In this document: piece by piece, positions 1 through 64,000 of the stretch | How the letters are laid out: each line of letters begins with the position of its first letter | How positions within the stretch are numbered: position 1 is the stretch's first letter | DNA from: an uncultured Actinomycetota bacterium | GTDB taxonomy: Bacteria > Actinomycetota > Actinomycetes > JAHEKZ01 | DNA length: 64,000 bases | Direction: 5' to 3' | Assembly (NCBI GenBank): GCA_963829525.1 | Contig: CAWHIJ010000003.1 | Location: 1,184,001-1,248,000, forward strand | The notes under the pieces: generated by a model | Databases searched by the model: none | Told to the model about the DNA's origin: nothing | The model's input: the letters and a program-made list of their open reading frames with translations, nothing else | Position numbers and translations under genes: made by a program

Positions 1-300
1 TTCACATCTGCAGGGAACAACAACGGCAGTGCCTTCGCCGGGCTCAATGCCAACACCACCTTCTTCAACACAGCGCTCGGTATCGCTATGGCACTGGGTC
101 GCTTCATCCCGATGGTGCTGGTCCTGGGGCTGGCCGGATCGCTGGCGCAGCAGCGCCGTGCGCCGGAGACCGAGGGAACACTTCCGGCCCACGGGCCGCA
201 GTTCGTCGTACTCGTCGTCGGCGTCGCTCTCATCGTCGCCGCGCTCACCTACTTCCCCGCCCTGGCGCTGGGGCCGCTGGCCGAAGGGCTTTCGTCATGA
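1..300 (+). CDS. kdpA: Potassium-transporting ATPase subunit A, 3' end (truncated by window)
   Basis: Frame reads [14 protein letters not shown]...GRFIP...GTLP...[15 protein letters not shown], the KdpA C-terminus; overlaps kdpB start. Confidence 0.95.
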
Positions 301-2366
301 GTACCGCCACCGCCACAAGCTCGGACGCGGGCCGTGCCCTCTTCCATCCCGCGCAGCTGCTCCTATCGGTACCGGATGCCGTACGCAAGCTCAGTCCGCG
401 TCAGATGGTCCGCAATCCCGTCATGTTCGTCGTACTGGTTGGGGCCGCGGGTTCGACGATGGTGGCTGTCGATGATCCGACTGTTTTCGCCTGGACGGTC
501 ACGGGATGGTTGTGGCTCACCGTCATCTTTGCGAACCTGGCCGAGGCTCTTGCCGAGGGACGCGGTCGGGCGCAGGCGGCGACACTTCGGAAGGCACGCA
601 CCGACACCACGGCCCGACGCCTGGTTGACGGCGGGGGAGATGAGCTGGTGCCAGCCACCGAACTCACGATTGGTGATCGGGTGCTGGTGGAGGCCGGTGA
701 GGTCATCCCCGGAGATGGCGACGTCATCGAAGGTGTGGCGAGTGTGGACGAGTCGGCAATCACCGGCGAATCGGCTCCGGTCATCAGGGAGTCAGGGGGC
801 GACCGCAGCGCCGTCACCGGCGGTACCCGGGTGCTGTCGGACCACATCGTGGTCGAGATCACCTCCAGGCCCGGCGAGACGTTCATCGACCGCATGATCG
901 CCCTGGTCGAAGGTGCCTCGCGACAGAAGACACCTAACGAAATCGCCCTCAACATTCTGCTCGCGAGTCTCACGATCGTCTTTCTGCTCGCGGTCGTCTC
1001 GCTGCAGCCACTTGCCGTGTACTCGGGTGAGCGACAGTCGATGATCGTGCTCCTCGCTCTTCTGGTGTGCCTCATTCCCACCACCATCGGTGCGTTGCTG
1101 TCGGCCATTGGGATCGCGGGCATGGACAGACTGGTGCAACGGAATGTGCTCGCCATGTCAGGAAGAGCTGTCGAGGCGGCGGGTGACGTTGACACCTTGC
1201 TTCTCGACAAGACCGGAACCATCACCCTGGGGAACCGGCAGGCGGCTGAGCTCATCCCGATGCCCGGGATCACGCCGGAAGCCCTCGCCGACGCCGCCCA
1301 ACTGTCGAGCCTCGCCGACGAGACTCCCGAGGGCCGCTCCATCGTCGTGCTCGCGAAACGCGAGTTCGGGTTCCGGGCACGCCAGAAAGGTGAGCTGGGA
1401 CACGCGACCTTCGTCCCCTTCACGGCCCAGACCCGCATGAGCGGAGTCGACCTCGACGAGGGCGGCAGCCAGCGCCAGATCCGCAAGGGGGCGGCGGCAG
1501 CCGTGCTCAGCTGGGTTCGCGACCGGGAGGACCGCGTGCCGCCCGAGGTCGGTACCGCAGTCGATGCAGTGTCGGTCTCCGGGGGTACGCCTCTTGTCGT
1601 CGCCGAGGCCGGTGTTTCCGGGGCCAAGGTCCTGGGCGTTATCCACCTGAAGGACGTGGTGAAGGAAGGAATGCGCGAGCGGTTCGACGAGCTGCGGCGC
1701 ATGGGCATCCGGACGGTGATGATCACCGGGGACAACCCGCTGACGGCTCGGGCCATCGCCGAGGAGGCGGGCGTCGACGACTTCCTGGCCGAAGCCACGC
1801 CGGAGGACAAGATGGCGTTGATCCGGCAGGAGCAGGCGGGTGGACGACTCGTGGCGATGACCGGGGACGGCACGAACGACGCACCGGCGCTAGCTCAGGC
1901 CGATGTTGGTGTCGCCATGAACAGCGGGACGTCGGCGGCGAAAGAGGCCGGAAACATGGTCGACCTTGACTCCAATCCGACGAAGCTCATTGAAATCATT
2001 GAGATTGGTAAGCAGCTGCTAATCACGCGCGGAGCTCTCACGACGTTCTCCATTGCCAACGACGTCGCGAAGTACTTCGCGATCATCCCGGCGATGTTCG
2101 CCGCTACCTACCCGGGCCTGAACACGCTCAATATCATGCACTTGTCGTCGCCGGAGTCGGCGATCCTGTCCGCGGTTGTCTTCAACGCACTGATCATCAT
2201 CGCCCTCGTTCCGCTGGCTCTTCGAGGAGTGCGATACCGGCCACAGTCGGCGTCGAAGATGCTGAGTCGCAATCTCCTTGTGTATGGCCTCGGCGGCCTG
2301 ATCGCCCCGTTCATCGGCATCAAGCTCATCGATGTGTTCGTCTCACTCATCCCCGGGATCGGCTGA
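297..2366 (+). CDS. kdpB: Potassium-transporting P-type ATPase subunit B
   Basis: TGES, DKTGT phosphorylation motif, [16 protein letters not shown]; 689 aa. Confidence 0.98.
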
Positions 2367-2367
2367 C

Positions 2368-2949
2368 ATGTCACACGCCCTGCGTTACTTCACCGTGTCG
2401 GTGCGCACGCTGCTGTTGATGACCATCGTGCTTGGTGTGGCCTACCCCCTTGCTGTCTGGGGAGTCGGCCAAGTTGCCTTCCGCTCTCAAGCTAATGGCT
2501 CCATGGTGCAGCAGAACGGCCTGGCCGTCGGGTCGTCACTGATCGGGCAGAACTTTGACGGACCCGAATGGTTCCACTCGCGTCCGTCGGCCGCTGGTGG
2601 TGGATATGACGCGATGAGCTCGGGGGCGTCGAACCTGGGGCCGACAAGTCCGACGCTTCTCCGTCTCGTAGAGAAGCGTCGGGTTCAGGCGGCCGAGGAG
2701 AACGGGGTAGAGCCCGACCGGATCCCACCCGAGGCGCTCACCGCCAGCGGCAGCGGCCTCGACCCCCACATCTCCCCTGAGTACGCGGCGCTCCAGGTGG
2801 AACGTGTGGCGCGCGTTCGCGGTCTCGATACCGACCAGGTTCGCACCCTGGTGGACCAGAACACAGAAGGCCGCGTCCTCGGCTTTCTTGGTGAGCCCCG
2901 AGTGAACGTCCTCGAACTCAACCTCGCCCTCGAGAATCTTCAGAACTAG
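2368..2949 (+). CDS. kdpC: Potassium-transporting ATPase subunit C
   Basis: N-terminal TM helix, QANGS, SLIGQ, TASGSGLDPHIS, GEPRVNVLELNLAL. Confidence 0.97.
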   Translation: MSHALRYFTVSVRTLLLMTIVLGVAYPLAVWGVGQVAFRSQANGSMVQQNGLAVGSSLIGQNFDGPEWFHSRPSAAGGGYDAMSSGASNLGPTSPTLLRLVEKRRVQAAEENGVEPDRIPPEALTASGSGLDPHISPEYAALQVERVARVRGLDTDQVRTLVDQNTEGRVLGFLGEPRVNVLELNLALENLQN

Positions 2950-2965
2950 CTGAGAGAATGATCCC

Positions 2966-5497
2966 GTGACGCGCGGACGGCTGAGGGTCTACCTGGGTGC
3001 GGCCCCGGGTGTGGGCAAGACGTTCGCGATGCTCGACGAAGGGCGGCGCCGATCCGATCGCGGAACCGATGTCGTCATCGGGTTCGTCGAGGACCACGGA
3101 CGCCAGAAGACCCGGGAGAAGACTCTCGGACTGGAGGTGGTGCCCCGCAGAACAGTCGAGTACCGAGGCGTCACGTTCGAGGAGATGGATCTCGATGCCG
3201 TGCTGGCGCGCAGACCGGCAGTCGCCTTGGTCGACGAGCTGGCGCACACGAATGTGCCGGGCGTGAGCAACGACAAGAGGTGGCAGGACGTCGACGTGCT
3301 CCTGGACGCGGGCATCGATGTGGTCACCACGGTCAACATCCAGCATTTGGAGTCACTCAACGACGTCGTGGAGTCGATCACCGGGATCGGGCAGCGAGAG
3401 ACCGTTCCTGACGAGGTGGTGCGTCGGGCCGATCAGATCGAGCTGGTCGACATGTCCCCGGAGGCCCTACGCCGCCGTATGGTCCACGGCAACGTCTACC
3501 CCACGGAGCGCATCGACGCCGCGCTGACGAACTACTTCCGGCTCGGCAACCTCTCGGCACTGCGCGAGCTGGCGCTGCTGTGGGTGGCGGACCGCGTCGA
3601 CGAGGGCCTCGACCGCTACCGCCAACAACACGGAATCGAGACGCCGTGGCCGGCACGGGATCGGATCGTCGTTGCCCTCACGGGGGGTCCCGAGGGGGAC
3701 GCCCTGATTCGCCGAGGGGCGCGCATAGCCGGTCGTAGCGCGGGTCGCGACCTGCTTGCGGTGCATGTCAATCGTGGCGACGGAATGTCTGCGAACCAGC
3801 CTCAGGCGCTGGAGCGACAGCGCGGTCTGGTGGAGAGCCTCGGAGGCACCTACCACTCCGTGGTCGGTGAAGATGTTGCCGAGGCGCTGCTCGACTTCGC
3901 ACGTGGGGTCAACGCCAGCCAGCTCGTGATCGGGGCGAGTCGTCGAGGTCGTTTCGCAAGCATGGTGCAGCCGTGGACGGGGGAGGCGGTAGTCCGCGGC
4001 TCCGGGGACATCGACGTTCATGTGGTCACGCACGATCACGGCAACGGACGCGCAGTGCAACGGGGTCGACGGGGGTTGTCGCTCAGTCGTCGGCGAGCGG
4101 GGTGGGCGCTCGCGGTGCTGTCCCCCTGGGCGCTGACCGGTCTGCTGCTCGTCGTTGGTGGCGATCTCGGTCTGGAGACGGATCTCCTGCTCTTCCTTGC
4201 CCTGACGGTGAGCATTGCCCTGGTCGGTGGCTTGTGGCCCGCGCTCTTCGGGGCAGTCCTCTCCAGCCTGCTGCTCAACTTCTTCTTCACCTCACCGACT
4301 GGCACTTTGACCATCGCCGAGGCAGAGAACGCGCTCGGACTACTGGTCTTCGTCGTCGTGGCCAGTGCCGTGGCCGTGGTGGTAGACGGCTCCGCCCGCC
4401 GAGCCACGGCGGCGACCCGGGCGCAGGCTGAGGCGCAGGTGCTGTCCACGCTCACCGGAGACATCGTCAGATCGGACACCGGAATCTCAGCGTTGTTGGA
4501 CCGTCTGCGGGAGTCGTTCAGTCAGGACTCCGTCGCGCTCGTGGAGCGTGGCGACTCCCGGGCTCCGTGGTCGGCTGCCGCTAGCGTCGGCCTGAATCCG
4601 CCAGCCGGTCCGAAGGATGCCGACACCACGGTTCCCATCGACGAGAACATGGCACTCGTCCTTCGTGGCCGGCCACTGAATGCCAACGATCGTCGAGTGC
4701 TTGACGCCTTCGCGGCGCACACCGTCGCCCTGCTAAACCGCGACAGGCTGCAGGCTCAGGCCCAGAAGGCCGAGCACCTCGCCGAGGTGGACGAGCTCCG
4801 CAATGCGATCCTCGCCGCCGTGTCCCACGATGTCCGCACCCCGTTGTCGGCTATCAAGGCAGGGATCAGCAGTCTGCGGCAGCAGGATGTCGACTGGAGC
4901 CAGGACGAGCGGGACGAGCTCATGTTGACGGTCGAGGATGGCGCCGACCGATTGGACGCCCTCTTGACCAACCTTCTGGACCTGAGCCGGCTGCAGTCCG
5001 GGGCAGTACGACCCCGAGCAGACGAGGTCGCAGTCGTCGATGCCGTGGCCCGGGCCGCCTCGACCCTCCCTGCGGCGGCCTTGGTCATCGACATCCCCGA
5101 CGATCTCCCGGCAGTCGTTGCCGATGCCGGCCTATTGGAGCGCGTGCTCGCGAACGTTCTCGAGAATGCAGCCCGCCACAACCTGCCGGGAACTCCCGTG
5201 CGTGTCCTGGCTTTCGCCTCCGACGACGGTGTACGTGTGTTGATAGCCGACTCCGGCCCGGGCGTTCCGGACTCCGACAAGCAGCGGATGTTCGACGCCT
5301 TCCAGCGGCTCGGCGACTCGCCGCAAGGGAGTGGAATAGGGCTGGGGCTCGCGGTGGCGCGAGGGCTCGCGCGTGCGCAGCAGGGGACGCTTGAGGCAGA
5401 GGACACCCCAGGTGGGGGCCTCACCATGGTCTTGACCCTCCCGGCCGCTGCCCCTGGGTCGACCGAGGCGCATTCGATGGCCGGGGTCGCTCCGTGA
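2966..5497 (+). CDS. kdpD: Sensor histidine kinase KdpD
   Basis: GAAPGVGKT, LVDELAHTN, Usp-like domain, 4 TM, SHDVRTPL H-box, GIGLGL. Confidence 0.97.
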   Translation: MTRGRLRVYLGAAPGVGKTFAMLDEGRRRSDRGTDVVIGFVEDHGRQKTREKTLGLEVVPRRTVEYRGVTFEEMDLDAVLARRPAVALVDELAHTNVPGVSNDKRWQDVDVLLDAGIDVVTTVNIQHLESLNDVVESITGIGQRETVPDEVVRRADQIELVDMSPEALRRRMVHGNVYPTERIDAALTNYFRLGNLSALRELALLWVADRVDEGLDRYRQQHGIETPWPARDRIVVALTGGPEGDALIRRGARIAGRSAGRDLLAVHVNRGDGMSANQPQALERQRGLVESLGGTYHSVVGEDVAEALLDFARGVNASQLVIGASRRGRFASMVQPWTGEAVVRGSGDIDVHVVTHDHGNGRAVQRGRRGLSLSRRRAGWALAVLSPWALTGLLLVVGGDLGLETDLLLFLALTVSIALVGGLWPALFGAVLSSLLLNFFFTSPTGTLTIAEAENALGLLVFVVVASAVAVVVDGSARRATAATRAQAEAQVLSTLTGDIVRSDTGISALLDRLRESFSQDSVALVERGDSRAPWSAAASVGLNPPAGPKDADTTVPIDENMALVLRGRPLNANDRRVLDAFAAHTVALLNRDRLQAQAQKAEHLAEVDELRNAILAAVSHDVRTPLSAIKAGISSLRQQDVDWSQDERDELMLTVEDGADRLDALLTNLLDLSRLQSGAVRPRADEVAVVDAVARAASTLPAAALVIDIPDDLPAVVADAGLLERVLANVLENAARHNLPGTPVRVLAFASDDGVRVLIADSGPGVPDSDKQRMFDAFQRLGDSPQGSGIGLGLAVARGLARAQQGTLEAEDTPGGGLTMVLTLPAAAPGSTEAHSMAGVAP

Positions 5498-6198
5498 GCG
5501 GGGACCGGGTTCTGGTCGTCGAGGACGATGCCAACCTGGCCCGCGCCCTGGCCATCAACCTGCGTGCCCGCGGCTACACGGTGGACCTCGCATCGAATGG
5601 GACGTCTGCTCTGCACCTGGCTTCGCACCGAAGTCCCGATGTCGTCGTCCTCGACCTCGGGCTCCCGGATATGGACGGAACCGAGGTCATTGCGGGAGTA
5701 CGGGGGTGGTCCAAGATGCCGATCATCGTCCTGTCGGCCCGACAGACGTCTCACGACAAGGTGGATGCGCTCGATGCCGGGGCAGACGACTACGTGACCA
5801 AACCCTTCGCGATGGACGAGCTGCTTGCGCGCCTCCGCGCGGCGATCCGGCGATCCGGCGTTGAAGGCTCAGAAACCGTGGCGGTGACCACTCCAGACTT
5901 CAGTGTGGACCTGGCGACGCACCAAGTGACCAGGGACGGCCGCGTCGTCAAGTTGACTCCCAGGGAGTGGGGCATGCTCGAGACTCTCGTGCGCAATAGC
6001 GGCCGCCTCGTCAGCCAGCAGCAGCTGCTCCTGGCCGTATGGGGGCCCGGATACGACACCGAGACGCACTACCTGCGCGTGTACATGGCGCAGTTGAGAC
6101 GCAAGCTGGAGCCCGATCCAGCACGTCCGGTCTATCTGATCACTGAGCCCGGGATGGGATACCGATTTGTGGAGCCAGTACCGGACGCCTCCAACTGA
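5494..6198 (+). CDS. kdpE: OmpR-family response regulator KdpE
   Basis: LDLGLPDMDG, GADDYVTKPF, HYLRVYMAQLRRKLE; overlaps kdpD stop. Confidence 0.96.
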   Translation: MSGDRVLVVEDDANLARALAINLRARGYTVDLASNGTSALHLASHRSPDVVVLDLGLPDMDGTEVIAGVRGWSKMPIIVLSARQTSHDKVDALDAGADDYVTKPFAMDELLARLRAAIRRSGVEGSETVAVTTPDFSVDLATHQVTRDGRVVKLTPREWGMLETLVRNSGRLVSQQQLLLAVWGPGYDTETHYLRVYMAQLRRKLEPDPARPVYLITEPGMGYRFVEPVPDASN

Positions 6199-6206
6199 GC
6201 GCCTCT

Positions 6207-6602
6207 CTACTGGCCCTCCGACAAATCTCTGGTTGCACCCGGAGATTGTGGTCCCACCGAGCAACTCGACGAGCGGGTCACGAAGTGGCGCTCGTCGCCC
6301 GCGGCGAGTGAGAAGCCTTCAGGCGGACCGTTGGCGACGTCAAGCAGGAACTGGTCATGACCCCATGCCTTGTCGAGCTGGGCATCGATGTAGAACGGGC
6401 AGCCGTCGATCACACCGAGTAGTACGTCGCCGTCCCCAACCAGAAACTCACCGTCGGGATAGCACATCGGTGTGCTGCCAGCGCAGCAGCCGCCGGACTG
6501 GACAAACATCACTGGGCCCCCGATGGCGGCGCGCAGGCCAACGATGGAACTGCGCGCCGCCGGGGTGGCAGTGATGCGGACCGGCTCAATCGTCTGGGCC
6601 AT
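6207..6602 (-). CDS. DUF779 family protein
   Basis: QSGGCCAGSTPMCYP motif; directly downstream of an aldehyde dehydrogenase, the usual DUF779 context. Confidence 0.9.
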   Translation of the reverse strand: MAQTIEPVRITATPAARSSIVGLRAAIGGPVMFVQSGGCCAGSTPMCYPDGEFLVGDGDVLLGVIDGCPFYIDAQLDKAWGHDQFLLDVANGPPEGFSLAAGDERHFVTRSSSCSVGPQSPGATRDLSEGQ

Positions 6603-6609
6603 CTTGGTC

Positions 6610-8130
6610 TCAGAAGAGTCCGAGCGGCTTCGTGCTGTAGCTGACGAGCAGGTTCTTCGTCTGGCTGTAGTGGTCGAGCATCATGCGGTGGTTCTCCCGA
6701 CCAATGCCGGAGATCTTGTAGCCGCCGAATGCCGCGCCCGCTGGGTACTCGTGGTAGCAGTTGGTCCACACCCGACCTGCTTTGATCTTGCGACCCATCG
6801 TGTAGGCGCGGGAGCCGTCACGTGTCCACACTCCGGCACCGAGGCCGTAGAGGGTGTCATTGGCGATCTCGAGTGCCTCGGCGTCGTCCTTGAAGGTGGT
6901 GACGGCGAGGACGGGCCCGAAGATCTCCTCCTGGAACACGCGCATCTTGTTGTGCCCCTTCAGCACGGTTGGCTGGAAGTAGTACCCGTCGGCGAACTCG
7001 CTGTCGACGTTGGCACGCTCGCCGCCGATGAGTACCTCAGCGCCTTCGTTGCGGCCGATCTCGACGTAGGAGGCGATCTTCTCCAGCTGCTGGGCAGATA
7101 CCTGGGCGCCAAGCTGGGTAGCGGTGTCGAGCGGATTGCCCTGCTTGATTGCTTCGATGCGGCCCAGGGCACGCGCCATGAACTCGTCGTAGATGTCCTG
7201 CTGGATGAGTGCCCTTGACGGAGCCGTGCACACCTCGCCCTTGTTGAAGGCATAGAGCACGAGGCCTTCGACGGCCTTGTCGAGGAAGTCGTCATCGTGA
7301 GCCATCACGTCACTGAAGAAGATGTTCGGCGACTTACCACCGAGTTCAACGGTGGACGGGATGAGGTTCTGTGCGGCGTACTGCATGATCAGCCTGCCGG
7401 TCACAGTCTCACCCGTGAAACCGATCTTGGCGATTCGTGGGTTCGTCGCGAGTGCTTTGCCGATCTCAGCGCCAGGGCCGTTGACGACGTTGATGACACC
7501 GGGCGGCAGGACGTCCTCGATAACCTCCATGAGCTTGAGGATCGACCACGGAGTCGGAGAGGCAGGCTTCATGACCGAGCAGTTGCCGGCGGCGAGTGCG
7601 GGTGCAAGCTTCCAGGCCGCCATCAGCAGCGGGAAGTTGAACGGGATGATCTGGCCGACTACACCTAGGGGCTCGCGGAAATGGTAAGCGACGAGGTCCT
7701 TGTTGATCTCGGTCGAACGACCCTCCTCGGAACGTGCGGCAGCGGCGAAGTACCGGAAGTGATCTACCACCAGCGGAAGGTCGGCGCCCAGAGTCTCACG
7801 GACCGGCTTGCCGTTCTCCCAGCTCTCTGCGACTGCGAGCATTTCCTTGTTGGCGTCGATCGCGTCCGCGATTGCATTGAGCACTGCGGCCCGCTCTGTC
7901 GAAGAGGCTTCACCCCACGCATCTCTTGCTGCGTGTGCGGCGTCGAGTGCCAACTCAATGTCAGCGGGCGTTGACTGGGCGATCTCGGCGATCGGGCGAC
8001 CGGTAGCCGGGCTCAGGTTCACTCGGTACTTCCCGTCCATCGGGGCGAGCCACTTTCCCCCGATGAAGTTGTCATAGCGTGGGTTGACAGTGACGATGCT
8101 TTCCGGTTGACCGGGGGCGGCGTACTTCAT
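6610..8130 (-). CDS. Aldehyde dehydrogenase (ExaC/AldB/AcoD-like)
   Basis: [21 protein letters not shown], catalytic Cys in GEVCT, EEIFGPV; start taken at ATG 8130 after GGGAG. Confidence 0.95.
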
Positions 8131-8300
8131 GACGTTCTCCCTTGTTCCAAGTGGAATTGGGCCTCGTCGAAGACGGGGCGACCCCCGCGAATTCTCCATC
8201 GGTAGCGGCACGGGGCGCCTAACTGCCACTTAACGGCACCATCGAGCCGGTCGTCAGAGGCGAACGTCCCCTCTGCGTCGGAAGTGCTAAGGGCTCGTCG

Positions 8301-8756
8301 TCAGGAGTTCGTTCCCTGGAACAGTGAGGACAGATCGAGGGATGGGACGTGGCGGCGGGAGGCCAAGGAGACGTACTGACGGGCGAGGGCATCCTTGCCC
8401 GCGCCGAGGACAGTACTGAGCAGGCCGATGGCCTCGGCCAGATCGGCGGGTGGCTCCGCGAGGACCACGCGTCGCCACATCGCTTCCTCGAGCGCGTTGA
8501 ACGCTGTCTGGACCTCCGAGACGTCGAACCCGGCATCGAAGCGCTCAATGGCGACTTGCTGGGAGTAGGCGACAACCGACGACAGGTCCCGGTCCCGGAT
8601 GGCACTCACCACGAGGGTGAAGAGGTCCGCGAGCCGTTGCCGGGTGAGCTGCTCACCTGCGCGCTCGTAGTGCGTGACGTGTGAGCGCTGAAGTGCCGAG
8701 AACGCCTCGTCGAGGACCTGTGGCTCGGCCTTCAGCAGGATGGTGTCAAGGTCCAC
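8301..8756 (-). CDS. Small all-helical protein, RsbRD N-terminal (globin-like) domain-like
   Basis: GGAGG RBS then GTG; helical; ERFDAGFDVSEV resembles the R-x3-GF-x3-EV signature of RsbRD_N domains. Confidence 0.6.
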   Translation of the reverse strand: MDLDTILLKAEPQVLDEAFSALQRSHVTHYERAGEQLTRQRLADLFTLVVSAIRDRDLSSVVAYSQQVAIERFDAGFDVSEVQTAFNALEEAMWRRVVLAEPPADLAEAIGLLSTVLGAGKDALARQYVSLASRRHVPSLDLSSLFQGTNS

Positions 8757-8817
8757 GGTGCTGCACCTCCAGGGGGTTACGGCGATCGTCCCACAAACAG
8801 GCCCGGCTGCCTCGACG

Positions 8818-10787
8818 TCAGGTCGTGAGGACTTGCTCAGCCGATCCGTTGGCTTCCGGTCGGCACACCCGGCGCACCCGCACGACCTGGGCTACCAGAA
8901 TGGTCAAGACGATGATGACCAGCCCAAAGAGTGTGAAGGCCAAGGCTCTTCCTACCCCAGCTAGAGCTCGTGGAGGCGGAGGAGAGTAGAGCGAAGCAGC
9001 CTCGGTGACGTCGAGGCTCGTCGTTCCGGTCACGGGATCCCCGTAAATGTCGGGCAGGTAGGTGGCTGAGATGGTTCGAGGCCCAGTGACTGCTGCTACA
9101 TACGTCACTGCAGCAGTTCCGGTGTCGTCAGTCTCGATACCGCCGAGTGGAACCTGATTGTCACCTGGAGCGAACATCGACGTGCTTTCGTAGAAGTTCA
9201 CCAGCGCACCCGCAACAGGGCTTCCCATCCGCGGTAACCGTCGCCGTGACGGTGTTATCGAGCCCATCTTCGACTGCGACCACCTTGATGATGGGTTTCT
9301 TCGCGGCGCCGGTCGCGATGGAAGGGCCGGACGCGGCGTAGGCAGGTTCTGCTTTGGTGACACCCATTGCGCCGAGCGCGACCATGAGCAAGATCACCGC
9401 TCCCAAAGCGCCAGCCGCTTGTCCGTGTGAGGATCTGCCAGAGATAGCAGGCTCGGGAACTGGCACGTTGGCTTCGCCCGTCACCTCCTGCATCTCAGCG
9501 ATGGACAGCAACGGAAAGACGCGGAACAGGAGCATCAACAGCAGCGGAATCGCGGCAACGCCACCGAGGGTCACCGCTATCGAGACCCAGGTGAACTGGA
9601 AGAGATCGCCGAAGGAGTTCGTCAGTCGGTCGTAGCCGGAGGTCTCGATCACCATAGTGACCCGTTTGATCCACATTGCGATTACGACGAGAACGGCTGC
9701 GACGACGATGCCCCAGATGTTCCTTGTCCAAGGAAGGGCAAGGATCACGATGGGCAGGATCGTTCCTGCGACGAGGAAGAGCCAGAACCAAACGGCAACG
9801 CCTCCGAGCAGCATGCCGCAGATGATCTGGGTGGGACCGGCTTCCCCGACGTAGGCGCTGGGGAGCAGGTCGGCGAAGGTCAGGTAGACGTACACCGCAC
9901 CGAGCGCCACCATCAGGTACCCAAGTCGCACGAAGTGCTTCTCGGTGATGAAGCCCTCCAGGTGGTAGCCGCGTCGGAACCCTGCGGTGACGAGGATGAC
10001 CAGGGCAACCCCGGAGTAGAGAGCTGCGATCACGAAGTAGGGAGCCCAAATACTCTCGTGCCAACCGGGTCGACTGACAAGGGCGAACGCCCAAGCCAAC
10101 ACAGAGTGCACCGAGACAGCCAGCGGAATGATGACGATCGCAACGATGATCATCGCGGAGTGGAGCACTCGGCGCTGTTCCATCGAGCCGACCCAGCCCC
10201 GAGAAATGAACCGATACACAAAGCGACGTCCGCGTCCGAGCTCATCGGGATGTGAGTCCAGAAGGGTCGCGGTGTCGGGTACCAGCGGGAGCAGGAAGAA
10301 GACGAACGTGGCAAAGGTGTACGTGAGGATCGCCACCATGTCCCAGAACACTGGCGAAGCGATGTTGGCATGGGTCACCATGCCAAGGAGTCGATCGGGC
10401 CGGCCCAGGTGCGGAATGATGAAGGCGGCCCCGACAATGACCGTGACGAGAGCCATACCTTCTGCCAGACGTACCAACGGCGCCCGCCATGAGGCCCCGG
10501 TCAAGCAGGAGGATGGCCGACACCACGGCACCGCCGTAGGAGACCCCGATGATGGCGACGACGTCGGCAATGTAGATGGCCCAGAACGACCTGTCTGTGT
10601 AGCCGGCCACCCCCATGCCCTGTGACAGCTGATAGATCCACGCGGCGAGACCGATGACGACGAGAATGCTCAACAACGCGACGGCAATCCAGAACCTCTT
10701 GCTTGCGGGTCGGAAGGGTCGCATCGCGGCCTCGACGACGTCCGTCTGCGTGGTCGTCACCATGGTTGATTCAAGGACGCCGCTCAT
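8818..10787 (-). pseudogene. NrfD/PsrC-family membrane subunit with C-terminal Ig-like domain and TM anchor; two +1 indels, probably sequencing errors
   Basis: FWAIYIADVV, HLGRPDR, SPVFWD, SVHSV, RPGWH motifs; indels near 10508 and 9219; removing two bases gives one 655-aa ORF. Confidence 0.85.
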
Positions 10788-11689
10788 TGCACACCTGTCA
10801 AGGGTCCACCGACCGGCTGACCGTTGCCGGGGATGTAGTAGCACCGCGGATTGGTACCCAGCTCCTCCTTGAAGCGCACTGCGTTGCCCTCGCGAAGGAA
10901 TGTCGAAAGCCTGACGGTCGTCTGGCCGTTGACGGCCACGTCCGTGACGAGGTCACCGATGAAGTGAGCGCCTCGGGGGCACGCTTCAACGCACGCCGGT
11001 AGATCGTTGCTGTAGGGGATGCGGTCGGCGCATAGGACGCACTTGCCAACAGTTCCGATTTGGTTGGTTGGGAACTCTGGCGTATTCGGTGACGGCGCCG
11101 GCATCCGGTTCGTCGGTGCTGGCCCGTTCCAGTTGAAGTAGCGGGCTTCGTAGGGGCAAGCTGCCATGCAGGCCCGAGAGCCGATGCACAGGTCTTGGTC
11201 GACGAGGACGACTCCTTGGTCGGTCTTGGTCGTCGCGCTGACGGGGCAGACGTTCAGACAGGGCGGGTTCTGGCACATCTGGCACATCACCGGCATGAAG
11301 AACTCGTCACCGGATTCGTCGTGCCACGACAAGGTGCGCATCCAGGTCTGTTCAGGAGGTAGCCCGTGGCGCTCTTGGCAGGCAGCAACGCACTTGCGCT
11401 CTCCCTTGCAGGCTCTCAGATCGACGACCCGGCACCATTGGTGCTCCTCCCCGCTGGTGCCGTCTGCGGGCGCCGCCTGGGCCTCGTCCCGATAGGCGAT
11501 GAGTCCCAGGGAGCTCCCGGCGGCCGCGACGCCGGCCAAACCCAAGCCCCGAAGCAGATTGCGCCGGGACATGTCCAACGCCTCTCCTTCCGGGGTGACC
11601 CCGAGACTTTCAGGGGGCTTTCCGACCGGGGTGAGTCCGAGGTCCACATGAGGGCCATGACGCTTACCGCTACCGGACTGTCTGGTCAT
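10784..11689 (-). CDS. Tat-exported 4Fe-4S dicluster protein (NrfC/PsrB/DmsB family)
   Basis: SRRNLL twin-arginine signal; Cys groups CKGERKCVAAC, CQMCQNPPCLNVCP, CIGSRACMAACP, CVLC...CVEACP; GTNPRCYY tail. Confidence 0.92.
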   Translation of the reverse strand: MTRQSGSGKRHGPHVDLGLTPVGKPPESLGVTPEGEALDMSRRNLLRGLGLAGVAAAGSSLGLIAYRDEAQAAPADGTSGEEHQWCRVVDLRACKGERKCVAACQERHGLPPEQTWMRTLSWHDESGDEFFMPVMCQMCQNPPCLNVCPVSATTKTDQGVVLVDQDLCIGSRACMAACPYEARYFNWNGPAPTNRMPAPSPNTPEFPTNQIGTVGKCVLCADRIPYSNDLPACVEACPRGAHFIGDLVTDVAVNGQTTVRLSTFLREGNAVRFKEELGTNPRCYYIPGNGQPVGGPLTGVQ

Positions 11690-11725
11690 CGTTTCCTCCA
11701 AGTCGTCCGATGTTCTGGCACCTCT

Positions 11726-11796
11726 TCAGTGTGTTTGCCGCAAGGAGGTGGCACATCGGTGTATCCCGCTGAGGCCGATAGGTGTTATTACCTACT
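11726..11796 (-). promoter_or_regulatory. Promoter/operator copy A, facing the 4Fe-4S/NrfD operon
   Basis: Minus strand reads AGTAGGTAATAACACCTA-N9-GCGGGATACACCGATGTGCCACC-N4-TGCGGC-N4-ACACTGA; inverted copy at 14173-14243. Confidence 0.75.
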
Positions 11797-11900
11797 CAGC
11801 GCGATCCGGCCCGGGCGCGCCCACGGCGTAGGCTTGGCCTGACCGGTACCGCGTCCGTCGCGGCGGCCAAGGGAAAGCGGCCTGTTGACGAAGGGAGCGC

Positions 11901-12572
11901 ATGGATCACTCCGAAGAACCAGAGAGCGGCATCCGGGTACTCATCGTTGATGACCACCCCCTCTTCCGGGCAGGCATCCGGGAACGGCTCGAGGTGGTGG
12001 ACGGTCCCATCGTGGTAGTTGGCGAGGCTGAGGACGGGCTGCAGGCCCACAGCCTGGTCGGAAGCTTGCGACCCGACGTGATGCTCATCGACATTTCTAT
12101 GCCGGGCATGAACGGCATCGACGCCACCCGAATGATCCATGCCGACTTCCCCGACGTCAGCATCATCATTCTCTCTGTCCATGACGACGATCAGTACGTG
12201 CACGCGGCCCTGGATGCCGGAGCCAGCGGCTACCTCCTAAAGACTATTGAGGCCTCCGAGTTGCGGGGATTCATCGTTGGGGCGGCTCGAGGAGAGTCCG
12301 CCTTGTCGCCACCTATTGCGCGCAAGGTGCTCACACTCTTGTCGGGCCCTCCCGAAGACACAAACAAACTGAGCGAGCGCGAGCGGCAAGTCCTCGAGCT
12401 TGTTGCCCGTGGCGCAGCAAACAAGACAATCGCCAAAGAACTGTCCATGAGCACCCGAACCGTCGAGGCCCACATGCGAAACATCTTCGAGAAGTTGGGA
12501 GTGTCTTCGCGCACTGAGGCAGTCACCCAGGCCGTCCGCCACCAATGGATTCAGCTCGCCGATGTCGACTGA
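11901..12572 (+). CDS. NarL/LuxR-family response regulator
   Basis: VLIVDDH, IDISMPGMNG, GASGYLLK, LSERERQVL...RTVEAH HTH. Confidence 0.96.
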   Translation: MDHSEEPESGIRVLIVDDHPLFRAGIRERLEVVDGPIVVVGEAEDGLQAHSLVGSLRPDVMLIDISMPGMNGIDATRMIHADFPDVSIIILSVHDDDQYVHAALDAGASGYLLKTIEASELRGFIVGAARGESALSPPIARKVLTLLSGPPEDTNKLSERERQVLELVARGAANKTIAKELSMSTRTVEAHMRNIFEKLGVSSRTEAVTQAVRHQWIQLADVD

Positions 12573-14154
12573 TACGGCGACCATTACGCCAGCTGCCCAG
12601 GCCCTGACAACGGACGACTCCGGAACATCTGGATCGAAGATTCGGACGATCCTCGCGAGCATTCCGGTACGCGACTATCGGTTCTGGATCGTGCAACTGT
12701 TGCTCATTCTGATCAACGTCGCTCACCTCCTCCTGGAGGAAACCCACGTTCTCGGGGGCGACTGGGCGTTGGATCTGCTGGCGATATCGGTGCTCTTGAT
12801 ACCCGTCGTTTACTCGGCGCTCGTTTTTGGGCTCGGAGGTGCAATTCCCACAGCACTCTGGGCCTTTGTGCTCTCTCTCCCTGAGATCAGCACCCACAAC
12901 TGGCCGATCAGGATGGGAATCTTGGTCCAGTTCGGAATTGTTAGCGCGATCGGCATCATCGTTGGCGTCCGCGTTGATCGAGAGGCCGCAGCAAAGCGCA
13001 CAGCGGATCAGGCGAACTTGCGCCTCTCTCGACTGAACGCAACCGCCGCCGCTGTTGCTGCCTCCTTGGATTTGGAGCATGTACTCAGAGGCACGCTCCG
13101 TGCGACCCTCGATGGCCGAAGGCAGCAAGTCGTCTGGGTGCGAACACTCGCTATGCCCCACACCTCCGGGCTCACGATCATCGATGCCAGTCTGACCGAG
13201 CCGCCCCGGCAACTTGATCGCGTCCAGGAGGGACTCACGCTTGCGGCCTGCCTCACCGGGCTTGAACAACGCGACACCACGGGGGGAACCGACGCTCGAA
13301 CGATCGTGGTCGCCCTGAAGACAGGAGAGCGTACCTTCGGGGCCATCGGCCTCACCCAGACCGACGATGCCCTCCTGCGTGATGAGTGCAACGTTCTCGG
13401 CGCTGTTGCAAATCAGCTCAGTGTGGCCCTCAACAACATCTTCGATCACGCCAGCACGCGCGAGGCACTGTCGGACCTAGCCGATACCAAGCGAAATCTT
13501 GAGACGTACATCGAGCTTGCTACCGAAGCCCAGGAAGCGGAACGAAAGCGTCTTTCGCGTGAGCTTCACGACGACGTCCTGCAGTCACTGGCTGTTGCCA
13601 AGGCCCAGATTGATGCGGTGGGCCCACACGGAGCTTCTGAGGAAACAAGGGGGCGCTTGCTTGGGGTGCAAGAGATCCTTGCCACGACAATCGGCAGTGT
13701 GCGGCGGTATTGCAAAGATCTGCGGCCGTCCCTGCTCGACGATCTCGGACTGATCGATGCCATCAGCTGGCTCGTCTCGGAGTTGCGGGCGCGAACAGAC
13801 CTCTCGGTCGACATGGTTGTCACGGGGTCACGTCAGCGGCTAGGGGAACGTGACGAACTTCTCATCTTTCGGGTAGTGCAAGAAGCACTTCGCAACGTCG
13901 AACGGCACGCGGATGCGACATATGTGCGGGTTGGTCTGGACTTCTGCGACGACAAGCTCACGGTGGTCATCGAAGACAATGGGAAGGGAATGGGTCTCAA
14001 TAGCGAGACGGCAAAACCGTCATGGGAGGCGGGTCTTGGACTGCGCGGCATGGACGAGCGCACGAAGTTGCTGAAGGGGATGCTTGTGACGAAGAGCGGA
14101 CCTGGTGCGGGCACGAAGATTGCGCTGACTGTTGCCCTCTTTGCGGACGAGTAG
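12562..14154 (+). CDS. Membrane sensor histidine kinase (TM region, GAF-like domain, HisKA_3, HATPase)
   Basis: About 4 TM, QEAERKRLSRELHDDVLQ, LRPSLLDDLGL, QEALRNV, DNGKG, GLGLRGM. Confidence 0.95.
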   Translation: MSTDTATITPAAQALTTDDSGTSGSKIRTILASIPVRDYRFWIVQLLLILINVAHLLLEETHVLGGDWALDLLAISVLLIPVVYSALVFGLGGAIPTALWAFVLSLPEISTHNWPIRMGILVQFGIVSAIGIIVGVRVDREAAAKRTADQANLRLSRLNATAAAVAASLDLEHVLRGTLRATLDGRRQQVVWVRTLAMPHTSGLTIIDASLTEPPRQLDRVQEGLTLAACLTGLEQRDTTGGTDARTIVVALKTGERTFGAIGLTQTDDALLRDECNVLGAVANQLSVALNNIFDHASTREALSDLADTKRNLETYIELATEAQEAERKRLSRELHDDVLQSLAVAKAQIDAVGPHGASEETRGRLLGVQEILATTIGSVRRYCKDLRPSLLDDLGLIDAISWLVSELRARTDLSVDMVVTGSRQRLGERDELLIFRVVQEALRNVERHADATYVRVGLDFCDDKLTVVIEDNGKGMGLNSETAKPSWEAGLGLRGMDERTKLLKGMLVTKSGPGAGTKIALTVALFADE

Positions 14155-14172
14155 CCGCCGTTAGTTTTCGTC

Positions 14173-14243
14173 AGTAGGTGATAACACCTAGCAAATTCGC
14201 GGGATACACCGATGTGCCACCAACCTGCGGCGATTGACACTGA
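14173..14243 (+). promoter_or_regulatory. Promoter/operator copy B, facing the lipoprotein gene
   Basis: AGTAGGTGATAACACCTA-N8-GCGGGATACACCGATGTGCCACC-N4-TGCGGC-N5-ACACTGA; 23-bp core identical to copy A. Confidence 0.75.
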
Positions 14244-14289
14244 GGGAGACATCGGTAGGCCTTAGCTACTGACCGACTCAAGGAGCGTA

Positions 14290-14718
14290 ATGCGAAACTC
14301 AAAAGTGTTAGCCGGGCTTGTGGCGGCTGCCGCCCTGGTGACTCTTGTGGCGTGCAGCAGTGACGACACCACGTCGTCGGGAGCATCAGGCGACACAACC
14401 AGCGCTTCACCAACCGGAACCACGCCGGAAGATCTACGTACCTCGGACGCAGCGGTTGCGCAGGGGATGAACGACATCAACAAGCTCGCCGCGGATATCG
14501 CCGCAGCGCCAGCAGCGCAGGGCAAGACGCTGTCCGATGGCATTGAACCCTTGTGGCAGCCGATCGAGGGTACGGTGCAGGAGAACAGCCAGGAGACCTA
14601 CGACGCGTACGAAGGCGCATTCACGCTGCTGGAGTCTGGCGACGTGACGAAGGCAGCGGAGGGCGCGAAGGCAGTAGACGAGGCGACCACCGCTTACCTC
14701 GAGCAGTTCCCCGGGTAG
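14290..14718 (+). CDS. Lipoprotein with S/T-rich linker and helical-bundle domain
   Basis: AAGGAG RBS; lipobox LVA-C; IEPLWQPIEGTV...YDAYEGAF. Confidence 0.85.
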   Translation: MRNSKVLAGLVAAAALVTLVACSSDDTTSSGASGDTTSASPTGTTPEDLRTSDAAVAQGMNDINKLAADIAAAPAAQGKTLSDGIEPLWQPIEGTVQENSQETYDAYEGAFTLLESGDVTKAAEGAKAVDEATTAYLEQFPG

Positions 14719-14758
14719 TTCACGCAAGGACTGTGTGCTCCTCGCCTCCGTGGCGGTC

Positions 14759-14806
14759 AAGGGCTCGGCGTCGCTGTCAAGCAAGTGGCAGCGACGTCGG
14801 GCCCTT
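14759..14806. terminator. Long hairpin between convergent genes (probable bidirectional terminator)
   Basis: AAGGGCTCGGCGTCGCTGTCA pairs with TGGCAGCGACGTCGGGCCCTT: 21-bp stem with G-U pairs. Confidence 0.65.
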
Positions 14807-14859
14807 TGCTTGTCGAATCAAGGGACCCACCCTGGTTCGCAAACTGCGTTCCGTGCACC

Positions 14860-16332
14860 CTACTCCGGGCTATTCGCTGCCTCCCCGCCGATTTCGTAGG
14901 GCGTGGTGTACCCGGCGTACATCAGGTGAGCCAGTAGTCCCTGACTGGCATGTGGCAGGTTGTGGCAGTGGTCAACCCAGATGCCTGGGTTGTCTGCCAC
15001 GAACGCGATGTCGTATGTCTCTCCGTCACGGACATTCAGCGAGTCCACCCACCAGGGGCTGCCCGTTGCTGGCTGCCCATTCCTGGCAAGCACAACGGCG
15101 TGATGACCGTGCAGATGCATGGGGTGCACCTCGCCGCTGTTGTTCACGATCTCCATGCGGACGATGTCACCCTCCTCCACCATGAACATCGGTACGTCCG
15201 GGTAGAGGTGGCCGTTCACTGTCCACCAGAGTCCCGGCCTGCCATCGAGGAAACCGGGGCGACGGTCGACGACGTACTCGAACTCGCGGGTGGGCCGTTC
15301 CGGATCAAAGCCGAGCGATGATGGCGAGCCGTAGTTCAGAAAGTCGACGAAATCCTGCGGTATGGGGGTTTCTGCAACGTCCGCAGCACCAGAACCCAAG
15401 AGGATGGCACTGTTGCCACCCAGCTCGACGCGTGCTCCAGAGTCTGGGATGACGATCTCGAGGTCGGCGCGTCCACCGGCTGTCACGAGTACCGCCGCAC
15501 CGTCCACGGTGTCCGGCTGATGGACGTCGTAACCATCGACGGCGACCACTCGGTAATCGGCGCCACTGACCCACACCGACATCGGACCATTGTCGGTGTT
15601 GATGACCCGCACTCTCGCGGTCTGTCCCGGTGCGGAGTCCACCGCGACGTCACCTTCGTCGCCGTTGACAGTGCGCACCCCGTCGTAGATGTGAACGAGT
15701 GCGGGAACGTCCACGACATCGGCGGACGCCTTCTTGGCCTCGGGACTGACGATGACCGCCCCTAGAAGGCCCCCGAGGACCTGCTCGTGGGAAAGCTGGT
15801 GTGAGTGGTACCAGTAGGTTCCGGCCCGGTCTGCGTAGAAGCGGTATGTGAAGGAGCCTCCTTCAGGGACTTCATCCTGCGTAACGCCGGCCACCCCGTC
15901 CATCGGGTTGGGAACATCGACGCCGTGCCAGTGCAGTGTGACGCCCTGCGGGACCGACTCGTTGACGAGGTTCACCTCAACGAGGTCTCCCCTTGTCGCC
16001 TGGATCGTCGGGCCGGGGGACTGCCCATTGACGGTGTAGCCGTCGACCTCTCGACCTGACTCCAGGGTGAAGGTCTCCTGGCGCACGACCAGGTCGACGG
16101 CGACATCTGCCTTCACACCTGCGGGCACTCCGAGGTCGGTGATGCTGACCGCGTCCGAGCCCATGTGCCCGCCGGCATCGTGGCTGCTCGGCCCTCCGCC
16201 GTAGTCGGTGTAACCCATCTCCATCACGGAGTACTCGCCTGGCAGAAGGCTTGACCACCACAGCCACGCAAGCGGCAGAACGATCACGGTCGTGGCAAGG
16301 AGAGCCAGCACCGATCGCCGTCGAGCGCTCAC
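14860..16332 (-). CDS. Multicopper oxidase, membrane-anchored
   Basis: HWHG, WYHSH, HPMHLHGH, HCHNLPH copper motifs; N-terminal RR plus hydrophobic segment. Confidence 0.95.
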   Translation of the reverse strand: MSARRRSVLALLATTVIVLPLAWLWWSSLLPGEYSVMEMGYTDYGGGPSSHDAGGHMGSDAVSITDLGVPAGVKADVAVDLVVRQETFTLESGREVDGYTVNGQSPGPTIQATRGDLVEVNLVNESVPQGVTLHWHGVDVPNPMDGVAGVTQDEVPEGGSFTYRFYADRAGTYWYHSHQLSHEQVLGGLLGAVIVSPEAKKASADVVDVPALVHIYDGVRTVNGDEGDVAVDSAPGQTARVRVINTDNGPMSVWVSGADYRVVAVDGYDVHQPDTVDGAAVLVTAGGRADLEIVIPDSGARVELGGNSAILLGSGAADVAETPIPQDFVDFLNYGSPSSLGFDPERPTREFEYVVDRRPGFLDGRPGLWWTVNGHLYPDVPMFMVEEGDIVRMEIVNNSGEVHPMHLHGHHAVVLARNGQPATGSPWWVDSLNVRDGETYDIAFVADNPGIWVDHCHNLPHASQGLLAHLMYAGYTTPYEIGGEAANSPE

Positions 16333-16363
16333 CGCCAGGTCATCGCGTCACGTGGAGGTTTCC

Positions 16364-16801
16364 CTAGGCGGGAATCTCAGCGCCGGTTTGCACCCGCTTA
16401 CCCGCCATGACGGCGAGTGAGAACAACAGGAGTGCGTTGAGACCGTGGAAGATGCCGAAGACAGCGTTCTCATGTCCGAAGAGGCCGAGTGCTACCTGGA
16501 CGATCACCGCGAGGACGACGAAGCCTGCCCACTTGACGCCTCCGGGGACTTTCGCAAAGAACGACACGACGAGGAACACCAAGGCGATCAAGGGAATGAG
16601 CATCATTCCGTTCATGCCGTGGATGGCGAAGCCGACGACGCCAGGGAAGTTGAGGTCGCTCTCCATGGATGCCTTGTCGAGTACTCCACCGTTCTTGTCG
16701 ACCCAGACGCCCAGGCCAAAGATGGCGTAGGCGACCGCCGCCGCTTGAATGGCGACCTCGGCGGCGATGACGTACGCAATGACGCGATAGGCAGATCTCA
16801 T
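16364..16801 (-). CDS. Small 4-TM membrane protein with His residues in helices (DUF6220-like)
   Basis: Four hydrophobic segments, AIHG and FHGLNAL motifs; upstream of the multicopper oxidase. Confidence 0.7.
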   Translation of the reverse strand: MRSAYRVIAYVIAAEVAIQAAAVAYAIFGLGVWVDKNGGVLDKASMESDLNFPGVVGFAIHGMNGMMLIPLIALVFLVVSFFAKVPGGVKWAGFVVLAVIVQVALGLFGHENAVFGIFHGLNALLLFSLAVMAGKRVQTGAEIPA

Positions 16802-16997
16802 GGAGGGCCCCCTCGGGCGAGATCGTTGTTGATGTGTGGGGTGATCACGGGCCTAAAGACCAGATGATCTTGGTCGCAAGGTAGAGGGTTCGAGGCGTGA
16901 AGACAAGGAATTTCGCGGATCCTGCTCGACGCCTAGAGGCCCGCACCAGAGATACGGTTGGTCATCATGGTGACCGCGAACATTGGACCCCACCGCG

Positions 16998-19008
16998 ATG
17001 AGCTCGTTGCGCAGCAAGGACCTGTGGCTTGGACTACTTTCTGTCCTCTGCCTGTCACTGATCGTGATATCAACCTGGGCTCTGCTGACGAGGGGTCCAG
17101 ACGATGGGGCGGCGTCGGGAATGCAGCAGTTCTGGGTGGCACCAGATGGTGACGACAGCGCGTCGGGCTCACGCGAGGATCCGTGGGCAACGCTGCAACA
17201 CGCAGTGGACGAGAGTGAGCCCGGTACAACCGTCTACGTGAGAGGCGGGAGCTACGAACAGCAGCTCTCCTTCAGCCGCTCGGGTGAACCGGGGCAACCG
17301 ATCACCGTCATCGCTGAAGCGGGTGAACAACCAGTTCTCGACGGCTCGGGGCTGGACGTGACTGCCGGACAGTCGGCGATGGTCAAGATCGACGGTCAAC
17401 ATGACGTGGTCGTCGATGGCCTAGAAATTGCCGGGTACCGGTCGGATGTCAGCGGTGAGGTCCCGATCGGGGTCTTCGTCGTCGGTGAGACCACGGATGT
17501 CCGGTTGGCAAACCTCAACATCCACGACTTGGGCACAACCTTCGACGGGCGCAACGGCGGGGACGCCCATGGAATTGCGGTCTATGGAACATCTGCTGAG
17601 CAGCCGATTTCGGGACTGGAGATCGTCGACTCCGAGCTGTACGACCTGTCGTTGGGATCATCGGAAGCACTTGTCCTCAACGGCAACGTCAAGGACTTCT
17701 TGGTTGAGGGGAACCGAGTCCATGACACGAACAACATCGGAATAGATGTCATCGGATTCGAGGGAACCGCACCAGATCCGACTGTCGACCAGGCAAGGGA
17801 CGGCATTGTTCGTGGCAATGAGGTGTGGAACATCGACAGCAAGGGAAACCCTGCGTACGGGAATGACCGAAGTGCTGACGGCATCTATGTCGATGGCGGG
17901 CGAGACGTCTTGGTTGAAGCGAACGTGATCCACGATGTCAACATCGGGATCGAGCTGGCCAGTGAGCATGCCGATCGGGCGACTCGGAACATCACCGTTC
18001 GAAGCAACGTGGTGTACGACACAACGGCTATTGGCGTGGCCATCGGTGGCTATGACCGGCGGCGCGGAAGCACCGAGAGCTGCACTCTGGTCAACAACAC
18101 CGTGGTTCGGTCCGCTGGTCCGGCGCTGCTGGTTCAGTTTGACACCCGCGACAACCTGATTGCCAACAACGTGATCGTGGCCGGCGACAACCATGTCTTC
18201 ATCGAGAACCCATATCGTGAGAACGCGGGCAACACTGTTGACCACAACATTTACTGGGTGAGCGACGGATCGACCAGGGGGACTTGGGAGTGGAAGGGGC
18301 GTGAGTACGGGAATTTCGCGCGTTGGCGTGCCGAGTCGGGGATCGATCAGGACTCGGTCTTCGACGACCCCGAGTTTGTCGATCCGGCAGCCGACAACTA
18401 CGCGCTTCGTGAGAGCTCGCCCGGTGTCGACGCTGGTCTGCGCCTCGCGGTGGCCGGGACCAAGGACCTGCTCGGGGAAGCGCGCTCGCAAGGTACCGCC
18501 ATCGATGTGGGTGCGGTCGAGTTCAATTCCCCAGAGCCGAGCCCGACCCCGGAGATCAGCGGAACGGCCGTCGCGCTCGGCGACGTGAAGTGGATTTCGC
18601 AGTCGAACGGATGGGGGCCTGTCGAGGTCGACATGAGCAACGGAGAGCGCCCGCAGGGGAGATGGGCTGCCGTTGCGGATTGGGGCGATGGAGTTCGCCC
18701 GGGGCATCGGCACGCATGCCCCATCGCGGATTCTCTTCGATGTGCCGGAAGACTGCACGGTCTTCCTGTCGGACGTCGGACTCGATGAGGAAGTGGGTGA
18801 CCAGGGAACGGTGGTGTTCGAGGTGTACGGCGACGGCGACCTCTTGACCACAAGTGGGCTGGTGTTCGCCACCGATGAGCCGATCCCATTGGTCGCCGAC
18901 GTCACAGGGGTGAACCAGCTCGAGCTGGTCGTCACCCGTGGGGGCGACGGGAACGCGTTCGACCACGCTGACTGGGGAGACGCCCGGCTCGATTGTGCGG
19001 CCGGTTAG
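16998..19008 (+). pseudogene. Membrane-anchored right-handed beta-helix protein with C-terminal NPCBM/NEW2 module; one net +1 indel
   Basis: WVAPDGDD...DPWATLQHAV start, NNIGID, ADGIYVDGG, IGIELASE; NGWGPVE...RGIGTHA...DHADWGDA; frame break near 18650. Confidence 0.8.
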
Positions 19009-19032
19009 GACTGGCGGCGCGACGCGCTCTCG

Positions 19033-19521
19033 TCAGTTGCGCTCAAGGAGCCGAAGTCGCTCCTTCAGGCGGTCCAGGAACGGGACCTGGCCGAGGTTGA
19101 TCTTCGTGCGTGCCTGATCGAGCCTCATCCAGGTGGCCCGGTCGATTTCGGGGAACTCGCCCAGCAGCCCTGACCGTGGCGGCCATTCCATGGTGAACGT
19201 GTTGCTGCTGACCGTCTCCACCTCGAAGTCGGCCGCGATCGCGTAGGCCGTCACGAGCTTGCCGCTGGCCAGACGCAACTCGCCCAGGTGAGTGGGGTCT
19301 CCTGGTGGAGGCGGCTGTCCGATCTCCTCCTCAAACTCGCGAAGGGCAGCGTCCAGCGGATCCTCATCAGGGAGGTACTCGCCCTTGGCGATCGACCAGG
19401 CACCGTCGTCCTTGGACTTCCAGTAAGGTCCTCCAGGGTGAACGAGGAATACCTCGAGCCACTCACCCCGCCAGCGGTAGGGCAGCAAACCAGCACTGCG
19501 CTTCGACGTCCTCGATGCCAT
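19033..19521 (-). CDS. NUDIX hydrolase
   Basis: HPGGPYW, KGE...AALREFEEEIG Nudix box, EWPPRSG...FPEIDR. Confidence 0.93.
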   Translation of the reverse strand: MASRTSKRSAGLLPYRWRGEWLEVFLVHPGGPYWKSKDDGAWSIAKGEYLPDEDPLDAALREFEEEIGQPPPPGDPTHLGELRLASGKLVTAYAIAADFEVETVSSNTFTMEWPPRSGLLGEFPEIDRATWMRLDQARTKINLGQVPFLDRLKERLRLLERN

Positions 19522-19604
19522 GACAGAATCTTACGGACCGCAAGCCTGGAAGTGATCGGCTGAAGCGGCTGTTGTTGGGGTCGACACCGAACCGAAGGAT
19601 GCCC

Positions 19605-20842
19605 GTGACCGTCTCCCAAACGTTCCAAAGGCAACCGATCCAGATGTTCGGCACCCCTGGTGCCCCGACTGTCATCGTGCCAAGCAGTTCCTCAGCGAGC
19701 AACGCATTCCCGTACGAGTTCACCGATGTGGATGCCGATCCGGCCGGCCGCGAAACCGTGGAGCGGGTCAACGACGGCAAACTCATCATCCCGGTACTGG
19801 TGTTTGAGGACGGCAGCACTTTGGTTGAGCCGAGCAACGCCGACCTCGCGGCCAAACTGGGCCTGCGCACCGAGGCCCAGCATCGCTTCTACTCGTTGAT
19901 CATCGTGGGAAGTGGTGTCGCCGGTCTCACGGCCGCGATCTACGCCGCTCGTGAGGGTATCGCCACTCTTGTGATCGAGTCCGGGGCCGTCGGAGGCACG
20001 ATCGGGATGCACCGACCAGGTCGACAACTTCCCAGGGTTTCCCGATGGCGTGGCGGGTGGCGAGTTCGCCGATCGTCTGCGTCGCCAGGCCGAGCGCTTC
20101 GGCGTCGAGATCCTGTCGGCGACCGAAGTTGCGTCCCTTGCAGTCGACGATGACCAGAAGGTCGTGACCACAAGTTCCGGCGACGAGTACCGGTCGCATG
20201 CGTTGCTTGGTCGCGACGGGCTCGACCTACCGACGCCTTGGCATTCCGGGGGAGGAAGACTTCATCGGCTCCGGGGTGCACTTCTGCGCCACGTGCGACG
20301 GTGCCTTCTACCGCGGCGAGGAGGTCGTAGTCGTCGGCGGCGGTAACTCAGCAACTGAGGAGAGCCTGTTCCTCACCACGTTGGACCAGCGCATCACGCT
20401 GGTCACGACGGCCGACCGGCTCACGGCCAGCGCCGCCGTAGTCGACAAGGTGGAGCGAACGACGCAATCGATGTTCGTGTCAGCACCACGCCCGTCGAGT
20501 TCGTAGGTGAGAACGGCAAGCTGACCGGGCTTGTCGTCGAGGATCCCGCCGGAGTCCGAGAGACGATCAGAACACCGGCGGCCTTTGTCTTCATCGGGCT
20601 GACACCCAACGCCTTGCTGGTGAGCGAGCTGGTGGAGACCGACGCCTCAGGGATTCGTCAGGGCAGACATGGGCATGCAGACATCGGCTTCGGGAGTTTT
20701 CGTGGCCGGTGACGTACGTAGCGGAAGCACCAAGCAGGCGGCTGCCGCGGCTGGCGAGGGCGCAGCCGCAGCGATCGCGATTCGGCGTTACCTCGAGCCG
20801 TTCGGCGAGGCGATGCGTCCCAACGTCGTTGATACCGGTTAG
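19605..20842 (+). pseudogene. Glutaredoxin/mycoredoxin-like domain fused to thioredoxin-disulfide reductase; six single-base indels
   Basis: Reconstruction gives WCPDC, GSGVAG, DNFPGF, ATGS, HFCATCDG, VGGGNSA, VAGDVR...KQ; 411 aa with no internal stop once indels are corrected. Confidence 0.85.
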
Positions 20843-20860
20843 GCCGGTTAGGGTGAGGCG

Positions 20861-21481
20861 GTGCCCCCATCCCTGTCGCTTCCCGAGCGCGTCGGTGGAC
20901 GCCTTTGCCTTGATTTCGTCAACACCGTCGACCCTCGCCGACCGAATGAAGGCCGTGACTACCTCGCCAGCTATGCCGATGTCCTTGGATGGTTCGAGAT
21001 GGTCGATGTGCCGCTGCCTCGGCCGATCTCCTGGCTGAGGAGGCGAGCCAAGGCCGCCGCGACAGAGGCATCGGTGGCTCACCGTCAGGCGGTGGCCATG
21101 CGTGAGGCAGCCTTCGCCCTGATCAATGCCTCGCGCCTCGGCGAAGAAGTTCGGACAAGCGACCTCGTGAAGCTGAACGACGCCCTGGGCGAAAGCATCG
21201 GTCACCGCGTCCTGGCGGCGTCGAATCGCGGCGGCGTCCGGGAGGAGTGGCGCACCTCCGACGCGCTTGCCCAGGTGCTCTGGCCGGTGGCGATCGACGT
21301 GTGGGACTTGCTGACCGAGCCAGAGCTGGCGCTGGTCCGGCAGTGTCCGCTGGAGGCCGGAGGGTGCGGGTGGCTCTTTCTGGACACGAGCCGGGCCGGC
21401 AACAGGCGGTGGTGTGACATGCGCACCTGTGGGAACCGCGCCAAGGTTCGCGCCCACTACTCGCGTAGCGCTCGCGGGTGA
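20861..21481 (+). CDS. ABATE / CGNR zinc-finger protein
   Basis: LDFVNT, C...CGWLFLDTSR...RRWCDMRTCGNRAK. Confidence 0.94.
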   Translation: MPPSLSLPERVGGRLCLDFVNTVDPRRPNEGRDYLASYADVLGWFEMVDVPLPRPISWLRRRAKAAATEASVAHRQAVAMREAAFALINASRLGEEVRTSDLVKLNDALGESIGHRVLAASNRGGVREEWRTSDALAQVLWPVAIDVWDLLTEPELALVRQCPLEAGGCGWLFLDTSRAGNRRWCDMRTCGNRAKVRAHYSRSARG

Positions 21482-21535
21482 GCGCCTAGGCTCACACTGG
21501 TACGCCGGCTACTCCGAATCGCTTTGGGAGCTGAC

Positions 21536-22465
21536 ATGGATCTGACGATGGTCGGACTAGGTCGCATGGGTGGGAACATGGCCCGACGCCTGGGGCGCGG
21601 TGGACATTTGGTGACTGCAGTCGATCCGAGTCCAGCGGCTCGTGCCGCGATGGCCGATGAGCCGGGCGTGGTCGCAACACACCCGACGGTGGCCGACGCT
21701 GTCGCTGCGCAGGATGCGCCAAGAGTGGTTTGGCTGATGCTCCCTGCGGGGTCCGTCACCGAAGGGGTGATGGGCGAGTTGCGTGAGGTCCTGTCGCCCG
21801 GGGACATTGTCGTCGACGGCGGCAACGCCGACTACCGCGACTCCCAACGCGTGGCGGCCAGCATGTCTGACTGCGGCCTTGGGTTTGTCGACGTCGGGGT
21901 CTCCGGCGGAGTGTGGGGTCTTGAAGAGGGGTACGGCCTGATGGCAGGAGGGTCAGTTCCCGACGTTGAGCGGCTCATACCGGCCCTGAAGACACTTGCG
22001 CCCGCCCCGGACTCGGGTTGGGTGCACGCCGGGCCCGTAGGCGCCGGTCACTTCACCAAGATGGTGCACAACGGCATCGAGTACGGAGCTATGCAAGCCC
22101 TGGCTGAGGGATTTGCATTGCTCGAGGCTCGCGACGAACTCGTCACCGACGTCGCCGCGGTTGCCGAGGCATGGCGGCACGGAACGGTGATCCGGTCGTG
22201 GCTGCTCGACCTCACCGCGTCGGTGCTCAAGGACGAAGCGCCCCTTCAGGGCATCGCGCCGGTCGTCGCCGACTCCGGTGAGGGTCGCTGGACAGTGCGC
22301 GAGTCGATCGATACGGGGGTACCTGCGCCCGTTATTGCGGCCGCATTGATGCAGCGGTTCTCCAGCCAGGGCAACGGCGACTTCGCGAACCAGCTGCTGG
22401 CGATGATGCGGAACTCATTCGGCGGTCATGCAGTTGGGCGACGCCAAGAACCTGAAGCCCGGTGA
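21536..22465 (+). CDS. gnd: 6-phosphogluconate dehydrogenase, decarboxylating (short type)
   Basis: GLGRMG, DGGN, VSGGVWG, KMVHNGIEYG, DSGEGRWT, RNSFGGH. Confidence 0.95.
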   Translation: MDLTMVGLGRMGGNMARRLGRGGHLVTAVDPSPAARAAMADEPGVVATHPTVADAVAAQDAPRVVWLMLPAGSVTEGVMGELREVLSPGDIVVDGGNADYRDSQRVAASMSDCGLGFVDVGVSGGVWGLEEGYGLMAGGSVPDVERLIPALKTLAPAPDSGWVHAGPVGAGHFTKMVHNGIEYGAMQALAEGFALLEARDELVTDVAAVAEAWRHGTVIRSWLLDLTASVLKDEAPLQGIAPVVADSGEGRWTVRESIDTGVPAPVIAAALMQRFSSQGNGDFANQLLAMMRNSFGGHAVGRRQEPEAR

Positions 22466-24244
22466 TGAGCCGGACCTCGCACCTCTGAGAGGTTGTGCGC
22501 GGTATTCACCAGTGCGACATGGCTGAACGCCTGTGGAAAGTTGCCGAGCAGTTCACCCTTTACGGGATCAAACTCCTCCGACAGCAGACCGACGTCGTTA
22601 CGCAGTGAAAGCAGGCGCTCGAAAAGGGCATGTGCCTCGTGTGTCCGACCTTGAAGCGCGTAGTTGTCGGCGAGCCAGAAGGAGCAAGGAAGAAAGTAGC
22701 CCTTCACTTCCGGTGATCCCCTCCACATCGGCGTCTGGCAGGTACCGGAGCACGAGACCGTCGTGCACCAGTTCTTGCTCGATTGCCTTGACGGTGCCAA
22801 GCAGCCGTGGATCGTCGGCGGGCAGGAAACCTACGAGCGGCATCATGAGCAGGGCGGCATCGAGCGACTTTCCGCCATACGACTGCACAAACGTGTTTCG
22901 ACCGGCGTCGTAGCCGCGGTCGCACACCTCCGCATGGACTTCGTCGCGCAGCTGACGCCAGCGCGTCACCGGACCGGTACGGTCGAAGCGTTCGACTGCC
23001 TTTACGGCGCGGTCGAAACCCACCCATGCCATGACCTTCGAGTGGGTGAAGTGACGTCGAGGGCCACGCACCTCCCAGAGCGAGGAGTCCGGCCGTTCCC
23101 AGCTGGACTCGAGAAAGTCCAGAAGGACCCGTTGCAGGTTCCACGCGTCGACCGTTTCGGCGTCTGAACCGTCGAGGCTCCGCGTCAGATGGAGCACGTC
23201 GAGCACCTCGCCGATGACGTCTAGCTGAAACTGCCCGCGCGCGGCGTTACCTACACGAACGGGAGCCGATCCTCGATATCCGGGGAGCCAGTCGATGGTC
23301 TGTTCGTCGACACGTCGTTCGCCAGAGATGCCATACAGGATCTGTAGATCTTCCGGACGCCCTGCTGCTGCGCGAAGCAGCCACTCGCGCCACTCTCTCG
23401 CCTCGCTGTGGAAACCGTTCATCAACAAGGCGTAGAGCGTGAACGTGGCATCGCGAAGCCAGCAGTAGCGATAGTCCCAGTTGCGCGTGCCCCCGATCAT
23501 TTCCGGCAGCGATGTCGTCGGGGCTGCCAGGATCCCTCCGGTGGGGGCGTAGGTCAGTGCCTTCAAGGTGATCGCCGAGCGTCGCACCGCCTCTGCCCAA
23601 GGGCCCGAGACCGGACACTGCTCCATCCAGGTCTGCCACCACTGGCACGCCGCCGCGACGGCGACCTCGGGGTCGACGGCTGCAGGTGGAAGCTCATGCG
23701 ACGGGTGGTGGATGAGCACGAAGGACACCGTCTCGCCGGCGGACAGCTCGAACTCGCCCGTCGTCTGCAGGTCATGACCGACCAGTGGCACCGTGGTGTG
23801 AACGGCAACGGCATCGGGGCCGGCGACAGCCCGAAGGACGTCGTTCTGACGAGTGACCCAGGGAACGACGCTGCCGTAGTCGAATCGCAGGACAAGCTCG
23901 GTATACATCTTGACTCGTCCGGAAACTCCGGTGACTCTGCGCACCAGCGTGGGGCGCTCGGCCTCGGGAACCATGAGGTCGGTGATCGTCACCTCACCGG
24001 ATTGCGCGCGCATCGAGGTATCGAGAACCAACGTGTCGCCACGGTAGCGACGACGTACCTCCAGCACCTCATCGCGGGGGCGAATCAGCCAGCGACCGTG
24101 CTGTTCAGTACCGACAAGTGCCGCGAAGCAGGCCCCGGAGTCGAAGCGGGGGGCGCAGAACCAGTCGATCGAACCGTCGCGACCGACGAGCGCGGCAGTC
24201 CGTGTGTCGCCGATGAGTGCGTAATCGGATATTGGCAGCGTCAC
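22426..24244 (-). pseudogene. Glycoside hydrolase family 15 (trehalase/glucoamylase-like); one +1 indel near 22701
   Basis: DYALIGD, TTSLPE, RNWDYRYCWLRDA, LWEVRG, GLLSEE, GNFPQAFSH; corrected length 605 aa. Confidence 0.9.
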
Positions 24245-24245
24245 G

Positions 24246-24929
24246 TCAGGTCTTTGCCAATAGTGCAGCGGCCGGCGCATCTACGTATGCGGTGGCAGAC
24301 GCGCCCGTCACTGCGCGGGACGCTGGTGAGGCCGAGCGGTCTTGGGTCATCTCGCTCAGAGCCACTGCCTTGTCGGCCCCCGCAACGAGCCAGACCTGAT
24401 GGCGGGCACGGTTCAGCACCGGCAGGGTCAAAGACAGACGTCGGTAGCCGCCGAAAGCGTTTACCCACGAGACGTCTTGATTGACTGTTTCAACGGCTGG
24501 ATCGTCCGGTACCAACGACGCGGTGTGTCCGTCCGCGCCAAGCCCCAGGTGAACAACGTCGAGGACAACGGGTCCGCCGGTAACTGCCACGAGCTCCTTC
24601 GCATACGAGGTGTCGGCATCGTCGACCTCAACGGGCATGGGGTGTCGATGCGTGCGCGGCACGAGAGCGGCCAGAGGAAGAAGTTGGGTCCAGTTGCGTG
24701 CCGGGTCATCGGAGGGAACTGCTCGCTCGTCCACCTGACAGAGATGCACGAACTCCCAGGGCACCGACAACGTCGCGAGCTGGCTGACCATCAGCCCTGG
24801 AGTTCTTCCTCCGCTCATGGCGAGCGTGGCGCTACCACGTGTAGCGACCGCGGCCGCCAGCAGCTCGGCAATGGCGGCGGCGGCAGCATGGGCGGCCGCC
24901 GATGGCGTGGGATAGACGTCGAGATGCAT
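24246..24929 (-). CDS. pgl: 6-phosphogluconolactonase
   Basis: SGGRTP, VDER, LGLGADGHTASL; follows zwf. Confidence 0.92.
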   Translation of the reverse strand: MHLDVYPTPSAAAHAAAAAIAELLAAAVATRGSATLAMSGGRTPGLMVSQLATLSVPWEFVHLCQVDERAVPSDDPARNWTQLLPLAALVPRTHRHPMPVEVDDADTSYAKELVAVTGGPVVLDVVHLGLGADGHTASLVPDDPAVETVNQDVSWVNAFGGYRRLSLTLPVLNRARHQVWLVAGADKAVALSEMTQDRSASPASRAVTGASATAYVDAPAAALLAKT

Positions 24930-24934
24930 GCTGC

Positions 24935-26344
24935 CTACTGCGGTCCTGGTTCGTGCCAGCCACCGACGTCAGCGGCCAACGCGTCTCCTGCTGACGGTCC
25001 CCACGTGCCAGGCCGATACAGCTCAGGAGCCTCTTCGGACCGTCCGTCGAGCAGGCTGTCGACGATCGTCCAAGACGCAGCTACTGCGTCGGAGCGGGCA
25101 AACAGGGTGGGGTCACCGTCCATGGCGTCATCGATCAGACGCTCGTACGCGGTCATGGTGCCGACTTCGTCATCACTCATGTACAGCTCGACATTGCGGC
25201 CTACCTGAACATCTCCTGGTCTCTTGCTTCGGACGCCCAGGGCGATGGAAACACGATCGGGACCCAACCTGAAACGCAGGTGGTTGCTGTCGCGGGGGAG
25301 TGTCTCGTCGAAGAGGCGTTGGGGTGGTCTGTGAAAGGTGGCGAGAACCTCCGTGGCGGTGACCGGAAGGTGCTTGCCCGTCCGGATCAGGAACGGTACA
25401 CCGCTCCACCGCCACGAATCGACGCAGAGACGCAGCGCTGCGTACGTCTCGGTGGTCGAGTCCTGGGCCACACCCGGCTCATCGGTGTAGCCGACGTACT
25501 GGCCGCGGACGAGGTCCCCCCGTTCTGGCTGTTGGATGGCGTTGAGCACCTTGACACGCTCGTCACGCAGCGGGCCCGGCGCCATGCTCACCGGAGGTTC
25601 CATGCTGAGCAGCGACACGACCTGCAGCAGGTGGTTCTGCACGACATCGCGCACGGCCCCGAGCTCTTCGTAGAGCGCTCCGCGTCCTTCGACACCAAAG
25701 CCTTCGGCCATCGTGATCTGAACACTGGAGACATGGCTGCGGTTCCACAACGGCTCGAGGAAGGAGTTGGCGAACCGGAAGTAGAGCAAGTTCTGCACCG
25801 ACTCCTTTCCCAGGTAGTGGTCGATGCGGAAGACGTCCTCTTCTCCGAACGCGCCATCGAGGGCGTTGTCGAGCTCGCGCATCGAGGCGAGGTCTCGACC
25901 GAAGGGCTTCTCCACCACCACTCGGCCGCGTGATGCCAGCCCTGCGGTCGCCAGTTGATGCACGACGACCTCGAAGAGACTCGGCGGAATCGCCAGATAG
26001 AAGAGGGGGCTGCTGCACCCCTTCAGAGCCTCGGTCAGTCGAGTGAAGGTATCCGGGTCGCTGTAGTCGCCCGCAACAAACACGAGTTGCTTCTCGAGCT
26101 CGTCGACTGCAGCTGGATCGGCATCCTCGGCGTGCTCGGAGATGCTGCTGCGAATGTGGTCGCGGAGCCACTGCTCAGTGCGATCACCGCGTGCAACGCC
26201 GACCACCGGCACCTCTAGGCGTCCGCGGCGAGCGAGGTTGTGGAGGGCGGGGAAGATCTTCTTGTAGGCAAGGTCGCCGGTGATGCCAAAGACCACCACG
26301 GCGTCGCAGGCATCGGCAGGACGCGGTGCCCGCTCACCCATCAT
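24935..26344 (-). CDS. zwf: Glucose-6-phosphate dehydrogenase
   Basis: [33 protein letters not shown]. Confidence 0.97.
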
Positions 26345-26389
26345 TTCTGGGTACCCCTTCCGCGCGGCTCGACGGTCCGTGCTCCTGTC

Positions 26390-26429
26390 TTATCCACCCT
26401 AGTAGGCGGTCGTGGTTTTGCTGTCCACA
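26390..26429 (+). promoter_or_regulatory. Two DnaA-box-like 9-mers upstream of ssbB
   Basis: TTATCCACC (26390-26398) and CTGTCCACA (26421-26429), each one mismatch from TT(A/G)TCCACA. Confidence 0.5.
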
Positions 26430-26503
26430 GAACGAAAGGGGCCGGCTGCGCCGATTGCCGGTCTTGACGCACGCTGGCGTCTTCCGACTCGGAGGAGGAT
26501 GCA

Positions 26504-26950
26504 GTGAATGAGATCTTCGTGACCGTCAACGGCACCGTCGGCACCGACGTGCAGCTGACATCGGGCGAGCGCAGCAACCGGGCGAGGTTTCGGCTGGCGA
26601 CGGCCGAGCGCTACCTCGACCGGTCAACGAACCAGTGGGTTGAACGGGAGACCGTGTGGCTCGACGTCATCTGCTTCCGAAAGTTAGCCGACCATGTCGC
26701 AGCATCGGTCAGGAAGGGACAACCGGTGATAGTCCGGGGTCGGCTTCGGGTCTCCCGTTGGGAAGGTGAGAACGGCCCCCGCGAGACGCTCGAGGTGCTC
26801 GCCACGTCGGTGGGCCACGACCTCGCCCTCGGCCAGGCCTCCTTCGCCCGCCCGCCACGACCGGATCGGGAGCCGAGTCCACCGGCGGAGGCAGCGCCGA
26901 CTCCTTCGCCTGAGTTCGCGACGGGGGAGCAGGTTCCCGACGTCGCCTGA
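26504..26950 (+). CDS. ssb: Single-stranded DNA-binding protein paralogue (SsbB type)
   Basis: OB-fold motifs FRLA..ER, KGQPVIVRGRL, SVGHDL; lacks the acidic DxPF tip; sits upstream of ettA. Confidence 0.9.
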   Translation: MNEIFVTVNGTVGTDVQLTSGERSNRARFRLATAERYLDRSTNQWVERETVWLDVICFRKLADHVAASVRKGQPVIVRGRLRVSRWEGENGPRETLEVLATSVGHDLALGQASFARPPRPDREPSPPAEAAPTPSPEFATGEQVPDVA

Positions 26951-27010
26951 CGACTCAGTCTGCCCCGACCGGGGCAGAGGTGAGGGGGTGCCGGTCGTTA
27001 GGCTTCCTGC

Positions 27011-28681
<1,671 letters not shown>

Positions 28682-28691
28682 GCGCGCTTCC

Positions 28692-29108
28692 ATGGCCAAG
28701 CATCGATTCAAGTGCTCGTTGCGCTGGTCGGACATGGATGCCTATGGCCACATCAACAACACGACCTTCTTCACCTACCTGGAAGAGGCGCGGGTCGACC
28801 TCCTCTTCGTCAATGCCGGCGGTGAAGTCGCTCGCGAGCGGTTGTCGTCCGGCGTCGTCGTTGCGCGTCACGAGATCGACTACAAGGCACCCCTTGTGTT
28901 TCGACCTGAGCCGGTGGCGATCGACGTCTGGGTGGCACGGCTGAGCAACTCCTCGTTCGAGCTGCGCTACCAGATCCTGGATGACGATGGGCCCGTCTAC
29001 GCCGAGGCGGCAACGGTCCTTGTGCCGTTCGACATCGCTCGCGGACGTCCCCGGCGGGTCTCTGACGAGGAGCGAGCGGCTCTTGAGCCGTTCCTCGAGC
29101 CGGTATGA
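28692..29108 (+). CDS. Acyl-CoA thioesterase (4HBT family)
   Basis: RWSDMDAYGHINN...YLEEAR. Confidence 0.93.
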   Translation: MAKHRFKCSLRWSDMDAYGHINNTTFFTYLEEARVDLLFVNAGGEVARERLSSGVVVARHEIDYKAPLVFRPEPVAIDVWVARLSNSSFELRYQILDDDGPVYAEAATVLVPFDIARGRPRRVSDEERAALEPFLEPV

Positions 29109-29737
29109 CAGGCGTAGAGCTCGCTGGGGAGGCCGACCGTCAGGGCCTCGTTCAGTACCTCGAAAGGCTGGTCGCACTGGACAACCGGGCGGCGGTGCGT
29201 CTGCAAGCCGGTGGACCAGTTGTCGGGGTCTGGAGTGGTCCGCCCTTCGAGGTCGTGGCACTGCGCCCGGTTGCACTCGCCGCCCCGGCGCAGCTGGACG
29301 CGACCGTGTCGGCGCAGCGGCTGCTCGAGCGCGTGCGTGAGGCACTTGCAGTCGAGGTTCCACCCGCGGTCAGTGGCCCGAGCTGGGTGGGGCTGTTGCC
29401 GCCGCGCAGCGGTTGGGAGGAGCGGATCCGCGGTGACGTCGCGAACGTGCGTGCCGCGGTGGACACGGCCAAGCACTTCTTCCGTGAGCGTGCTGAGGGG
29501 GTCACCGATCGAACTGACTTGGAGCAGATTGCACAGGACGTGTGGGAACGCACCTGTCTCGGTGAGGTCCCAGTGCGATCGGCCCATGCGGCTGAGTCGT
29601 TGGGATTGATGGGGCCAGGTGAGGGTGTCGCTGTGGCCTACTCCACCGACACGTGGACTCGGCTCTCGGTGCCCGGTGGCAGCGTCGCTGCCCGTCGAGG
29701 CCTGTTCCCATCGATCTCGGTATTCGCGTTGCTCTGA
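29105..29737 (+). CDS. Conserved actinobacterial hypothetical protein (Rv2474c-like)
   Basis: AAVRLQ, DATVSA, WVGLLPPRSGW; conserved position after the thioesterase. Confidence 0.8.
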   Translation: MTGVELAGEADRQGLVQYLERLVALDNRAAVRLQAGGPVVGVWSGPPFEVVALRPVALAAPAQLDATVSAQRLLERVREALAVEVPPAVSGPSWVGLLPPRSGWEERIRGDVANVRAAVDTAKHFFRERAEGVTDRTDLEQIAQDVWERTCLGEVPVRSAHAAESLGLMGPGEGVAVAYSTDTWTRLSVPGGSVAARRGLFPSISVFALL

Positions 29738-29837
29738 GCGGGAGATCACCCACCCGTAGCCCACATGCACGAGCCCGAATGGGTGACACGAAGATCGTTT
29801 GGTCAAGACCGGGGCGTGCGAGGGACGACACACCCGT

Positions 29838-31370
29838 ATGACCACGCTCACGAGACGCCGACTCTTCGGCCTTGCTGCAGCTGGAGCAGGTGGCCTAGCC
29901 GTGAGTTCGGCGGGCGGAACCCCGGCCGCTGCAGCAGAGGCAGGCAGCGGGGCGGACTTCGTCCCGGCAGACCTCAACATTCACCTACTACGCCGAGCGA
30001 CCTTCGGTCCGACACCCGCCATGGTGTCGGCTATCACGAAGCAGGGGCGGCGGGCTTGGCTCGACAAGCAGCTGGCGCCGAGCACCATCGACGACTCCAC
30101 CTGCAGTGCCCTCATCAAGGACCGGTTTCCGCGGGTGAACTGGACGATCCCCGAGGCGCGGGATGGCCTCGAGCCGTTCTCCTGGGACCTCATGTACGAC
30201 CTCGCCTCGGCGACGATCGCGCGCGCGGCTTGGAGCAAGCGACAGCTCTTCGAAGTTGTGGTCGATTTCTGGTCGAACCACCTCAACGTCACGAATCCCA
30301 GCGACAGGGTGTGGGACAACCGCCAGGACTACGACCGTCAGGTGATCCGCAAGCACGCATTTGGTCGCTTCGAGGACATGCTGATCGCTAGCGCCACCCA
30401 CCCAGCGATGCTGCTCTACCTGAACAACGCAGACTCGACGAAGGACAACCCAAACGAGAACTACGGACGCGAGTTGTTGGAGCTGCATACCGTTAGCGTC
30501 GATGGGGGATACAACGAGCAGGACATGCGCAACTCGACGCTGGTCATGACCGGCTTCGGCATCAACTGGGAGCGTGGAACCTTCCGCTACACCGGAAGCG
30601 AGCACTATCGAGGACCGGTCAGCATCATGGGCTTCACCGACCCCAACCCGGCCGCTAACGGGTATGACGTGGGGATCAGGTACCTCAAGTACCTGGCCAA
30701 CCATCCGTCGACAGCGCACCACATCGCGTTCAAGCTCTGCCAGAGGTTCGTGTCCGACACGCCGAATCCGGTTCTGGTCGACCGGCTTGCCAGCACATAT
30801 CTCAGCCGAGGGACCGCGATCGTTCCCGTCCTGCGGCAGCTCTTCCTCAGCCAGGAGTTCGCGGGCTCGGTGGGAGAAAAGGTCCGCCGTCCCTTCGAGG
30901 ACCTCCTGGCCACCTTGCGCGTGCTCGGCTACGGCCCGGACCGTAAGGGGCGGCAAGGGATGCAGGCGCTGGTCTGGATCTCGGACAGCCTGGGACAGCA
31001 GCCCCTCGCCTGGAACCCCCCGGACGGGTACCCCGACACCGCCATCGACTGGCAGTCCGCCGGGGGGACGCTCGGGCGCTGGAACACGCACCTCTCCCTC
31101 GCAGCGCACTGGTGGCCTGACGAGCTCACCCAGCCGGAGCTGCGCACACTGCTTCCTACGCGACTGCCGAGGACGTATGGCGCCATGGTGGATGCTCTAG
31201 CTGAGCGGCTCGTCTTCCGCCGGCTGGCTCCAGAGCACCGGCAGGCAGTTCTTACCTTCCTCGGCCATCTCGGAACTGATCGGTTGAGGAGCGACAGCGA
31301 GGCAGTGGGTTGGCGGCTGCCGTACGTCGTGGCACTCATACTCGACTCTCCGTACCACGCGGTCAGGTGA
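29838..31370 (+). CDS. DUF1800 family protein, Tat-exported
   Basis: TRRRLF signal; HLLRRATFG, FWSNH, PAMLLYLNN, NENYGRELLELHT. Confidence 0.93.
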   Translation: MTTLTRRRLFGLAAAGAGGLAVSSAGGTPAAAAEAGSGADFVPADLNIHLLRRATFGPTPAMVSAITKQGRRAWLDKQLAPSTIDDSTCSALIKDRFPRVNWTIPEARDGLEPFSWDLMYDLASATIARAAWSKRQLFEVVVDFWSNHLNVTNPSDRVWDNRQDYDRQVIRKHAFGRFEDMLIASATHPAMLLYLNNADSTKDNPNENYGRELLELHTVSVDGGYNEQDMRNSTLVMTGFGINWERGTFRYTGSEHYRGPVSIMGFTDPNPAANGYDVGIRYLKYLANHPSTAHHIAFKLCQRFVSDTPNPVLVDRLASTYLSRGTAIVPVLRQLFLSQEFAGSVGEKVRRPFEDLLATLRVLGYGPDRKGRQGMQALVWISDSLGQQPLAWNPPDGYPDTAIDWQSAGGTLGRWNTHLSLAAHWWPDELTQPELRTLLPTRLPRTYGAMVDALAERLVFRRLAPEHRQAVLTFLGHLGTDRLRSDSEAVGWRLPYVVALILDSPYHAVR

Positions 31371-32641
31371 TGACGATGACGACGTCAGCTCAAGGATGCG
31401 GGTGCCCCGACTACGGAATGTCTCGACGAGCCTTTCTGGGACGTCTCGGCGCGGTGGGAGCGCTCGCCGGGCTCACCTCCACAGGGCTCTCCACCCAGAT
31501 GGCGTTCGCTGCCGAGCCGTACACCGGTGACGTGCTTGTCGTGCTGTCGCTGCGCGGCGGCTTCGACGGCCTCAACACGATCGTGCCAACGGGAGATCGG
31601 CGATATGCCGAGGTTCGGCCATCGATAGGGATCCCGCAGAACGCCCTGCTACCACTGGACCCGATGTTCGGGATTCACCCGGCCATGCAGCCGTTGATGC
31701 CTTGGTGGGAGTCGGGGACGTTTGGTGCCGTGCAGGCTGTTGGCATGACCAACCAGACCCGCTCGCACTTCGAGGCAATGGAGGAGATGGAACGTGCAGC
31801 GCCTGGATCGTCGGTGCGCTCGGGGTGGTTGGACCGGACTCTGGGACTCCGCGACGCCGGATCGGCATTTCAGGCGGTACAGATGGGCAGCAGCCTTCCA
31901 GCGTCTGCCTTCCGCGGGCCGTCGCCAGAGCTGGCCATGTGGTCGCTCAAGGACTTCGAACTCTCCGGTGCCTGGGACCTGCCCGAGCGGCAACGCTGGA
32001 CCGAGGCGCTGACTTCGTTGCACACCGGCGCCCCCGTGATGGTCGGGGCGCCGGCGTCGACGACCCTGTCGGCGCTGTCTGATGCAGCGCAGATGCAGGA
32101 TGCGGGGTACATCCCTGACGCCACGTACCCGGACACCGACCTCGGACGCGCTTTGCGAGACGTTGCTCGCGTCATCAAGTTCGACGTCGGTCTGCAGGTC
32201 GCAGCTGTCGACTATGGCGACTGGGACATGCATACCGACATGGGAACGGTGGATTCCGGCTGGTTGGCCGACAAGCTCGGAGAGCTGGCGTCATCGATGG
32301 CAGCGTTCGCCACCGATCTTGGCGCACGCTTTGCTGATGTCACCGTCGTCACGCTCACCGAGTTCGGTCGCAGCCTCGTCGAGAACGGGTCTGGCGGCGT
32401 CGACCATGGCCATGGACAGGCGGTGCTGCTGCTTGGCGGCGGCGTTCAAGGCGGGAAGGTGCATGGAACCTGGCCAACGCTAGAGGAAGGCGCCTTGGCC
32501 GGGGGAGACCTCGCGGGGACCACCGACTATCGGCAGATTCTCGCCGAAATCCTCGAGAAGAGGTGTCAGGGATCGCAGATGTCGTCGGTCTTTCCGGACC
32601 TGACAGCGAACCGGCTGGGTGTGGTCAGAGCTCGGGGCTGA
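31370..32641 (+). CDS. DUF1501 family protein, Tat-exported
   Basis: SRRAFL signal; LRGGFDGL, RSHF, WDMH, TEFGR, DHGHG, TTDYR. Confidence 0.93.
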   Translation: MTMTTSAQGCGCPDYGMSRRAFLGRLGAVGALAGLTSTGLSTQMAFAAEPYTGDVLVVLSLRGGFDGLNTIVPTGDRRYAEVRPSIGIPQNALLPLDPMFGIHPAMQPLMPWWESGTFGAVQAVGMTNQTRSHFEAMEEMERAAPGSSVRSGWLDRTLGLRDAGSAFQAVQMGSSLPASAFRGPSPELAMWSLKDFELSGAWDLPERQRWTEALTSLHTGAPVMVGAPASTTLSALSDAAQMQDAGYIPDATYPDTDLGRALRDVARVIKFDVGLQVAAVDYGDWDMHTDMGTVDSGWLADKLGELASSMAAFATDLGARFADVTVVTLTEFGRSLVENGSGGVDHGHGQAVLLLGGGVQGGKVHGTWPTLEEGALAGGDLAGTTDYRQILAEILEKRCQGSQMSSVFPDLTANRLGVVRARG

Positions 32642-32656
32642 CCACACCCAACCGGT
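32610..32656. terminator. 19-bp-stem hairpin over the DUF1501 stop codon
   Basis: ACCGGCTGGGTGTGGTCAG and CTGACCACACCCAACCGGT are 18/19 complementary; lies between convergent genes. Confidence 0.7.
32624..32648 (+). repeat. 25-bp direct repeat, copy 1
   Basis: GTCAGAGCTCGGGGCTGACCACACC, identical to 34261-34285. Confidence 0.95.
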
Positions 32657-32668
32657 CCACCAGCGAAC

Positions 32669-34048
32669 CTACGGGAGGGGTGCGAAGCGGATCCCACGGT
32701 GGTACTCGCCGTTGAAGCGAACTCCGTCAGTCACAAACCAGACTCCGGCTTCGGTCGGCAGGACCTGATAGCCGCCTGATTGCTGCGGCATGTTCGGGTT
32801 CCAATCGAGTGCCGCGCTCGGCACGGCATGCAGGTCGCCCGCGCGTGCGTAGCCCCCGGGGTTGGGGCTGATGGCGCCCCCGCCCAACCGGTCCTTGCCG
32901 CCATCGTTCTTGAAGTCTCGGCCGTAGGGGTTCTCCAGCCAGCGGCTGTGACCTTGGACGTAGACGGCTGCACCGGTGACCGCCACGGACTTGATCGAGT
33001 CTCCGCCCGAATAGTTGATCCATGTCGGCTGCGTCGGGTTCAGGCTGCTGGTCTCGAAGCGGGCGACGGCATCGCAGATCTGATACCAACGACGGTTGCC
33101 CGCATCGTTGATGGGCAGGTCGTAGCCCTGGTACATGAACCCGAAGGCAGCAAGGGCGAACCATTGGCTGTTGGGCGCGAAGTCGACGTCCTGGATGTAG
33201 GAGATCGCGTTCCTGCGCGTGGAGGTACACGGCTCAGCAAGTGGCTCGTAGTTCCAGCTGGAAAGCGTTGCGCCGGCAGTAGTCAGGTCGAGCATGAAGA
33301 CCCGCGGCCGCGGCTGCCCCTGCACGTCGGTGAAGTTGCCAACGGCCACGAGGTGCTGGCCATCTGAGCTGATGTCGAACTTGAAGACCTGAGGACTGTC
33401 GCTGGGAGCGTTGTTCGCCCCCACGAGCTTGCCGGTGACCGTAAGCGAGGTGGGGATGTAGTTGGTGACACCGCCGGTGTTGGGGTTCACCGACATGAGT
33501 CGACGTGGGAAGGTGCCGGCGAGCACGAGGTTCCCATCCTGCGTCGCCATGTCGGTGACCCGCCCGCCCTTGAAGGGGGACTTGAAGCTCGAGTCGAGCG
33601 CACCGGTTGCAAGATCCAACTTGGCCACAGCAGCGCTAGCGACACCGTTGACCGTGGTGAAGTTGCCGCCGAGGTAGACCGAGGTGCCGTCGGAGAGCAC
33701 CGACCACACTTCACCGTTGACATTAGGGGCGAAGGTCTTGTTGATCACGCCGTCGGTGGCGCCGAAAGCGACCACGTTTGACCGGTCGAACTGCGTGGTG
33801 CCCGGGTTCTGTTCGACCCTGGAGAAGCGGCCGCCGACGACCATCTGGTTGCCTGCCTCGGCAATGGAGTACGCCACAGGCTTCGGCAGACCCGACACCT
33901 GGACGAGGTCCGGCGTCCAGTTGACCGGGTCGGTGCTGACGACAGTCGTATGTTCGAAATCGGACGCGTCCGCGATCCCGACGGCTGTCAGAACCAGCGC
34001 AAGCGATGCGGTCGCGCCCACGGACCTGATGATCAGCGAACTCTTCAT
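32669..34048 (-). CDS. Secreted beta-propeller-like protein (delta-60-like repeats)
   Basis: Sec signal ending ADA-S; repeats VVGGRF, YLGGNFTTVNG, AVGNFT, WNP. Confidence 0.75.
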   Translation of the reverse strand: MKSSLIIRSVGATASLALVLTAVGIADASDFEHTTVVSTDPVNWTPDLVQVSGLPKPVAYSIAEAGNQMVVGGRFSRVEQNPGTTQFDRSNVVAFGATDGVINKTFAPNVNGEVWSVLSDGTSVYLGGNFTTVNGVASAAVAKLDLATGALDSSFKSPFKGGRVTDMATQDGNLVLAGTFPRRLMSVNPNTGGVTNYIPTSLTVTGKLVGANNAPSDSPQVFKFDISSDGQHLVAVGNFTDVQGQPRPRVFMLDLTTAGATLSSWNYEPLAEPCTSTRRNAISYIQDVDFAPNSQWFALAAFGFMYQGYDLPINDAGNRRWYQICDAVARFETSSLNPTQPTWINYSGGDSIKSVAVTGAAVYVQGHSRWLENPYGRDFKNDGGKDRLGGGAISPNPGGYARAGDLHAVPSAALDWNPNMPQQSGGYQVLPTEAGVWFVTDGVRFNGEYHRGIRFAPLP

Positions 34049-34190
34049 GCATTCCCCCATAGATTTGACTTGCCGCTCGACTGTTTGCCTTGGCGCGACA
34101 CAACTTCGACCCTGCGGGTCGAGGGTCGTGCATCCAGTCTTACCCACGAGCTGTCAAAAAAAACCCAGTTCACGCAAATCGCACCGCTCC

Positions 34191-34205
34191 GTCACGCTGC
34201 GTCAC
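34191..34205. promoter_or_regulatory. BldD-box-like palindrome
   Basis: GTCACGCTGCGTCAC fits the Streptomyces BldD consensus NTNACNCWGNGTNAN at every defined position. Confidence 0.45.
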
Positions 34206-34260
34206 GACCACCGCTTGTAGGCATGTGAGCTGATTCATGGGCTGCGGTCTTCTGGCGTCA

Positions 34261-34285
34261 GTCAGAGCTCGGGGCTGACCACACC
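34261..34285 (+). repeat. 25-bp direct repeat, copy 2 (globin 3' end)
   Basis: Identical to 32624-32648. Confidence 0.95.
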
Positions 34286-34678
34286 TGCCGGTTCTTCGAT
34301 GGTGTTCACCAGCGAGTGGGCGGCCATCAGCAGGTAGTTCCACAATTCGGCGTCAAGGTCGTCTGCCAGCTCGAGGGAGTCGACGGCCGTTCGCATGTGA
34401 AGGAGCCACTGGTCGCGAGCGAGGGCGTCCACCCGGTAGGGGGCGTGCCGCATGCGCAGCCGGGGGTGCCCGCGCTGATCGGAGTAGCTCGTGGGCCCAC
34501 CCCAGTACTGCTCAAGGAACATCCGTAGACGATCGGCAGCCGGCCCGAGGTCCTGCTCGGGATAGAGCGGTCGGAGCACTTCATCGTCTGCGACGCCCTC
34601 GTAGAAGACCGTGACAAGTCGGGTAAAGGCTGGACCGCCACCGATGCGATCAAAGAGTGTTTGCTGCGATGCGTCCAC
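34262..34678 (-). CDS. glbO: Group II truncated hemoglobin
   Basis: RLRMFLEQYWGGP, RGHPRLRMRH, AAHSLVN. Confidence 0.93.
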   Translation of the reverse strand: MDASQQTLFDRIGGGPAFTRLVTVFYEGVADDEVLRPLYPEQDLGPAADRLRMFLEQYWGGPTSYSDQRGHPRLRMRHAPYRVDALARDQWLLHMRTAVDSLELADDLDAELWNYLLMAAHSLVNTIEEPAGVVSPEL

Positions 34679-34727
34679 GTGGGTGATTCTTTCAGGTCCA
34701 CTCGAGCGCGAGCTACCGACCCACCAT

Positions 34728-35657
34728 TCACATTGCAGGACCCGCCTGAGCTGGATCCTCCGGTGGTGGCATGCCCTGGTAGGGCGTCGGCACTTCGGCG
34801 TTCTCGAGCGCCTTCATGGCGCGAACCCGGATCTCACGTGCGACGGAAACCTGTTGTTCGTGGACGGTGTGCAGGCGGATCCGCATGGTGACCGCGGTCG
34901 AAGTGATCGACTCAACACCGACGATTGGCTCGTCGGGCATGATTCGATTGGTCCACTCAGGGTCTCGCTGAAGCTGGGTGACCGTCCGGAGAAGTACCTC
35001 TTTGGCGTGATCGAGATCGGCTGCGTGGCCTACTGGCACGTCGACAACTGCGACTGACCAACCTTGGCTACGGTTTCCCAGCTCGGTGACCGAACCGTTT
35101 GTGACGTACCAGACCGTGCCGTCGAAGTCGCGCACGGTCGTAATCCGAAGCCCGACGTCTTCAACCTTTCCGGTGATCCCGTTGACCGTCACCACATCGC
35201 CGACGCCGTACTGGTTCTCGAGGATCATGAAGACGCCAGAGAGAAAGTCGCGGACGATCGTCTGAGCGCCAAATCCGATCGCGATACCAGCGATACCGGC
35301 ACTGGCCAGAAGGGGAGCGATGTTGACCCCGACCGCGTTCAAGGCAAAGAGGATCGCGACGGCGGCGATGACGAAGGTGCCAACCGAACTGAGCATCCCC
35401 GACACCGCGGTGGCGCGCGCCCGGTAACGCTCGATCGCCATATCCCGATCGCGTGGCGACTCTTTGTCACCGGTGAGGTAGCGCGTGACGGCTGACTGGG
35501 TGAACGTGGCGGTGGTTCGCCGGACGAATCGGTGCCAGATCCATCTGGCCACCAGGGCAAGCACCACGATGATGGCGACGGAGATGATCGATCCGTACCA
35601 CGTGTCGAAGAAGCGCTGCACCACTTCTATCGTGGTCTCGTCGATCGTGATTGGCAT
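34728..35657 (-). CDS. Small-conductance mechanosensitive channel
   Basis: ASAGIAGIAIGFGAQTIVRDFLSG, ENQYGVGD, NG..V..LGNRS. Confidence 0.93.
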   Translation of the reverse strand: MPITIDETTIEVVQRFFDTWYGSIISVAIIVVLALVARWIWHRFVRRTTATFTQSAVTRYLTGDKESPRDRDMAIERYRARATAVSGMLSSVGTFVIAAVAILFALNAVGVNIAPLLASAGIAGIAIGFGAQTIVRDFLSGVFMILENQYGVGDVVTVNGITGKVEDVGLRITTVRDFDGTVWYVTNGSVTELGNRSQGWSVAVVDVPVGHAADLDHAKEVLLRTVTQLQRDPEWTNRIMPDEPIVGVESITSTAVTMRIRLHTVHEQQVSVAREIRVRAMKALENAEVPTPYQGMPPPEDPAQAGPAM

Positions 35658-35677
35658 GGTGTGAGAACGCTACTGCC

Positions 35678-37774
35678 TCATGCGTCCCAGTCGAGGCCGG
35701 TCTGGGCTGCGGCGAAGGCCAGCGTGTCCACTGAGAGCTCGACGGCGCGGGTGACGGCTCGGGCGCCGTGGCCGACGTCAGACTCGCGTCGCACGAGAAT
35801 GGGTCGGGTGCCGCTCGTTGCGTGCTGCAGCGCCGCAGCCATCTTGCGGCCGTGGAGCGGGTCTACCCGAGTGTCGCCATCGAAGATCGTGAACAGCGTT
35901 GCCGGGTAGTCCACCCCGTCGCTGACGTGGTGGTACGGCGAGTACGAGAGCAGCCAGCCGAGCTCGGTGGAGTCGGCTGCGGTGCCGTACTCGTCCGACC
36001 ACGTCGGGCCGAGGCCGTGCTGTTCGTAGCGGACCATGTCGAGCAGCGGAGCGGCGCAGATGACAGCGGCATACAGGTCTGGACGTTGGGTGAGGGCGGC
36101 CCCGACGAGCAGCCCGCCATTCGATCCCCCAGAGATGGTCAGCTGGTCGTTCGTGGTGACACCGTTGTTGATGAGCCACTCGGCAGCTGCGTGGAAGTCA
36201 TCGAAGACGTTCTGCTTGGTGTCGCGCATTCCGTCGCGGTGCCAGTCCTCACCCTCCTCGCCGCCACCCCGCAGGTTGGCAACGACATATACCCCACCGG
36301 CTTCCACCCAAGCGAGAACCGTCGCCGAGTAGGCGGGCGTCAGCGGAACGCCGAAGCCGCCGTAGCCGTTCAGGATGGTCGGTGCTGGACCAGGAGCTGT
36401 GTCCGACCTGCGAATGACGAACATACGGACATCGGTACCGTCCTTGGACTGGTACACGACCTGCTCTGACGTGGCCGGTGGAACCTCGACGGACCCGGGT
36501 GGTTTGGCCCAGAGTGTGGTGGCGTCAGTGCGCGCGTCGTAGTGGTAGACCGATGGTGGAGTGACATGGTCGGTGTAGCCGAACCACGCCTCGTGCCCAC
36601 CCTCTGGTCGGTCGGTGACTCCGGCCACGGTGCCCAGCCCTGGCATCGGGACCGATCCGGTCTCCGCGCCGGTCCGGAGGTCATGGCGGTGGATCCGTCC
36701 GACGGCGTGATGGCTTCTGACCACCAGCAGGACCGGGTCGGGTAGCGCGTCGCCGTCGAGGATCGACCACCCTTCCAGGACGGCTTCGGGGTCCTCTGGT
36801 ACCAGGTCACGCCATTCGTCGAGCGACCAGATGCCGGGTTCGGTGACGAGAATGCGACCGCGTGGTGAGCCAGCGTTGGTGTACGCGTAGATCAAGCCAT
36901 CGCGTCCGAAGTGCAGGGATGTCTGGGCGTCCACGCCTTCCTGGAGGGTGATGAGGTCGGGCTTGTCTGGCGATGAGGCTGAGATGTCGGCTACCCACAG
37001 GTCGTTGCGGGGCTCGGTGCCTGCGGAGGCAGCGATGGACAGCCAGCGGCCATCTCGGCTGACGCTCACGTCGTAGTAGTTGGTGGCATCGAGACCGTCT
37101 CCGAACACAAGTGTGTCGGTGTCTGCGTCAGTGCCAACGCGGTGCAGCCACACCCTCCGGTGGAACTGTTCCTCGCCGTCGGGAACCCGGTCGGCTGGTA
37201 GCCGACGGACGAAGTAGTAGGACTCGCCACCGGGCAGCCAAGCAACGGGGGAGTAGCGGGCCCGATCGATGGGGCCATCGACGGTTTCTCCGGTGGCGAC
37301 GTCCATGACGCGCAGGACCGATTCCTCGGTGCCACCCTCGGACAGCTGGTAGGCCAGCAGGTGGCCCTCCTTGGTCGGCTGCCAGGTGTCGAGCGTCGTG
37401 GTACCCGTGGAGTCGATCTCCATCGGGTCGAGCAGGGTCCGTTCGGTGCCGTCGGCCTCGATCACGATCAGAACCGCGTGCTCCTGGTCGGCGCTCCGGC
37501 GCATCAGGAACTGCCGGTCTCCGCGCCAGACGGGAGCTGTCACCACCCCGGCGCCCACGAGTTCGGAGACGCGACGTCGTACGTGCTCCTTGTCCGGCCA
37601 GGTGTCGCGAGCAGCAGCGAAGAGCGCGTCTTGCATCTTCGACCACGACTCCGTACGTGGGTCTGCGGCGTCCTCGAGCCAGCGATACGGGTCGGGGACG
37701 ACGTGGCCGTGCAGGGTGTCGATGAGGGGCAGGCGCTCGGCATCGGGATACACGAGGCGGGTGGTGTTGCGCAT
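35678..37774 (-). CDS. Prolyl oligopeptidase (S9A)
   Basis: DPYRWLE, GYGGF, GGSNGGLL, DTRVDP, GHG; start taken at ATG 37774. Confidence 0.95.
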   Translation of the reverse strand: MRNTTRLVYPDAERLPLIDTLHGHVVPDPYRWLEDAADPRTESWSKMQDALFAAARDTWPDKEHVRRRVSELVGAGVVTAPVWRGDRQFLMRRSADQEHAVLIVIEADGTERTLLDPMEIDSTGTTTLDTWQPTKEGHLLAYQLSEGGTEESVLRVMDVATGETVDGPIDRARYSPVAWLPGGESYYFVRRLPADRVPDGEEQFHRRVWLHRVGTDADTDTLVFGDGLDATNYYDVSVSRDGRWLSIAASAGTEPRNDLWVADISASSPDKPDLITLQEGVDAQTSLHFGRDGLIYAYTNAGSPRGRILVTEPGIWSLDEWRDLVPEDPEAVLEGWSILDGDALPDPVLLVVRSHHAVGRIHRHDLRTGAETGSVPMPGLGTVAGVTDRPEGGHEAWFGYTDHVTPPSVYHYDARTDATTLWAKPPGSVEVPPATSEQVVYQSKDGTDVRMFVIRRSDTAPGPAPTILNGYGGFGVPLTPAYSATVLAWVEAGGVYVVANLRGGGEEGEDWHRDGMRDTKQNVFDDFHAAAEWLINNGVTTNDQLTISGGSNGGLLVGAALTQRPDLYAAVICAAPLLDMVRYEQHGLGPTWSDEYGTAADSTELGWLLSYSPYHHVSDGVDYPATLFTIFDGDTRVDPLHGRKMAAALQHATSGTRPILVRRESDVGHGARAVTRAVELSVDTLAFAAAQTGLDWDA

Positions 37775-37860
37775 ATCGCCCAGCCTAGGGGGCGGTGGAT
37801 CGGGCTCGACGGGGGTTATTGGTGGCACCGGGCCGTGACTCGCGTCACACTGGTCCTGCC

Positions 37861-38418
37861 ATGTCTCGAGCGTTGGTGTTGAACGCCACATACGAGCCGC
37901 TCTGCGTCGTCGCTGACCGCCGAGCGCTTGTCCTTGTGCTGGCGCAGAAGGCTGATGCAGTGGAGCAGACCGATCGAGTGGCGCGAAGCGAGCACCGCAC
38001 AGAGCCACTGCCGTCGGTGGTTCGACTCATCCGTTACGTGCGGGTGCCGCGTCGGGCCGCTCTTCCGCTTACCCGGAGGGCCGTCTTCGCCCGCGATGGC
38101 GGGCGATGTGTCTACTGCGATCTTCCGGCGACGAGCCTGGATCATGTAGTCCCGCGCAGCCGCGGAGGGCTGCACGTCTGGGAGAACGTCGTCTCGGCCT
38201 GTCGCCGGTGTAACCACGTCAAGGCCGACCGCAGCATCTCCGACCTCGGCTGGCGGATGCGACACGCACCGTTTCAGCCCATGGGGCCAGCCTGGCGGAT
38301 CCTCGGCTCCGGTCGCGCCGACCCGGCGTGGGTTCCCTATCTGGTCGACCATGCGGGTGGTGGCAACGGCCATGCAGCGGGTCGGGCCGTGCTGGAGCAC
38401 CTGGCTCTGCCTGCCTAG
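37861..38418 (+). CDS. HNH endonuclease (Rv2469c-like)
   Basis: LVLNATYEPL, CVYC, DHVVPRSRGG, CRRCN. Confidence 0.93.
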   Translation: MSRALVLNATYEPLCVVADRRALVLVLAQKADAVEQTDRVARSEHRTEPLPSVVRLIRYVRVPRRAALPLTRRAVFARDGGRCVYCDLPATSLDHVVPRSRGGLHVWENVVSACRRCNHVKADRSISDLGWRMRHAPFQPMGPAWRILGSGRADPAWVPYLVDHAGGGNGHAAGRAVLEHLALPA

Positions 38419-38474
38419 GCACTGATCAGGGGAGGGGTGGGCGCTCGGGCGGCGGGTTCGGTTACCGTGACGAC

Positions 38475-38696
38475 ATGTCCACTGTCGAGATCTTGGGCTG
38501 GTTCGTCCTCCTGCCCATCGCGCTCTATGTCCTGATCAGCCTGCTGGTGTACATCCCGTCGTGGGTTCGTGGCCCGAAGTACCGCCCGGGACTGTCGTGG
38601 TGGGCAGAGCCGGTGTGGATCGGCGGCTCCGATCTTGATGCGGCCGCGCTGGCCGAACCCGTTCGCGAAGGGGGTGGCTGCAGTGCCCGCTGGTGA
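38475..38696 (+). CDS. Small membrane protein, cytochrome aa3 oxidase subunit CtaJ-like
   Basis: One TM helix, YRPG..W..EPVW, GG.SARW C-terminus; precedes DUF5130. Confidence 0.75.
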   Translation: MSTVEILGWFVLLPIALYVLISLLVYIPSWVRGPKYRPGLSWWAEPVWIGGSDLDAAALAEPVREGGGCSARW

Positions 38697-39078
38697 AGCC
38701 TTCTCAGCAGGTCAGGTCGACGCCATCGAGCGTGCCATCACCCACGCCTACACCGAGAGCGACCTCCGTTACTCGGTGTTCGTCGGGGCGCCCGATGGCG
38801 ACCTTCGGGAACAGGGGCGCCAGCTACTGGGCGCCCTTGGCGACGATGCCGATCGTTCGGTCGTCGTCGTCATTGACCCTGCGCACCGACGCCTCGAGAT
38901 CCTCACCGGTGCGACGGCTGCGCGCTATCTCGACGATCGCGCCACCGCGCTCGGTGCGATGTCCATGACGTCGTCGTTCGCAGCAGGTGACCTCGCCGGT
39001 GGCATCGTGGCCGGGCTGCACACCTTGAGCGAGCATGCGCGGCACCCGCGCACCCTGCACTCCGACCTTGCCGACTAG
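38683..39078 (+). CDS. DUF5130 / TPM-like protein (Rv2468c-like)
   Basis: GEAFS, SVFVG, DP..RRLEILTG, MTSSFAAGDLAGGI. Confidence 0.85.
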   Translation: MPAGEAFSAGQVDAIERAITHAYTESDLRYSVFVGAPDGDLREQGRQLLGALGDDADRSVVVVIDPAHRRLEILTGATAARYLDDRATALGAMSMTSSFAAGDLAGGIVAGLHTLSEHARHPRTLHSDLAD

Positions 39079-41594
39079 GGAGTGGACTGCGCGCGCAGCG
39101 AACGGCGGATCCCGTCGGCTCCCTCGAGAAGCAGTCGGCGCAGGGCCGGCGGGGACTCATGGGTAGCCAGGTGGGCCTCGGTGCGGTCGATGATGTCCTG
39201 CTCGATCAGGAACGAGGGGTAGAGGCCGTTCACGAGTGTCTGCGCCGACTCGTTCGTCCTCGTCCGCCAGGCGTCCTCGATCATCGTGAAGTAGCGGTCG
39301 ACGAACACCCTGTTGAGCTCGGCGTGGTCAGGGATGTTGAGGCCAGCAACAGTCGCGTTCAGCAGTGCGTTGGGTAGGTCATCGGACTCGACGACGGCCC
39401 GCCAGGCCCTGTCCTTGGCCTCAACAGTCGGAAGCGCCGCCCGCGCCGCGGCCGCATGGCGCTCCCCGCTAGCGGTGCGGTCTCGCTCAAACTCAGCCTC
39501 GATGCCGTCGACGCCAACGCGTCCGGTGGCCACGAGCCGGTGCACCAGACTCCACCGCAGGTCGGCGTCGAGGGTGAGGCCCTCGAGGACAGGGCCATCG
39601 GTAAGCGTGTTGGTGACGGCATCCAGCTGACTCTCGGTACGCGCAATGCTGACAAAGGCACGGAAGAGAGCGAGCTGCCGGTCGCTCTGCGGCTCTGCGG
39701 CGGCAGACTGCTCTTGCAGGTGCTCGGCGAAGGCCGCCAACGCCTCTTCGCGTTCAGCAGTCGGAGTGAAGAGATACAGCGCTGAGACCGCCTGACGCAC
39801 CACGGCCTGCAGGACGCCGATGTCAGACTCATGGGGCAGGCCGCTGCGCACCAGGGCAACCCAGTCGCGCGCCGGCAGCTCGGCGTCTCGGGTCATGTCC
39901 CAGGCAGCCGTCCAGCAGAGCGCCCTGGCCAGACTGTCGGAGAGGTCGCCGATGTGGTCGACCAAAGTCCTCGCCGACCGCTGGTCGAGCCGGATCTTGG
40001 TGTAGGCCAGATCATCGTCGTTGATCAAGACGAGGTCGGGCTGGGCCATCCCGATCAGTTCGGGGACGGCTGTCCGCTCACCCACGACGTCCAGCTCGAC
40101 GCGGTGGGCGCGCGTCAGCCCACTGCCGTCGAGTTCGTAGAGGCCGACCGCGAGGCGGTGCGACCGGAGAGTCGGGTGCCCGTCCGGAGCGGTCTGGACG
40201 ACATCGAAAGCCGTAAACCGGCCCTCGGCATCGACCTCGAAGTCGACTCGCATGGTGTTGAGGCCGGCGGTCTCCAGCCACTCTTTCGCCCAGCTCGAGA
40301 GGTCGCGGGCGGACGTCTCCTCCAGCGCGGACAGCAGGTCACCCAGCACGGTGTTCCCCCAGGCGTGGCGCTCGAAGTATGAACGCACGCCGGCGTCGAA
40401 CGAATCACGTCCGACCCAGGCGACGAGCTGCTTGAGGACCGACGCCCCTTTCGCATAGGTGATTCCGTCGAAGTTGACCTCGACGTCCTCGATGTCAGTG
40501 ATGTCTGCCGAAATCGGGTGCGTGGAGGGCAGCTGGTCCTGGCGGTAGGCCCAGGTCTTCTCAAGGTTGGCGAACGTGGTCCATGCGTTGGTCCAGTGCG
40601 TAGCCTCGGACATGCAGATCACCGAGGCGTAGGTGGCGAACGACTCGTTCAGCCAGAGGTCGTCCCACCAGCGCATCGTTACGAGGTCGCCGAACCACAT
40701 GTGAGCGAGCTCGTGCAGGATCGTCTCGGCCCGCCGCTCGTAGGCGGCGTCGGTCACCTTCGAGCGGAAGACATAGTCTTCCAGAATCGTGACGGCGCCC
40801 GCGTTCTCCATTGCGCCAGCGTTGAACTCGGGGACGAAGAGCTGGTCATACTTCTCGAAGGGGTAGGGGCGCGCGAAGAGCTCCTCGAAGTAGTCGAAGC
40901 CGCGCTTGGTCACGTCGAAGATCGGCGCGGCATCGAGGTGCTCGGCAAGCGAACGGCGGCAGAAGAGGCCCATTGGGATTCCGCGGTGTTCATCGCGGAC
41001 CACGTGATACGGGCCCGCGACGAGTGCTGTGATGTACGTCGACATGCGCTGCGTGTCTGCGAAGGCCCAGCACGCCGTGCCGGCGGTGACGGCCTCCGGT
41101 GTTGGCGTCGGCGAGTTGGAGACGACCTCCCAGTCGTCTGGCGCAGTGATGGTGAAGGCGAATGCGGCCTTGAGGTCGGGTTGGTCGAAGCACGCGAACA
41201 TGCGACGCGCATCGATCACCTCGAACTGGGTGTAGAGATAGACGGCCTTGTCAACGGGGTCGATGAAGCGGTGCAGTCCCTCGCCGGTGTTCATGTAGGC
41301 GCAGTCGGCGACGACTCGAAGCTCGTTCGATACGTCGAGGTTGGTCAACTCGACGCGAACGCCATCGAAGGCGCTGACGTCGACATCGACACCGTTGAGG
41401 GTGATGGACGTGACGCGGGGAGCGATGAGGTCGACGAACGTTGCTCGGCCTTCCTCAGCGGTGAAGCGGATGGTTGTGTCTGAGCGAAACGTTTGGTCGC
41501 CGGTAGTCAGATCGAGGGCGACGTCGTAGCGATCGACGGCCAGGAGGCTGGCACGCTCGCGGGCTTCGTCACGCGTGAGGTTCTCGCCGGGCAC
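39075..41594 (-). CDS. pepN: Aminopeptidase N
   Basis: PGENLTR start, GAMEN, HELAH...E zinc motif, FDGITYAKG. Confidence 0.97.
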   Translation of the reverse strand: MPGENLTRDEARERASLLAVDRYDVALDLTTGDQTFRSDTTIRFTAEEGRATFVDLIAPRVTSITLNGVDVDVSAFDGVRVELTNLDVSNELRVVADCAYMNTGEGLHRFIDPVDKAVYLYTQFEVIDARRMFACFDQPDLKAAFAFTITAPDDWEVVSNSPTPTPEAVTAGTACWAFADTQRMSTYITALVAGPYHVVRDEHRGIPMGLFCRRSLAEHLDAAPIFDVTKRGFDYFEELFARPYPFEKYDQLFVPEFNAGAMENAGAVTILEDYVFRSKVTDAAYERRAETILHELAHMWFGDLVTMRWWDDLWLNESFATYASVICMSEATHWTNAWTTFANLEKTWAYRQDQLPSTHPISADITDIEDVEVNFDGITYAKGASVLKQLVAWVGRDSFDAGVRSYFERHAWGNTVLGDLLSALEETSARDLSSWAKEWLETAGLNTMRVDFEVDAEGRFTAFDVVQTAPDGHPTLRSHRLAVGLYELDGSGLTRAHRVELDVVGERTAVPELIGMAQPDLVLINDDDLAYTKIRLDQRSARTLVDHIGDLSDSLARALCWTAAWDMTRDAELPARDWVALVRSGLPHESDIGVLQAVVRQAVSALYLFTPTAEREEALAAFAEHLQEQSAAAEPQSDRQLALFRAFVSIARTESQLDAVTNTLTDGPVLEGLTLDADLRWSLVHRLVATGRVGVDGIEAEFERDRTASGERHAAAARAALPTVEAKDRAWRAVVESDDLPNALLNATVAGLNIPDHAELNRVFVDRYFTMIEDAWRTRTNESAQTLVNGLYPSFLIEQDIIDRTEAHLATHESPPALRRLLLEGADGIRRSLRAQSTP

Positions 41595-41775
41595 TCGGCA
41601 CTCCTTCGCAGCAGGTGGGTCGGCGGCCAACGCTACGCCAGACCCCTGGTCGTCGAGGGCTCCCCGTCCGTTCGGGGTTGCCGCAGGGTGGGATGGGTCG
41701 CTCGTGCGCTAGCGTTCCTCGCGTTGTTCATCCCCACAGTCGCCCGTACCGTCGTGTGCTCCCCCTGGAGGCCCC

Positions 41776-42396
41776 GTGACCACCCTCAACCCCCCACTGG
41801 CGCGCCCCGGCACGCTGGCCGACCTGATCCCAGGGTCCGGAGCCGTCGCCATTGCCCGCGATGCTGGCCTGGTCATTGGTGGGGCGGCGCTCACCGGCCT
41901 CGCGGCCCAGATCTCTTTCACGATCCCGTCCATTTCGCCGGTTCCCTACACGTTGCAGACCTTCGCGGTTCTTCTCGTTGGGGCGTCATTCGGTGCCGCC
42001 CGCGGAGCCCTTTCGATGGCGCTGTATCTCGCGACCGGTTTGGCAGGCGTGCCGTGGTTCGCGGCCCAGGCATCTGGGTACGACGCAGCGAAGGCGACGA
42101 TGGGATACCTCGCTGGCTTCATCGTCGCCGCCGCGGTTGTCGGATACCTGTCCAGTCGCGGTAACGATCGCCGCTTCCTGAGCTCCACGGCTGAGATGTT
42201 CCTGGGGAGTTTGATCATCTATGTCGTCGGTGTGCCGGTTCTGATGAATACGCTGAATGTCGATCTGGCGACCGGCCTCGAATACGGCCTCTACCCATTC
42301 GTCATCACCGACACGCTCAAGGTGCTTGCTGCAGCCGGCCTGCTTCCGCTGGCATGGAAGATCGTCACTCGCGTCCGCGGCGACCAGCAGACCTGA
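41776..42396 (+). CDS. bioY: Biotin transporter BioY
   Basis: PVPYTLQTFAV, YL..GLAGVPWFA, T.GYLAGF. Confidence 0.93.
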   Translation: MTTLNPPLARPGTLADLIPGSGAVAIARDAGLVIGGAALTGLAAQISFTIPSISPVPYTLQTFAVLLVGASFGAARGALSMALYLATGLAGVPWFAAQASGYDAAKATMGYLAGFIVAAAVVGYLSSRGNDRRFLSSTAEMFLGSLIIYVVGVPVLMNTLNVDLATGLEYGLYPFVITDTLKVLAAAGLLPLAWKIVTRVRGDQQT

Positions 42397-42863
42397 TGCG
42401 AGTGCACATCGGCTGCGACCACGCGGGGCTCGACACCAAGAAGTTCCTCGTCGCCGCGCTGATCGAGCGGGGCCACCAGGTCGTCGACCACGGACCGTAC
42501 GAGTACGACGCCCACGACGACTACCCACCCTTCTGTCTGGCGACCGGTGCGGGTGTCGTCGCTGACCCCGGCAGCTTCGGGATCGTGCTGGGTGGGTCTG
42601 GCAACGGTGAGCAGATAGCCGCAAACAAGGTTGACGGCGTTCGTGCCGCCCTGGTGTGGAGCCAGGAAATCGCCATCCTCGCTCGCGAGCACAACGACGC
42701 CAACGTGATCTCGATCGGCGCCCGCATGCACTCAGAGGCCGAGGTTCTCTCCTTCATCGAGGTCTTTCTCTCGACGCGCTTCAGCGGTGACGATCGCCAT
42801 GTCCGCAGGATCGGGCAGCTTGCGGAGTACGAGCGCACCGGGGAGGTGACACCGACGGGCTGA
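42396..42863 (+). CDS. rpiB: Ribose-5-phosphate isomerase B
   Basis: DHAG, DDYP, GGSGNGEQIAANKV, AREHNDAN, RHVRRI. Confidence 0.96.
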   Translation: MRVHIGCDHAGLDTKKFLVAALIERGHQVVDHGPYEYDAHDDYPPFCLATGAGVVADPGSFGIVLGGSGNGEQIAANKVDGVRAALVWSQEIAILAREHNDANVISIGARMHSEAEVLSFIEVFLSTRFSGDDRHVRRIGQLAEYERTGEVTPTG

Positions 42864-42891
42864 TCCGGTCGTCATGGGGCAGTCTGGTCCC

Positions 42892-43683
42892 ATGCCAGAG
42901 GGTCACACCATCCACCGCGTTGCGGGTCAACACCGGACGCGGTTCGTCGGCGGGCCGGTGTCGGTCACCAGTCCGCAAGGGCGGTTCCTGGACGCTGACA
43001 GGCTCGACGGTCGCGAACTCAAGGCAGTCGAGGCGTACGGCAAGCATCTGCTTTACGAGTTCGACGGACGCCGCTACGTCCACGTCCACCTCGGCCTGTT
43101 CGGCAAGGTGCGGACCGCCGATCAACCCGCACCTCCGGCTCGCGCCACCGTGCGGATGCGCCTGGCCGTCGCAGACTGGTACGCAGATCTCGTTGGACCA
43201 ACACGATGTCGGCTCATCGACGGCGACCAACGCGCCATGCTTCTGGCACGACTCGGGCCTGACCCGCTTCGACGTGGCGCTGACCCCGCATTGGCGTGGC
43301 GGCGGATCCAGGTCAGCCGGCAACCGATTGCGGCGCTGCTGATGGACCAGAGGGTGGTCGCCGGAATCGGCAACGTCTACCGCGCCGAGCTTCTCTTCCG
43401 TGCGGGGCTCGACCCGTACCGCATTGGCGTCGACGTTCCAGAGGCAACCTGGCGCGGCATCTGGGACGACGCTCGCGCTCTTATGCGGGCTGGCGTGCGG
43501 AGTGGCCGCATCATCACCACGGACCATGCCGACCGCGAGTCCCTGAGCCGAGTTGTGCGCAAGTCGGACGCGCACTACGTCTATCTGCGAACGGGGCGAT
43601 GGTGTCGTCGTTGCCGCACGAATGTGAGAGCTGCAGACCTGGCTGGCCGCACGCTCTACTGGTGCCCGACCTGCCAGACCTAG
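42892..43683 (+). CDS. nei: Fpg/Nei-family DNA glycosylase
   Basis: MPEGHT start, GKHL, HLGLFG, AGIGNVYRAE, C-terminal CxxC...CPTCQ. Confidence 0.93.
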   Translation: MPEGHTIHRVAGQHRTRFVGGPVSVTSPQGRFLDADRLDGRELKAVEAYGKHLLYEFDGRRYVHVHLGLFGKVRTADQPAPPARATVRMRLAVADWYADLVGPTRCRLIDGDQRAMLLARLGPDPLRRGADPALAWRRIQVSRQPIAALLMDQRVVAGIGNVYRAELLFRAGLDPYRIGVDVPEATWRGIWDDARALMRAGVRSGRIITTDHADRESLSRVVRKSDAHYVYLRTGRWCRRCRTNVRAADLAGRTLYWCPTCQT

Positions 43684-43686
43684 CCC

Positions 43687-44931
43687 TCAGAAGATGAACG
43701 GGCAGTAGGGGGGGATCTCTGTTCGCAAGGCGGCGTCCAGTGACGAGATCGCGCCCGGACGAAGCTCTTCAACCCACCCGGCATCGGCGAACTCACGCAA
43801 AGTCGCGTCACCGAGGTAGGACGCTCCGAGCAGCCTGATGTCGAGCGCGACGTCGGCTGGATCCTTGGTCCGTGCACACGTTGCACCCATGGGGCTTCCC
43901 GCAATACGCCAGCGGCCCGCGTTCTCGGGGAATCGGTTGTCGGTGACATCTATGACCACGTCGCACTCGGTGCTGAGGGTGCGTGACGCGATCGCGGGCG
44001 GCAGGTCGAGCACGCGCACGTGCAGTGCATCCTCGAACTGTCGGGTGGCATGTCGCGGGTACTCCAGCCAGAGCTGGATCGGATCATCGATGGGGGCGTT
44101 GAACCATTTGACCGTCGCCATCAGGTCAAAGGTGAGTGCGTAACGCCACAGAGCTGCATGCGCTGCTGGATCGCTGCTCATCAAACGGTAGATGTTGAAG
44201 ATGCCGTTGTCGTGCGAGTCGGTCCACTCGGGCTTGAAGGTGTACCGCATGAATCCGCGGACTCCGGAGTCGTCTTCGGCGACAACGGTGTAGAGAGAGC
44301 TGGCCCCGTGACGGCTCGAAGGCGGATCCCAGGTCTGACGCTGGTGCCAGCGTTCATCAATCGCCGGGACGCCTCCTCGTGAGGCACGAGCCGCATCGTA
44401 GATCGGCTGCGTGACTGAGAAGTCGTCGCCAGCGTTGATCATGCGGAGTCGAATCGAGTTGTCCGCTGGAGCATCCCTCAAAGAACCGTGCGTCCTCTTG
44501 ATCTCGGTGAAAAGCCGCCGGGTGGCGCGGCCGTAGCCAAAGCGCGGATAAATCGCCGTCTCTGCGGCCCACAGCGCGGCGATCGGCTCGTTGCGGCTCA
44601 GCCCGTCCGCGTGCAGGTTGTCCAACATCGCCGTCATGACACCGCGTCGCCTGTGCGTGGGGCGAACACCAATGAACGTCACGCCGGCCGTCGGTACCGA
44701 TCCCCCCGGTACACTGACTTCGAGGGCGAAGTTGGCCGATACCCCGACGACCTGCCCGGCCTCCCAGGCCAGAAAGGTTCGATCGTCGTCGAGCACGCCG
44801 AAGATCGGTGAGCCGATCTCCTCATCAGAAAACCCCTCGCCAAAAGCGGTTTCGTCCACTTCAGCGATCTTCCGAATGGCTGCCTCGCGGTCGGCAAAGC
44901 CTTCGAGGTAGTTCTTGATCTCCACAGACAT
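43687..44931 (-). CDS. Eis-like GNAT acetyltransferase
   Basis: VRPTHRRRG, ALWAAE..IYPRFGYG, C-terminal SCP2-like domain, PYCPFIF. Confidence 0.92.
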   Translation of the reverse strand: MSVEIKNYLEGFADREAAIRKIAEVDETAFGEGFSDEEIGSPIFGVLDDDRTFLAWEAGQVVGVSANFALEVSVPGGSVPTAGVTFIGVRPTHRRRGVMTAMLDNLHADGLSRNEPIAALWAAETAIYPRFGYGRATRRLFTEIKRTHGSLRDAPADNSIRLRMINAGDDFSVTQPIYDAARASRGGVPAIDERWHQRQTWDPPSSRHGASSLYTVVAEDDSGVRGFMRYTFKPEWTDSHDNGIFNIYRLMSSDPAAHAALWRYALTFDLMATVKWFNAPIDDPIQLWLEYPRHATRQFEDALHVRVLDLPPAIASRTLSTECDVVIDVTDNRFPENAGRWRIAGSPMGATCARTKDPADVALDIRLLGASYLGDATLREFADAGWVEELRPGAISSLDAALRTEIPPYCPFIF

Positions 44932-45005
44932 GCCCCCTGCCTACCACCGCGAGCATCCGTTCGGCCATTGGTTTAGCGGCGTGCAGACCCCTAAGGTCAG
45001 GGCTC

Positions 45006-45527
45006 ATGACGTGGACTGCACCGCCGATCGACCGCCGCGACCTTCCGGCCGAGGGCGACGAACGCTCCCTGCTGAACGCGTTCCTTGAGTTTCACCGCGA
45101 GACGCTCCTCTGGAAGTGCTCGGGACTGACCGGTGAGCAGCTGGCCCTGCGATCGGTACCCACGTCAACGATGTCGCTCCTCGGTCTGATTCGACACATG
45201 ACCGATGTGGAGCGCTACTGGTTCAGGGAAGTGGTGGGCAGCGAGGATGTGAAGTCCCTTTACTGGGGACAGCCTGACCGCGACTCCGACTTCGACGACA
45301 TCAGCACTGAAGACGCCGAACTCGACTTCGTCGCCTACCTAGAGGAGATGGAAGCCTGCCGGCTGATCCAGAGTGACGTCGACTTGGATTCGATGGTGGC
45401 TGACCGCAGGAACGGTGACCGAAACTCCTTCCGTTGGGTGATGGTTCACATGATCGAGGAGTACGCCCGCCACAACGGTCACGCTGACCTCTTCCGTGAG
45501 GCGATCGACGGCGAAGTGGGGGAGTAG
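45006..45527 (+). CDS. DinB/DUF664 family protein (mycothiol-transferase-like)
   Basis: SLLGLIRHM..VERYWF, HMIEEYARHNGHAD...E.IDG. Confidence 0.92.
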   Translation: MTWTAPPIDRRDLPAEGDERSLLNAFLEFHRETLLWKCSGLTGEQLALRSVPTSTMSLLGLIRHMTDVERYWFREVVGSEDVKSLYWGQPDRDSDFDDISTEDAELDFVAYLEEMEACRLIQSDVDLDSMVADRRNGDRNSFRWVMVHMIEEYARHNGHADLFREAIDGEVGE

Positions 45528-45584
45528 CCCCGCTGAGGACCTTGGCCACTGGGCATCCGCTGGGGCCATGGCGATGCTGAGTGC

Positions 45585-46997
45585 ATGAGCAGTGGGATCC
45601 CGCAAGGCACGATGACGCTCTCGTTCTATGGCGCGACTGGGACAGTGACCGGAAGCCGGTTCCTCGTTCGGACGCCGTCAGCACAGGTTCTCGTCGACGC
45701 CGGGCTCTACCAGGGTTTGCGGGCGCTGCGTCGGCGCAACTGGGACCCGGTGCCGTTCCAGTGCGAAGACCTTGATGCGGTAGTCATCAGTCACGCGCAT
45801 CTGGACCACAGCGGTTACCTACCGGTGCTGGGGCGGTCGGGGCTCTCGGCACCCATCTTCGCTAGTCGGGATACAACGCGGTTGGCCGAACTGGTGCTTC
45901 GAGACAGCGCCAAGCTTCAGGAGGAGGACGCTGCGTATGCGTCGAAGAAGGGGTTCTCCAAGCATGCGACACCGAAGCCGCTCTATGACGGACGTGATGT
46001 GGACCGGGTGCTGTCAAACTTCGTCGAGCTCGACTTCGACGATGAGCAGATCGTCGGCGACGACCTGTCACTTCGGCTGCGACCAGCTGGCCACATCCTG
46101 GGGTCTGCGTCGGTGCTTTTGGAGTCTGCACACGGATCTATCGCTTTCAGCGGTGATCTCGGTCGCGACCATCACCCGCTGCTACGCCCGCCTGAACCGC
46201 CCCCTCGGGTCGACACGCTCGTCATCGAGTCCACCTACGGCAACCGGAGACACCCAACTTCTGGGACCGAGCAGCTGGCGGACGTAGTACGCCGAACGGT
46301 TGGGCGCGGAGGCGTCGTGGTCATTCCCGCGTTCGCCGTGGACCGAACCGAGGTGTTGCTGGTCGCCTTAGGTCGGCTGCTCAAGGATGGAGTGATCCCA
46401 CCGGTGCCGATCTTCCTCGACAGCCCGATGGCGCTCAAGGCCCTGGACATCTACCGCGACGCACTTCGCATGGGTCGCCGCGATGTCAGGGACGAGGTCG
46501 CAGGGTTGCTCGATGTTGCCGGACTCCGTGAGGCACGCACGTCCACCGAATCCAAGGAGCTCAACGAACCCGGTGGCCCATGCATCATCATCTCTGCCTC
46601 CGGAATGGCAAGTGGTGGTCGTGTGGTGCACCACCTGAAGTACCTGTTGCCACACGATCGGAACAGCGTGGTCCTCGTCGGCTACCAGGCCGTCGGCACC
46701 AGGGGACGTGATCTTGCCGATGGTGCGTCGAGCCTGAAGATGCACGGTCGCTACATTCCGGTACGCGCCGAGGTGACCCAGATTGACGGCTTCTCGGTGC
46801 ATGCCGACGGCGACGAGCTGCTTGCCTGGGCGTCGGCCATCGTGGAGCCACCATCGACTACCTACGTGGTGCACGGTGAGCCGGAGGCATCAGCGGTCTT
46901 GGCACAGAGGTTCCGTGATGAGCTGCACTGGAATGCTGTCGTGCCACGCGACGGTGAGACCGTCCGGATCGACCGATCACCGGGCCGAGCTGGGTGA
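45585..46997 (+). CDS. Metallo-beta-lactamase / beta-CASP ribonuclease-like protein
   Basis: VTGS, SHAHLDHSG, AGHILGS, ESTYG, SASGM..GGR, FSVHAD, VHGE. Confidence 0.93.
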   Translation: MSSGIPQGTMTLSFYGATGTVTGSRFLVRTPSAQVLVDAGLYQGLRALRRRNWDPVPFQCEDLDAVVISHAHLDHSGYLPVLGRSGLSAPIFASRDTTRLAELVLRDSAKLQEEDAAYASKKGFSKHATPKPLYDGRDVDRVLSNFVELDFDDEQIVGDDLSLRLRPAGHILGSASVLLESAHGSIAFSGDLGRDHHPLLRPPEPPPRVDTLVIESTYGNRRHPTSGTEQLADVVRRTVGRGGVVVIPAFAVDRTEVLLVALGRLLKDGVIPPVPIFLDSPMALKALDIYRDALRMGRRDVRDEVAGLLDVAGLREARTSTESKELNEPGGPCIIISASGMASGGRVVHHLKYLLPHDRNSVVLVGYQAVGTRGRDLADGASSLKMHGRYIPVRAEVTQIDGFSVHADGDELLAWASAIVEPPSTTYVVHGEPEASAVLAQRFRDELHWNAVVPRDGETVRIDRSPGRAG

Positions 46998-47122
46998 ACG
47001 ACTGGGTGAACAAAGTGCTGCCCTAACGGCACTTAGTGCACCCGGTACGCCGACGAGGCACCCTGCGGCCCGATCAAGCCGAGCTCGCAAGGTGCCTCGC
47101 ACCGTCGCTGACTGCTCCAAGA

Positions 47123-49805
<2,683 letters not shown>

Positions 49806-49820
49806 GCTTCGACCCTACCC

Positions 49821-49843
49821 ATTTTCTGGAATCAGTCAAGATT
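49821..49843 (-). promoter_or_regulatory. FurA operator
   Basis: Minus strand AATCTTGACTGATTCCAGAAAAT, close to the recalled mycobacterial FurA site upstream of furA; AT-rich and 16 nt before the start. Confidence 0.75.
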
Positions 49844-49949
49844 TGTCGGTGAGACTCGGGAAAGGGCGTGCTCCCCGCTCAGCGCCCATGGCATCGCCGC
49901 TAGGCTCTCGGCACCTCGCCCGGTGGCGTAACTCATGGAGGAGCTCCTG

Positions 49950-51235
49950 ATGTCCGATCCAGCAACGACCGAGTTGACCGCGGCCCCCGGTGCGCAGACT
50001 CACGGCGGCAAGGGGCGTCGGGCCGTGGCGGTCATCTGTCGTGGTCTTGGCAATCTTGTTGACCACCCCCGCGGCCCTTGCCTACTGGGGGCAGCGCACG
50101 CTCAACGACACCCAGCGCTATCTGGACACGGTCGGGCCGCTTGTCGAGTCGCCAGAGGTGCAGGATGCCATTGCCACGACTGTCACCAATGCCATTCAGC
50201 AGCAGGTTGACGTCGAGGCGCTTCTCAACGATGCGTTCGCCGGCGTGATCCAGGACCGGCCCCGCCTGCAGTTGTTGGTCGGACCGTTGGCTGGCGCCGT
50301 CAACGGTCTGATCGAGCGAGAGGTCAACGACTTCATTGCCTCTGACACGTTCGCCGATCTTTGGGTCACCGCCAATGCCAGGGCCCAGCAGGCGCTGGTG
50401 CGACTCCTGAAGGGTGACGAGAGCGGCGCAGTCACGTTGCAGGGTGACCAGGTTGTCCTCGACGTCGGTGACGTCATCGATCAGGTGAAGGAGCGTCTCG
50501 TCGCACGCGGACTCACCTTCGTGGAGAACGCTCCGATCCCCGACGTGGACAAGCAGATCGTGCTGCTGGATGCTCCACAGCTGAGGCAGCTGCGCACGAT
50601 CTACGCGTTTTCGAATCCCGTGGCCCAATGGCTCATCGTGGTCGTCGCTTTGCTCTACCTCGCCGCGTTCATCCTTTCGCGCCGTAGGCCTCGAATGACC
50701 GGAATCATCGGGGTAGGCCTGCTCGGGAACGCGTTGTTGGTGGGCTTTGCCCTTTCGGTCGGGCGCCAGCTGTTCATCAACGAGCTGTCGGGAACTGTGT
50801 TCGGTCCGGCCAGCTCGGTCTTCTACGACACGTTGCTCGCCTACCTCGAGCGTGGTTGGCACGTGCTGGCGTGGCTGGGCGTGATTCTGGTCGCCGCCGG
50901 CTGGTTCGCCGGTTCGAACGGGTCGGGTACCGGTACGCGCTCGGCGGTCTGTAGCGGCCTAGAAACTGCCGGTGCAAGCCTGCCCGCTGACAAGTTCAGC
51001 GCAGTCGGTCGATGGTCAAAGGCAAACGCACTTTGGGTGCGCTACGTCGTGCTGGCACTCGGTGTCGTGATCTTGATGTGGGGCAACAACGTCTCGCCGT
51101 CGCGGCTGCTTTGGTCAACAGTGAGCGTTCTCGCGGTGCTGGCAGTTCTGCAGGTCGCTCGTTGGAGCGGCCTCCGCCGAGAAGGCTGGGGTCGAGTCTG
51201 ACCAGCAGCCAGAACCAGTTGGTGCCCCTCAGTAG
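49950..51235 (+). pseudogene. Integral membrane protein with large extracytoplasmic helical domain; two +1 indels
   Basis: DTQRYLDTVGPL...VQ, F..LW..AN..A; breaks near 50039 and 51156; corrected length 427 aa. Confidence 0.75.
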
Positions 51236-51269
51236 GTGAGCCTGGTGCTTCGTCCTCGTACGTGTCGGC

Positions 51270-52502
51270 TCACTCCGTGGCTTCGGTGTGGGCGATCGCC
51301 GGCAGCTGGCGCCACACCAGGGCCAGCGTTACGGCTGACCCCACGAACGCGAACCAGAAAGGTGCCGTCAGACCCCAAGTCTCGGCTATCCAACCTCCGA
51401 GGCCCTGCCCGATAACAACGCCACCGATAACGCAGACCATGTAGACGCTGCCGACCCGGCCTTGAAGCTCCATGGGGGTTGCGCGCTGCCGCACCGTCTG
51501 GGAGACCGCACCCCACACGAACGCGTAGGCGCCAAAGACGAACATGAGCACCATCGCGACGTTCCCGCTGTTGGTGAGTGCAAAGCCGAGGTGCGAAAGG
51601 ACCTCCAGCAGCAGACAGACCCGCATCACGTTTCCCAGATCAAACCGCCGCTCGATTCGGCCGTACAGGACCGTGCTGAGCAGGCCACCGACTGCTGCTG
51701 ATGTTGTGAGGAGTCCGAACCCCACCTCTGTCATGTTCAGATGGTCGAGTGCATACAAGACCAGTACCGCCCAGGCGGCACCCCATGTGATGTTGAACGC
51801 GACAATGACCACTGCGAGAGTCCGTACCGCAGCGTGGTTGACCAACCACCGCACACCTTCGGCGATGTCTTGCAGGACATGGGTGTCACGGAGTTCCCGC
51901 ACCGGACCCTTGGGCGTGGCGATCCGGGCAACGAGAAGGACCGAGAGTGCTACGAGCACGGCCTGAGTGACAAAGGGAGCGGCCATTCCGATGGCGAATA
52001 GGAAGGCGCCAATTGGTGGGCCAACCACTTGGTTGCCCACGAGGAATCCAGCCTGTAACCGGGCGTTCCCAAGGCCCAGATCGCGGTGATCGACCACCAT
52101 CGGAAGCAGTGTCTGCGATGGAGTGTCAACAAACACCTCGGCGACGCCCAGCAGCAGCATCGCGGCGAGAACTGCGCCGACGTTGAACACGCCGGTGACG
52201 ATGACGACGCTGAGACCCATGAGCACCACACCGCGCAAGCTGTCGGCGATCATGACCATCCGGCGCCGGTCGACTCGGTCGGCGAGCGCCCCCGCGTATA
52301 GACCGAGGAAGAGCCACGGAACCCGCAGCAACAACGCAGCCATTGCCACAAGAATTGCGTTGTCGGTTTGCGAGGCCACCAGCAAAGGGCCAGCAGCCAG
52401 GGCGATTCCGTCCCCAACGTTGCTGACGTACGTGGCGCTGAGCAGCCACCGAAAACTGCGACCCATCCGCGGAGGTGCGATTCGATCAAACATGTCGCGC
52501 AC
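51270..52502 (-). CDS. MFS transporter
   Basis: GALADRVDRRR motif A, about 12 TM, ELQGRV. Confidence 0.93.
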   Translation of the reverse strand: MRDMFDRIAPPRMGRSFRWLLSATYVSNVGDGIALAAGPLLVASQTDNAILVAMAALLLRVPWLFLGLYAGALADRVDRRRMVMIADSLRGVVLMGLSVVIVTGVFNVGAVLAAMLLLGVAEVFVDTPSQTLLPMVVDHRDLGLGNARLQAGFLVGNQVVGPPIGAFLFAIGMAAPFVTQAVLVALSVLLVARIATPKGPVRELRDTHVLQDIAEGVRWLVNHAAVRTLAVVIVAFNITWGAAWAVLVLYALDHLNMTEVGFGLLTTSAAVGGLLSTVLYGRIERRFDLGNVMRVCLLLEVLSHLGFALTNSGNVAMVLMFVFGAYAFVWGAVSQTVRQRATPMELQGRVGSVYMVCVIGGVVIGQGLGGWIAETWGLTAPFWFAFVGSAVTLALVWRQLPAIAHTEATE

Positions 52503-52531
52503 CTTCCATTCCCACCTCGTCGCCCGGTGGG

Positions 52532-53749
52532 TCAGCGGTTGGCGGCCGCGGCAGAGTCCCAGCGCAGATACACCAGGCTGGCGTCGTCCCGGAGTTCGCC
52601 ACCGTTGTGTTCGATGACGGACCGGACCACCCGACGCAGTACCTCGGCCGGGTCGCGCCCAGACATTGACTCCCGCTCAACGAAGTCGGTCAGTCGCTCC
52701 TCGCCGAACTCCTGCCCCTCCAGGTTCCGGCCATCGACGACCCCGTCGGTGTAGAACAGCAGCGAGTCGCCAGGCTGCAGCTTCACCTCGACGACGAACT
52801 TCTCCGTAAGCGTCGACAGGGACTGCAGCCCCAATGGAGTCGCGTGCCGGGCGCTGAGCTGCGGCAGTGCCTTCGACTCGCGAAGGACGACCGGATCGGG
52901 ATGTCCAGCCGATGCCCAACGTAGTTGTCCCGTCACCACATTCAACTGGGCCATCAGGGCCGTCACGAACGCTTCCCCATTGGAGACGTCGGCCACGATT
53001 CGGTCCACTTCCACCATCAGTTGCAGCACGCCAGCGCCGGCATGTTCGCGACGGGTGTTGCGGTAGGCCGACATCGCCATCACCCCCAGCGACGCGGAAT
53101 GCAGCCCGTGCCCCATTGCGTCAAACATGGCGACGTCGAGAACGTCGCCGTTGAAGCTGTAGTCGAAGGAGTCCCCGCCTACCTCGTAGGCAGGTTCCAT
53201 CAAGCCCGCGACGGTAGTGCCGTCGACGGTGAACGTCAGCGGAGGCAGCACGCCCCACTGGATCTCTGCAGCCAAGGACATCTGCTTGCGTCGACGTAGG
53301 TTCAGCAGCCCGTCGGTGTAGGCGTCGGCTGTACGCACCACGTGACCGGCTGCCATTCCTAGTTCGATGCAGAACTCCTCAACGGAGTCGTCCCACGTCG
53401 GCAGGGTCATGGACAGCACGCCGAGCTTCTGGGCGCGCTCGGCGACCAGGACCCAGACTTGCCAGCTGTCCTCACGCTCGGCAGCGAGTGGAGTTCCCGA
53501 CTGAAACACCCGGCCCGCCATCGAGCCGTCGAGCGTGAGAGCCTCCAAGTTCTCTCCAGTCGAAAGCCCGTCCGGGAGCGGAGTCAGCCGGGAATGGTCG
53601 TAATCGATGAGATAGAGCACGACGTCGAAGCCACCCAACTCGGCCACTGTCATCGCGAGGGTCTGAACGATCTGCTGGGGGTCGGCCTGCTGAACCAGGC
53701 GCAGTAGCCGCCCCAGCGGGCGGCCGTGGAGGCCGAGCCGGTCCGCCAT
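52532..53749 (-). CDS. SpoIIE/RsbU-like PP2C phosphatase with N-terminal GAF-like domain
   Basis: EPAYEVGGDSFD, DAMGHG, SAGHP, YTDG, LRDDA. Confidence 0.92.
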   Translation of the reverse strand: MADRLGLHGRPLGRLLRLVQQADPQQIVQTLAMTVAELGGFDVVLYLIDYDHSRLTPLPDGLSTGENLEALTLDGSMAGRVFQSGTPLAAEREDSWQVWVLVAERAQKLGVLSMTLPTWDDSVEEFCIELGMAAGHVVRTADAYTDGLLNLRRRKQMSLAAEIQWGVLPPLTFTVDGTTVAGLMEPAYEVGGDSFDYSFNGDVLDVAMFDAMGHGLHSASLGVMAMSAYRNTRREHAGAGVLQLMVEVDRIVADVSNGEAFVTALMAQLNVVTGQLRWASAGHPDPVVLRESKALPQLSARHATPLGLQSLSTLTEKFVVEVKLQPGDSLLFYTDGVVDGRNLEGQEFGEERLTDFVERESMSGRDPAEVLRRVVRSVIEHNGGELRDDASLVYLRWDSAAAANR

Positions 53750-53880
53750 GCGTTTCCCTACTGGTCGCTGAGACCCCGCGCCACCGCGGGACACTGGCAG
53801 CCTACGCATGCCCTCGGCAACACTACTGTGGTACTTCGACGCGCAGGGTTCAGCGGGATGCTCGTTCATCGGAGGTGCTC

Positions 53881-54345
53881 GTGTCGCTTGTTGTCGACTT
53901 CCAGGACGTTTCCACCGAAGGACTGGAGACGTCCCCGGTGGCGGAGTCGCTGGCTGGACTGAGAGCCAATGAGGCTCGCTACTTCAAGAACAAGTATGAC
54001 CACGTCTTCACGGTCGAGCCTGCGAGCGAGGCCAGCGGGACTGTTGGATGGGTGAGCAGCATCCTCAAGGATGAGCGCGACATCGTCATCGCATCTGTCC
54101 CTTTGGAGGCGACAGAGTTCGTCGCGGCAGGCACGCGCTTCGCCTACGTTTTCTATGAGTCGGGCCTATCTATCAACGTGATGTACGGGTTGGATGAGGG
54201 GAGCAAGCGCGCAGTCGGGTTCAAGTTGTCCGAAGGTATGGACGTTCCCGAGGAGCTCGCATCCCGGTTCAAGTTCGCGAAGCAGAAGTCGAAGTTGGCC
54301 GGATCAATCCGAGGCTCCTACTTCGTGATCAAGGGCGAGCACTGA
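53881..54345 (+). CDS. Conserved hypothetical protein
   Basis: GGAGG RBS then GTG; motifs LAGLRANEARYF, YVFYESGL, KRAVGFKLS. Confidence 0.8.
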   Translation: MSLVVDFQDVSTEGLETSPVAESLAGLRANEARYFKNKYDHVFTVEPASEASGTVGWVSSILKDERDIVIASVPLEATEFVAAGTRFAYVFYESGLSINVMYGLDEGSKRAVGFKLSEGMDVPEELASRFKFAKQKSKLAGSIRGSYFVIKGEH

Positions 54346-54436
54346 CTCGCGCCTCGGCTGCCTCGGAGTGGCGGCCAAAGGGGAAAGGTGTGCGCTGAGG
54401 GTCGCGCTTTGACCGCTCACCCTTGAGGAGAGGAAA

Positions 54437-54814
54437 GTGGCGAGCATGACGACAGACCCTTCCTCCCCGCGAGACGACGAGGGACCATCCCAGACGGGTC
54501 CAGCCGAGGCAGGTCCAGCCGAGGCAGGCGCACCGCCCCCGCGGCGCCCGCAAAGATTCACCCGGGCCAGCGCCACCTGGATGGCCACCAGCGCCGCCCT
54601 TCTGTTGCTGGTCTTGCTCATCGTCTTCATGCTCCAGAACACGACGAAGGTCGAGGTTCGTTTCCTTGGACTGTCTGGAACCATCCCCCTCGGAATGGCT
54701 TTGCTGATCGCCGCAGTGGGCGGCGGTGTGGTGGTCGCCATTGCCGGGATTGGTCGGGTCACGCAGTTGCGTTTCAACGCTCGGCGCACGCGAAAGAACG
54801 CGTCAACGAACTGA
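54437..54814 (+). CDS. LapA (DUF1049) family membrane protein
   Basis: LLIVFMLQNT...V.FL...PLG.ALL, 2 TM, basic tail. Confidence 0.88.
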   Translation: MASMTTDPSSPRDDEGPSQTGPAEAGPAEAGAPPPRRPQRFTRASATWMATSAALLLLVLLIVFMLQNTTKVEVRFLGLSGTIPLGMALLIAAVGGGVVVAIAGIGRVTQLRFNARRTRKNASTN

Positions 54815-54832
54815 AGGGGTTTCGGCCCCTTC
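54813..54832. terminator. Hairpin after the lapA-like gene
   Basis: GAAGGGGT-TTCG-GCCCCTTC. Confidence 0.6.
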
Positions 54833-54872
54833 CCGCTCGGTGCCCTCGCCAACCTGCGCCTGAAGGTTCGCG

Positions 54873-55796
54873 TCAGTCTGAGACCGCGATGACCAGCTTG
54901 CCTCTCACGTGGCCTTCGCGACTACGCGCGAATGCGGCAGGGAGTTCCTCGAGCGGAAGGACGTCGGTGACGGGGACGCGCAGTTGCCCAGCGTCCGCGA
55001 TCTGGCCGAGTTGGGCGAGGCCCTCGGCCGATGGCCGCACCCAGAACCACGAGCCTCCGGTCTCGAGCACTGACGCGTCGGCGATGGAGGCGTGTCGCCC
55101 ACCTTCAGCAAGCACGGCCATCGTTACGTCACGGACCCCACCCACGAAATCGGTGATGACGTCCACGCCGTCGGGCGCGACAGCGCGGATGCGCTCCACG
55201 GCACCGTCCCCGTAAGCGACCGGTGTGGCTCCGAGGTCGGTGAGGAACTCGTGGTTGGCGTGCGACGCCGTGGCTATTACCCGGGCGCCACGCGCTTTGG
55301 CAATCTGGACGGCCAGAGCGCCGACACCGCCGGCGCCGCCCTGAACGAGAACGGTGTCGGAGGAAGTGACGACCAGCCGGTCGAGGGTCTGTAGCGCGGT
55401 GAGCCCGGTGAGCGGGAGACCGCCGGCCTCGTCCCAGCTGAGCGCCGCGGACTTGTGGGCCACGCCGCGAACGCTCATGGTCACGAGTTCGGCGAAGGTG
55501 CCCCCGTGAACGACGTCCTTGCGTGCGTAGGCCACGACCTCGTCACCGACCTCGAACTCCGGGGTGTCGATGCCGACTGACTCGACCGTGCCGGCAACGT
55601 CCCAGCCGGGGACAACGGGGAAGACTGCGTCCATCAGGCCGTCCAGCCCACCGGACATCACCTTCCAATCAACCGGGTTCACCCCTGCGCGCGTTACCCG
55701 AATGCGAACCTCGCCTGGACCCACTTTGGGGTCAGGGAGTTCTCGCAGCCTCAGTACCTCGTCGGATCCGTACGTGTCGTAAGCCATGCCTCTCAT
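54873..55796 (-). CDS. NADP-dependent oxidoreductase (quinone-reductase type MDR)
   Basis: GVNPVDWK, PGWDVAG, GGAGGVG, GKLVI. Confidence 0.93.
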   Translation of the reverse strand: MRGMAYDTYGSDEVLRLRELPDPKVGPGEVRIRVTRAGVNPVDWKVMSGGLDGLMDAVFPVVPGWDVAGTVESVGIDTPEFEVGDEVVAYARKDVVHGGTFAELVTMSVRGVAHKSAALSWDEAGGLPLTGLTALQTLDRLVVTSSDTVLVQGGAGGVGALAVQIAKARGARVIATASHANHEFLTDLGATPVAYGDGAVERIRAVAPDGVDVITDFVGGVRDVTMAVLAEGGRHASIADASVLETGGSWFWVRPSAEGLAQLGQIADAGQLRVPVTDVLPLEELPAAFARSREGHVRGKLVIAVSD

Positions 55797-55904
55797 GCCT
55801 CGACGCTATCGCGGAGTGGGTGTGCGGCGATCAGCGTGAAAGGCCGGCCCTGGGCGTCGGGAGGCCCGACCGAAATCAGCGTCGAGGCGCGATTGCTCCT
55901 GCAC

Positions 55905-56447
55905 CTATCGGAGGACGCGGTAAGTGGCGAGAAGGTGCCCGCTAGGCGAGTGCTCAGCGCTGATCAGCTCGAGTCGACTCGCCGGCACACCGTCGAGCAA
56001 CCGTCGACCGGCGCCTGCGATGGTCGGTGCAATCACGAGTTTCAGCTCGTCGATCAGACCCGCGCCGACCATGGACTGAGCGACCGAAATGCTGGCATGC
56101 ACGCCGATCTCGGCTCCGGGCTCAGTTCTTAGGTTCTCGATGAACTCGGCCAGGCCGCCGTCGATCCGGGTCGCATTAGCCCAGTCGGACTCCAAGGGTG
56201 AGGAGGTCGCGACATACTTCTGCACGCCGTTGATGAACGACGCAAACGGCTCGATGTCACTCGTTGGCCAGAACCGCGCCCATTCCTCGAAGCTGCCGCG
56301 ACCGAGGATCACCGCGTCCTGCTTGGCGATAACGGCGGCCAGGTGGGCGTCCATTGCCGCGTCCCATTCGTGGATGAACGAGTCAGGATCCTCGGCGACC
56401 CCGTCGAGAGACAGCAACTCATAGACGACAACCTTGCGCACGTTCAT
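55905..56447 (-). CDS. Dihydrofolate reductase / RibD C-terminal family protein
   Basis: LSLDG, LGR.SF, KYVATS, LIDELKL.IAP...GAGRRL. Confidence 0.9.
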   Translation of the reverse strand: MNVRKVVVYELLSLDGVAEDPDSFIHEWDAAMDAHLAAVIAKQDAVILGRGSFEEWARFWPTSDIEPFASFINGVQKYVATSSPLESDWANATRIDGGLAEFIENLRTEPGAEIGVHASISVAQSMVGAGLIDELKLVIAPTIAGAGRRLLDGVPASRLELISAEHSPSGHLLATYRVLR

Positions 56448-56571
56448 CCTTTCGTCGTGACGGAATCTCGGGGTCGGGGCTGTCTACCCTCATTGTCGAT
56501 CGTCAATCATCGCTAGGGCATGCGAGGGGCACGGCGGAGCCCTTGATGGCTGCCGGCTGGGGGTGCGGATC

Positions 56572-56862
56572 TCAGGACCAGTAAGGGTCTCGACGATGGT
56601 CGACGTCAAGGACGATCACGCGGTGGTTTGCCTCGTCAATGCGGTAGCGGACTCGGTACTCGCCGCGGCGGGCGCGCCACAGGCCTTCGAAGGGTGCCCG
56701 CAGCGGAACCCCTACGACCCGCGGTCGTCGACCGAGTGGCCCGCTAATGAACTCCCACGCTGCGAAGGCCGCGGCAGAAGGAAGCGTCTCGGTGAGTGCT
56801 CGACGCTCCAAAGGTGCGAGAACGACGGCGTACGGGGCATCGTCTGGACGCTCAGCTGTCAC
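56572..56862 (-). CDS. RelE/ParE-family toxin
   Basis: ARRGEYRVRYRID...V.DVDHRRDPY. Confidence 0.9.
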   Translation of the reverse strand: MTAERPDDAPYAVVLAPLERRALTETLPSAAAFAAWEFISGPLGRRPRVVGVPLRAPFEGLWRARRGEYRVRYRIDEANHRVIVLDVDHRRDPYWS

Positions 56863-57145
56863 GGTGCTCGAGCAACCGCCGTTCGTCCATCAGCAGCGAC
56901 AGTTCCACCGCGGTGGTCACGTCGGCGACCGCAACGGCAGCATCAGCGGCGCGAATCCGTTCCATCGCCGCGTGGTCTCTCAGGAGCTCGATGGTGGCCT
57001 CGAGGGACTCCAGGTCTTCAGCCGAGAGCAGCACCACGTACTGGCGGCCATTCCGGGTTACTTGGACGCGCTCGTGCGTTCGATCGACCTCGTCGGCGAT
57101 CTCCGAGAGGCGCGCCTTGACCTCAGACAGGGGCAGGGTAGTCAT
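56852..57145 (-). CDS. Phd/YefM-family antitoxin
   Basis: LSEVKARLSEI...VTRNGR...LESLEATIELL; overlaps the toxin start. Confidence 0.92.
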   Translation of the reverse strand: MTTLPLSEVKARLSEIADEVDRTHERVQVTRNGRQYVVLLSAEDLESLEATIELLRDHAAMERIRAADAAVAVADVTTAVELSLLMDERRLLEHRDS

Positions 57146-57163
57146 AGACTAGAATAGTAGTCT
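57146..57163. promoter_or_regulatory. TA operator palindrome over a leaderless promoter
   Basis: AGACTA-GAATAG-TAGTCT abuts the antitoxin ATG; minus-strand TATTCT -10 candidate. Confidence 0.6.
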
Positions 57164-57396
57164 GCGAGGAAGGCAAGGGCAACTGTCTAGGAGCAATGGT
57201 GGGCCGACTCATCGCGCGACCGGCTGCAGGTCTGGTCACACGCCCGCCGCAAAAAGGTGTGCGTGGATGGCGGCAACATCCCGGATCGCCGAAAGGTCGT
57301 CGTCAGGTTCTTCCCACCCAGGGCACGACTGGGGCACGCGCAGCTGCGTCCAGTGGCCGCCGAGATGGCACTCCAGGCGTGACCTGGGGTGGTACC

Positions 57397-57470
57397 TGGA
57401 GCGGGTGACCGGGATCGAACCGGCATGGCCAGCTTGGAAGGCTGGGGCTCTACCATTGAGCTACACCCGC
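57397..57470 (-). tRNA. tRNA-Gly (TCC)
   Basis: GCGGGTGTAGCTCAATGGTAGAGCCCCAGCCTTCCAAGCTGGCCATGCCGGTTCGATCCCGGTCACCCGCTCCA; full cloverleaf, CCA encoded. Confidence 0.97.
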
Positions 57471-57532
57471 GATGCCACCGATCGACCGACGTTCGGTGCT
57501 CAGAGGCCGGCGTCTAGACTAGCCGCTCGCGA

Positions 57533-57605
57533 CGGGGCGTAGCGTAGTGGCTAGCGCGCCTGCTTTGGGAGCAGGAGATCGGGAGTTCGAGTCTCCCCGC
57601 CCCGA
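57533..57605 (+). tRNA. tRNA-Pro (TGG)
   Basis: CGGGGCG acceptor stem, CCTGC-TTTGGGA-GCAGG anticodon arm, GGGAG-TTCGAGT-CTCCC T-arm; CCA not encoded. Confidence 0.96.
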
Positions 57606-57676
57606 CCCCCACAAGACCGACCGGTCTCTGTGACATCACCCGGCGCCGCCCGGGCGAACGAGGAGTATCCAGGCAC

Positions 57677-59023
57677 GTGAAGAGTGACGTCGAGACCCTG
57701 AGCCCGACCCGAGTTCGGCTATCTGTCGAGGTCCCGTTCGACGAGCTGAAGCCCAGCGTCGACTCGGCCTACAAGAAGATCGCCGCACAGATCACCATCC
57801 CTGGGTTCCGTAAGGGCAAGGTGCCTGCCAGTCTCATTGACCAGCGCGTCGGACGCGGTGCTGTGCTCGACGAGGCCGTCAACGAGGCGCTGCCGCGCGC
57901 CTACGGCGATGCCGTGACCGAGAACGACCTCAAGGTGCTCGGGCAGCCCGACGTCGAGATTGGCGAGTTCTCCGATGGCGTCGCTCTGACGTTCACCGCT
58001 GAGGTCGACGTCCGACCCGAGATCGAGTTGCCCGACTTCGCGACGCTCGAAGTCGAGGTCGAGGTGGCCGAGGTCGCGGCCGACGACATCGACGCCCAGC
58101 TCGACGAGCTGCGCCAGCGCTTCGCGACGCTCAAGCCGGTCGATCGGGGGACCACCTCCGGTGACCTGCTTTCGCTCACGTTGGTGTCCACCAAAGACGG
58201 CGAGCCGGTCGAGGATCTCTCGGCAGCTGGACTGACGTACGAAGCCGGCAGTGAAGGGCTCCTTCCAGGCCTCGACGAAGCGATCGAGGGCTTGAAGGAA
58301 GGTGAGGACGCCACCTTCACCGTGACCCCCGAGACCGGTGAGCACGAGGGCCAGGAGGTCGAAGTCACCGTCACCGTCGTCTCGGTCCGCGAGCGTGAGC
58401 TCCCTGACGTCGATGACGACTTCGCCCAGACAGTCAGCGAGTTCGACACCCTCGAAGAGCTCCGCGACGCGGTTCGCAGCGAGCTGGAGCCTCGCAAGAA
58501 GGTGGAGCAGTTAATGGCTGCCCGCGATGCCGTGTTGGCGGCGCTGATCGAGGCGGTCGACGTGCCGCTTCCGGAGGGCGTCGTCGCGAGCACGTTGGCC
58601 GACCATTTCGGGGACGGTCACGGTGACGAAGACCACAAGGCTGAGTTCGAGACCCAGGTTCGCGAGTCGCTGACGCGTGACCTCGTGCTGGACACCCTGG
58701 CCGATCGGGACGACGTCGAGGTCACCCAGGCTGAGATCACCGAGTACCTCATTCGGCAGGCGCCGCAGTACGGAATGACTCCTGATCAGTTCGCCCAGGC
58801 CGTCGCCCAAGCTGGCCAGGTTGGTGCAATCGTCGGCGATGTACGCCGCTCGAAGGCGCTTTCGGTCGTGCTCGAGTCAGCGACCGTTCGTGACTCGGCA
58901 GGCGCGATCGTCGAGCTCTCCGCTACCTCGGAGGACATCGTCGAGGCCATCGAGGCTCAGGACGCCGAAGGAAGCGACGAGGCCGAGCCGACAGCGAACA
59001 CCCCGGCTGATCAGCAGCAGTAG
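57677..59023 (+). CDS. tig: Trigger factor
   Basis: [20 protein letters not shown]; tRNA-tig-clpP synteny. Confidence 0.96.
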
Positions 59024-59062
59024 CTGCCGACCCCCTTTCATCCGACAGCGAACACCCCGGCT
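58988..59062 (+). repeat. 21-bp direct repeat (58988-59008 and 59042-59062)
   Basis: CCGACAGCGAACACCCCGGCT twice, exact. Confidence 0.9.
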
Positions 59063-59129
59063 CTTCGGATGGCGCTGGCGTGTTCCGACGTTAGGGTCGA
59101 TGTACGTCCTTGATGTGAAAGGTGGACTC

Positions 59130-59789
59130 GTGACCGACAGCGCGACGACCGGCCATCCTCTGCTGCTCCCGGGGTCGTCTGATCCTGTGGCGCGGGCTCC
59201 GCAGTCCCAGCCCACCGGGTTCGACGACTCCGTCTACCAGCGCCTGCTGCGCGAGCGGATCATCTTCCTCGGCTCGCAGGTCGAGGACACCATCGCCAAC
59301 GCCCTCTCGGCGCAGATGCTTCTGCTCGCAGCTGAGGACCCCGAGAAAGACATCTACCTCTACATCAACTCCCCGGGTGGATCGGTCTCTGCGGGTATGG
59401 CCATCTACGACACGATGCAGTTCGTCCCGTGCGACGTTGCGACCGTCGCGATGGGCCTGGCGGCTTCGATGGGACAGTTCTTGCTCTGCGCCGGCGCCGA
59501 AGGCAAGCGCTACGCCCTTCCGCACGCGCGAATCATGATGCACCAGCCATCCGGTGGCATCGGAGGAACCGCGTCCGACATCAAGATCCAGGCCGAGCAG
59601 ATGCTGTACACGAAGAAGAAGATGGCCGAGCTGATCGCGACGCACACTGGTCAGCCGCTGGACGCCATTGAGTCTGACTCAGACCGCGACCGCTGGTTCA
59701 CCGCCGACGAGGCCAAAGAGTACGGCTTCGTCGACCATGTCGTCAGCCAGGCGCGCGACGTCGCCGGCAGCGGCGGAACGAACGCCTGA
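59130..59789 (+). CDS. clpP1: ATP-dependent Clp protease proteolytic subunit 1
   Basis: [23 protein letters not shown]; start chosen at GTG 59130. Confidence 0.95.
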
Positions 59790-59845
59790 CCTCCCGCCCA
59801 TCCACGCGCCGGACCGACTCGACTTCGACGGAAGGACCCACCACC

Positions 59846-60517
59846 GTGAGCACCCCCAGCAGACTCTGGAGCGCCAGCCCCACAGTCGGCGACGCCATCG
59901 GAGCTACCCCTCAGGCGCGCTACATCCTTCCGGAGTTCCGCGAGCGCACCGCCCAGGGCGAGCGCTTGCACAACCCGTACACCAAGCTGTTTGAAGAGCG
60001 GATCATTTTCCTCGGTGTACAGATCGACGACGCGTCAGCTGACGACGTGATGGCGCAGCTGCTCTGCCTCGAGTCGATGGACCCCGACCGCGACATCTCC
60101 ATCTACATCAACTCCCCAGGTGGCTCCTACACCGCAATGACGGCGATCTACGACACGATGCAGTTCATCAAGCCGCACGTGCATACCGTCTGTCTCGGGC
60201 AGGCAGCGTCTGCCGCGGCAGTGCTGCTGGCAGCCGGGAGCGCCGGCAAGCGTTCAGCCCTGCCGCACTCTCGCATCCTCATTCACCAGCCCTACACCGA
60301 GGGCGGCGGCCAGGGTTCTGACATCGAGATCCAGGCGAACGAGATCTTGCGCATGCGTTTGGAGATGGAAGGCATTCTGGCTCAGCACACGGGCAAGACC
60401 CCCGAGGATGTGCGCCAAGACATCGAGCGAGACAAGATCCTCACCGCGGAGGACGCCAAGGCCTATGGCATCGTCGACCAGGTCATCAGCAGCCGCAAGA
60501 GCGCCGTATCACTCTGA
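59846..60517 (+). CDS. clpP2: ATP-dependent Clp protease proteolytic subunit 2
   Basis: [35 protein letters not shown]. Confidence 0.96.
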
Positions 60518-60661
60518 TCAGAGGCTGATCGGGCGACTCGCCCGGCCGCACAGCAGGTAAACAGGCCTGCCAGGGGGTACCGTCGTCTGATGCGACGCCC
60601 CGCGGGACGCCAGCATAGTTGATGACGTCAGGTCCGAAGCCGGCCGGAGTAAGGGAGTCAC

Positions 60662-61942
60662 GTGGCACGCATCGGTGAGAGCGGCGACCTGCTCAAGTGC
60701 TCGTTCTGCGGGAAGAGCCAGAAGCAGGTCAAGAAGCTCATTGCTGGTCCCGGCGTCTACATCTGCGACGAGTGCATCGACCTCTGCAACGAGATCATCG
60801 AAGAAGAGCTTTCCGAGTCGACTGAGGTCACGTTCGACGAGCTGCCCAAACCTCGGGAGATCTACGACTTCCTCGGCGAGTACGTGATTGGCCAGGACAC
60901 CGCGAAGAAGGCGCTCGCCGTCGCGGTCTACAACCACTACAAGCGGCTACGCGCCGGCGAGACTGGCCGCAAGGGCGACGACTCTGTCGAGCTGGCCAAG
61001 TCGAACATCTTGTTGCTCGGGCCTACGGGCTGCGGCAAGACGTTGCTGGCGCAGACGCTCGCCAGGATGCTCAACGTGCCGTTCGCCATCGCCGACGCTA
61101 CGGCACTCACTGAAGCGGGCTACGTCGGTGAGGACGTCGAGAACATCCTGCTGAAGCTGATCCAGGCCGCTGACTACGACGTCAAGAAGGCCGAGCAGGG
61201 GATCATCTACATCGACGAGATCGACAAGATCGCCCGCAAGAGCGAGAACCCGTCAATCACTCGCGACGTCTCAGGTGAAGGTGTGCAGCAAGCGCTACTG
61301 AAGATCCTTGAGGGCACGACGGCATCTGTTCCACCCCAAGGCGGCCGCAAGCACCCGCACCAGGAGTTCATCCAGATCGATACCACCAACGTGCTCTTCA
61401 TCGTCGGTGGGGCGTTCGACGGCCTCGAGCACATCATCAACCAGCGCGTTGGCAAGAAGGGGATCGGCTTCGGCGGCGAGATCGAGGGCAAGGCCGAGCG
61501 CGATGCCAAGGACATCTTCGGTGAGGTCAAGCCCGAGGATCTCGGCAAGTTCGGGATGATCCCCGAGTTCGTTGGCCGCCTTCCGGTGCTGACCGCTGTG
61601 CAGCGGCTGCAGCCCGAAGACATCCAGCAGATCCTGACCGAGCCGAAGAACGCGCTCGTCAAGCAGTACGTCAAGCTCTTCGAGCTTGACGATGTCGAGC
61701 TGGAGTTCACCGAGGATGCCCTCGAGGCGATCGCCGAACAGGCGATCATGCGGGGCACCGGCGCGCGCGGGCTACGCGCCATCCTCGAAGAGGTGCTGCT
61801 CGCGGTGATGTACGAGGTGCCCAGTCGGCAAGATGTTGCGCGCGTCGTCATCACTCGCGATGTCGTCCTCGAGCACGTCTACCCGACGCTCGTCCAGCGT
61901 GAGAAAGAGTCCAAGCGCGAGCGGCGAGAGAAGTCGGCCTAG
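60662..61942 (+). CDS. clpX: ATP-dependent Clp protease ATP-binding subunit
   Basis: CSFC...CDEC zinc finger, [22 protein letters not shown] loop. Confidence 0.98.
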
Positions 61943-62013
61943 GTCGTTCACGATAGGCTGCTCAGCCGGCGAGAGTGCCGGCAAAGGCCTCCCAGGAGAG
62001 CACGACCGGCCTC

Positions 62014-62093
62014 ACCGCATGGAATCCGCCACTGGCGGATTCAGTGCGCTTTATGGCCGTCCACGCGTCGCGAACCGCATGAAATCCGCCACT
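62014..62093. repeat. REP-like palindromic repeat cluster
   Basis: ACCGCATG(G/A)AATCCGCCACT at 62014-62033 and 62074-62093, with an inverted partial copy TGGCGGATTCAGTGCG between them. Confidence 0.7.
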
Positions 62094-62116
62094 CGGACGT
62101 GGTGACTGGGCGCCCA

Positions 62117-62322
62117 CTAGTTCTCGATGGTGTCGCGGATCTGCTGAGCAATCGCCGCCGGGTCTGCATCCTTCGGGGACATGGCGAAGACGCCCAAGGT
62201 GTCGTCACTGATCCACGCACACGTGCCGCCAAGGGAAGCGTGATGCAGGGCAACGGTGCCGGCTTGATAGAGCCACCGAAGAAGTCGTCGTTGCCGTTCA
62301 TGGCGTTCCCGATCTGGCGCAC
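62117..62322 (-). pseudogene. Possible gene remnant
   Basis: Minus-strand frame ...SLGGTCAWISDDTLGVFAMSPKDADPAAIAQQIRDTIEN* is protein-like but lacks a clean start. Confidence 0.35.
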
Positions 62323-62391
62323 GGCCGCGCCTTCCCCATCAAGATCGACACGGCGGGCTCGGCCCTTGAGGTCGCACGACGCGGTGAAGCG

Positions 62392-64000
62392 CTACGCCTC
62401 GGCCAGCTCGACCGACACGGTGAGCTCAGAAGATCCACCGGTCAAATCCAGCACCTCTATCCGGCCGACTGCGGCGAGGTCGCCGCGGGCATCTTCGAGA
62501 AGTGCGACCTGCTCGGTCGTCGCGCGCACCTCGGCCCGGGACACCCCGGTGCGCATGGATGCCTTGGCATCGGACTTGGCCTTGCGGATCTCGCCGAGCA
62601 CCACCGAAACGGTGTCGAGCAGCGCAGGGTTTCCGTCGCCCGCGGCCGTCCGAACGTCGTGGGCACTTGGCCAGGGAGCAAGGTGCACCGAGCCTTCCTG
62701 CCACCAGGACCACACCTCTTCGGTGACGAAGGGTAAGACGGGCGCGAAGAGCCGGTGCAGCACCGACAAAGCAGTGGCGAGTGTGGCGCGCGCAGAGCGC
62801 GCTCCGGTGTCGGATGCTTCGCGGTAGGCCCGCTCCTTGACGAGCTCGACGTAGTCGTCGGTGAAGGACCAGAAGAAGGACTCGGCTGACTCGAGTGCGC
62901 GGGAGTAGTTGTAGTCGTCAAACGCGCGCGTGGCGTCGTCCACGATGTCGGCAAGCCGTGCAAGGAGCGCCCGGTCGAGGGGCTCGCTGATGGCCGATGC
63001 ATCGAAAGCCAGCGAGGAGTCTGCGCCCACCCCCAGCACGAACTTGCTGGCGTTGAGCACCTTGATCGCGAGACGGCGGCCCACCTTCATCTGGCCGATG
63101 TCGAACGCGGTGTCGGTGCCCGGTCGACCGCTGGCTGCCCAGTAGCGAACGCCGTCGGACCCATACTCCTCGAGCAGATCCATGGGGGTGACGACGTTGC
63201 CTTTGGACTTGCTCATCTTCTTGCGGTCGGGGTCGAGAATCCATCCGGAGATCGCGATGTCGCTCCAGGGGACGGCATCGTGCTCGGCATTGGCGCGAAC
63301 GACTGACGAGAAGAGCCAGGTGCGGATGATCTCGTGCGCCTGGGGGCGCAGGTCCATGGGGAAGACGCGGGCGTAGAGGTCGTCGTCGAACGACCACCCG
63401 CCCGCGATCTGCGGAGTGAGGGAGGACGTGGCCCAGGTGTCCATGATGTCGGGGTCGCCGATGAAGCCACCCGCTTCACCCCGCTGGTCTTCGTTGAATC
63501 CGGGCGGAACCTCAGACTGAGGGTCGATCGGCAGGGTGTCATCGGCTGGAGTGATCGGATCGTCGTAGACGGGTTCGCCGTTTGCGTCGAGCCGATACCA
63601 GAGCGGTAGCGGTACACCGAAGAAACGCTGGCGAGAGATGAGCCAGTCGCCGTTGAGACCCGACACCCAATTGTCGTAGCGCACCTTCATGTGGGCGGGG
63701 TGCCAGTTCAGCTCGGCCCCGCGGGCAAGCAACCGTTCCCGAAGCAGCTCGTCGCGGCCACCGTTACGGATGTACCACTGACGGGTGCTGACGATCTCGA
63801 GTGGCTTGTCGCCCTTTTCGTAGAACTTCACCGGGTGTTTGATCGAGCGCGGCTCGCCGATGAGGTCGCCGCTCTCGCGGAGCATGTCGACGATCGTCTG
63901 CTTCGCCGTGAACACCGTCGACCCCGCCAAGCGGGCGTAGGCCGACCGACCATCGGGTGCGGTGATGGCGTCAGGGACATCGGCGATCACGCGACCGTCG
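62392..64000 (-). CDS. valS: Valine--tRNA ligase, 3' part (truncated by window)
   Basis: DWLISRQR, MDTWATSS, RPQAHEIIRTW, KMSKS. Confidence 0.96.
   Translation of the reverse strand, partial: DGRVIADVPDAITAPDGRSAYARLAGSTVFTAKQTIVDMLRESGDLIGEPRSIKHPVKFYEKGDKPLEIVSTRQWYIRNGGRDELLRERLLARGAELNWHPAHMKVRYDNWVSGLNGDWLISRQRFFGVPLPLWYRLDANGEPVYDDPITPADDTLPIDPQSEVPPGFNEDQRGEAGGFIGDPDIMDTWATSSLTPQIAGGWSFDDDLYARVFPMDLRPQAHEIIRTWLFSSVVRANAEHDAVPWSDIAISGWILDPDRKKMSKSKGNVVTPMDLLEEYGSDGVRYWAASGRPGTDTAFDIGQMKVGRRLAIKVLNASKFVLGVGADSSLAFDASAISEPLDRALLARLADIVDDATRAFDDYNYSRALESAESFFWSFTDDYVELVKERAYREASDTGARSARATLATALSVLHRLFAPVLPFVTEEVWSWWQEGSVHLAPWPSAHDVRTAAGDGNPALLDTVSVVLGEIRKAKSDAKASMRTGVSRAEVRATTEQVALLEDARGDLAAVGRIEVLDLTGGSSELTVSVELAEA

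Follow-up and report, generated by a model that had tools for sequence, protein, structure and literature searches.

A conserved Fe-S/NrfD-type module of Actinomycetota, akin to the alternative complex III core, as a candidate heme-free menaquinol oxidase

We propose that positions 8818 to 14718 of the analyzed stretch of DNA (64 kb, hereafter the window) encode a member of a conserved Actinomycetota family of two-subunit respiratory modules that is related to the core of alternative complex III (ACIII). Its function, to which we give somewhat better than an even chance, would be that of a heme-free menaquinol oxidase that feeds extracytoplasmic acceptors and is controlled by a NarL-type regulator through palindromic sites. 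The family is defined by gene content, homology, conserved residues, a shared operator, and co-conservation, and a literature search found no paper that describes it. A first-pass annotation had read the interval as a self-contained conduit from quinol to the cell surface; the co-conservation, the shared upstream element, and the conduit to the outer face of the membrane are upheld below, whereas the self-containedness and an Ig-like redox partner are not. The five genes do lie where that annotation had placed them, and they are given here together with the shared element and one neighboring gene.

8818..10787, minus strand: ActC/NrfD-type membrane subunit with C-terminal helix, Ig-like domain, and final helix (Pfam NrfD, homologue alignment; two +1 insertions)
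10784..11701, minus strand: Tat-exported Fe-S protein of the NrfC/PsrB/ActB-B2 type (Pfam, NCBIfam, and PDB sequence matches)
11737..11796, minus strand: shared upstream element, copy 1, in the divergent Fe-S/regulator intergenic region (palindrome 11779-11794)
11901..12572, plus strand: NarL/LuxR-type response regulator (Response_reg 2.3e-30, GerE 2e-21)
12562..14154, plus strand: HisKA_3 sensor kinase (Pfam HisKA_3, HATPase_c, weak GAF match; four-helix membrane N-terminus)
14173..14231, plus strand: shared upstream element, copy 2, before the lipoprotein gene (palindrome 14175-14190)
14290..14718, plus strand: lipoprotein with a four-helix-bundle domain and no named family (lipobox; predicted structure; no Pfam family)
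14860..16332, minus strand: multicopper oxidase (Pfam), directly beside the lipoprotein gene

The membrane subunit ties the module to ACIII. Its gene is split into three ORF pieces (10242-10844, 9161-10570, and 8818-9363, minus strand) rather than running in a single uninterrupted reading frame. Alignment to intact 655-aa homologues and inspection of the DNA at the breaks revealed that the pieces belong to a single gene interrupted by two +1 insertions, one near 10502 and the other at 9217-9220, and therefore the corrected NrfD fusion of the first-pass annotation was right. Pfam NrfD (PF03916) matches the middle piece at 8.1e-24 (85.3 bits versus a gathering cutoff of 25.8) and is carried by the homologues, while the sole NCBIfam match of the pieces is DsrP, at 38.8 and 47.3 bits versus a cutoff of 350. 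When a profile of the NrfD-Ig family was compared with the PDB at E <= 0.01, only four sequences matched, all of them ACIII ActC (6f0k_C at 1.4e-60, 8k9e_C, 6lod_C, and 6btm_C; range, 1.4e-60 to 1.8e-52), and PsrC was not among them. According to excerpts of the ACIII literature (PMC7439408), His99, His141, Asp171, His246, and Arg394 of ActC belong to the quinol pocket or proton path. Four of these five named residues are kept in the family, as evidenced by an alignment to 6lod_C in which the invariant H126, D149, H227, and R375 meet His141, Asp171, His246, and Arg394; the invariant Y84 takes the place of His99. All five aligned positions are found in the pieces from the window. These profile and residue matches fit the earlier proposal of a conduit that carries electrons from quinol to the outer side of the membrane.

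The Ig-like part of the subunit, by comparison, looks structural. Homologues carry precomputed Big_1 or Big_3_5 domains there, and a predicted structure of low confidence (pLDDT 59) places a beta-sandwich (residues 499-593) between helices 455-478 and 609-640. The domain contains zero Cys and zero His, and nine loci encode the Ig-TM part as a separate protein, both of which speak against the redox role first assigned to it.

The gene for the Fe-S subunit probably starts at the ATG at 11689, with GGAGG 5 nt before it, and its stop codon overlaps the NrfD start (ATGA). The protein has its own Tat signal, as had been claimed, consisting of an SRRNLL motif and a weak Pfam TAT_signal match, and it matches Pfam Fer4_11 at 3.7e-17. 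DsrO is the best NCBIfam model (175.3 bits, 1.3e-51, short of the cutoff of 200), and the models ranked next for the Fe-S protein are TtrB, NrfC, and then QrcC. PDB sequence matches include PsrB (2vpw_B, 9e-24), ArrB (6cz7_B), and ACIII ActB (6f0k_B, 1e-18); PsrB and ArrB are the nearest solved Fe-S subunits (9e-24, and 2.1e-25 with a profile). The match to ActB is confined to residues ~794-956 of its 1,039, against a protein of ~300 aa here. Four Cys groups are conserved in the family, as in four-cluster ferredoxins. In the window, group I uses C90 and has E at position 101. The third group is C-x5-C-x3-C in 46/46 family members, with three Cys and the second absent, a motif that, taken by itself, we read as a probable [3Fe-4S] site like that of ActB; excerpts of PMC7439408 place one such cluster of ActB next to ActC.

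Between the two transcription units lies the two-component system, in which the kinase gene overlaps the regulator gene by 11 nt. Pfam finds REC and GerE in the regulator and HisKA_3 and HATPase_c in the kinase. Every score against the NCBIfam equivalogs NarL, MctR/MctS, MadR/MadS, and UhpB is below cutoff, the best being MctR at 166.9 versus 300, NarL at 159.3 versus 250, and MctS at 142 versus 700. The conserved residues of the kinase cluster in its four-helix membrane region; no His or Cys is conserved in the GAF region.

The link between this regulator and its putative targets is a repeated element. Its copies (60 nt; reported earlier as ~70 bp) are inverted to each other such that each is oriented alike toward its own gene, and they align over two arms, one of 33 nt (91%) and one of 18 nt (94%). 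The palindrome TAGGTGnTAACACCTA (TAGGTG-N4-CACCTA) occurs in 64 kb at just these two sites. In copy 1 it is ~89 nt away from the Fe-S ATG and 106 nt away from the regulator ATG, upstream of both, and in copy 2 it precedes the lipoprotein ATG by ~100 nt. The resulting 4 strand-matches compare with 0.20 expected, and none of 100 shuffles reached 4. Palindromic targets are usual for GerE-type regulators. In relatives, 23 matches with at most 1 mismatch were found in 1.13 Mb of loci, and 22 of them, from 16 loci, lie in the intergenic region between the regulator and Fe-S (or cupredoxin) genes or before the lipoprotein gene. Each of the five loci with a window-like arrangement has both sites. The claim of a common element at both targets is thus borne out.

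The product of the lipoprotein gene is predicted to be a bacterial lipoprotein, with a signal peptide and a lipobox (L-V-A-C, residues 19-22) whose Cys is kept in all 9 rows that include the N-terminus. The gene is monocistronic and ends at a hairpin at 14760-14805. A terminator with a 20-bp stem separates it from the multicopper oxidase gene, a neighbor that went unmentioned in the first-pass annotation. An AF2 model (core pLDDT above 96) is an up-down four-helix bundle. Foldseek ranks cytochrome b562/BRIL and cytochrome c' highest, with no match reaching E <= 0.001. Axial heme ligands in cytochrome b562 are Met and His. The lipoprotein sequence contains neither His nor a Cys for heme attachment, and Leu replaces Met60 in 2/13 rows; an identity as cytochrome b562 was rejected on these grounds. 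W89, E93, Y104, and E108 are nearly invariant, and many acidic residues are conserved. The wider family (240 representatives) includes one relative, P0143, that is fused to a plastocyanin-type domain. The role of electron partner that had been offered for the lipoprotein is not supported.

Comparative genomics places the window in a broad family. The search matched 215 stretches, of which 205 passed confirmation; the 79 loci retained all come from Actinomycetota wherever the title names a taxon. The Fe-S gene is directly upstream of NrfD in 73/79 loci (in the remaining 6, the DNA upstream extends for no more than 217 nt), and each locus map shows one NrfD-type gene. A two-component system adjoins the module in 47/79 loci and, among the 39 with at least 3 kb on both sides, in 30. 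The lipoprotein gene is present in 12 loci, in 7 of which it opens the regulator-kinase operon and adjoins the Fe-S gene. Co-conservation of the five genes is therefore real, and the ground on which the first-pass annotation would have given up its reading, their absence together elsewhere, falls away.

Relatives also reveal a usual class of partner. Among 61 informative loci, the operon includes a cupredoxin in 43, and the others have the lipoprotein (12), a cytochrome b5 (2), or none of these (4); cupredoxin and lipoprotein never occur together (0/61). NosZ is encoded in 4 of the 43 cupredoxin loci (L037, L041, L049, and L064), each with a type-1 cupredoxin, and accessory nos genes accompany it in L037 (NosD) and L049 (NosD, an ABC ATPase, and an ABC-2 protein). 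In L073, a single ORF joins NrfD to five cupredoxin domains, and Acidimicrobiia-type loci encode several cupredoxins each. The Cup2-type partner, nearest to the clade of the window, matches Cupredoxin_1; with conserved His/Met positions but no conserved Cys, it may serve in metal binding instead of electron transfer. CXXCH motifs occur in 4 of 1,054 called genes (79 loci plus the first 24 kb of the window), one each and none in the operon. The loci contain 54 ORFs of 600 aa or more, of which 51 were scanned; 4 of these encode molybdopterin enzymes, each 4.5-7.7 kb from the operon in its own unit, and none of the 79 operons includes a molybdopterin subunit. Thus, the family is not self-contained, given a cupredoxin in 43/61 and NosZ in 4.

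Within the window, the first-pass annotation was correct that no gene of the catalytic types it listed is present. Pfam scans of 10, 22, and 37 ORFs and six-frame searches with our own HMMs found no molybdoenzyme, hydrogenase, multiheme cytochrome, cupredoxin, or NosZ in the 64 kb, and the Pfam scans found no second NrfD match. With no match to the NosZ HMM, the window lacks the nos cluster seen in 4/61 informative relatives; a beta-helix protein at 16983-18788 matches NosD only weakly (25.6 bits). Base composition was compared with that of 45 other genes (GC 0.643 +/- 0.017, GC3 0.772 +/- 0.042). The kinase (GC 0.599, GC3 0.684) and regulator (GC 0.606, GC3 0.732) genes are shifted toward A/T, as noted before, and the Ig-TM part has a GC3 of 0.632, while the Fe-S protein, NrfD core, and lipoprotein genes are ordinary. 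The shift is real but modest, and composition alone gives a faint hint that regulator and kinase may have been acquired.

Together, these data suggest a mechanism that encompasses cofactors, direction of electron flow, acceptor, signal, and regulator binding. The ActC/NrfD-type subunit would oxidize menaquinol near the outer face of the membrane, with the Ig-like domain and extra helix as its structural extension. Electrons would pass through a [3Fe-4S] cluster to three [4Fe-4S] clusters of the Tat-exported subunit and on to an acceptor outside the membrane. This heme-free route is an extrapolation because ACIII passes electrons from its [3Fe-4S] cluster to hemes; the role of its [4Fe-4S] clusters is unknown, according to excerpts of PMC7439408. 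In most relatives, the acceptor is probably the cupredoxin-fold lipoprotein encoded first in the operon, and in four of them a chain from menaquinol to cupredoxin would operate within a nitrous oxide reductase cluster. Because most operons have a cupredoxin and four have nos clusters, the family is best read as a putative heme-free menaquinol:copper-protein oxidoreductase. A copper-protein acceptor is a likely reading at the family level; no cupredoxin gene is encoded in the available DNA of the window or its 12 closest relatives, and in this clade the four-helix-bundle lipoprotein would stand in place of the cupredoxin gene in cis. The kinase, whose conserved part is the four-helix membrane domain, would phosphorylate the NarL-type regulator, which in turn would bind the TAGGTG-N4-CACCTA palindromes and jointly control the Fe-S/NrfD operon, the lipoprotein gene, and the divergent operon that encodes the regulator itself.

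Other explanations deserve consideration. The module might handle metals rather than respire, reducing or oxidizing Fe or Cu on an extracytoplasmic binding protein (the lipoprotein here, Cup2 in relatives) for uptake or detoxification. We consider this unlikely, and the evidence for the "metal reduction before uptake" raised in the first-pass annotation amounts to weak hints. The lipoprotein, with nearly invariant W89, E93, Y104, and E108, many conserved acidic residues, and neither Cys nor His, would suit metal binding, as would Cup2, a Cupredoxin_1 match without the type-1 Cys; moreover, among 149 members of the wider lipoprotein family, there are weak Pfam matches to SMBP (small metal-binding protein; 3/149) and DUF5059 (9/149). 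However, the Pfam hints are below or near noise (best E-values, 3.7e-4 to 8.6e-5). A multicopper oxidase adjoins the module in the window and lies 2.5 kb away in L041, and an FTR1-type permease is ~4 kb off in L045, but the oxidase is beside the module in only 2/80 loci, with a strong terminator between them, and no transporter is co-conserved. Neighbors in relatives (NosZ, qNor, and NarG) point to respiration instead. An even less probable alternative is that electrons run in reverse, as in Qrc, from an extracytoplasmic donor (a reduced copper protein or Fe(II)) to the menaquinone pool. The DsrO/DsrP, TtrB, NrfC, and QrcC ranking and the several cupredoxins in Acidimicrobiia-type loci are compatible with this, and NrfD-type modules work either way, as described in excerpts of PMC13059093 and PMC8076601. 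Nevertheless, cupredoxins and [3Fe-4S] clusters are high-potential relative to menaquinone; with the ACIII cluster at +140 mV and menaquinol at -70 mV in excerpts of PMC7439408, downhill flow runs from quinol outward, and the NosZ loci require electron delivery, not removal.

There is likewise a slim chance that the window cluster arose by deletion from a cupredoxin or nos operon and is now a decaying remnant. The 1.97-kb NrfD gene has two frameshifts, no partner gene was found in 64 kb, and truncated proteins also occur in the close relatives P0001, P0028, and P0038. The frameshifts could reflect either sequencing error or recent inactivation: with the gene interrupted twice, either this copy yields no complex or the two extra bases are assembly errors. 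Since katG, a Pyr_redox_2 gene, and probably a beta-helix/NPCBM gene are broken in the window too, and NrfD is also split in L004 (a single 2.27-Mb contig), the breaks may be assembly errors. Furthermore, the cupredoxin-less arrangement is common to 12 other loci, which form one clade with the window (13 rows, SH-aLRT 100, in a quick, midpoint-rooted tree), and NrfD is intact in L001-L003. The dN/dS values are 0.05-0.20 for the Fe-S protein, NrfD, regulator, and lipoprotein genes, and the window NrfD (0.17-0.20 versus relatives) evolves no less constrained than relatives do among themselves (0.10-0.19). The window thus belongs to a derived lipoprotein-type clade under purifying selection, and the worry voiced earlier about a deletion remnant is not supported. 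Finally, we regard it as very improbable that the two-component system and lipoprotein are mere neighbors without a functional tie to the Fe-S/NrfD pair. By set thresholds, 9/39 well-flanked loci have no such system, but it adjoins the module in the 47 loci above, the lipoprotein gene heads its operon in 7, the palindrome recurs in module regulatory regions of 16, and in the window, L001, and L002 the palindrome and a further invariant 16-nt block precede both targets.

Our favored interpretation, a menaquinol oxidase that delivers electrons to extracytoplasmic acceptors, draws chiefly on ACIII (ActABCDEF). By profile, the membrane subunit is ActC-like and corresponds to the quinol-oxidizing subunit, and the Fe-S partner matches the C-terminal part of ActB and has a group of three Cys at the position of the ActB [3Fe-4S] cluster. 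Excerpts of PMC7439408 describe ACIII as a menaquinol:auracyanin oxidoreductase, the Chloroflexota complex reducing the cupredoxin auracyanin; cupredoxins are common in relatives of the module. Differences are also substantial. The module is without the pentaheme ActA, the monoheme ActE, ActD, and the second NrfD-type subunit, ActF. Its Fe-S protein is without the molybdopterin-like N-terminal B1 domain of ActB (no Molybdopterin domain by Pfam), its membrane subunit is extended by a helix, an Ig-like domain, and a final helix and has Tyr for His99, and the module comes with its own two-component system.

The complex iron-sulfur molybdoenzymes (Psr, Ttr, Arr, and Dms type) include the nearest solved Fe-S subunits, PsrB and ArrB. 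This identity was rejected, as neither the window nor the 79 operons encode a catalytic molybdopterin subunit. For regulation, NarXL, DevSR/DosSR, and LiaSR share the domain architecture of the regulator and kinase. Unlike NarL-family/HisKA_3 systems, this kinase has no periplasmic sensor domain, its conserved part being the four-helix membrane domain, and unlike DevS, its GAF has no conserved His/Cys for heme. Cytochrome b562 and cytochrome c' resemble the lipoprotein in the predicted up-down bundle (best Foldseek matches, none at E <= 0.001) but differ from it in having the His or heme-attachment Cys that it lacks. Pfam Cytochrom_B562 weakly matches 3/149 members of the wider lipoprotein family.

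DsrO/DsrP of DsrMKJOP have the same architecture, a Tat Fe-S protein plus an NrfD-type subunit, and are the best NCBIfam matches, although the module scores below the curated cutoffs of 200 (NF045797) and 350 (NF045798). It has no DsrM, DsrK, or DsrJ genes or dsrAB context, and its hosts are aerobic or facultative Actinomycetota. The DsrO/DsrP module is thought to act in a different redox context, an observation that counts against an ACIII-like reading. In the four nos-type relatives, the module would be the quinol-oxidizing membrane pair inside the nos cluster, a place analogous to that of NosGH in clade II nos clusters. NosGH is of the NapGH type (per excerpts of PMC3475470), not the NrfC/NrfD type, and works with c-type cytochromes, whereas the module neighbors a cupredoxin.

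All five genes that the first-pass annotation had described are present in the window, the membrane subunit once its pieces are read as one gene:

8818-10787, minus strand: NrfD-type gene, following the Fe-S gene with a start/stop overlap (ATGA)
10784-11701, minus strand: Tat-signal Fe-S gene, likely start ATG at 11689, behind GGAGG
11901-12572, plus strand: NarL-type regulator gene
12562-14154, plus strand: HisKA_3 kinase gene
14290-14718, plus strand: lipoprotein gene

The NrfD gene is read as three overlapping open reading frames (ORFs), which, upon alignment with intact 655-aa homologues, together make one gene carrying two single-base insertions, near 10502 (cttGacc) and within aagccctgtt at 9217-9220. 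Other broken genes in the window are katG, a Pyr_redox_2 gene, and a pair of beta-helix and NPCBM frames; elsewhere in the window, long genes are unbroken. Module proteins are also truncated or frameshifted in relatives' records (P0001, P0028, P0038, and P0124), and the breaks in the window's genes may be errors or recent mutations.

The catalase-peroxidase gene katG (47313-49527, minus strand), with a Fur-family regulator gene directly upstream (49377-49814, minus strand), consists of two overlapping ORFs of 401 and 409 aa, with a peroxidase domain in each, and looks like it was split by one frameshift at ~48.4 kb. The thioredoxin-reductase-like Pyr_redox_2 gene (19572-20503, plus strand) is in at least two pieces, matching profile positions 1-35 and 102-179. 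At 16974-19005 (plus strand), a 601-aa beta-helix protein, which matches NosD weakly, and an NPCBM domain of 123 aa are encoded in overlapping frames that are probably a single gene with a frameshift near 18.7 kb. Among relatives' records, P0123 is a kinase piece joined to a lipoprotein, and P0124 is a lipoprotein whose frame shifts past QENSQE; in both cases, the record seems to contain a deletion or an error. As for composition, the kinase and regulator genes had been thought A/T-rich, and the kinase indeed has the lowest GC and GC3 among the 52 segments measured. Values are also low in the regulator and the Ig part and ordinary in the remaining module genes.

The two targets of the putative regulon, the Fe-S and lipoprotein genes, had been said to carry the same upstream element, and this was confirmed: 11737-11796 and 14173-14231 are inverted copies, with arms of 33 nt (91% identity) and 18 nt (94%). 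Both copies contain the palindrome TAGGTGnTAACACCTA, which has no further site in 64 kb and whose count was reached by 0 of 100 shuffles. An Rfam scan of 8000-17000 returned zero matches at an E value of ≤1, and thus, the element is not a described RNA. A sigma-70 consensus scan of 8200-16900 found no promoter-like site.

To place the module in a wider context, 15 aligned full-length NrfD-Ig homologues were used as the query in a scan of one genome per species, which yielded 215 matching stretches, 205 of them confirmed, and a final set of 79 loci. These loci are actinobacterial wherever a taxon is named, and their cultured carriers include Kineosporia sp. A_224, Kineosporia sp. R_H_3, and Cryobacterium sandaracinum TMT2-16. 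Gene content was determined by tblastn and by hidden Markov models (HMMs) built from clusters of the loci's ORFs. The neighborhood proved to be conserved: the Fe-S gene is immediately 5' of NrfD in 73 of the 79 loci, and in the remaining 6, the upstream DNA extends for 217 nt or less; kinase and regulator co-occur in 47 loci (in 30 of 39 when at least 3 kb is available on each side); and the lipoprotein gene is in 12. With up to one mismatch allowed, the palindrome occurs 23 times in 1.13 Mb of loci, and 22 of these sites, in 16 loci, lie between the regulator and Fe-S (or cupredoxin) genes or 5' of a lipoprotein gene. Both sites are present in all five loci that share the window's arrangement, and a six-region alignment contains, besides the palindrome, a second invariant block, GCGGGATACACCGATG. 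This co-occurrence, together with the placement of the palindrome, argues that the five genes form a unit and that both this unit and its operator are conserved.

What the kinase perceives was approached through 42 near-full-length sequences, in which the conserved residues sit in the four-helix membrane domain. By comparison, the GAF region has almost no conserved residues, and none of them is His or Cys. A DevS-like heme GAF sensor was therefore rejected, also because PDB matches span the kinase core only. We suspect that the signal is something sensed within the membrane.

Single genomes can hold two or three paralogous modules with differing partner types, as in the locus sets L010 and L052; L018 and L024; and L026, L038, and L066. 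Such genomes are Kineosporia sp. A_224, bin SKS3.bin76, and Phycicoccus KJC.3, and the differing partners argue for distinct roles. A literature search, with subscription journals and supplements outside its scope, turned up no description of an NrfCD- or ActBC-type module paired with a cupredoxin in actinobacteria.

Partners encoded near the Fe-S/NrfD pair were tabulated for the 61 loci with at least 1,200 nt upstream of the Fe-S gene.

Partner types among 61 loci
Cupredoxin-domain protein, same strand, within 6 kb, mostly directly 5' of the Fe-S gene: 43
Lipoprotein: 12
Cytochrome b5 domain protein: 2
No cupredoxin, lipoprotein, or cytochrome b5: 4
Cupredoxin together with lipoprotein: 0

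This table revises part of the earlier interpretation, in which the module was a self-contained, signal-induced electron conduit from quinol to the cell surface with its Ig-like domain or lipoprotein as the partner. Its own regulon and its putative quinol-linked core stand; the usual partner is instead a cupredoxin, and sometimes N2O reductase. The cupredoxins are of three kinds, namely, small lipoproteins with a conserved H, C-x3-C, and Met residues; two-domain lipoproteins with His/Met positions and without Cys; and classic type-1 proteins. The commonest partner (cluster 4; e.g., L035 8428-9039, plus strand) is a ~205-aa lipoprotein cupredoxin. Its H136, C176-x3-C180, M191, and M197 are kept in 29 to 30 of 31 members, resembling a CuA-like two-Cys site, yet with one conserved His only, and judging from this sequence pattern it may hold an unusual copper centre. 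In four loci (L037, L041, L049, and L064), NosZ and a type-1 cupredoxin are encoded 5' of the Fe-S/NrfD pair, with NosD also in L037 and with NosD, an ABC ATPase, and an ABC-2 protein in L049. Heme c is essentially absent, as a single CXXCH motif is found in just 4 of 1,054 called genes. The module operon contains no molybdoenzyme gene; a scan of 51 large ORFs identified 4 such enzymes, each 4.5 to 7.7 kb off. That scan omitted three further large ORFs that had been covered before, either directly or through a cluster mate.

Other genes near the module vary. Two Dermatophilaceae loci (L042 5438-7613 and L044 4129-6453) have a quinol-type NO reductase (NorB with a cytochrome-c-like domain) within 1.4 to 1.7 kb of the module, and L044 also encodes a 1,046-aa cupredoxin/multicopper protein. 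A NarG-like molybdopterin enzyme (1,234 to 1,271 aa) with a NarH-like partner is 4.5 kb 3' of the module in L013 (16418-21792) and L059 (13677-18940), with a second regulator, a kinase, and transporter-sized genes in between; L059 is titled Nanopelagicaceae, and L013, titled Actinomycetota only, groups with it in a quick tree. In L073 (10019-14206, plus strand), a 1,396-aa ORF joins an NrfD domain to five cupredoxin/plastocyanin domains, and this contig may contain indel errors. Nine loci (L045, L054, L062, L065, L067, L070, and L074-L076; three titled Acidimicrobiales and six Actinomycetes only) share a conserved polytopic membrane protein of ~345 aa that belongs to no Pfam family and is encoded after split NrfD, Ig-TM, and cupredoxin genes.

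Had the window's module lost a catalytic gene, it would be a deletion remnant, a possibility that the first-pass annotation had raised and that was not borne out. In a quick, midpoint-rooted tree of 71 Fe-S sequences, the 13 lipoprotein-type rows form one clade (SH-aLRT 100), nested in a 26-row clade (100) that otherwise comprises rows with a two-domain cupredoxin or a cytochrome b5 as the partner type; the window's closest relative is L002, at 94% identity. The dN/dS ratios are 0.05 to 0.11 for the Fe-S gene, 0.05 to 0.15 for the regulator, 0.07 to 0.19 for the lipoprotein, and 0.10 to 0.20 for the NrfD core, with no excess in the window. A single clade with low dN/dS argues that the cupredoxin-less form is maintained.

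The lipoprotein is predicted to be a four-helix bundle (core pLDDT above 96). Searched against PDB structures, it had no significant match, the top ones being cytochrome b562/BRIL and cytochrome c'; the ESM Atlas gave unnamed actinobacterial clusters only, plus DUF4363 at 0.83, below the trusted level. Its family counts 240 representatives at an E value of ≤0.001, with W89, E93, Y104, and E108 nearly invariant and weak Pfam matches to DUF5059 (9/149), Cytochrom_B562 (3/149), and SMBP (3/149); in one member, the protein is fused to a plastocyanin-type domain whose four copper ligands are all present. Co-folding of the Fe-S protein (78-304) with the lipoprotein (44-142), on 13-row alignments and without controls, scored 0.12 against a mark of 0.32, a result that we weigh neither towards nor away from binding.

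Outside the module, one unit (14860-16801, minus strand) encodes a multicopper oxidase with three domains and a membrane anchor, together with a DUF6220-like membrane protein. This unit is convergent with the lipoprotein gene and separated from it by a hairpin with a 20-bp stem (14760-14805). A related multicopper oxidase is 2.5 kb from the module in L041 only. Directly 3' of NrfD, 8301-8756 (minus strand) encodes a 151-aa protein with a weak RsbRD_N match, whose adjacency is not kept in relatives. Window positions 3-6198 (plus strand) hold a kdpB (5' end cut off), kdpC, kdpD, and kdpE operon. The P-type ATPase cluster c34 was dropped as a recurrent neighbor since its window member is this KdpB, clustered with unrelated ATPases adjoining the module in L041 and L048; we take the ATPases near these three modules as coincidence.

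The family is best read as a heme-free relative of the alternative complex III (ACIII) core with its own regulon, and the window carries a probably derived lipoprotein variant of it. Actinomycetota are not known to have a soluble cytochrome c, and how electrons leave their menaquinol pool for outer-face enzymes is poorly known. A tentative joint reading, which we consider possible and rather less than probable, is that Actinomycetota hold a minimal, heme-free descendant of the ACIII core, made of an ActC-like subunit with an Ig-TM part and a subunit with three [4Fe-4S] clusters and one [3Fe-4S] cluster. It would be a dedicated menaquinol:cupredoxin oxidoreductase feeding extracytoplasmic copper enzymes, including N2O reductase, and might conserve energy via a retained ActC proton path. 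In the window's clade, a new four-helix-bundle lipoprotein would replace the cupredoxin, either as the acceptor or by adapting the complex to a partner encoded elsewhere. For soil and freshwater actinobacteria, among them relatives labelled Nanopelagicales and Planktophila, such an oxidoreductase would provide a testable path to copper enzymes, N2O reductase included. It would also mean that ACIII's quinol-oxidising core can function in the absence of its heme subunits, and the kinase, regulator, palindrome, and two targets would provide a defined regulon for finding the inducing signal.

The NrfD-Ig profile of the membrane subunit matches only four distinct PDB sequences, all of them ActC of ACIII (1.4e-60 to 1.8e-52), and reaches neither PsrC nor the remaining NrfD-type PDB chains at an E value of ≤0.01. 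The C-terminal extension is a helix, a beta-sandwich, and a final helix in a low-confidence model (full-length pLDDT 59, used for topology only); it contains neither Cys nor His and is a separate gene in nine loci. A comparison of NosGH to NrfCD was dropped, as PMC3475470 likens NosGH to NapGH. The Fe-S protein is a four-cluster protein of the generic NrfC type; its nearest solved relatives are PsrB, ArrB, and the C-terminal part of ActB, and its top family model is DsrO, with a score below the cutoff. Its third Cys group is C-x5-C-x3-C in all 46 members and is read as a [3Fe-4S] cluster because this motif replaces the four-Cys group of relatives such as ArrB (C-x2-C-x2-C-x3-C). According to PMC7439408, ActB has one [3Fe-4S] cluster, at the ActC interface. 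For ActC, the same paper locates His141 and Asp171 at the menaquinol pocket and assigns Arg394, His246, and His99 to the proton passage. ActC His141, Asp171, His246, and Arg394 align with the family-invariant H126, D149, H227, and R375, and His99 aligns with an invariant tyrosine, Y84; all five family residues are found in the window's NrfD pieces.
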